NCBI RefSeq assembly: GCF_965152275.1
Contig: NW_027439781.1
Coordinates: 64,001-85,035 of the forward strand
DNA from: Natator depressus
Taxonomy: Eukaryota
Reading direction: 5' to 3'
DNA: 21,035 bases
Shown: in pieces, positions 1-21,035 of the stretch
How positions within the stretch are numbered: the first letter of the stretch is position 1
How the letters are laid out: each line of letters opens with the position of its first letter
Made by a program: the position numbers and the translations under genes
The notes under the pieces: model-generated
What the model was told of the DNA's origin: nothing
The model's database searches: none
The model's input: only the letters and a program-made list of their open reading frames with translations

Positions 1-275
1 AGGTAGGCGAGGGCGGCGGGTGTGTAGCCTGCCCCCTTGTGGCTGGACCTGTTTCTGCACGGCCTCATCATGGACCAAAGGCCTCTGCCCTCATCCTGGG
101 GCCTGCCGGGCGAGCAGCCGGGTCCCCACCTTCCGTCCCCGGCTCTGCCGGGACTGACCTGGGCCCGCGGTGCTCTCTCGATGTCTGGGGCCGGGGCAGA
201 GGGCTGCCGGGCTGGGCCAGGTTTGTCACACGCAGGCAGACGTTAAGGAGCTTGCACTTCTCGTGTTTTCTCACC

Positions 276-1288
276 TGATGCTGACGCAGCCGCCTCTGGG
301 GCGGGGCCGGGGCAGTTCATACGGGGACCCCTGGTCTGGTGCTGAGATGCAGCCGCCTCTGGGGCGGGGCCGGGGCAGTTCATACGGGGACCCCTGGTCC
401 GGTGCTGAGATGCAGCCGCCTCTGGGACGGGGACGGGGCAGTTCATACGGGGACCCCTGGTCCGGTGCTGACGCCGCCGCCTCTGGGGCCGGGCCGGGGC
501 AGTTCATACGGGGACCCCTGGTCCAGTGCTGACGCAGCCGCCTCTGGAGCGGGGCCGGGGCAGTTCATACGGGGACCCCTGGTCCGGTGCTGAGATGCAG
601 CCGCCTCTGGAGCGGGGCCGGGGCAGTTCATACGGGGACCCCTGGTCCGGTGCTGACGCAGCCGCCTCTGGGACGGGGACGGGGCAGTTCATACGGGGAC
701 CCCTGGCCCGGTGCTGACGCAGCCGCCTCTGGGGCGGGGCCGGGGCAGTTCATACGGGGACCCCTGGTCCGGTGCTGACGCAGCCGCCTCTGGGACGGGG
801 ACGGGGCAGTTCATACGGGGACCCCTGGTCTGGTGCTGAGATGCAGCCGCCTCTGGAGCGGGGCCGGGGCAGTTCACAAAGGGACCCCTCGTCCGGTTCT
901 GACGCAGCCACCTCTGGGGTGTGGCCGGGGCAGTTCATACGGGGACCCCTGGTCCGGTGCTGAGATGCAGCCGCCTCTGGAGCGGGGCCGGGGCAGTTCA
1001 TACGGGGACCCCTGGCCCGGTGCTGACGCAGCCGCCTCTGGGACGGGGACGGGGCAGTTCATACGGGGACCCCTGGCCCGGTGCTGATGCAGCCGCCTCT
1101 GGGGCGGGGCCGGGGCAGTTCATACGGGGACCCCTGGTCCGGTGCTGAGATGCAGCCGCCTCTGGGACGGGGACGGGGCAGTTCATACGGGGACCCCTGG
1201 CCCGGTGCTGACGCAGCCGCCTCTGGGACGGGGCAGTTCATACGGGGACCCCTGGCCCGGTGCTGAGATGCAGCCGCCTCTGGGGCAG
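276..1288. repeat. 61-bp minisatellite, about 16-17 head-to-tail copies of CAGCCGCCTCTGGGGCGGGGCCGGGGCAGTTCATACGGGGACCCCTGGTCCGGTGCTGA(GATG/CG). Each unit carries a consensus GC-box, GGGGCGGGGC.
   Basis: Period 61 seen directly (unit starts at 289, 350, 411 and so on). Copies are near-identical, with ACG/GAGATG alternation at the junction. It lies upstream of the MAZ 3' exons and is therefore intronic. Confidence 0.9.
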
Positions 1289-1373
1289 AGCACCGCAGCA
1301 GCAGAGTAGAACAGGCCCCAGGGTTGTGTGGCGGACGCTGACCTGGTGGTTTGTCCTTCTCGCCCCCCCGTAG

Positions 1374-1585
1374 GGTTCACCACAGCGGCCTACCTCCGGG
1401 TGCATGCAGTCAAGGACCACGGACTGTCGGCCCCGCGGGTGGAGCGCTTCCTGTGCAAGCTGTGCGGCGTGCACTGTAAGACCCCGGCACAGCTCAACGG
1501 GCACCTGCAGACGCACGCTGGGGCCGGGGCTGGAGCCGGAGAGGGGCCCGGGGCCGCGCCCGCTGAGGCCCAACCGCTGCGGTGA
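1374..1585 (+). CDS. MAZ: MAZ alternative 3' coding exon, isoform-2 type. It encodes (G)FTTAAYLRVHAVKDHGLSAPRVERFLCKLCGVHCKTPAQLNGHLQTHAGAGAGAGEGPGAAPAEAQPLR*, which includes a C2H2 finger, and ends at TGA 1583-1585.
   Basis: A polypyrimidine tract plus AG acceptor sits at 1351-1373 (ttgtccttctcgcccccccgtag). The exon enters in phase 1 (G|GG TTC). The C2H2 finger CKLCGVHCKTPAQLNGHLQTH and the FTTAAYLR(I/V)HAVKDHG stretch match my recollection of the extra exon specific to human MAZ isoform 2. The canonical MAZ last exon 680 bp downstream, and PRRT2 after that, fit human synteny. Confidence 0.7.
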
Positions 1586-1624
1586 ATCGCCAGGGACAGG
1601 CAAGCTGCTCGCCTACTGGGGGAG

Positions 1625-2085
1625 GGGAGCCTCTGGGCCCTGTGCCCCAAGGTCTATAGAGAACCCCAGTGTCCAGGGGCGGCTGCGTCTGGGGCCTGAG
1701 CCCAAGGTCTATAGGGGACCCCGGCGTCTGGAGGCAGCTGCATCTGGGCCCTGCGCCCCAAGGTCTACAGAGAACCCAGGAGTCCTAGGGGCAGCTGCAT
1801 CTGCGCCCCGAGGTCTGTAGGGAACCCCGGCATCCAGGGGCAGCTGCATCTGAGCCCTGGGCCCCAAGGTCTCTAGAGAACCCCAGTGTCCAGGGGCGGC
1901 TGCCTCTGGGCCCTGCACCCCAAGGTCTATTGAGAACCCCAGCGTCCAGGGGCATCTGCGCCCCAAGATCTATAGGGAACCCGGGAGTCCTGGGGGTGGC
2001 TGTGTCTGGGCCCCAAGGTCTGTAGGGAACCCTGGCGTCCGGAAACAGCTGGGTCTGGGCCCTGTGCCCCAAGATCAAAGGATCT
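1625..2085. repeat. Minisatellite of about 56-60 bp, around 8 copies, unit CCCCAAGGTCTATAGAGAACCCCAGTGTCCAGGGGCAGCTGCATCTGGGCCCTG(C/G).
   Basis: Direct periodicity seen. The core GGTCTATAGAGAACCC recurs 8 times. The array lies between the two MAZ 3' exons. Confidence 0.85.
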
Positions 2086-2267
2086 GGTGTTAGTCCCTCC
2101 CCCGCTCTTAGAGCATGAGTGTGTCTGTCTGATCCAGGGTCTGTCTGTGTGTGGAGGGGGCAGAACTAGCCAGGTGGGAGTCAGTAGGGTTCAGAGTTAA
2201 CAGGATGTGCTGGGGGTATTATGGGAGGCACCCACACACACCCTCTCATCTCTGTCTCCCCCCACAG

Positions 2268-2386
2268 GTACGGGCGAGCTGTGCCCCCTGGCAGCAGCAG
2301 CGGCCCCGCCCACGTCGGCCGTCACTGTCCTGCCCATGGAGGGGGCCCCTGTGGTGAGCCAACCGCTCCCCACGCAGCCCTGGTGA
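2268..2386 (+). CDS. MAZ: MAZ canonical last coding exon. It encodes (G)TGELCPLAAAAAPPTSAVTVLPMEGAPVVSQPLPTQPW* and ends at TGA 2384-2386.
   Basis: Acceptor tctgtctccccccacag at 2251-2267, phase 1 (G|GT ACG). Human MAZ isoform 1 ends ...KGTGEVCPM-polyA-VVAAPPTAVGSLSGAEGVPVSSQPLPSQPW*. GTGE.CP at the start and SQPLP.QPW* at the end are shared with human. Confidence 0.75.
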
Positions 2387-2739
2387 TTCGTGGGGGGCAG
2401 GAGCTGACCCTCCCCCCAAGGTCGTCCCCCCACAGCGCCGCTGGAGCCCCCCACGGCGCTGCCGGAACCAGAACCCGCGGCCAGGGAGGATTGAATGTTG
2501 GGTCCTCTCCTCACGCTTGGCAAAGGGAGGACGCGACACCGGACAGACGGGGGCCCCCCCACCATCCCCTCCCCCCAGAGAGATGGGGACCGCCCACCTC
2601 CCCTGTCCAGACAGGCCACACAGCCTGCCTTCCCCAACCGTCCTCTTCTCCCTGGACAGAGGGGCCCCCCTCACCTCTAAACCCCCCAGTAGCCCCCCCA
2701 ATCCCAAAATCAATCTTACTCGATCCTTGGCTGGGGAAT

Positions 2740-2875
2740 GGGCCGAGGTCTATAGGGGACCCCGGTGTCTGGAGGCAGCTGCATCTGGGCCCTGCGCCCC
2801 AAGGTCTATAGAGAACCCAGGAGTCCTGGGGCAGCTGCATCTGAGGTCTGTAGGGAACCCCTGGCCCAGCCCCAG
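2740..2875. repeat. Second block of the GGTCTATAGAGAACCC minisatellite family, about 2.5 units.
   Basis: Same unit as 1625-2085 (ggccgaggtctataggggaccccggtgtctggaggcagctgcatctgggccctgcgccccaaggtctatagagaaccc...). It lies in the presumed MAZ 3' UTR. Confidence 0.8.
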
Positions 2876-3276
2876 AGCTCCCACCCCCCCCACCAGCCGG
2901 ATTCATGAAGGTGCAGGGGAGCCCAGGGCTGGGCTAGCTGGGGGGTGTCACTGATATTGCTGGGGGCTGGTACCAGCCCTGGTCCAATCCCCCCTCCCAT
3001 AGGGGAGACCTCCGATTCCCTTCTGTCCTGGGGTCCCCCCAGTTTCCCCCTCAGCCTTGGCACCCTTCTGTCCAGGGGTCTCCTGACCCCCCAGACCTCC
3101 CTCTGTCCCGTCCCTCCACCGTTTTCTATGGGATTTTATGATTTATTTTGTTTTCTCGTGTTCGTGTTCTCGGTCCAGCCGCGTCTCGCGTTGACTCAGC
3201 CCCCGCCCCCCTGCATGGCCCCCCCGACGTCTGGGGGTTCCCCCCGCGCTCTTTTGTATTGTATAAAACCACGACG

Positions 3277-3282
3277 AATAAA
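3277..3282 (+). terminator. MAZ: AATAAA poly(A) signal, candidate end of the MAZ transcript, followed by the U/GU-rich stretch ttgagtctttcttct.
   Basis: This is the only canonical AATAAA between the MAZ stop (2386) and the PRRT2 promoter. It sits in an AT-richer island (gtattgtataaaaccacgacgaataaacc). Confidence 0.35.
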
Positions 3283-3334
3283 CCACGCGCCGCCTTGAGT
3301 CTTTCTTCTAACGCGACAGCACCGGGGAACCCCC

Positions 3335-3565
3335 CGTACCCCACTTCCCTCGCTGCCTCCCCGGGGACCCCACTCCCCTCCTGGTGCCCCATATCTCTCC
3401 TTGCCTCCCCGGAGACCACACTCCCCCCCCCCCGGTGCCCCACTTCCCTCCCTGCCTCCCAGGGGACCCCACTCCCCACTGGGACCCCACTTCCCTCCCT
3501 CCGTCCCTGGGGCCCCACTTCCCTGCCTCTCCGGGGACCCATTTCCCTCCTCACCCCCCATGTGT
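3335..3565. repeat. C-rich degenerate minisatellite of about 30-33 bp (CCCCACTTCCCTCCCTGCCTCCCCGGGGAC variants).
   Basis: Recurring CCCACTTCCCTCC...CCGGGGACC motifs, about 7 times. Confidence 0.6.
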
Positions 3566-4107
3566 CAACAGCGAAAGCTTTTAGTGACAATGGTGAAAAC
3601 CCAGCAACCCAATGTCCTTTGTTTATTATAGGGTCTCTCAAAGCCAAGAGCGGGGGGCTGGGTGGAAAGTGAAAGTGGGGGGGTGTCTGTGCCCCCCAAC
3701 ACAGCTCCTGCCACCCTCCCAGCCGGGATCCCCTCCCAGGCACCCCCCAGGCCCCACCCCCACTGCGGGGCTCCCCCGCAGCTCCATGCCCCCAGCTGCT
3801 GCCGGGACCCCCGCGCTGGGGGTGAATCGCTCCCTCCCCTGGGACCCCCCCCCCCGGCGCCGCTCGCCCCATTAAACTGCTAATGAGCCAGGGCCTGAGT
3901 CACCGAGCGGGGAGCGGGAGAACTGGGAGCTGCCCCCCCCCCCGCCTCCTGCAGAGGCGGGGAATCCCAGCGGAGCTGGGGGGGCGGGGGGGCGGGGTGT
4001 TTCTGGGCGGTTCCCGCGGCTCTGGGCCCCCCCGAGTCTCCCCACGAAAAGAGCTAAAATCTCTCGCGCCCAGACCCGCAGCCAACATTTATAACCCGCC
4101 GGGGCGC

Positions 4108-4740
4108 TGGGTGAGCCCTGCGGTGCCCCTCACTCCCGACCTGCAGCCCCCCGACCCAGCCCTGCGGTGCCCCTCACTCCCGACCTGCAGCCCCCCGACC
4201 CAGCCCTGCGGTGCCCCTCACTCCCGACCTGCAGCCCCCCGACCCAGCCCCGCGGTGCCCCTCACTCCCGACCTTCAGCCCCCACAGCCCCGCGGTGCCC
4301 CTCACTCCCGACCTGCAGCCCCCCGACCCAGCCCCGCGGTGCCCCTCACTCCCGACCTGCAGCCCCCCGACCCAGCCCCGCGGTGCCCCTCACTCCCGAC
4401 CTTCAGCCCCCACAGCCCCGCGGTGCCCCTCACTCCCGACCTGCAGCCCCCCGACCCAGCCCTGCGGTGCCCCTCACTCCCGACCTGCAGCCCCCCGACC
4501 CAGCCCCGCGGTGCCCCTCACTCCCGACCTGCAGCCCCCACAGCCCCGCGGTGCCCCTCACTCCCGACCTGCAGCCCCCCGACCCAGCCCTGCGGTGCCC
4601 CTCACTCCCGACCTGCAGCCCCCCGACCCAGCCCCGCGGTGCCCCTCACTCCCGACCTGCAGCCCCCCCCCCGACCCAGCCCTGCGGTGCCCCTCACTCC
4701 CCACCTGCAGCCCCCGCACCACCCGAAGCCACCCTCCCCT
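4108..4740. repeat. 44-bp minisatellite, about 14 copies, unit CCTGCGGTGCCCCTCACTCCCGACCTGCAGCCCCCCGACCCAGC. Some units are 38 bp with ..TTCAGCCCCCACAGC.
   Basis: Perfect or near-perfect 44-bp periodicity seen directly. It lies about 100-800 bp upstream of the putative PRRT2 promoter. A related family fills CDIPT intron 5. Confidence 0.9.
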
Positions 4741-4779
4741 CCCGGTGCCCCCTCTCCCAGGGGCTGCCCCCCTAGGCGG

Positions 4780-5031
4780 CGCTGGCGGGGGCGGGGGGGC
4801 TGAGCTGACTGCTCCAGTCCCGAGGCGGCTGTAGCTGCATGTGACGGGGTGGGGGCTGGGGGGGTCAGTCTCAGCCCCTGACAAAGCCGGGGGGGCGGGG
4901 GGGGCTGGCTGTTGCCTCCCTCCCTCCTCTAGCGCGTTTCCCTCGCTCGCTCCATCCCGCCTCCCGGGGGGGGGAGCCTGTCTGCAGCCGCCGCACCCGG
5001 GTCCCCCCCAGCATCTCGGGCAGCGCGACAG
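4780..5031 (+). promoter_or_regulatory. PRRT2: Putative PRRT2 CpG-island promoter with GC boxes, plus a non-coding exon 1 ending at the splice donor ACAG|GTAGGG (exon ends at 5031).
   Basis: GGGGGCGGGG boxes near 4786 and 4885. A strong GT donor at 5032-5033 lies 520 bp upstream of the coding-exon acceptor at 5550. Human PRRT2 exon 1 is non-coding. I cannot locate the transcription start. Confidence 0.35.
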
Positions 5032-5164
5032 GTAGGGACCGACCCCCCCGGGGCAGGAGCCGCCGGCACAGGGGGAGTGGGGGAAGGGGGGGCCCTGGCC
5101 TGCCTCTCTTCCCCTCCCCCACCCTGAGATAAGGGAAAACAACCCAAGCCAGCCCCCGGGAGGG

Positions 5165-5500
5165 GTTGGCGGATGGGAGGGGGCTCCGGGGGGGAATGGG
5201 GGGGACACGAGGGGGCTTGGGGGGGGCAGAAGGTAGTGGGGTGGGAGGAGGTTGGGGCAGAAGGGGGTGCGGATGGGAGAGAGTTGGGGGGGTGGGCGGA
5301 GGTTGGGGGGGAAGTGGGGGATGAGAGGGGTTCGGGGGGCAGTAGGGGTGGGGGATGGGAGGGAGTTCGGGGGGGAGTGGGGGATTGGAGGAGGTTGGGG
5401 GCAGTGGAGGTGAGAGGAGATTCGGGGTGGGGCAGTGGGGTATGGGAGGGAGTTTGGGGGGAAGTGAGGGGTGGGAGGAGGTTCGGGGGTGGGGCAGAGA
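5165..5500. repeat. G-rich degenerate minisatellite of about 30 bp (GGGATGGGAGGGAGTTCGGGGGGGAGTGGG variants), in PRRT2 intron 1. The G-rich strand is the PRRT2 coding strand.
   Basis: About 11 successive GGGAGG..GTT(C/G)GGGG units, seen directly. It ends about 50 bp before the exon 2 acceptor. Confidence 0.8.
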
Positions 5501-5559
5501 GTTGTGGGTCTGTGTCCCTGTGTCTCTACCCCTCCCGTCTCTTCGCCCAGGGCACCCCA

Positions 5560-6123
5560 ATGTCGGACGACACGGAAAAGGACGAGACACCCCCCCTGGG
5601 GCCAACTGAGCTGCAGTCACCCCCCTCGGCCCCAGACGTTCCCCCCTCGGCCCCAGATGCCCCCCCCTCGGCCCCAGACGTTTCCCCACCGGCACGAGTC
5701 ATTTCCTCGTCTGCCCCACCTGCCCCCCCCTCACCAGCAGTGACTGTGATGGTGGAGGATGAGGGGGAGCCCGAGGAGGGGCCCCAACAAAATGGACAGG
5801 CCGTGGGTGTGGGGGGTGCCCCCTACCCCCCCCAAACCTCCCCCCCCACTCTGGCCCCTGCTCGCTCCAAATCGGCCTCCCTGGGCGACTTGGGGGGCAA
5901 GGCCAGCGCTAACGGGGGGCCGCGGGTGCGGGGCAGCCTGGTGGGGTCCCAGGTGCATCTGGCGGGGGCAGGCTCGCCCCGTCCTAGCCTGAGCCACCAG
6001 CCCTCGGGGGCCGAGGGGGGCCCGGAGGCGGAGAAGCCGCGGGATTACATCCTGCTGGCTGCCCTGGCCTGCTTCTGCCCCATCTGGCCCATCAACATCG
6101 TCGCCTTCGTTTACTCCGTCATG
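5560..6123 (+). CDS. PRRT2: PRRT2 main coding exon (exon begins at 5551 after acceptor cttcgcccag, ATG at 5560). It runs [44 protein letters not shown]...[31 protein letters not shown]|, 188 aa, and ends at donor ATG|GTGAGA.
   Basis: The C-terminal part [30 protein letters not shown] aligns with human PRRT2 [30 protein letters not shown] (CD225/dispanin motif). The proline-rich N-terminus, splice-site geometry and phase-0 junction into the next exon all agree. Confidence 0.85.
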
Positions 6124-6129
6124 GTGAGA

Positions 6130-7010
6130 GCCCCCCCAAGCCTCCCACCGCCCCCCAGAGCCCTCCACCTCCCCTCCAGAGCCCCCCCAAGCCCCCCACC
6201 ACCACCCAGAGCCCCCACCGCACTCCCAGCCCACTCCAGAGTCCCCAACATGCCCCCCAGAAACCTGTGCACCCCAGAAACCCACTCTGTTTCCCAGAGC
6301 CCCCCAGAAAACAACTACCCCCCAGAGCCTCCCACTATGCCCCCAGACCACCCCAGAGCTCCCCATGCTCCCTGGAAACCCACCATGCCCCCCAGAAACC
6401 CACCACACCCCAGAGCTCCCCACCATGCCCCCCCATGCCTGCCAGGAACCCAATGTGCCCCCCAGAGCCCCCCTTTTGCACCCCCTCAGAAACACCACAT
6501 CCCAGAGCCCCCTGCTGCAGCCCTCATGCCCCACAGAAACCCACTGCACCCCCAGAGCCCCCCACCATGCCCCCATGTCCCGCGGAAACCCATTGCACCC
6601 CCCCCAGTCCCCCACCTCACCTGCATGCTCCCCAGAAACCCAGCACCCCCCAGAGCCCCCCAACATGCCCCCAGCATCCCCAACTGCACCCCAAAACTGT
6701 CCACGTCACATCAAAACCCCCACTGCACCTTAGTATTCCACATTGTGCCCCCAACCCACCATGTCCCCAAAGCCCCCAACAACCCCCCACTGCACCCCTA
6801 ATAGCCTCTGGGCCCCAGAAAATCCCAAAGAGTCCAATAACCCCACTGCAGTCCCCAGTCCTCCAAAATACTCCACCCACCCCTCCTGCTGTACCCCAAA
6901 CCCACCAGACCCCCCCCCCCGCATGCCCCATATCCCCCACTATTTCCCCAATAGCTCTCGGGGCCACAGATCTCCCCTGCCCTGCCCCTGCCATGCGGGA
7001 GGGGGTCTCG
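6130..7010. repeat. Degenerate C-rich minisatellite with units of about 36-42 bp (CCCCAGAGCCCCCCACCATGCCCCCCAGAAACCCAC...), filling PRRT2 intron 2.
   Basis: Recurring CCAGAGC(C/T)CCCCA..ATGCCCCC..AGAAACCCA modules, more than 20 times. This explains the Pro-rich ORFs 6267-7019 (+) and 5731-6666 (-). Confidence 0.6.
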
Positions 7011-7078
7011 GGGTGGTGATGTGGGGGGGTTATGGGGCCAGGCGCCCCCCCCATCTTACCCCACGTCTCTCCCCACAG

Positions 7079-7219
7079 TCCCGGAACAGCCTGCAGCAGG
7101 GGGATGTGGACGGGGCGCGGCGGCTGGGCCGTGTGGCCAAACTGCTGAGCATGGTGGCCCTGCTCGGGGGCGTCATCATCATCGTCCTCTCGGTCGCCAT
7201 CAACTTCGGCCGTGAGTGA
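7079..7219 (+). CDS. PRRT2: PRRT2 transmembrane / CD225 exon, [44 protein letters not shown](RE*). The stop at 7217-7219 applies if the exon is unspliced. Alternative GT donors lie after 7211 (C|GTGAGT) or 7215 (GA|GTGAGG).
   Basis: Acceptor ctctccccacag at 7067-7078, phase 0. The sequence is almost identical to human [44 protein letters not shown]. Human then continues VYK* in a separate terminal mini-exon. Confidence 0.85.
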
Positions 7220-7224
7220 GGGGC

Positions 7225-8330
7225 GCAGCCCCCGGAACCTCCCGAATTGCCCCCAGGGACCCCAAATCTCCCCCAGAGCCCCCATATGTCCCCAGGACCC
7301 CAAATCACCCTTGGGACCCCGAAATGCCCCCAGGACCCCGATACATCTCCGGGACCCTGATATGTCCCCAGGACCCCCATAGGCCCACCCAGAATCTTGA
7401 CATGCTCCCAGGATGCTGAAACACTCCCGGGACCCCAAAACGCCCCCGGGACCCCCATACACTCCCAGGACCCCAATATAGCCCCAGGATCTCGATGTGC
7501 ACCTGGGAAGCCCATACACTCCTGGGACCCTGATGCACCCCCTGGGACTCCAATTCACCCCCCGTGACTCCCAGGACCCCAATATGCCCTGCATGACCCC
7601 CTGGGACTCCGGTGCGTCCTGCCCAACCCCCAAGACACAACATGCCCCACATGACCTCCCCGGTACCCCAATTTGCTGCACACATTCCCCCTGGGACCAC
7701 AGAAACACCCCCTGGGATCGCAAAACACCCCGCACAGCCACTTGGGACCCTGAAATACCCCCCAGAACCCCAATACACCCTGCACAATCCCCCTGGGACC
7801 CTGATATGCCCTGGGACCCCCAAATTTTGCTGGCATCCCAATACGCCTTGCAAAATCCCCTGAAACACCCTCTGGGACCCTGATTCACCCCACACAACCC
7901 CACAGGACCTTGAAATGCCCCTAGGATCCTGATATGCCCCTGGGACCCCAGTTCATCCCGCATGACCCCTGGACTCCCAAATGTCCCTCAAGACCCCAAA
8001 AAGGCCCACACAATCCCATGGGACCCCAAAACATCCCCAGGACCCCCCAGACCCTGATATGCCCCTGGAATCCTGATACACCCACCCCTATTACCCCAAA
8101 ATTCCCACCCCTCCTGACCCCCTGGGACCACAGTACACTCCCTGGGATCCCATGAAGCACCCAGGATACACCCCACACGATCCCACTGGGACCCTAAAAT
8201 GCCCCACATGACACCACAGACCCTGATAGGCCTCACATGACCCCCTGGACCCAATATATCCCACACAATGCTCTGGAAGCCCCAAATGCCCCTGTGACGG
8301 GATTCCCGGGGTGCAACCTGGGACTGTGGG
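7225..8330. repeat. Degenerate satellite of about 21 bp, about 50 units, consensus roughly CCC(T/A)GGGACCCCAAAATGCCC.
   Basis: Recurring ggaccccaa/ggaccctga..atgcccc motifs at 20-22 bp spacing throughout. The same family resumes at 9355. Confidence 0.8.
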
Positions 8331-9354
8331 ACAGCTGTGCCCCCCTGAACTCTCTCTCCAGCCTGGGCTGTCTCCCACAATGCCCTGCTAGTGACCAGCA
8401 GCGAACCCCTCCAGGTGCTGTGATCACTCACCTGTCCCCGTGGGGGGAATCACACGCCCGGCTGGGGCCACGCATGGGTCACACAGGGAAAGGCACCAGC
8501 CAGATCCTCCCAGCTCAGGAACACGCCGTCTCGTGCTGCTCCTGACCCGTTCTTGAGCAATGTACGTTTGTTAACTGGTTCCCCACGTCACCAGTGGAGA
8601 GTGGACACACACCAGCCTTTGTAACCCGGGCAGATTTTCCAAACCCTGCAGGCAAACTCCGCGGTAAGGATCCCCACGAGAATCGGCTTCTTGATTACAG
8701 ACGATGGGTTTGAAGTGATAGGCAAGTCAGAGTAGTTACCAAAGGACAATAACAGAGACCTGCGCAGGCTAAATTCCCCACCTAGACACTAGGCAATAGC
8801 GGGACGAAGTCGTTTTTCTCACCCTGCTGGATGCTGCAGGTTGGTTGGAGTCTCACACGCCGGCTCGCCCTGTTAGCCTGGGGACCAGTCTCCTCAGCTC
8901 CAGCCTCCTCCCTGCCTCCAGTGTGGGGTGGGGGAGGAGAAAGGAGAAACCATGTGGCCCCTGTCCCCTCTTTTCCACGGTCAGGCCCTGTGCTTGGAGA
9001 GCACGAGTCCAGGCATGTCTGGTCTGGGGGCATTGCTGAGACCCCAGACAAGGCTGAGCAATTCCCCTGCCGGAGAGTCACTGAACTGTAGCTCCCTTGC
9101 TGGACAACGGCTGTTGATGGTTGTTCGACACCCACCTGGGCATCAGTCTGTTCCCTTGCTGGTGTCTCTGGGCAGCTACTATCTGGCCGATTCCCCAACT
9201 CACAACCGTACCACACAGTCTCATAACTCCCCACGCACCGATGACAGACACGTTTCGCTAGAACCTTTCCCCTTGTACCTCACCGGGCCTGTTTTATACG
9301 CAGTACCCCAATCCTATCCAAACGAGGAATAGGGAGGTTACCGGGCACTCCCCT

Positions 9355-9860
9355 GAGGTATGGAGTGCCACACCCCCACCCTGGAACCCCAAAACCCCCC
9401 TGGGACCCAGCGCAACTCCCTGGGACCACAAAATACCCCCTTCGATCCCTATTTGCCACACACAATCCTCTTGGACCCCAAATCTTCCTCAGGGCCCCAG
9501 TACGCCTCAGACAACCCCATGATGCCCCACACAACCTCCCAGGACCACGCTCTGCCCACATGACCCCCCTGGAACCACCCAAACAAGATCTCCAAATGAC
9601 TCCCACAGACCCCAATACACCCCACGTGACTCCCAGGATCCTGAAACATCACCCCCCAAGGTCTTGATACACCAAGCTCTTGATGCACGATTCCCTGCCA
9701 AAAAAGCCCAGCACAACCCCCCCACCCCGGACTTTCATACACCCTGAATGGCCCTCCCCCGATACACCCCACATGACCCCTCCAGGACTTCAACCCTCCC
9801 CCGCCCCCGGACCCTGATATGCCCCAAACGACTTCCCTGGGACCCTGAGATGCCCTGCAT
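9355..9860. repeat. Second block of the 21-bp CCCTGGGACCCCAA satellite.
   Basis: Same motifs as 7225-8330. The two blocks flank the unique segment 8340-9350. Confidence 0.75.
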
Positions 9861-10189
9861 TAACTGTCCTTCTCTTCCCCACCCACACCTCTCCCTGACC
9901 CTATGCTGCCCCCCTGCTCCCCCTCCCTGTTCCCCCTTCTCCTGACCCCCCCATCCCTCCCCAGTGTTCCAGTGAAGACGACTCCGTGCTGTCCCCAGCC
10001 CCCCCAACCCAGGAGCCCCCCTGGCACTGCTCTAATGGGGACCAACCATCCAGGGGGGCCGAGGGGGCGGAGAGGGGGATTACGGCAGCCAACAGAGGGG
10101 TGTGGCCTCCAATCCCCCTTCCGCCTCGGGGACGGAGCCAGAAAAGAAGAACAGGAGAGAATGGAGGAAGAAACCCCTCTCCATCTGTC

Positions 10190-10640
10190 CACCCGTATGC
10201 CTTCATCCGTCTGTCCCGCTGTCCATCCAGCCATTCTGCCATCCAACCATCCGTCCCGCTGTCCATCCGTCCATCCATCCCACTATCCATCTAGCCGTCC
10301 TTCCAGCCATTCTGCCATCCATCCTTGCGTCCGTCCATCCATCCCAGAGTCCTACTGTCCATCTAGCTGTCCTGCAGTCCGTCCAGTCTGCTGTCCGTCC
10401 AGTCGTCTACCGACTTATCCATCCAGTGATGCATCTCTCTGTCCACCCACCCATCCATTCATCTCCCCGGCCATCCATCCGTCTGTCCATTCATCCATCC
10501 ATCTCCCCTGTCACCCATCCATCCAGTGATGTATCTGTCCACCCATCCTGCCGTATGTCCATCCATCCATCCAGCTACCCATCCCTTCATCTGTCCATCC
10601 AGCCTTCTGCCAACTCATCCATCCATCCAGTGACACTCCC
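10190..10640. repeat. Degenerate (CCAT/CCGT)n tetranucleotide microsatellite (ccatccatccgtctgtccatcc...).
   Basis: Seen directly. It explains the Ser/Pro/His-rich ORFs 9903-10529 and 10102-10728. Confidence 0.8.
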
Positions 10641-10721
10641 TCCATTTGGCCTTCTTTCTGTCCCTCCCCTCACTCCCTTTCCTTGCCCTCCCTCCCTTCT
10701 GGCTCATTGCCCCTTCGACAG

Positions 10722-10728
10722 CAAATAA
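10722..10728 (+). CDS. PRRT2: Hypothetical PRRT2 terminal micro-exon, C AAA TAA. With the 7215 donor (phase 2) it gives ...FGR-D-K-stop. The stop codon TAA is embedded in the poly(A) signal AATAAA at 10724-10729.
   Basis: There is a 70-nt polypyrimidine tract plus CAG acceptor at 10640-10721. AATAAA follows immediately after. The human gene also ends with a 3-aa mini-exon ending in K. Frame compatibility depends on choosing the 7215 donor. Confidence 0.2.
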
Positions 10729-12139
10729 AACTCTTTCGATTTCCATGTTTACAAGACAAGAAAAAGCGCGGGCCCGAGACGCCAGAGGGACCCCTCGGCT
10801 GCCAGGGGCACGTTTACATCCCAGCTTGCCCCATCCCAAACGGACGAATGAAACAGAGCCAGCGATGGAAACCCCAACGCCCCTTCTCCCCTGGCTCCCC
10901 GCTGCACGGGGACACGGCCAGCCAGGAACTGGGATTTTGGGGCCCACAGCGGGACACGGAACAAAAGAACAAAGAAGGGGGCAAAAAGGAGAGATGCCGC
11001 TGGGCGCCAATTCCTCGTTGATCCTATTTACAACCCCACATCAGCCAACGGGGGAGATGGGTGGGCGGTGTCTGAATGGGGACGGAAGAGGGAGAAAGGT
11101 GGAGAGGTGGCTGGAGGTTCCCCTCCTGCCCTGCCTCAGGCTAGTCACGTTTCGGGGGGCGAGGAAGGACAGAACGAAACAGGCCAAAGGGAGGAGAGAT
11201 GCCGGCACCTCGTTGGCTGCACCTCCTTGCCCCTCTGGCGGGTCGGGCTAACGAACCTGCGGCAGGGCCGAGGGGGGATGCCGGCGCCGGGGGGCCCGGA
11301 AGAACAGAACAAGAAAGGCCCGACGGAGGAGTGGGGCGGGAACCGGCCCAACGCCAACCCCACCCTGGCGCGCCAAGTGACTTCAGACTGTTACAGACCC
11401 AACCTTGCGGGGACGGGGATGGTTTTGGGGGGCAGGGGAATGCCCCCAGCCAAGCCCCCCCTTTCAGGTCCCATCTTTTGCACGCTATCCACTGGGTAAT
11501 TGGGGGGGGCAGGAGCACAGGGCTGGGGACAGTACAATTGGGGAGGAAATGGGGGGGGGCAGCAGGAATTTTCAGGGGGGGATGAAGGGGCTTGTGTTTT
11601 GATGCTGACATGCCTGTATTATACATGCACGTTTTTCTATACTCTATTGTTGGGGGTGATGGGGGCAGGGGGTCACTCCCAGATGGGCCCTGGAGGTGAC
11701 CAGGGTGGCTTCAATATCGGTGGAGGGGGGCCTGGGACACATTAAAAAAAAGCATTTGTGTAAAGGGAAGGAGGGATTTAAGCCATTTGGGGGGCCAGGG
11801 GGTCGGCTCCCATCTGGCCCCACAGCGGGCAACTGCTGGCTGACAGGGGAGGGGAATAAGTCTCCCCTCCCCCCCTTAAATCCTCCTTACGTGGAGGATG
11901 TGGAATGGCCCCACGTCCATCAATTGGGGGGAGGGGGTTGCATAGTGGGTTTTAACCCCCACGGGAAATAATTCCCAGCCCCCTGTTTTTCCAGAGAACC
12001 CCCAAACCAGGGTAAATCTGAACCCCAGGGCCCAGTGCCCCCTGGCTCCCCGGGGCCTGTTTTGTAGCGATTCGGATGCATGAGAAGCCAATAAACTGAT
12101 GCACGAGAACGGGTCCATGTGTCTGTCTGCAGGAAGCTG

Positions 12140-12590
12140 GGCTCTGGCCGCCCCCCCTCTGTCGGTCCCCCCTGCCCCCTCTAACCCCCTCCTGCAGCCC
12201 CCCAGAGACCCCATCCCACGGTCCCCTGTAACCAGCCCCCACGCCCCCCCCACACCACTGTCCCACGGGTCCCCTCTAACCCCCTCCTGCAGCCCCCCAG
12301 AGACCCCATCCCACAGGTCCCCTGAAACCAGCCCCCCTGCCCTACTCCAGAGAAACCCCCTCCCAGTGCTGGGCCAGGGGTCTCCCTAAATCCAGCCCCT
12401 GCACCCCACTGAGGCCCCATCCAAGTGCCAGGCCCAGGGTTCCCCTATAACCAGTCCTCTCGCCCCACCCCAGAGTAGCTGTGTCCCAGCACCAGACCAG
12501 GGGGTCCCCTGTAACCAGCACCCCTGCCCCAGAGCAGCCGTGTCCTGGCCCCAGACCAGGGGTCCCCATGTACCCAGTGCCCCCCGCCCG
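12140..12590. repeat. Degenerate repeat of about 60 bp (CCCCCAGAGACCCCATCCCACGGTCCCCTGTAACCAGCCCCC... / CCAGACCAGGGGTCCCCTGTAACCAGCACCCCTGCCCCAGAGCAGC).
   Basis: Recurring ccagagaccccatcccac and gtcccct(g/c)taaccag modules, seen directly. Confidence 0.6.
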
Positions 12591-12623
12591 GTTGAAATGA
12601 GAGGCTGGGATTGACGGCCTGCT

Positions 12624-12629
12624 CTTTAT
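12624..12629 (-). terminator. CDIPT: Candidate CDIPT poly(A) signal. AATAAA on the minus strand reads TTTATT on the plus strand.
   Basis: This is the only canonical hexamer downstream of the CDIPT stop (13553) on the minus strand. It implies a 3' UTR of about 0.9 kb that would include the 60-bp GCAAAGCATTGTGGGAAA array. Confidence 0.3.
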
Positions 12630-12879
12630 TGTAGCTGGGACCCCTCCCCACAGCAGGGGTCAGTTGCCCCCCAACCCCCGAGGGGCAGGGTCGAGTCCCA
12701 GCGGAGTCGAACATCCACCACACACATGGAGACGCTTACGCAGGGGAAGCGGCCGTCTGCTGAGGGGCGGGGGGCACGGGCCTGGGCTCCCCTGGGGGGG
12801 GCAGATGAGGAATGACACCCCCCCCCTCGCTGGGGGCAGTGAGGCATCCGCACTCAGGGGAGAGCAGAAGGGGCAAAAA

Positions 12880-13440
12880 AACATGGCCGCCCTCACGCCA
12901 AGCTGGGGGGCACAAAGCCTTGTGGGAAGGAAAAGGAGCCATGGGGGATCTGGAAAGGGGACCCCTCCCCCATAGTTATCCCCCCCCATGGAGTGATTGC
13001 CCCAGGGCAAAGCATCATGGGAAGAGGAGGAGGAACCAATACGGCTCCTGCAGGAGTGCAAAGCATGATGGGCAATGGATCAGGAGCCTTGTGAATAACC
13101 CCAAACACTCACCCTCAAAGCACTGTGGGAAATCGGGGGGCTCAGGTATAAATGCAGCCACTGCCCAAACAAGCACAAAGCATCATGGGAAGCCAAGGGT
13201 GCTGGAATAAACCACAGCCCGCCGGGCACTGTGGGAAACAAGGGGAGGCCGCAGTGACGTCCCCCAGACAATCAACGCCTAGGGCCCACTGCAGAGCATG
13301 GCGGGAAACGGACCCGTGGGATAAATATGGTCCCCGGAGGGCACAGAGAATCGTGGGAGGGGGGACGTAGGCTACACCTTCAGCATGACTTTCACACCCC
13401 CTGCAAAGCATTGTGGGAAACATGTCACGCCCATGCCACA
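12880..13440. repeat. Degenerate tandem repeat of about 55-65 bp with conserved core (G)CAAAGCAT(T/C)(G/A)TGGGAA(A/G), 9-10 copies.
   Basis: The core recurs near 12898, 12952, 12997, 13057, 13120, 13178, 13228, 13292, 13338 and 13408. Three more copies lie at 14575-14770. Confidence 0.75.
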
Positions 13441-13552
13441 AGCACACAACACCAATTGGTGGGTTTCTAACCAATCGAGGGGAGCTTCACCCCGGGGGGG
13501 GGGCTGGTCCCCTCGGGGGGGGTGTCTCTGCCGGCCTCCCCCTCCCCCACCA

Positions 13553-13704
13553 CTACTTCTTCTTGGCCCGCTCGGCGGCGTCCCGGGCGGCCATATTGCA
13601 GGAGGCAGAGACGAGCTGCACGAGGCTGATGAGGGACTTGAGGGCGGCGAGGGGGGTCGAGACCCAGAGGATGAGACGGAAAAGACCCAGGCGTCCGGGG
13701 AGCA
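13553..13704 (-). CDS. CDIPT: CDIPT last coding exon, (V)LPGRLGLFRLILWVSTPLAALKSLISLVQLVSASCNMAARDAAERAKKK*, with stop TAG at 13553-13555.
   Basis: Matches human CDIPT C-terminus ...VGLFRMGLWVTAPIALLKSLISVIHLITAARNMAALDAADRAKKK*. Acceptor cccctcag (minus strand), phase 1. Coordinates are derived from the ORF-track frame. Confidence 0.9.
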
Positions 13705-13744
13705 CTGAGGGGGGAGGGGAGAGAGTTACACAAAACCACACACA

Positions 13745-14345
13745 TGCACGCCAGGCGGTGCCCCCCACTCCCGACCCACAGCCCCCCGCCAGCCCAGCCC
13801 CGCCCCCCCCAGCCCTGCCGGTGCCCCCCACTCCCGACCCACAGCCCCCCGCCAGCCCAGCCCCGCCCCCCCCAGCCCTGCTGGTGCCCCCCACTCCCAA
13901 CCCGCAGCCCCCCGCCAGCCCAGCCCCACCCCCCCAGCTCTGCGGTGCCCCCCACTCCCGACCCGCAGCCCCCCGCCAGCCCAGCCCCACCCCCCCAGCT
14001 CTGCGGTGCCCCCCACTCCCGACCCGCAGCCCCCCGCCAGCCCCCCCAGCTCTGCGGTGCCCCTCACTCCCGACCCGCAGCCCCCTGCTAGCCCAGCCCC
14101 ACCCCCCCAGCTCTGCGGTGCCCCTCACTCCCGACCCGCAGCCCCCCGCCAGCCCAGCCCTGCCGGTGGCCCTCACTCCCGACCCGCAGCCCCCCACCAG
14201 CCCAGCCCTGCCCCCCCAGCTCTGCGGTGCCCCTCACTCCTGACCCACAGCCCCCTGCCAGCCCAGCCCTGCCCCCCCAGCTCTGCCGGTGCCCCTCACT
14301 CCCGACCCACAGCCCCCCGCCAGCCCAGCCCTGCCAGTGCCCCCC
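13745..14345. repeat. 61-63-bp minisatellite, about 10 copies, unit CTGC(C)GGTGCCCC(C/T)CACTCCCGACCCGCAGCCCCCCGCCAGCCCAGCCCCGCCCCCCCAGCC. It is a longer relative of the 44-bp family at 4108-4740 and fills CDIPT intron 5.
   Basis: Periodicity seen directly. The core GGTGCCCCTCACTCCCGACC(T/C)GCAGCCCCCCG is shared with the 44-bp array, in the same + orientation. Confidence 0.85.
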
Positions 14346-14374
14346 ACTCCGACCTGCAGCCCCGATGCGCCCAC

Positions 14375-14456
14375 CTGCAGGCCCCTCGGTGAAGTGCAGC
14401 AGGTACAGCATGCAGAAGAAGAGCTCGTTCCCGGCACACATGGTGAAGAGGACAGG
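14375..14456 (-). CDS. CDIPT: CDIPT exon PVLFTMCAGNELFFCMLYLLHFTEGPA(V), with donor GCAG|GTGGGC on the minus strand.
   Basis: Matches human PALFTLCAGNELFYCLLYLFHFSEGPL(V). Acceptor ccccag, phase 0 in, phase 1 out. Confidence 0.9.
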
Positions 14457-14574
14457 CTGGGGAACGGGAGGAAGCAGAGTCAGGGCGGCCTGTGGAACTC
14501 CCTGCTGCAGGATTGTACTGACAGCCCCATGGGGGCAGAGCAGGGACAGGAGGAGAATTCAAGGTGCTGGGTAA

Positions 14575-14770
14575 GTTAGCAAAGCATTGTGGGACATGGG
14601 GGCAGGCTGGGGGGGGTGTGTCTCTGGCGTAAATATGGCTGCCTCTGAATGCCCCCCCCCCAGCTATCTCCTCCCAGAGCTTGGGGGGAGGACAAAGCAT
14701 TATGGGAAAGGGAGGCAGCGCCCCCCCCCGAAGACTGGCACCCTACACGCTGCAAAGCATTGTGGGAAGC
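14575..14770. repeat. Three further copies of the GCAAAGCATTGTGGGAAA repeat, inside CDIPT intron 4.
   Basis: gcaaagcattgtgggacatggggg (14579), caaagcattatgggaaaggg (14695) and gcaaagcattgtgggaagcac (14751). Confidence 0.7.
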
Positions 14771-14933
14771 ACATCGAGCAGCAAGACCAGACACAGCTGT
14801 GCCCGGCGGCTCTGCAGAGAAGTGGGGCCCCGTGACCCAGGAGTTGAGATGCACCCGCAGGACTCGGCGGGGGGGGGGGGGGGGTCAGGGCAGTGGGGGG
14901 CTGTGAGGTGAGGGGCCCCGGGGCGTCACTCAC

Positions 14934-15015
14934 CCGCGAGGTGTAATACACCCGCAGCACCGGGTTCCCCGTCAGGTCGATGCTCTTATGACTGTCACTG
15001 CCTTGAACCATGGAG
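14934..15015 (-). CDS. CDIPT: CDIPT exon (S)SMVQGSDSHKSIDLTGNPVLRVYYTSR, with donor CGG|GTGAGT.
   Basis: Matches human (S)SVVRGSESHKMIDLSGNPVLRIYYTSR. Acceptor ctctccccag, phase 2 in, phase 0 out. Confidence 0.9.
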
Positions 15016-15092
15016 CTGGGGAGAGACGGGGACATCAGCGGGGGTGGGAGCCAAAGCCCCCCGCCCGCAGGGCGCCCCCGGGCCCCGCCCAC

Positions 15093-15246
15093 CTGTGCAG
15101 GTGCAGCCAGTGGCTGGCGACGTCCAGGCTCATGCTGAGCTGGTAGAGGAGGGCGCGGGGCGGGTCCAGCAGCGCCAGGTTCACCAGCAGGCACATGGTG
15201 GCGCAGCGATCGGTCAGCATGTCCAGCATGGCGCCGAACCGGGTCC
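15093..15246 (-). CDS. CDIPT: CDIPT exon (G)TRFGAMLDMLTDRCATMCLLVNLALLDPPRALLYQLSMSLDVASHWLHLH(S), with donor CACAG|GTGGGC.
   Basis: Matches human TRFGAMLDMLTDRCSTMCLLVNLALLYPGATLFFQISMSLDVASHWLHLHS. Acceptor ccacggcggcag. Confidence 0.9.
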
Positions 15247-15361
15247 CTGCCGCCGTGGGGGGAAGGGTCAGAGACGGAGCCCCGCCCACCCGAGCCCCCC
15301 ACCGCCCAGCCCCCCGGGGGGCAGGAGCACACGGACGCCCCAGTCCCCCGGGGGGCCCTAC

Positions 15362-15496
15362 CTTGGTTGAGGGCGCGGGCCGCGTGGCCGTCGACCGCGT
15401 CCAGCAGGCCGCTGAGCAGGTAGGAGGCGGCGGCCGGGCCAGGGTCGCTCGGCATGAAATAAAAGGCGAGGAAGAGGAGCAGGATCCGGGCGTAGC
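15362..15496 (-). CDS. CDIPT: CDIPT exon (G)YARILLLFLAFYFMPSDPGPAAASYLLSGLLDAVDGHAARALNQ(G), with donor CAAG|GTAGGG.
   Basis: Matches human GYARIVFAIISFYFMPCCPLTASSFYLLSGLLDAFDGHAARALNQG. Acceptor ctgtcgcccgctgcag. Confidence 0.9.
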
Positions 15497-17249
15497 CTGC
15501 AGCGGGCGACAGAGCCACAGTGCTCCTCAGTCCCGACCCGCAGCCCCTCGGCCCGGGGCTCCCTGCCCCGTTACAGCCCCTGCCCCACGCCGCTCCCAAC
15601 CCACGGGGGAGACGCCCAGACTCCTCCGGGGCCGGGGGGGCCGTTGGGAGCATCTGGTGTGAGCCCCCACATCACCCTGGCGCAGACCCGAGAACCCCCG
15701 GCTGGGCTGAGCCATCGCCAGTACTGGAGAATTCCTGTCGGCCCGGAGGGAGCGGTTCTGCCTGGGCCGTATTTACAGCCTCTTTCCAGGCCAGGATCGT
15801 CCTGCCGCTGGGGCACGTCAGACCTTTCTCGGCGGGACTGACGAGCCACAAGGTAACGATCTGTTCCCCACGGAGGTGCTGCCAGGCCGGGCTCCAGTCA
15901 CCCTGGAGCCAGCTCTGCGTTAAGCTGAACAGCTGGAGCCTCTCCCTCGAGGGCAGGTTTCTGATCCTTTCATCCTTCCCGGGGCTCTTCTCTGACCCCT
16001 CCAATGGATCAACATCCTCCTGGAACTGCAGGCACCAGAGCCGGCCCCGGGATCCCAGCCGCGGCCGCCCCAGGACTGAATCCAGAGGGAAAATCCCCCT
16101 GTTTGCACAGCCCAGGATGGCATTGGCCCTTTTGGCCCCAGCATTGCACTGGGCGCTCTTCTTCTGCTGATTAACCCCCGCCCCCCCTTGCTGAGAGTCC
16201 CTGCGTCCCAGGACAGAGCCCCCCAGCCTGTAAGTGCAGCCGGCACTCGTCCTGCCCAGGGACCAGCATTTACATTGAGCTGGGTTAAACCAGTGTCTGC
16301 TTGTGCCCGTTTACCCAGCCATCCAGCTGGCTCTGGACCAGTGACCTCTGCTCTGCGACACTTCCCACCTCCCACCCCCAATGTTCGGGTCAGCTGCAAA
16401 CTTCACTGGTGAGGACGAGACACCAGGTGAAGCCAGCCAGACAAGGCAACGCTGAGACGCTATTGTGAGTCTGGGACCGCTCCCCTCCCTCCTTCCTTCC
16501 TGGGCTGGGGGAGGACAGGGACAGGGTGGGCAGGGGGCTGCATCGCCCTCAGCATGCTCCTGTTCTGATCCAGCCTCATGCTCCAAGGCAGCAGCCTCGC
16601 AGGGGTCAGGAAGGAGGGTTTGCCTCCTCCTCATTCCGCCACTGGAGCCAGGGCACTGCCTGGCTGGCGAGTCAAGCCCTGAGCCAGTCCCCACGGGGCC
16701 AGCCTGGAAAGGTAACCCCAATGCACTAGAGGCAGCGACTCCAAGGGGCCAGAGTTAAACGCATTAAGCCCCAGTGTGGACGCTCTTGCTCAAAATTAAG
16801 TTGGCTTAACTTAATTCACTTGGGAAGCAAAACTGAATTAAGGGCACCGCAGTGCCAACTGAGGGCGTTCACACTGGGGTTTGATGGGGGTCAGCGCCTC
16901 CACTTCTGCTTGACAGCGACAGTGAATTCAGATGGACTCCCCCAGCTGGCCCTGTGCAGACAAACCCCACATCTGAAGGCAAGCTGGATGGTGCAAGGGA
17001 TGCCCTGGGTACAGCAGCGCGTGGGGGCCCATCTCAGCCCCCACCAGATGGGAGAAACCCAAAGGGGCGGTCGGTAGGCATAATGGGGACCGGCTGCCTG
17101 TGCCTGGTTGCTGGAGAAGGGGCACCTGGGCACTGCGGGGGACCCGGTCGAGCTGGATCTGTCCATGCTGGAGGGGATGGTGCAGGGTGGCAGAGTTTGA
17201 GCTGGGTGTGACACCCTGGCACCCCAATATTCGCAACTGTCATGTAATG

Positions 17250-18050
17250 AGGACGTGTTCGGTACAAAGTGCATCTTGTGAGGGGTCATTCTAAAAGTCT
17301 TGATCTGCAAGACAGTCGTATCTCGTTGGAGTGTCTGCGCAGTCGTCGTGTGGGAAGTGATAGGTTTGGCTATTTGTGTGAGTTACTGAAACATGTCGTG
17401 AGGTTGAAAACACCCACAAGTAGCCTTTCCGGTACAACCGTAAAAAGGCCAAACACTGTTAATAGCTTTCTGAGGAAATGCACCAAAGCACCAGGGATTA
17501 CCCCAGGGACTGTGTGCAACAGAAACCTCTCAGAGATAGCTCTGCACAATGGGAACTGTCTGACCCCAGGGCACAGCAAAAGAGCTTTCCAGGAAGTGGG
17601 GAGAAGATAGAAAAAGGGGGAAATGACATCATGTATCACCCTCCCTCTCTCTACAACTCCACACCTGGAAACACCCGAGGGGCAAGGACTGAACGGGGGA
17701 AGGGATGGTCCCAGGCTAAGGGATTTCTAGCCTGTGTATGAAAACCTGGGACACCCAAACTGCAAAGACAAGGTAGCTTGTGCCTTAAGAATTTGCCAGC
17801 TTGTTTATTGCTCAGGGTGAGAATTTGCTAATTCATCTCCTACCTGTCTAGTGCATTAAACTCAGTTTGCGTTTTTGTTTACTTGCTAGGTGACCTGCTT
17901 TGTTCTGTTCGCTCTCACTTTAATATCTTAAAATCTATCCTTTTGTAGCTAATAAACTTATGTCATGTTTTAATCCAAACCAGTATGCGTTTGACTAGGG
18001 TGCGTGGGGAAAAATCTCAGCATGGTTACCACAAGTGTGAATGGTTCTCA
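17250..18050. mobile_element. AT-richer (about 45% GC), non-satellite block in CDIPT intron 1 with LTR-like features: an internal AATAAA (gtagctaataaacttatg, about 17945) and TG...CA-type ends. Possibly a solo LTR or other transposable-element remnant.
   Basis: Composition is sharply different from the surrounding 65-70% GC. There is no coding potential and no tandem structure. The family is not identified. Confidence 0.25.
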
Positions 18051-18512
18051 TCCCATTGAGGGTGAGGGGGACTGGGTGTTACACCCATATACTGGCGAGA
18101 TTTGACCAGAGCAGGATGGTACCGCTCTGGGGTCCTAGGCTGGGAGGCTGCTGGTTAGAGAGCCTGCATGTGGCTGCAGCTGGGTGTGTCCCGACCTGTG
18201 CAAATGCTGGTGAAGGTGCAGACTGGGGGGCTTTGCAGCTTGTCACAGCAGCACACTGTGAGAGGGAGCCCAGGCTGGTGGGTCAGGGGCTCAGTGGCAC
18301 CCCCAGTTCCAGCTGGCACCCCAGGGGGGAACCCATCATACCAGGGACCTGCCACGAGAGCTCTGGGCCACTGGTTCCTGGGATGGCTCCGACCTGGCCC
18401 CAGGGCAGGGGACAGGGCAGCTCGGGGGACATGAAAGGGACTAGGGGCTGTCCCCTGGGGGACACCAACTCTGACCCAGCTCTGAGGATCCCCCCAGGCT
18501 CCCCTCACTCAC

Positions 18513-18558
18513 CAATGAGGTTCGGCACAAAGAGGAAGATGTTTTCGTCCTTCATCAT
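18513..18558 (-). CDS. CDIPT: CDIPT first coding exon, MMKDENIFLFVPNLI(G), with donor ATTG|GTGAGT. The start is ATG at 18556-18558 (a second in-frame ATG lies at 18553-18555). An acceptor-like cacccacag lies immediately 5', suggesting a separate 5'-UTR exon further upstream.
   Basis: Matches human MPDENIFLFVPNLIG. Phase 1 out joins the GC TAC... exon at 15496 across an intron 1 of about 3 kb. Confidence 0.85.
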
Positions 18559-18594
18559 CTCTGTGGGTGCAGGATCCGCTGCCTCCCACCCCTC

Positions 18595-18905
18595 AGCCAG
18601 CCCTGGGGTCCCCCCGAGCCAATGCACCAGCCCTGCCCCCCCTGGGGTCCCCCCCGAGCCAATGCACCAGCCCTGCCCCCCGCACCAGCCCTGGGGTCCC
18701 CCCCCAGCCAATGCACCAGCCCTGGGGTCCCCCCCCAGCCAATGCACCAGCCCTGCCCCCCGCACCAGCCCTGGGGTCCCCCCCCAGCCAATGCACCAGC
18801 CCTGCCCCCCGCACCAGCCCTGGGGTTCCCCCCCAGCCAATGCACCAGACCTGCCCCCCCGCACCAGCCCTGGGGTCGCCCCCCAGCCAATGCACCAGCC
18901 CTGCT
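18595..18905. repeat. Minisatellite of 34 bp and 51 bp units, unit CCAGCCCTGGGGTCCCCCCCAGCCAATGCACCAG (with or without CCCTGCCCCCCGCA), about 8 copies. Each unit carries a CCAAT box (AGCCAATGC).
   Basis: Seen directly. It starts 37 bp 5' of the CDIPT start-codon exon, on the gene's upstream side. Confidence 0.85.
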
Positions 18906-19269
18906 GTGGCGCAGAGCGGGAAGAACAAATGTCCGCTGCCCCTTTAAGATCCCCGGGACTCTTACGCCCCACCCCCCACGGCCCTGTTGGGCTGTACCAA
19001 GCTGTCCTGGGGGGGGAGGGCGGTGGCGGGAACGGGGTTTGCGAGGGCGGGGGGATAGTGAGCCCCATTCGGGAGGAACCGTTTCATCTGAGGGGGTTTC
19101 ACCCTCCTCTTAGGGACGAGGGGGTGTCACACTCCAGCCCCCAGTTGGTTCAGTCCGGGATGTTCCATTCTCCCCCCTTGCTGTGGCCGGGTTGGCGTCG
19201 CTCAGGTTCAGCCATAGAGCACCTGACGGGCTGCTGGCTAGAGCGGCCCTGCCCTGACCCGTCCGGGGA

Positions 19270-19310
19270 AGGCCGCCATTTTGAATTCGTCGCAACTTCC
19301 GGGTTCCGGC
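19270..19310 (-). promoter_or_regulatory. CDIPT: Candidate core promoter of CDIPT (possibly bidirectional). It has the YY1 motif GCCGCCATTTTG (19272-19283) and two ETS/GABP-type motifs ACTTCCGGG and GTTCCGG (19295-19309).
   Basis: Motifs seen directly. This is the typical TATA-less housekeeping promoter grammar. It lies about 0.7 kb 5' of the CDIPT ATG on the gene's side. I cannot confirm the transcription start or the 5'-UTR exon boundaries. Confidence 0.3.
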
Positions 19311-19379
19311 ACTCCAAATCATGTGACACCCAGTTACCCAATCGGGGCAGAGATGCATGAAGTGATGCTCGCAAAGAAC

Positions 19380-19875
19380 TTCCCAGGATCCCCTGGGGCC
19401 GGCCTGGCCCGTTTCCCAGAATGCCCCGGGGCCGGCCTGGCCCGTTTCCCACAATCCCCCAGGCCCATCTTGGCCCATTTCCCACAATCCCCCGGGGCCG
19501 GCCTCGCCCGTTTCCCACAATCCCCCAGGCCTGTCCTGGTCCGTTTCCCACAATCCCCTGGGAACGGCTTGGCCTGTTTCCCAGAATGCCCGGCGGCCGG
19601 CCTGTCCTGTTTCCCAGAATCCCCCAGGCCCGTCCTGGCCCATTTCCAGAATGCCCCGGGGCTGGCCTGGCCCATTTCCCAGAATGCCCGGGGCCTGCCT
19701 GGCCCATTTCCCACAATCCCCCAGGCTGTCCGGGCCCATTTCCCACAATTCCCCGGGGCCAGCCTGGCCCGTTTCCCAGAATGCCCCGGGCCCAGCCTGG
19801 CCCGTTTCCCACAATCCCCCAGGTCCGGACTGGCCCGTTTCCCAGAATGCCCTGGGCCCGGCCTGGCTGACCTCC
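19380..19875. repeat. 33-bp minisatellite, about 15 copies, unit GGCCCGTTTCCCAGAATGCCCCGGGGCCGGCCT with CACAATCCCCCAGGCC variants.
   Basis: Periodicity seen directly. It explains ORFs 19281-20093 (+), 19110-19916 (-) and 19150-20001 (-). Confidence 0.85.
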
Positions 19876-20089
19876 AGGATCCCCTGGGGCGGCCGGACGA
19901 GGCCGGGGCGGCCCAAGGGCGTCGGCAGCCTGGCCAGGGTCCTGGGAGAGGGTCTCCGAGGCCTGCTTCCCCCCCACGCTACACCCCAGCGGCGGCTGCA
20001 TTTCAGCCGTGGGGGCGGTTGCGGCGGACAGACCGGGGGGGCCCGGGTTTATTACACTCGAGGCCCCTGCCGGGGGGTGCGGGGCAGGG

Positions 20090-20227
20090 CTAGGCGGTGG
20101 CCTTGGCCACGGTCTCTGATTGGTCGGTGTCGCTGTCTGACTTCTCGCAGGAGGGCCGGTCCCGACGGGTCACTTTGCTCAGGAATTTGCCAGGCCCCCC
20201 TTGGCGAGAGGGGCAGTGGATCAGGGG
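20090..20227 (-). CDS. Terminal coding exon of an unidentified minus-strand gene, PLIHCPSRQGGPGKFLSKVTRRDRPSCEKSDSDTDQSETVAKATA*, with stop TAG at 20090-20092.
   Basis: Acceptor ctgccccacag (minus strand) at 20228-20238, phase 0. The reading frame is non-repetitive and of ordinary composition, running to a stop. It joins in frame to the upstream exon at 20532-20615. By human synteny the gene 5' of CDIPT on this strand would be SEZ6L2, but I cannot confirm identity from memory. Confidence 0.45.
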   Translation of the reverse strand, partial: PLIHCPSRQGGPGKFLSKVTRRDRPSCEKSDSDTDQSETVAKATA

Positions 20228-20531
20228 CTGTGGGGCAGATGAGGGGAAGGGGTGAGAACAGAGAGCCCCCAGAGGGAACTGCCCCCCCCAAACACACACC
20301 AAGGCCTGGCCCGCCCACTGCCCACTAGCCCCTCCCACTGCCCTCTAGCTCCTCCTCCCCTTGCTCACAGCCCCTCCCACATGCCCTATACCCCTCCCAC
20401 TTCCCCATTAACCCCGCCCACTTTTGCACTATCCCTGCCCATGGCTGTCTAGCCCCTCCCACGTCCTTTTAGCCCCTCCCATGGCCCCCCTTGCCCTCTC
20501 TCCTCTGCAGTGTGGGGCTGCGGGGGGTTAC

Positions 20532-20615
20532 CTGGATGGTGCTGCGCTCCTGCTCTGAGACCAGGGGGACAGACCCTCCAGGCCGCCAGACGGGAGCGCC
20601 GGGGGAGCGGCGCCG
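20532..20615 (-). CDS. Penultimate exon of the same unidentified gene, RRRSPGAPVWRPGGSVPLVSEQERSTIQ, with donor CCAG|GTAACC. The 5' boundary is uncertain; an acceptor tttgtgacccag is possible, or the exon may extend upstream as ...MMGGAFVTQ.
   Basis: Clean GT donor, in-frame phase-0 junction to the terminal exon, non-repetitive sequence. Confidence 0.4.
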
Positions 20616-20754
20616 CTGGGTCACAAAGGCCCCCCCCATCATGGTCCTCCAGCCGCACGGCCTCCACCTGGGGGGACATGTCAGCCAGATGGGGCAGCGG
20701 GGGCGGGGGGCAGAACTGACGGGCAGGTGGGGGCTGAGTCGGGGGAGGAGGTTA

Positions 20755-21035
20755 GAATCATAGAAGCTCAGGGTTGGAAGAGACCTCGGGAGGTATCTAG
20801 TCCTACCCCCTGCCCAGAGCAGGACCAACCCCAAACTAAATCATCCCAGCCAGGGCATTGTCAAGCCGGGCCTTAAACACCTCTAAGGATGGAGATTCCA
20901 CCACCTCCCTGGGGAACCCATTCAGTGCTTCCCCACCCTCCTAGTGAAATCGTGTTTCCTCATATCCAACCTAGACCTCCCCCAGTGCAACTAGAGACCA
21001 TTGCTCCTCGTTCTGTCATCTGCCACCACTGAGAA
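20755..21035. mobile_element. Fragment of an abundant reptile/turtle-type interspersed repeat (TCATAGAAGCTCAGGGTTGGAAGAGACCTC...TAGTCC.ACCCCCTGC.CAGAGCAGGACCAA.CCCAACTAAATCATCCCAGCCAGGGC.TTGTCAAGCC.G.CCTTAAA.ACCTCTAAGGA.GGAGATTCCACCACCTCCCT.GG.AACCCATTCAGTGCTTC.CCACCCTCCTAGTGAAA...). It is truncated by the window end.
   Basis: I recognise this family from recall only, as very common in testudine (and related) genomes. There is no tandem structure. It begins abruptly after a GC-rich unique segment. Confidence 0.5.

Follow-up and report, generated by a model that had tools for sequence, protein, structure and literature searches.

The window, i.e. the whole 21,035-nt stretch of Natator depressus DNA that was analysed, was found by tblastn to carry PRRT2 exons on the forward strand and six coding exons of CDIPT on the reverse strand. 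The protein spliced from these CDIPT exons was identical to N. depressus XP_074797740.1, and annotated PRRT2 coding sequences begin at an ATG equivalent to position 5560. Two arrays of tandem C-rich units, designated A (upstream of PRRT2) and B (inside CDIPT), are accompanied by a single unit and by a possible further copy:

2909..2964, reverse strand: possible fourth copy, partial and inverted, matching the unit tail, ~1.2 kb upstream of array A (nhmmer E=0.074)
4114..4743, forward strand: array A, 14 units (nine of 44 bp, three of 40 bp, one of 48 bp and a degenerate last unit of 58 bp)
4744..5559, forward strand: PRRT2 5′ region; conserved promoter-proximal blocks occur at ~4790-4900, a non-coding exon 1 (putative) ends at 5031, and a G-rich intron 1 spans 5032-5550, ahead of the ATG at 5560
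13705..14374, reverse strand: CDIPT intron 5 (670 nt), between exon 6 (13553-13704) and exon 5 (14375-14459), placed by tblastn with CDIPT and by splice sites read in the sequence
13757..14363, forward strand: array B, 10-11 units of 48-63 bp in a tract of 607 bp, 62% C on the forward strand
15519..15578, forward strand: single unit in CDIPT intron 1, separated by 22 nt from the exon 2 acceptor; 2 of 26 positions mismatch in its core (15519-15550)

The 630-bp tract of array A, 58% C on the forward (PRRT2 sense) strand, was recognised by Tandem Repeats Finder as a 44-bp period at 4114-4715 (13.9 copies, 92% matches), and shows a higher-order period of 128 bp (44 + 44 + 40). It ends 817 bp before the PRRT2 ATG and ~290 bp 5′ of a conserved donor (GACAG/GTAGGG, at 5031/5032), lying ~150-290 bp upstream of the putative exon 1 and upstream of the putative PRRT2 promoter, next to which GC skew changes sign at the array; the position of the transcription start site is inferred. 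Both the promoter-proximal blocks and the donor are kept in Mauremys, Emydura, Carettochelys and two further turtle loci (L006, from a sea-turtle assembly, and L007). For array B, the same software returned 61-bp arrays at 13755-14160 and 14153-14335, with units of 48, 51, 61 and 63 bp and additional point variants. Array B takes up 91% of CDIPT intron 5, reaching to within 52 nt of exon 6 and 11 nt of exon 5, and its G-rich strand is the sense (non-template) strand of CDIPT. The first-pass annotation had put array A 5′ of PRRT2 in sense orientation and array B inside CDIPT intron 5, antisense and filling it; this placement was borne out, but not the ~30 bp that it gave for the distance to each exon. 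G-quadruplex (G4) motifs were predicted (regular expression G3+N1-7, four times) on the reverse strand only, with 14 in array A, 12 in array B and none on the forward strand. The arrays have the properties of minisatellites or VNTRs, namely tandem units of ~10-100 bp, array lengths of ~0.1-20 kb, variant units, higher-order structure and copy-number variation between genomes.

Arrays A and B have a 29-32-nt core in common. Allowing up to 3 mismatches, the core GGTGCCCCYCACTCCCGACCYGCAGCCCCCCG was matched 24 times in the window (14 times in A and 10 in B), always on the forward strand and nowhere outside the two arrays, while dinucleotide-preserving shuffles produced 0 matches. A profile HMM of the 61-bp units (E<0.01) picked out of the window only A, B and the single unit at 15520, and did not match the other C-rich arrays, so the similarity between A and B is specific rather than compositional. 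Low-stringency blastn matches to C-rich arrays at 3330-3550, 12195-12336 and 18640-18904 (60-68% identity) were unsupported by the profile search and were set aside as compositional. The homology extends beyond the core, since the whole 44-bp unit is collinear with a 48-bp variant of array B (14117-14164), and the 61-bp unit differs from the 44-bp unit by one additional 12-14-nt sub-repeat, CCCAGCYCTGCC. The initial proposal of two related arrays in the same orientation, beside and within neighbouring genes, is thus upheld, with wider homology than the shared core first described and with at least three sites instead of two, the single unit in CDIPT intron 1 being a copy for which 0 occurrences are expected by chance.

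Homology among the sites spans about one unit. Comparison of the flanks of A, B and the single unit yielded only low-complexity matches of 16-29 nt, so that the three sites do not represent a segmental, flank-inclusive duplication. The inverted segment at 2909-2964, with positional equivalents at E=0.004 in Carettochelys and E=0.066 in Emydura (nhmmer), weakly suggests a fourth, partial copy of the family.

The comparison set consisted of nine other turtle assemblies from eight other species, with PRRT2-CDIPT loci of 23-26 kb. Across these nine loci, clear matches to the profile HMM were confined to three orthologous sites and to one strand: upstream of PRRT2 (site A), in CDIPT intron 5 (site B) and in CDIPT intron 1. 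The family was present at these sites in cryptodires as well as in the pleurodire Emydura, i.e. in both turtle suborders, which split roughly 200 million years ago; the emu locus contained no copy of the unit. In all chromosome-level assemblies, a distance of 0.5-2.0 Mb separated the locus from a chromosome end, and the surrounding region was very GC-rich.

Among the turtles, site A ranged from 1 to 14 or more units and site B from 3 to 27, some of these copy numbers possibly being affected by assembly quality. Orthologs of site A, as an array or a single unit, were identified in Chelonia, L006, Chrysemys, Gopherus, Mauremys and Emydura. Emydura had a single unit, Gopherus 13 units of 60-66 bp and Chrysemys at least nine of 59-68 bp, and the units of sea turtles measured 40-48 bp. 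Site B held 3 units in Mauremys and in Emydura (interrupted in the latter by a CR1-like insertion), 6 in Gopherus and L007, 8 in Chrysemys, 10 in Natator, 13 in Chelonia, 26 in Caretta and 27 in L006; L006 and L007 are only ~1% diverged and yet differ by 27 versus 6 units. Carettochelys had a different 44-bp unit at site A and degenerate units at site B. Site B and the intron 1 site were occupied in every turtle of the set; at the latter, most species had 1 unit, whereas Carettochelys had an array of 1.9 kb. The one same-species pair, two Caretta assemblies (L008 and L009, 99.76% identical), had the same 26 units in the same order in array B and thus showed no hypervariability.

Collectively, the units are homologous, their sites are orthologous between species, copy number and unit length are specific to lineages and the flanks of the different sites are without homology. 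These observations are probably best explained by one small, local family of classical GC-rich, strand-asymmetric minisatellites that arose from a ~60-bp element, was ancestral at three sites and has evolved separately at each. In the ancestor shared by all extant turtles, the PRRT2-CDIPT interval would already have held the element in three places, namely 5′ of PRRT2, within intron 5 of CDIPT and at the 3′ end of its intron 1, and possibly in a fourth. Each copy would then have expanded, contracted or altered its unit length independently, lineage by lineage; the 44-bp unit of sea-turtle array A, for instance, would be the ancestral ~61-bp unit shortened by the loss of one of two internal 12-14-nt sub-repeats. 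Replication slippage, unequal exchange between sister chromatids and repair of double-strand breaks may have produced such length changes, which would be favoured by the 0.5-2 Mb distance to the chromosome end, by the very GC-rich surroundings and by the G4 motif predicted once in each unit, on the G-rich strand. The arrays themselves would be selectively near-neutral passengers of a promoter-upstream region and of introns. Unrelated flanks, together with array-specific variants in several species, argue that the link is an old duplication of local extent, and give no hint of gene conversion at present. As to the local duplication of arrays originally suggested, the family is confined to these sites within the ~25-kb loci, and the relationship is ancient rather than recent, since the same three sites are occupied in cryptodires and in Emydura.

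Of the competing explanations, the one that fares best, while still unlikely, is that the unit derives from a dispersed, genome-wide repeat (a fragment of a transposable element, or a minisatellite superfamily widespread in turtles), and that the local copies are neighbouring insertions which seeded arrays. A homologous segment one unit long between unrelated flanks is what inserted fragments would leave, and the possible fourth copy, being inverted, fits dispersal better than tandem-type duplication. However, three to four copies lie within 13 kb, with none elsewhere in the ~25 kb at each of the nine turtle loci, and the clear copies are all on one strand. Neither is a longer element consensus visible around any copy, Rfam covariance models at gathering thresholds gave 0 matches over the whole window, and the emu locus lacks the unit. 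The family may nevertheless occur elsewhere in turtle genomes, beyond the ~25-kb loci. Exact-pattern scans of metagenomes for the core gave 0 matches and then 1, a chance 22-mer in a non-repetitive, microbial-looking contig. Comparison of the translated repeat with predicted proteins gave 8000 word-sharing candidates, none significant, and also failed to recover the known orthologous arrays, so that it was uninformative; a HMMER search with the array B translation against 1.84 billion representatives, with four weak matches at 29-37% identity, was equally uninformative as to genomic copies. The literature on turtle minisatellites and on conserved GC-rich subtelomeric minisatellites offered nothing specific to this locus.

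A further observation concerns the near-constancy of the unit across turtle superfamilies. The 61-nt consensus is virtually identical in Caretta B, Chrysemys A and Gopherus A, and the modal core GGTGCCCCTCACTCCCGACCCGCAGCCCC is the same in the arrays of Caretta, Chelonia, L006, Chrysemys and Gopherus and 1 nt off in Emydura, while alignable flanks are 70-82% identical between species (~25% divergence). A purely neutral model without added bias does not predict so static a consensus beside such flanks. It is conceivable, though doubtful, that the ~60-nt unit, and chiefly its 29-nt core, has been maintained, either by selection or by a drive that reinforces itself, at three sites on one strand from a time before pleurodires and cryptodires separated; this, if true, would explain the contrast. 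The unit could then be a protein-binding, G4/R-loop or splicing module with lineage-tuned copy number; alternatively, its own structure could make it the variant likeliest to be re-amplified.

In a more specific form, which we regard as improbable, the 29-nt core would be a selected cis-element and the arrays its amplified form; it might serve as an intronic splicing enhancer of the G-run type, as a branch-site region, as a G4/R-loop module or as a binding site for a protein. Points in its favour, besides the constancy of the core, are the location of the single unit within the expected branch-site range, 22-54 nt from the exon 2 acceptor, the coincidence of array A with the GC-skew sign change beside the PRRT2 promoter, and the fact that CDIPT has the G-rich strand as its non-template strand. 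Set against this, copy number varies between 1 and 27 without any hint of constraint, Carettochelys has a different 44-bp unit at site A and degenerate units at site B, and the element is missing from the emu. Resemblances of the G-rich strand to CTCF, SP/KLF and Jeffreys-core motifs were noted by eye, but no known transcription-factor motif was conserved across unit variants, the CTCF-like match needing a TG variant that is absent in Natator.

Ongoing or recent ectopic gene conversion, or array transfer between the genes, was the earlier reading of the likeness between A and B, and we now consider it very improbable. Its attractions are that mean distances between arrays are no larger than those within arrays, that B arrays of L006 and L007 include short, A-like units of 42-43 bp, and that in Chrysemys the units of A are nearly those of B, with TGCCAG and TGCTAG variants present in both arrays, a pattern which would also fit some past exchange between arrays. 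However, variants are array-specific in several species. Gopherus B has private changes (CCCGCCCCGCAGCTCC) missing from Gopherus A; the units of L006 A have been homogenised to GGCGCCCCTCGCTCCC...GACCCGGCCCTGG, a form missing from L006 B; the tail CGACCCRG is common to the A arrays of Natator, Chelonia and L006 and not found in their B arrays; and substitutions peculiar to the single intron 1 unit (AGTGCTCCTCAGTCCC) are retained in all turtles examined. Most of the seemingly shared differences are recurrent CpG transitions. This applies to the difference between GACCTGCAG and GACCCGCAG, which was dropped as an A/B diagnostic, both forms being present in the B arrays of L006 and L007 as well as in the Gopherus A array. 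As the unit consensus is so static, similarity between A and B is not usable as evidence of recent exchange, and the proposed current conversion is left unsupported.

Finally, although array A is open in all three forward frames (with a 306-aa ORF at 3883-4803) and PRRT2 is proline-rich, the notion of an assembly artefact or a proline-rich coding exon of PRRT2 is effectively refuted. Nine other independent assemblies, from eight other species, have the arrays in the same places. The unit lengths (40/44/48 bp and 61-66 bp) are not multiples of three and vary from species to species, which scrambles any reading frame and marks the arrays as non-coding. In addition, annotated PRRT2 coding sequences start at the equivalent of 5560, and the translated repeat resembles no protein in two very large collections.

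As an ancient local family, the turtle arrays are comparable to several known systems. With units some tens of bp long, array lengths of 0.5-1.5 kb, strong G/C strand asymmetry, one predicted G4 motif per unit, variant units and nearness to a chromosome end, they resemble CEB1, CEB25 and the HRAS1 VNTR, which are GC-rich human minisatellites of subtelomeric location that form G-quadruplexes. For CEB1, an instability that depends on G4 has been documented (PMC2673046, PMC3486850). Unlike these minisatellites, the turtle unit lies at three neighbouring sites, sites and consensus are conserved across suborders and the G4 motifs are predicted from sequence only. Crocodilian satellite DNAs are likewise ancient in slowly evolving reptiles, but are high-copy and chromosomal (PMC10900743). 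In both cases a monomer sequence has persisted for very long in slowly evolving sauropsids, whereas the turtle family is low-copy and gene-embedded, with orthologous single-locus arrays.

The INS VNTR, MAOA uVNTR and SLC6A4 STin2 are promoter-upstream or intronic VNTRs with reported allele-dependent effects on expression. The turtle arrays share with them a position just upstream of a promoter (A) or in an intron (B) of a protein-coding gene and a copy number that varies, here between lineages; unlike them, they are known from their sequence alone, and the two Caretta assemblies are identical in B. The G triplets of McCullough and Berget are reportedly G-rich splicing elements of short introns, and the sense strand of CDIPT intron 5 is similarly packed with G runs near the 5′ splice site. 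This likeness is at the level of sequence, and the turtle unit is a conserved 60-nt one rather than a short triplet.

The element is thus of an ordinary kind, with an unusually deep history. Human minisatellites are generally held to be young and fast-changing, and minisatellites are usually treated as short-lived; here, one family is traceable at three orthologous sites through both turtle suborders, each site holding just one unit in certain lineages and, elsewhere, an array of as many as 27 units or 1.9 kb. The locus provides a natural series for the birth of arrays from single seeds, for change of unit length (61 to 44 bp by sub-repeat loss) and for array decay. It also shows that similarity between neighbouring arrays should not be taken as recent gene conversion without outgroup data, and it raises the question of why the unit consensus has stayed almost fixed while the adjacent DNA diverges.

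Human CDIPT and the C-terminus of PRRT2 were aligned to the window by tblastn, placing the PRRT2 exons on the + strand and six CDIPT coding exons on the − strand; the two genes are direct, convergent neighbours. Spliced CDIPT encodes a protein that matches Natator depressus XP_074797740.1 exactly and has 98% identity to that of Chelonia mydas, and window DNA was 92–96% identical to the Chelonia locus. The DNA is that of a sea turtle rather than a human. The minisatellite arrays, a third copy of their unit and the CDIPT gene structure were located as follows:

4114–4743, + strand, array A, upstream of PRRT2
13757–14363, + strand, array B, in CDIPT intron 5
15519–15578, + strand, third copy, a single full-length unit in CDIPT intron 1 (exon 2 acceptor 22 nt away)
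18511–18555, 15360–15497, 15095–15247, ~14934–15020, 14375–14459 and 13553–13704, − strand, six coding exons of CDIPT (tblastn)
13705–14374, − strand, CDIPT intron 5, 670 nt (splice sites read)

Array B takes up 91% of CDIPT intron 5 and so fills it as the first-pass annotation had said, with the distances to the exons corrected from ~30 bp on each side to 52 nt (exon 6) and 11 nt (exon 5). The PRRT2 ATG lies at 5560, and we infer the position of the transcription start site; a turtle-conserved GACAG/GTAGGG donor (5031/5032) together with conserved promoter-proximal blocks at ~4790–4900 would place the end of array A ~150–290 bp upstream of a putative non-coding PRRT2 exon 1. Most of the putative 5′UTR intron (5032–5550) is occupied by a G-rich 29–32-bp minisatellite (5188–5490), and C makes up only 4% of 5251–5500, a strand bias opposite to that of array A. 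C-rich 19–51-bp repeats were seen in PRRT2 intron 2 (6132–6694) and 3′ of the final coding exon (7241–7824). A proline-rich ORF (5173–6801) reads through the donor of exon 2 into intronic sequence and could mislead ORF-based gene calls.

Tandem Repeats Finder detected a 44-bp array at 4114–4715 (13.9 copies, 92% matches, 128-bp higher-order period) and 61-bp arrays at 13755–14160 and 14153–14335. In array A there are 14 units, of which nine measure 44 bp, three 40 bp and one 48 bp; the last is degenerate and 58 bp long, and the arrangement is 44 + 44 + 40. Array B has 10–11 units (63, 63, 61, 61, 51, 61, 48, 61 and 62 bp, plus one partial). The relationship between them is real and specific: the 32-nt core proposed in the first-pass annotation matched the window 24 times at ≤3 mismatches (14 in A, 10 in B), always on the + strand and never outside the two arrays, compared with no matches in 100 dinucleotide-preserving shuffles, which bears out that annotation's description of the sequences as related and both on the + strand. 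Homology extends beyond the core, the entire 44-bp unit being collinear with a 48-bp variant in B (14117–14164); the 61-bp form (61-nt consensus GGTGCCCCTCACTCCCGACCCGCAGCCCCCTGCCAGCCCAGCCCTGCCCCCCCCAGCTCTGCC) has one additional copy of an internal 12–14-nt sub-repeat, CCCAGCYCTGCC. A profile HMM of the 61-bp units matched A, B and one other site only in the window (E<0.01), and since it passed over many other C-rich arrays there, the A–B similarity is more than compositional. Those other arrays, tried as relatives by low-stringency blastn, gave 60–68% identity of a compositional kind and were rejected. A 26-nt version of the core gave an extra match at 15525–15550 (+ strand, 2 mismatches, 0 expected).

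Additional repeats were recorded in the window. At 279–1286, a separate 61-bp minisatellite with no sequence relationship to the A/B family (16 copies, 89–91% matches, higher-order periods of 124 and 185 bp) has a MAZ-like zinc-finger exon (ORF 1328–1585) just downstream. Near-perfect 31/49/80-bp repeats (18640–18904, 95–100% matches) directly upstream of the CDIPT ATG exon, and a 15-copy 33-bp array beyond it (19380–19867), both align to other sea turtles with length differences. The PRRT2–CDIPT intergenic region holds long imperfect (TCCA)n-like tracts at 10222–10629 (~31 and ~47 copies, 59–61% matches).

CDIPT loci with 10-kb flanks (23–26 kb in total) were compared across Chelonia mydas (L001), Chrysemys picta (L002), Carettochelys insculpta (L003), the pleurodire Emydura macquarii (L004), Caretta (L008 and L009), Mauremys reevesii (L010), Gopherus flavomarginatus (L012) and two sea-turtle assemblies with one common CDIPT protein that may be different species (L006 and L007), with emu (L005) as outgroup. 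The family was present in every turtle, alike in its three positions and strand, and no members were found outside these positions at E<0.01 in the turtle loci; none was detectable in the emu locus.

Family members at the three positions in turtle loci (site A, PRRT2 5′ region; site B, CDIPT intron 5; intron 1 site, CDIPT intron 1)
Site A, Emydura: single unit GGTGCCCCTCGCTCCCGACCCGCAGCCCCC, flanked by conserved blocks
Site A, Gopherus: 13 units, 60–66 bp
Site A, Chrysemys: at least 9 units, 59–68 bp
Site A, Mauremys: degenerate short units, ~42 bp
Site A, Chelonia and L006: units of 40–48 bp
Site A, Carettochelys: equivalent place holds a different 44-bp unit
Site B, Emydura: 3 units, with a ~1-kb CR1-like insertion between them
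Site B, Mauremys: 3 units
Site B, Carettochelys: ~5 units, degenerate
Site B, Gopherus: 6 units
Site B, L007: 6 units
Site B, Chrysemys: 8 units
Site B, Natator: 10 units
Site B, Chelonia: 13 units
Site B, Caretta: 26 units
Site B, L006: 27 units
Intron 1 site: single unit in all turtles but Carettochelys
Intron 1 site, Carettochelys: 1.9-kb array of the family, distance to exon 2 unchanged

Judging by these patterns of site and unit length, the family is older than the divergence of the two living turtle suborders roughly 200 million years ago; its ancestral unit measured ~61 bp, and the window's 44-bp unit is a derived, shortened form. In Emydura, a ~1-kb insertion with a CR1-like 3′ end (GGTCAGAAGGGACCATTGTGATCATCTAGTCTGACC; L004 reverse-complement 10262–11311) splits array B into 1 + 2 units, and the array is therefore older than the insertion.

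The units of array A turn over rapidly within the array, each lineage having fixed a variant of its own. In L006 it is homogenised for a CpG-rich variant, GGCGCCCCTCGCTCCCGACCCGCAG (reverse-complement 1–470, corresponding to window 4114–4743), at whose CpG positions Natator and Chelonia have TpG/CpA; the promoter-proximal last unit is the same in both. Array length also changes fast between close lineages, as L006 and L007 (~1% diverged) have 27 and 6 B units, respectively; in the one same-species pair, Caretta L008 and L009 (99.76% identical), the 26-unit B arrays were identical.

The locus lies 0.5–2.0 Mb from the chromosome end in all chromosome-level assemblies (chromosome size 127–163 Mb), and the window, at 65% GC, is crowded with strand-asymmetric minisatellites. 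The + strand of arrays A and B is 58–62% C, with a canonical G4 motif per unit predicted on the − strand (14 in A, 12 in B). Within CDIPT, at site B and at the intron 1 site, it is the non-template strand that is rich in G, and array A sits by the PRRT2 promoter at a flip of GC skew from negative to positive (sign change at ~4750–4900). These features are shared with human CEB1, CEB25 and HRAS1, classical GC-rich, G4-prone terminal minisatellites that show G4-dependent instability in yeast (PMC2673046, PMC3486850). Given this CEB1-like character, slippage, unequal exchange and break repair would be the likely engine of length change.

Turnover of array length contrasts with a static unit consensus. 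Caretta B, Chrysemys A and Gopherus A have the same 61-nt consensus except for one C-run indel, Caretta and the testudinoids differing in it by 0–1 substitutions over 61 nt, and most arrays share an identical modal 29-nt core; alignable non-coding flanks are ~74–75% identical between Natator and Chrysemys, and 70–82% between Natator and Emydura. Low within-array diversity implies turnover after species split, under which a consensus subject to simple neutral concerted evolution would be expected to change at approximately the neutral rate. Stasis could possibly reflect GC-biased conversion among units (80% GC, where most mutations are G/C to A/T), or preferential re-amplification of units retaining the G-run structure. 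It could also reflect a function of the unit, although strong constraint is at odds with copy numbers spanning 1 to 27, degenerate B units and another unit at site A in Carettochelys, and an emu locus without the element.

As for the origin of the copies, the first-pass interpretation is right that the arrays are local relatives sharing one orientation, but wrong in the recency it implied, orthologous sites being present in both suborders. That the unit belongs to a genome-wide dispersed repeat seems unlikely. It is slightly favoured by a possible fourth copy, weak, partial and inverted, which matches the tail of the unit (GCTAGCCCAGCCCTGGGCTCCCC) at window 2909–2964 (− strand), ~1.2 kb upstream of site A, and has positional equivalents in Carettochelys (L003 reverse-complement 2873–2935) and Emydura (L004 reverse-complement 3986–4044; nhmmer E = 0.004–0.07 across the three species, a weak match). 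Translated-repeat searches and metagenome scans for unit copies elsewhere were empty or uninformative.

Gene conversion between A and B, suggested in the same annotation, is not supported; variants private to single arrays are evidence against it. Gopherus B has changes (CCCGCCCCGCAGCTCC) that Gopherus A lacks, the CpG-rich variant of L006 A (GGCGCCCCTCGCTCCC...GACCCGGCCCTGG) is missing from L006 B, and the tail CGACCCRG marks array A, but not array B, in Natator, Chelonia and L006; the intron 1 unit has likewise kept its own substitutions (AGTGCTCCTCAGTCCC) in all turtles. In favour of exchange, Chrysemys A and B are near-identical, with TGCCAG/TGCTAG variants in both; these variants are, however, old, since they are also present in B of sea turtles and Emydura. 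Mean pairwise unit distances (0.036–0.07 within arrays; 0.04–0.10 between arrays and between species) were taken as equal, and consensus stasis makes A–B similarity uninformative on recent exchange. A candidate diagnostic difference, GACCTGCAG (A) versus GACCCGCAG (B), was discarded: other species show it in both arrays, as a recurrent CpG transition.

Segmental duplication including flanks is ruled out by the lack of flank homology among A, B and the single unit beyond 16–29-nt low-complexity matches, and by a homologous segment around the intron 1 unit that is about one unit long. Dispersal of the seed spans ~12 kb. A possible origin of array B in a duplicated CDIPT exon–intron junction is hinted at by the exon 5 donor region (14364–14385, + strand GCGCCCACCTGCAG/GCCCC), which is similar to CTCCCGACCTGCAGCCCC, a segment of the unit; being short and rich in C, the match may be due to chance. 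In emu, the region of CDIPT intron 5 (L005 reverse-complement 10140–10760) is without the turtle unit but contains tandem repeats rich in C (CTCCCAGTGCC...), and the exon 5 3′ end and adjacent intron occur there in three tandem copies, so the same junction is duplication-prone in a bird.

The family is of an ordinary kind, a GC-rich minisatellite, whose consensus is static and whose history is unusually deep and well resolved.

What the first reader, a model, noticed from the sequence alone, without database searches (positions are those of the whole stretch)
7079..10760. Unresolved PRRT2 C-terminus: read-through stop versus a 3-codon terminal micro-exon whose stop codon lies inside AATAAA
After ...AINFG the sequence reads CGT GAG TGA. 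Either translation ends here (RE*), or one of two overlapping GT donors is used (GGCC|GTGAGT or CGTGA|GTGAGG). At 10640-10721 there is an unusually long polypyrimidine tract ending in CAG, followed directly by CAAATAAAAC. With the 7215 donor (phase 2) this gives GA+C AAA TAA, which is D-K-stop, and the TAA is part of the poly(A) hexamer. Human PRRT2 also ends with a tiny terminal exon encoding ...VYK*. The 3.5-kb intron would contain the 21-bp satellite and the (CCAT)n tract.
Basis: inference. Interest (0 to 1): 0.5.

Follow-up and report, generated by a model that had tools for sequence, protein, structure and literature searches.

The report
PRRT2 terminal micro-exon, already annotated

Summary
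The window is the Natator depressus MAZ-like / PRRT2 / CDIPT locus. Its two candidate endings are not the conserved one.

The conserved splice donor is the first GT (exon 3 = 7079-7211, phase 1). It joins a strong acceptor at 9963-9964. The terminal exon begins TG TTC CAG TGA (9965-9975), so the protein ends ...AINFG-LFQ*.

- This 235-aa product is identical to N. depressus PRRT2 isoform X2 (XP_074797732.1).
- The same junction gives LFQ* in five turtles. The split codon is C|TG, or T|TG in Emydura; both encode Leu.
- It gives VFQ* in two birds and a lizard. Spliced mammalian transcript contigs end VYK*.
- The read-through stop RE* exists only in the three sea turtles examined (family Cheloniidae) and is part of the donor consensus GTGAGTGA.

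The AATAAA at 10724 is the first plus-strand poly(A) hexamer after the stop. It sits in a block that is nearly invariant between turtles and a lizard, so it is most likely the PRRT2 poly(A) signal, giving a 3'UTR of about 770 nt. RefSeq isoform X1 uses an acceptor at 10756 and has a non-conserved 88-aa tail. Verdict: already known, low interest.

The parts
5560..6123 (+). PRRT2 exon 2, coding part. ATG at 5560; the exon probably starts at 5551, after cgcccag. It ends ...FVYSVM|GTGAGA, phase 0.
   Evidence: The product is identical to XP_074797732.1.
7079..7211 (+). PRRT2 exon 3 (133 nt): SRNSLQQ...AINFG plus the first base (C) of a split Leu codon. The donor is C|GTGAGT at 7211|7212.
   Evidence: The donor position and phase are the same in 5 turtles, 2 birds and 1 lizard.
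7217..7219 (+). In-frame TGA reached only if intron 3 is retained (RE*). It forms part of the donor context GTGAGTGA.
   Evidence: It is present only in the three cheloniids. Gopherus, Emydura and Ciconia read on for 27 to more than 45 codons.
7212..9964 (+). Intron 3 (2753 nt, phase 1). It contains the C-rich 19-21-bp satellite and has no plus-strand poly(A) hexamer.
9885..9964 (+). 3' splice site of the terminal exon: an 84% pyrimidine tract, CTGAC branch-like motif at -23, and ccctccccAG.
   Evidence: The sequence ccatccctccccag is identical in all five turtles.
9965..9975 (+). Coding part of terminal exon 4: TG TTC CAG TGA. With the C at 7211 it encodes Leu-Phe-Gln-stop.
   Evidence: The motif occurs once in the window and in 0 of 100 shuffles. 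The product is in RefSeq.
9976..10745 (+). PRRT2 3'UTR; the end is approximate and inferred from the poly(A) signal. It includes the (CCAT)n-like tract (about 10190-10620) and the pyrimidine tract 10640-10718.
10724..10729 (+). AATAAA, the inferred PRRT2 poly(A) signal. It lies inside the conserved block 10713-10755 (TTCGACAGCAAATAAAACTCTTTCGATTTCCATGTTTACAAG).
   Evidence: It is the first plus-strand hexamer after the stop. The block is nearly invariant in 5 turtles and in Podarcis.
10756..11021 (+). Alternative terminal exon 4b of RefSeq isoform X1 (acceptor AG at 10754-10755). It encodes the tail HKKKRGPETP...APIPR*, with stop at 11019-11021.
   Evidence: The tail frame and length are not conserved, and it has no Pfam domain.
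13553..13555 (-). Stop codon of the convergent downstream gene CDIPT (...AARDAAERAKKK*). Its minus-strand AATAAA is at 12625-12630.
   Evidence: The gene tables of related loci show the same arrangement.

Best explanation
This is the ordinary 3' end of PRRT2 in the flatback turtle. Exon 3 (7079-7211) is spliced from its conserved phase-1 donor (C|GTGAGT) across a 2.75-kb satellite-rich intron. It joins the acceptor at 9963-9964. The terminal exon contributes only TG TTC CAG TGA to the coding sequence, so the protein ends ...AINFG-L-F-Q. This tripeptide corresponds to the minimal extracellular tail V338-K340 of human PRRT2. The rest of the terminal exon is a 3'UTR of about 770 nt that carries the (CCAT)n tract and the pyrimidine-rich stretch. 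It ends at the conserved AATAAA at 10724. The immediate stop RE* is a by-product of the donor sequence GTGAGTGA and would be read only from an intron-retaining transcript.

Shown here: the sequence features, the cross-species conservation, and identity with the annotated proteins. Inferred: that this junction and this poly(A) site are actually used in this species.
For: - The model ATG 5560-6123 + 7079-7211 + 9965-9975 translates to a 235-aa protein. It is identical to N. depressus PRRT2 isoform X2 (XP_074797732.1 / CAM5072698.1).
- The donor position and phase and the micro-exon are conserved. Natator, Chelonia, Caretta, Gopherus and Emydura all give LFQ*. The split codon changes synonymously, from C|TG to T|TG in Emydura. 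Ciconia and Phalacrocorax give VFQ*, and Podarcis gives VFQ*.
- Intronless mammalian transcript contigs read ...AAC TTG GGC G|TG TAT AAG TGA, which is VYK*.
- Census of tails among the retrieved proteins: VFQ 15, LFQ 8, AFQ 1, VYK 3, LFK 1.
- The motif Y5-AG-TN-TTY-CAG-TGA occurs once in the window and in 0 of 100 shuffles. A looser motif is expected 0.03 times by chance.
- There is no plus-strand AATAAA, ATTAAA, AGTAAA or TATAAA between 7000 and 10724.
- In all five turtles the first plus-strand AATAAA after the stop is the homologous hexamer, 337-1078 nt downstream, in a nearly invariant block. The same block follows the lizard stop by 431 nt.
- In human PRRT2, TM2 ends at G337 and is followed by the extracellular tripeptide V338-K340 (PMC10164911). 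The human gene has four exons, with exons 2-4 coding (PMC9712732).
Against: - No RNA-seq, Iso-seq or poly(A)-site data for this species could be examined. RefSeq and GenBank models are predictions whose evidence I could not see.
- The base before the donor is C (T in Emydura) rather than the usual G.
- RefSeq also lists isoform X1, which uses a different terminal exon (10756 onward). LFQ may therefore not be the only product.
- Sequence conservation continues about 120 nt beyond the expected cleavage site (to about 10875 against Emydura). A poly(A) signal alone does not explain that.
Confidence: 0.9

Rival explanations
1. Read-through model: intron 3 is not removed and translation stops at TGA 7217-7219, so the main product ends ...AINFGRE.
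For: - The in-frame TGA is present.
- RE would be a tail of similar length to LFQ.
- Phalacrocorax also has an immediate stop, GK*.
- Intron-3-retaining models exist for mammals, Pelusios, Terrapene and Sphenodon, so retention as a minor isoform is plausible.
Against: - The stop is not conserved. In Gopherus, Emydura and Ciconia, read-through runs on for 27 to more than 45 unrelated codons.
- There is no poly(A) hexamer anywhere in intron 3.
- The exact RE protein is not in the collection, whereas the LFQ protein is.
- The donor and the micro-exon are conserved from turtles to mammals.
Confidence: 0.05
2. One reading: the second GT (7215|7216, phase 2) is spliced to the CAG at 10719-10721, giving ...GRDK* with the TAA inside the AATAAA.
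For: - The pyrimidine tract 10640-10718 is exceptional (top 0.5%).
- It is AG-free for 90 nt.
- It has a CTCAT branch-like motif at -19.
- It ends in the first AG, so in sequence terms it looks like a real 3' splice site. The tract and the AG are conserved in Emydura.
Against: - No retrieved protein ends RDK, and the exact product is absent from the collection.
- The second GT is just +5/+6 of the GTGAGT consensus. Its own context decays from GTGAGG to GTGTGG in Gopherus and GTGCGC in Emydura.
- The predicted tail changes to CEE* in Emydura.
- The model would skip the conserved LFQ exon.
- Conservation of CAGCAAATAAA is explained by the poly(A) signal, which a lizard shares 431 nt after its own VFQ stop.
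Confidence: 0.02
3. Alternative terminal exon: the region just past the AATAAA is a functional alternative last exon (7211 to 10756, RefSeq isoform X1). It would give PRRT2 an 88-aa extracellular tail, and the pyrimidine tract and AG the reader saw would belong to this splice site.
For: - The exact 320-aa product is N. depressus isoform X1 (XP_074797731.1).
- The same junction is modelled in Caretta, Pangshura, Mauremys mutica and M. reevesii.
- The acceptor context TTTACAAG|ACAAG is invariant in five turtles, and conservation runs on to about 10875.
Against: - The tail is not conserved as protein. It is 88 aa in cheloniids, 69 aa in another frame in Gopherus and Mauremys, and 32 aa in Emydura.
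- Substitutions against Caretta are 2 synonymous and 6 non-synonymous, roughly neutral, on small numbers.
- It has no Pfam domain.
- An upstream AG (10720-10721) lies between the pyrimidine tract and this acceptor, and the nearest branch-like motif is only 8 nt away.
- In the lizard, conservation stops at TTTACAAG.
- It may be a minor or non-productive transcript.
Confidence: 0.25

Closest known systems
Natator depressus PRRT2 isoform X2 (XP_074797732.1; GenBank CAM5072698.1)
   Same: Identical over all 235 residues to the product of 5560-6123 + 7079-7211 + 9965-9975.
   Different: Nothing differs. This is the same gene, so the finding is already annotated.
Human PRRT2 (four exons; last exon encodes V338-Y339-K340)
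   Same: The architecture matches: a large exon 2, a short exon 3 ending after the TM2 glycine, a phase-1 intron, and 11 coding nt (2 nt + 2 codons + TGA) in the last exon. Both have a CD225 domain.
   Different: The tripeptide is LFQ instead of VYK. The N-terminal proline-rich region is shorter (235 against 340 aa). The poly(A) context differs. In the mammal PRRT2 is followed by PAGR1; here it is followed directly by convergent CDIPT.
Sauropsid PRRT2 models ending [VL]FQ (Gopherus evgoodei, Chrysemys picta, Emydura macquarii, Dermochelys X5, squamates, Ciconia, Phalacrocorax)
   Same: The donor phase, micro-exon sequence (AG|T[GT]TT[CT]CAGTGA) and synteny with CDIPT are the same.
   Different: Birds and most squamates have Val (G|TN) where turtles and geckos have Leu. 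Intron 3 length ranges from 786 to 2773 nt in the loci measured.
Intron-3-retaining PRRT2 isoforms (mammalian ...INLGGEYKREG..., ...GGEWGSG...; Pelusios ...FGRELGG...; Sphenodon ...FGREYSAG...)
   Different: In cheloniids retention ends after two codons, because the donor context happens to read GTGAGTGA. Elsewhere it adds long unrelated tails.

Membership tests
PRRT2 orthologue (CD225/dispanin family) | CD225 (PF04505) domain at the C-terminus | tested here: met
   hmmscan gives E = 2e-24 and 85.9 bits (cut-off 27.1) over residues 159-225 of 235.
PRRT2 orthologue (CD225/dispanin family) | Best reciprocal similarity to proteins named PRRT2, and conserved synteny | tested here: met
   The top hits are turtle PRRT2 at 93% identity, and there is an exact match to N. 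depressus PRRT2. The order C2H2 zinc-finger gene, PRRT2, convergent CDIPT is seen in Chelonia, Caretta, Gopherus and Emydura. Birds share PRRT2 followed by convergent CDIPT.
PRRT2 orthologue (CD225/dispanin family) | Phase-1 intron after the TM2 glycine, and a terminal exon with 11 coding nt giving the tripeptide [VLA][FY][QK] | tested here: met
   The junction is C|GTGAGT ... ccccAG|TG TTC CAG TGA. The same junction occurs in 5 turtles, 2 birds and 1 lizard, and in spliced mammalian contigs.
PRRT2 orthologue (CD225/dispanin family) | The junction is actually used in transcripts of this species | not testable with these tools
   No RNA-seq for N. depressus was accessible. Only the RefSeq and GenBank models are available.
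   None of the 170 retrieved sequences does. The exact RDK product is absent from the collection.
   The context goes from GTGAGG to GTGTGG (Gopherus) and GTGCGC (Emydura, Ciconia). The GT itself is +5/+6 of the first donor.
Canonical vertebrate poly(A) signal | An AAUAAA hexamer, first after the stop, conserved in position and context | tested here: met
   It is the only plus-strand hexamer between 7000 and 11741. It is invariant in 5 turtles together with 26 nt of downstream sequence, and it is shared with Podarcis.
Canonical vertebrate poly(A) signal | A U/GU-rich downstream element, and cleavage 10-30 nt after the hexamer | tested here: inconclusive
   The downstream sequence ACTCTTTCGATTTCCATGTTTACAAG is T-rich and conserved. 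The cleavage site itself cannot be observed with these tools.

The most novel reading that the evidence does not exclude
The conserved block 10640-10760 (pyrimidine tract, AG, AATAAA, T-rich element, second AG) could be a dual-purpose element. On this reading, polyadenylation of the canonical LFQ exon competes with use of a 3' splice site for an alternative last exon (RefSeq X1, 10756-11021). This would be a turtle-wide switch between the tripeptide-tailed PRRT2 and a form with a long, fast-evolving extracellular tail or a non-coding 3' extension.
Probability: 0.12. Interest if true: 0.3.

Novelty: already known. Interest (0 to 1): 0.08.

Why it matters
It matters only for annotation. It fixes the PRRT2 C-terminus in this window as ...AINFGLFQ, which agrees with RefSeq. 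It also shows that the three-residue tail after TM2 and its phase-1 micro-exon are conserved between sauropsids and mammals in the loci and transcripts examined. Shark models ending IFQ suggest the tail is older still.

A practical lesson follows. When a coding exon seems to end in GTGAGTGA with an immediate stop, a conserved micro-exon may lie kilobases downstream. Comparative sequence finds it easily.

No new biology is implied.

Tried and rejected
- Donor consensus alone does not discriminate. GCC|GTGAGT matches all six intronic consensus positions and TGA|GTGAGG matches five. I therefore relied on comparative evidence and ran no formal splice-site scoring.
- Joining 7211 to 10722 in phase 1 gives an unrelated tail, PNKTLSISMF..., that matches no homologue.
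- An Rfam scan of 7000-12800 gave only sub-threshold chance hits, best E = 0.12. The block conserved beyond the poly(A) signal is therefore not a known RNA family.
- I looked for direct transcript evidence in Logan assemblies for turtles. None was among the hits. Only mammalian spliced contigs were found.
- The look-up of encoding contigs failed for the N. depressus proteins and for Dermochelys and Mauremys. The window's identity with the N. depressus contig therefore rests on the exact protein matches.
- A synonymous/non-synonymous count for the 4b tail rests on too few substitutions to be decisive.
Full report
**What is in the window**

The finding lies in a GC-rich, tandem-repeat-rich locus. 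A C2H2 zinc-finger gene sits upstream; I call it MAZ-like from synteny and my own knowledge of the human 16p11.2 gene order. PRRT2 follows on the plus strand. CDIPT is on the minus strand, with its stop at 13553-13555 and the C-terminus ...AARDAAERAKKK*.

PRRT2 exon 2 carries the ATG at 5560 and ends ...FVYSVM|GTGAGA at 6123. Exon 3 starts at 7079, after an AG.

**Checking the observation**

- ...AINFG is followed by CGT GAG TGA at 7211-7219.
- GT dinucleotides lie at 7212 and 7216.
- The tract 10640-10718 is 85% pyrimidine, in the top 0.5% of 79-nt windows for 7212-12600. It is AG-free for 90 nt and ends in CAG followed by CAAATAAAAC.
- Joining 7215 to 10722 does give R-D-K-stop.
- The 19-21-bp satellite and the period-4 TCCA tract are real.

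**What relatives show**

A first protein search returned vertebrate PRRT2 sequences, including two bird models ending ...INFGVFQ. I fetched both bird loci. In both, PRRT2 is followed by a convergent CDIPT. Exon 3 ends GGC G|GTGAGT in Ciconia and GGG G|GTAAGT in Phalacrocorax, which is phase 1. A terminal exon begins ...cccAG|TT TTT CAG TGA or ...cccAG|TG TTT CAG TGA.

I then searched the window for the same arrangement. There is exactly one site: ccatccctccccAG|TG TTC CAG TGA at 9965-9975. With the C at 7211 it reads CTG TTC CAG TGA, which is L-F-Q-stop.
- The motif Y5-AG-TN-TTY-CAG-TGA occurs once in the window and in none of 100 shuffles.
- A looser version allowing any [FY][KQ]-stop is expected 0.03 times by chance.
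- The 77 nt upstream are 84% pyrimidine and carry a CTGAC branch-like motif at -23.

**Species identity and annotation**

A search with the full-length model gave turtle PRRT2 proteins at up to 93% identity. The census of tails among all retrieved sequences is VFQ 15, LFQ 8, AFQ 1, VYK 3, LFK 1 and HKKKRG... 5. None ends RDK.

An exact-sequence look-up gave the following.
- The 235-aa LFQ model is Natator depressus PRRT2 isoform X2 (XP_074797732.1, CAM5072698.1).
- A 320-aa model joining 7211 to 10756 is N. depressus isoform X1 (XP_074797731.1).

The window is therefore from the flatback turtle, and its PRRT2 C-terminus is already annotated.

**Comparative test of the three endings**

I fetched the loci of Chelonia mydas, Caretta caretta, Gopherus evgoodei and Emydura macquarii. 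The window is about 94% identical to Chelonia and about 91% identical to Caretta across the gene.
- **Micro-exon.** In all five turtles the phase-1 donor joined to the micro-exon gives LFQ*. The split codon is C|TG in the four cryptodires (hidden-necked turtles) and T|TG in the pleurodire (side-necked turtle) Emydura. This synonymous change keeps Leu across the junction.
- **Read-through.** It gives RE* only in the three cheloniids. Gopherus reads on for 27 codons, Emydura and Ciconia for more than 45, and Phalacrocorax gives GK*. The stop is thus an accident of the donor context GTGAGTGA.
- **Second GT.** It is simply +5/+6 of the GTGAGT consensus. Its own context decays from GTGAGG to GTGTGG and GTGCGC.
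- **Lizard.** Podarcis muralis has GGA G|GTGAGT ... cctcAG|TG TTC CAG TGA.
- **Mammal.** Three intronless transcript contigs from Logan read ...AAC TTG GGC G|TG TAT AAG TGA. This shows the same phase-1 junction in spliced RNA.
- **Human.** TM2 ends at G337 and is followed by a minimal extracellular tripeptide V338-K340 (PMC10164911). The gene has four exons, with exons 2-4 coding (PMC9712732). The micro-exon therefore encodes exactly that tripeptide.

**The AATAAA**

There is no plus-strand AATAAA, ATTAAA, AGTAAA or TATAAA between 7000 and 10724. Intron 3 therefore offers no canonical poly(A) signal for a read-through mRNA. The hexamer at 10724 is the first one after the stop at 9975, 748 nt downstream.

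In each of the five turtles the first plus-strand AATAAA after the stop is the homologous hexamer, 337-1078 nt downstream. The block AATAAAACTCTTTCGATTTCCATGTTTACAAG is nearly invariant among them, and the pyrimidine tract upstream is also conserved. In Podarcis the same block follows the VFQ stop by 431 nt...TTCGACAGCAAATAAAACTCTTTCGATATTCCATGTTTACAAG. The birds have a single plus-strand AATAAA 607 and 753 nt after their stops, in a different context.

The simplest reading is that 10724 is the PRRT2 poly(A) signal. The pyrimidine tract and the (CCAT)n tract are then 3'UTR sequence. This step is inference; the cleavage site could not be observed.

**The secondary isoform**

RefSeq isoform X1 uses AG 10754-10755, so exon 4b starts at 10756, with its stop at 11019-11021. 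The same junction is modelled in Caretta, Pangshura and two Mauremys species. Several points argue against a conserved protein-coding function.
- The tail is not conserved as protein: 88 aa in cheloniids, another frame in Gopherus and Mauremys, and 32 aa in Emydura.
- Substitutions look neutral, though on few counts.
- It has no Pfam domain.
- The AG at 10720-10721 lies between the pyrimidine tract and this acceptor.

I cannot tell whether X1 is transcript-supported.

**Verdict**

It paired the wrong donor with the wrong acceptor. The true ending is ...AINFGLFQ*, encoded at 9965-9975. This is an ordinary, already annotated gene structure.

Noticed in passing
window 10713-10755; L007 9597-9640: The block around the PRRT2 AATAAA (TTCGACAGCAAATAAAACTCTTTCGATTTCCATGTTTACAAG) is almost identical in five turtles and in a lacertid lizard. 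Two birds and a mammalian transcript share a different context (TTTGTAT..GCATG..AATAAA..CTGCATG). Against Emydura, conservation continues to about 10875, beyond what a poly(A) site needs.
   Followed up: partly
window 10756-11021: This is RefSeq isoform X1's alternative last exon (tail HKKKRGPETP...APIPR*). It begins 26 nt after the AATAAA. An upstream AG (10720-10721) lies between the pyrimidine tract and its acceptor. The tail frame is not conserved among turtles.
   Followed up: partly
window 9965-10290 read in frame 0: GenBank and RefSeq models for Chelonia (X1), Dermochelys (X1-X4), Lepidochelys and Eretmochelys skip exon 3. They read the 3'UTR, including the (CCAT)n tract, as protein (CSSEDDSVL...HPSIHP...). 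They use the same 9965 acceptor but lose TM2, so they are probably non-functional or artefactual.
   Followed up: partly
window 4114-4715 and 13755-14363: Two related C-rich satellites lie on the same strand. One has a 44/128-bp unit and lies upstream of PRRT2. The other has a 61-bp unit and lies inside CDIPT. They share the core GCGGTGCCCC(T/C)CACTCCCGACC(T/C)GCAGCCCCCC and cross-match in the other turtles.
   Followed up: no
window 279-1286: A 61-bp tandem repeat of about 16 copies at 89% identity lies just upstream of the zinc-finger ORF at 1310-1582. It is also present in Chelonia and Emydura.
   Followed up: no
window 11731-11986: A stretch of 256 bp, including ATTAAA at 11741, is present here and in Caretta but absent from the Chelonia mydas locus (L003).
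   Followed up: no
window 19380-19867: A 33-bp tandem repeat (14.9 copies, 79% identity) lies downstream of CDIPT. The gene content of 16000-21035 was not examined.
   Followed up: no
L008 (Logan SRR25884655 contig), 227-3809: A mammalian transcript contig joins the PRRT2 mRNA to a PAXIP1_C (PAGR1) ORF. In turtles and birds no such gene lies between PRRT2 and CDIPT, so the local gene order differs from mammals.
   Followed up: no

Follow-up and report, generated by a model that had tools for sequence, protein, structure and literature searches.

The lack of MVP between PRRT2 and CDIPT in Natator depressus is very likely an ordinary difference in gene order between sauropsids and the human map, with MVP not lost and the interval not collapsed. 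In turtles, PRRT2 and CDIPT are direct convergent (tail-to-tail) neighbours, and probably likewise in the gecko. MVP of the green turtle (Chelonia mydas) has KIF22 and TLCD3B as its neighbours and is found on the far 5' side of CDIPT; in mammals, a PAGR1-MVP block separates PRRT2 from CDIPT. MVP was expected in this interval because the mammalian map served as reference. The window is the whole stretch of N. depressus DNA analysed (21,035 nt), and its features are given in Table 1.

Table 1. Positions in the window of exons, untranslated regions and intervening DNA from MAZ to CDIPT
Feature	Position	Strand	Remarks
Presumed MAZ C-terminal zinc-finger exon	1349..1522	+	Translation ...HAVKDHGLSAPRVERFLCKLCGVHCKTPAQLNGHLQTH; upstream neighbour of PRRT2
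PRRT2 first coding exon	5560..6123	+	ATG ... YSVM, 188 codons, donor GTGAGA; read from sequence
PRRT2 CD225-domain exon	7079..7211	+	...AINFG plus 1 nt; donor GTGAGT at 7212
Predicted last PRRT2 intron	7212..9964	+	Donor 7212, acceptor AG 9963-9964; mostly degenerate 19-20-bp C-rich minisatellite
Predicted PRRT2 terminal coding mini-exon	9965..9975	+	TG TTC CAG TGA; protein end ...AINFG-LFQ-stop
Putative PRRT2 3'UTR	9976..10756	+	Contains (TCCA)n tract 10202-10640 and AATAAA block 10714-10756
Spacer between convergent PRRT2 and CDIPT	10757..12624		Mostly unique; 48-59-bp repeats 12165-12580; collinear with C. mydas
Probable CDIPT 3'UTR	12625..13552	-	Minus-strand AATAAA 12625-12630 (poly(A) signal scan); extent inferred
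CDIPT coding region	13553..18558	-	Six exons; stop codon 13553-13555

Coding content of the interval

The original observation that coding sequence of MVP and PAGR1 is absent from 7220-13552 was borne out, as Pfam, tblastn and phmmer searches were all empty and their controls positive. Six-frame Pfam scans of 7000-13800, with X-masked frames, found CD225 alone, with no MVP domains and no PAXIP1_C; exons for the Vault repeats (PF01505, PF17794-6) or the MVP shoulder (PF11978) were not found in that range. The C. mydas MVP protein had no tblastn match in the window at E ≤ 10; as a positive control, it matched exons along its full length in two MVP loci. The window was likewise without matches to MVP of frog, emu or gecko.

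Human PAGR1 reached at best E of about 20 against the window (tblastn and phmmer --max), and the conserved C-terminal PAXIP1_C region (motifs PTEFDFDDEP... and REARLDKVLSDMKRH...) was not detected in the window. The human PAGR1 query sequence is supported by its strong matches to gar PAGR1 (E 2e-13 with tblastn, 3e-17 with phmmer); one exon of C. mydas was matched as well (E of about 1e-8). Thus, tblastn of MVP and PAGR1 against 7220-13552 found no exons of either gene.

Gene models and repeats

From the exon, repeat and poly(A) evidence combined, the 6.3-kb interval would consist of a repeat-filled last PRRT2 intron, an 11-nt terminal coding exon, the PRRT2 3'UTR, a spacer of about 1.9 kb and probably the CDIPT 3'UTR.

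The repeats reported in the interval (a minisatellite, a degenerate (TCCA)n tract given as (CCAT)n, and other minisatellites, here the 48-59-bp repeats) were all located. The degenerate minisatellite occupied about 7234-8290 and 9380-9860 (TRF; 19-nt spacing, repeat families D1-D14), and its period was mostly 19-20 bp (TRF and repeat families), not the 21 bp first given for it. The (TCCA)n tract was delimited by TRF (repeat family D2). The description of the interval as made up of repeats and low-complexity sequence was too broad, with about half of it unique sequence as estimated from the repeat spans.

The spacer was 92-96% identical to C. mydas apart from a 256-bp indel (11731-11986), and Pfam, Rfam, MVP and PAGR1 searches of it gave no signal. 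Against Rfam, the entire window had three weak matches at E ≤ 1; their scores were all far below gathering scores, and they were taken as chance.

PRRT2 had been wrongly placed as ending at about 7219. The match to CD225 (Pfam, E 7e-8) lies in an exon ending just before that position, and direct reading of the sequence put the end of the exon at 7211, with a phase 1 donor. PRRT2 would then continue into the conserved terminal mini-exon at 9965-9975 and its 3'UTR. Upstream of the mini-exon there is a long pyrimidine tract followed by AG, and the 19-mer CCCCAGTGTTCCAGTGAAG at the terminal exon was identical in the window, C. mydas and gecko. The gecko annotated CDS terminates exactly at the TGA of the mini-exon; the PRRT2 protein with the mini-exon has 235 aa, vs. 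234 aa in gecko. At sequence level, this predicted LFQ-stop mini-exon is conserved from turtle to gecko.

Downstream of the mini-exon, the putative PRRT2 3'UTR would extend to about 10.75 kb. It contains an AATAAA signal at 10724, within a 44-nt block (10714-10756) that was 97.7% identical to gecko DNA located 3' of the PRRT2-like CD225 gene. The C. mydas PRRT2 gene model (305 aa) prolongs the CDS to a TAG at window positions 10292-10294; as the more likely last exon, the conserved mini-exon was preferred to that of this model. The sea-turtle PRRT2 model thus probably should end at the conserved LFQ-stop mini-exon, not inside the (TCCA)n tract. The C. mydas locus also carries the PRRT2 first coding exon.

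On the other side of the interval, the CDIPT 3' end fell at 13553 on the minus strand, as had been reported. A search with CDIPT placed the window among turtles. The spliced product was identical to N. depressus CDIPT at 216/216 residues and differed from other sea turtles at 3-7 residues. The region between the minus-strand AATAAA and the CDIPT stop codon is probably the CDIPT 3'UTR, and a motif scan found seven ZNF143-site-like motifs in it (12917-13419; repeat family D17). Upstream of PRRT2, the zinc-finger exon translation reading ...HAVKDHGLSAPRVERFLCKLCGVHCKTPAQLNGHLQTH self-matched at its own coordinates; this exon is taken as MAZ from the protein and the expected gene order.

Collapse of the minisatellites by the assembler, with MVP and PAGR1 truly between PRRT2 and CDIPT and dropped from the sequence, had been offered as one explanation and is extremely improbable. 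The interval is full of tandem repeats, and the Natator region is apparently on a short 85-kb contig, which suggests a subtelomeric, GC-rich region that is hard to assemble. However, the interval was 96% collinear with that of an independent, chromosome-level C. mydas assembly and near-equal to it in size (6341 bp in the window vs. 6169 bp in C. mydas, with one 256-bp indel), and a complete MVP is present in that assembly, in another gene context about 43 kb away. Emu and gecko also have no MVP within 10 kb of CDIPT, the window was without N gaps, and the Natator genome was assembled from PacBio HiFi and Hi-C data (PMC12448945).

Position of MVP

In C. mydas, MVP (CM026903.2:822785-833507) and CDIPT (876718-881824) are on the same chromosome. 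The 849-aa MVP sits between KIF22 and TLCD3B, its neighbours by domain being a kinesin (Kinesin, Microtub_bd and HHH_3, i.e., KIF22) and a TRAM_LAG1_CLN8 protein (TLCD3B). CDIPT and the CD225 protein (PRRT2) are adjacent called genes in that assembly, with none in between. Natator MVP would lie outside the PRRT2-CDIPT interval as in C. mydas, since the Natator records of MVP (XP_074797730) and CDIPT (XP_074797740) both give a contig of 85,035 bp and the C. mydas layout serves as guide.

A search with human MVP had no turtle or bird among the best 120 matches listed, which briefly suggested loss of MVP; this was dropped once a search with tuatara MVP retrieved turtle and bird MVP clusters. Natator, Chelonia, Caretta and Lepidochelys were among the 25 members of the turtle cluster. 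An intact MVP of 849 aa, carrying the full set of Vault and MVP_shoulder domains, was present in Natator, Chelonia, Lepidochelys olivacea and a number of freshwater turtles and tortoises. For Caretta, the entries shown in the cluster had 469 and 944 aa. Chicken and turkey MVP sequences exist according to one paper, and a search of the literature on MVP loss in birds or turtles, or on 16p11.2 synteny in chicken, returned nothing relevant.

The order KIF22-MVP-TLCD3B in emu was identical to that of C. mydas. The gene downstream of emu CDIPT was a fibrinogen-C-domain (Fibrinogen_C) gene, not PRRT2, so the claim of PRRT2-CDIPT adjacency covers turtle and, as probable, gecko. In gecko, MVP adjoins TLCD3B, about 57 kb from CDIPT, and the gene after CDIPT is a convergent CD225 gene. 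This gene is probably PRRT2, to judge from its conserved terminal exon and poly(A) block; no match to the C-terminus of turtle PRRT2 was found in the gecko CD225 locus, which contains the 3' end of the gene only. In platypus, MVP is directly followed by CDIPT, as in human. In gar, PAGR1 comes next after MVP and is encoded on the other strand. Xenopus MVP look-ups returned a transcript contig or no record, with no gene context.

PAGR1 in sauropsids

With the human query, complete PAGR1 was not found in loci of about 30 kb around turtle, terrapin, emu and gecko MVP (about 10 kb on each side of MVP), and the most conserved C-terminal PAGR1 exon was not detected in these MVP-flanking loci. One PAGR1-like exon (59% identity) was found in C. 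mydas, 6.4 kb upstream of MVP (CM026903.2, near 839.9 kb) and within the range called for KIF22. In chicken, PAGR1 is annotated and expressed (Gene 107051071; PMC10023945), and therefore PAGR1 was not lost across sauropsids in general.

It is very unlikely that this turtle lineage has truly lost MVP, PAGR1 or both, or retains them as pseudogenes. For PAGR1 only, loss would fit the absence of a full gene near MVP in turtle, terrapin, emu and gecko, and the single PAGR1-like exon of C. mydas; that search, however, covered about 10 kb on either side of MVP with the human protein only, and the chicken gene also argues against loss. As regards MVP, the suggestion of gene loss failed on the intact proteins of Natator, Chelonia, Lepidochelys olivacea and other turtles, and on the position of C. 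mydas MVP about 43 kb from CDIPT.

Gene order and its polarity

The window and C. mydas both have PRRT2 and CDIPT as convergent neighbours, and gecko has a convergent CD225 gene with the shared terminal exon after CDIPT. MVP was flanked by KIF22 and TLCD3B in C. mydas and emu, and on the TLCD3B side only in gecko. The mammalian-type order, with PAGR1 and MVP between PRRT2 and CDIPT and MVP tail-to-tail with CDIPT, was found neither in the window nor in C. mydas; platypus, which served as control, showed MVP-CDIPT.

A move of MVP and PAGR1 out of an ancestral PRRT2-PAGR1-MVP-CDIPT order that is confined to sea turtles or to turtles is highly improbable. MVP adjoins CDIPT in both human and platypus, and if this is ancestral for amniotes, some sauropsid lineage changed. 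Against a turtle-specific event, KIF22-MVP-TLCD3B is common to green turtle and emu, MVP-TLCD3B is found in gecko as well, and the convergent adjacency of CDIPT and the CD225 gene is common to turtle and gecko. Of the lineage-specific relocation first proposed, the part that stands is that MVP is elsewhere than in human, and the part that does not is its restriction to one lineage.

The preferred reading remains an ordinary sauropsid difference from the human map. The order is common to green turtle, emu and, partly, gecko, so any change would be at least as old as the sauropsid stem, or else the mammalian order would be derived. It is possible, though doubtful, that the mammalian order arose on the mammalian stem, with PRRT2/CDIPT convergence and KIF22-MVP-TLCD3B ancestral for amniotes, and that turtle PAGR1 is a remnant exon antisense inside KIF22.

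These results remove a false lead on loss of the vault protein in a reptile and carry little biological weight. The human 16p11.2 map is an unsafe template for judging the presence of genes in sauropsids. Micro-rearrangements in the 16p11.2-orthologous block (MVP/PAGR1, KIF22 and the MAZ-PRRT2-CDIPT unit) could provide rare genomic markers of amniote phylogeny if their polarity were resolved.

Comparison with known loci

Two loci of the C. mydas rCheMyd1 assembly were compared, CM026903.2:866,718-891,824 (CDIPT, PRRT2) and 812,785-843,507 (KIF22, MVP, TLCD3B). The genes of the window had the same order and orientation in C. mydas, and the whole window aligned at 87-96% identity. The collinear PRRT2-CDIPT interval, the 19-nt terminal-exon motif and the positions of the ZNF143-like motifs were also shared. 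The two species differed by 3 residues in the CDIPT protein, by the indel in the spacer and by the C. mydas PRRT2 model, which runs into the (TCCA)n tract past the conserved mini-exon stop.

The gecko used was Sphaerodactylus townsendi (locus CM037628.2, about 30.56-30.66 Mb). It shared with the window the CDIPT/CD225 convergence, the mini-exon TG TTC CAG TGA, the 44-nt AATAAA block and a (TCCA)n-like tract in the corresponding 3' region. The gap between the CDIPT and CD225 coding regions was larger in gecko (about 9 kb), and the gene upstream of its MVP was a 465-aa C2H2 zinc-finger gene (possibly MAZ; the locus contains its 5' part only), not KIF22. A zinc-finger gene instead of KIF22 beside MVP would point to another local inversion compared with turtles.

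The order in human 16p11.2 BP4-BP5 is KIF22, MAZ, PRRT2, PAGR1, MVP, CDIPT, SEZ6L2 ... TLCD3B (PMC11354020). Human and turtle both keep these neighbours in one small block, where MAZ and PRRT2 form a tandem pair and CDIPT is convergent, with KIF22, MVP and TLCD3B close by. In mammals, PRRT2 and CDIPT are separated by PAGR1 and MVP; in turtle they are not, and MVP is flanked by KIF22 and TLCD3B.

Gene content of the interval

No N gaps interrupted the GC-rich vertebrate DNA of the window, including the satellite blocks where assembly gaps had been a concern. Turtles were the top database matches of spliced CDIPT, and among cluster members the CDIPT encoded here was identical to that of Natator depressus (216/216), with 3-7 residue differences in other sea turtles, which makes this species, the flatback turtle, the most likely source of the window. 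The 3' end of the CDIPT coding sequence was confirmed at 13553 (Table).

Table. Features of the window and of related loci. Positions without a prefix are those of the window; L001, L003, L004 and L007 are the Chelonia mydas CDIPT/PRRT2 and KIF22-MVP-TLCD3B loci, the emu MVP locus and the spotted gar MVP locus.
Feature	Position	Strand	Remarks
61-bp array	279-1286		16 copies; upstream of MAZ exon
MAZ-like C-terminal zinc-finger exon	1349-1522	+	by translation
44-bp-period array	4114-4715		upstream of PRRT2
PRRT2 first coding exon	5560-6123	+	ATG at 5560
PRRT2 CD225 exon	7079-7211	+	GTGAGT donor after codon base 1
Degenerate minisatellite	~7234-8290, 9380-9860		19-20-bp period
PRRT2 terminal mini-exon	9965-9975	+	TG TTC CAG TGA; long pyrimidine tract and AG precede
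Degenerate (TCCA)n tract	10202-10640
44-nt block TTCGACAGCAAATAAAACTCTTTCGATTTCCATGTTTACAAGA	10714-10756		includes AATAAA
Indel, 256 bp	11731-11986		absent in C. mydas
Repeats of 48-59 bp	12165-12580
AATAAA	12625-12630	-
TTCCCACAATGC, seven copies	12917-13419	-	putative CDIPT 3'UTR; ~50-115-bp spacing
CDIPT, six exons	18558 down to 13553	-	stop codon 13553-13555
61-bp-period array	13755-14363		last CDIPT intron
TTCCCACAATGC, three copies	14584-14768	-	CDIPT intron
TTCCCACAATGC, fourteen copies	19380-19867	+	33-bp tandem array (~15 units) upstream of CDIPT
Blocks shared with gecko	20114-20285, 20529-20676		upstream of CDIPT
C. mydas MVP	CM026903.2:822,785-833,507
C. mydas CDIPT	CM026903.2:876,718-881,824
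C. mydas PAGR1-like exon	L003:3539-3634 (CM026903.2 about 839.9 kb)	+	RPHIPTQFDFDTEPLMPKSSLL...
C. mydas PRRT2 model, last exon	L001 18171-18400		window about 10089-10294
Emu repeat related to TTCCCACAATGC repeat	L004 about 38.1-38.9 kb		MVP intron
Gar PAGR1	L007 53985-58233	-	unnamed gene, 264 aa

MVP and PAGR1 were absent from 7220-13552, as the original prediction had held. A six-frame Pfam scan of 7000-13800 gave no Vault, MVP_shoulder or PAXIP1_C match, its sole match being the CD225 of the PRRT2 exon, an internal positive control. At E <= 10, tblastn with green-turtle (C. mydas) MVP matched neither the window nor the orthologous locus of green turtle, and in two MVP loci of turtles, the positive control, it recovered exons along the full length of the protein; MVP of frog, emu and gecko (Sphaerodactylus townsendi) had no match in the window. 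Human PAGR1, a query sequence backed by its strong gar matches, had no significant window match with tblastn or phmmer --max. No window match exceeded any Rfam gathering score.

An assembly collapse across repeats, offered earlier as one explanation of the missing genes, was rejected, since the interval was reproduced in the independent C. mydas assembly. The C. mydas CDIPT protein mapped to CM026903.2, and in the 25-kb locus L001 CDIPT and a CD225 protein were adjacent called genes with none between. The entire window was collinear with L001 (87-96% identity); PRRT2 donor to CDIPT stop measured 6341 bp in the window vs 6169 bp in C. mydas, and two collinear alignments covered 96% of the interval (92-96% identity). 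The single 256-bp indel, present here, had no second copy among the fetched sequences. Both genomes were independently assembled from long reads; the Natator genome described in PMC12448945 combined PacBio HiFi with Hi-C.

PRRT2 3' end and make-up of the interval

PRRT2 did not end at about 7219, as had been proposed; the 'stop' at 7217-7219 was read-through into the intron, beyond the donor that closes the CD225 exon. The terminal mini-exon gives the protein terminus ...AINFG-LFQ-stop. Human PRRT2 ends similarly, with a few codons (VYK-stop) in its last mini-exon. The 19-mer CCCCAGTGTTCCAGTGAAG was identical across the window, C. mydas and gecko, and the annotated gecko CDS (234 aa) terminated exactly at the mini-exon TGA. 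In C. mydas, the 305-aa PRRT2 model left the conserved LFQ-stop mini-exon unused and continued to a TAG equivalent to 10292-10294, inside the (TCCA)n tract, its terminus ...SIRPSIPLSI being translated tract; this ending was judged less likely, and the last exon is probably mis-modelled.

The 44-nt block (97.7% identity, turtle vs gecko) probably marks where PRRT2 is polyadenylated, or else a regulatory site. Taken as the polyadenylation region, it would give a putative PRRT2 3'UTR of ~0.78 kb enclosing the (TCCA)n tract, of which gecko has a similar one. The conservation of the block was unusually strong for a 3'UTR end.

The earlier repeat description was roughly right in its minisatellite and (TCCA)n/(CCAT)n tract, and wrong in the minisatellite period, given as 21 bp. 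Unique sequence made up about half of the interval, by our estimate from repeat spans. Judged by the minus-strand AATAAA, the CDIPT 3'UTR would be ~0.9 kb. The interval would then run from the last PRRT2 intron (2.75 kb) through the PRRT2 terminal exon and 3'UTR (~0.8 kb) and a ~1.9-kb spacer to what is probably the CDIPT 3'UTR. Overall, the interval is explained by the 3' portions of two genes that converge on it.

Repeats and conserved blocks around the two genes

The 12-mer TTCCCACAATGC, which resembles a ZNF143/Staf binding-site core, occurred 27 times in the window with <=2 mismatches vs about 2 expected, and exact copies stood at homologous C. mydas positions. The arrays upstream of PRRT2 and in the last CDIPT intron had the common core unit GCGGTGCCCCTCACTCCCGACC(T/C)GCAGCCCCCC; the 61-bp array before the MAZ exon was separate. 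The two blocks upstream of CDIPT had 74-77% nucleotide identity with gecko in several reading frames; their gecko counterparts lay inside an annotated 314-aa gene without Pfam domain, and no gene was called at the C. mydas counterpart.

MVP and PAGR1 elsewhere

A search seeded with tuatara MVP yielded a cluster of 25 turtle MVP proteins, with 849 aa in Natator depressus, C. mydas and Lepidochelys olivacea, entries of 469 and 944 aa in Caretta caretta, and Mauremys, Gopherus and Malaclemys also represented. Loss of MVP in the turtle lineage, which the original prediction had allowed, was rejected, since the gene is intact in green turtle, on the CDIPT chromosome and ~43 kb beyond the CDIPT 5' side. 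Upstream of it and divergent lay a kinesin (Kinesin, Microtub_bd and HHH_3 domains), read as KIF22, and downstream and convergent a TRAM_LAG1_CLN8 protein, read as TLCD3B. Natator MVP and CDIPT were each on record on an 85,035-bp contig, therefore almost certainly a shared one, on which the C. mydas span of 67 kb would fit; the two flatback genes very probably share these 85 kb.

In C. mydas, a single match resembling a PAGR1 exon (59% identity, E about 1e-8) preceded MVP by 6.4 kb; it shared the MVP strand, fell within the opposite-strand KIF22 call, and was the only sauropsid PAGR1 trace in the loci searched. Neither the most conserved C-terminal PAGR1 exon nor any further one was detected in the 30-kb C. 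mydas MVP locus. The match may mark a nested gene or a remnant, or further exons may have escaped detection. PAGR1 is annotated and expressed in chicken, and general sauropsid loss is therefore unlikely.

Comparison of gene order

Gene order was directly readable from public annotations. In gar, PAGR1 lay just downstream of MVP on the opposite strand, tail-to-tail, whereas in human the two genes share a strand and PAGR1 is the upstream one. Emu had KIF22-MVP-TLCD3B, matching green turtle, and gecko had a C2H2 zinc-finger gene, MVP and TLCD3B in order, with MVP ~57 kb from CDIPT, itself followed by a convergent CD225 gene; a relocation, if any, was not turtle-specific. In Xenopus laevis (L011/L012) and emu (L009), the gene immediately preceding CDIPT, in the same orientation, encoded a TAOK2-like kinase, an adjacency absent in human; within 10 kb of CDIPT, MVP was not found in either species, nor was the kinase seen in green turtle. 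Gene order in the block has clearly changed repeatedly. The absence of MVP and PAGR1 is real but ordinary, the expectation having come from comparing a turtle with the human map (KIF22, MAZ, PRRT2, PAGR1, MVP, CDIPT, SEZ6L2 ... TLCD3B; PMC11354020). Platypus, with convergent CDIPT directly after MVP, had the mammalian order, and among the species sampled here PAGR1-MVP stood between PRRT2 and CDIPT in mammals only.
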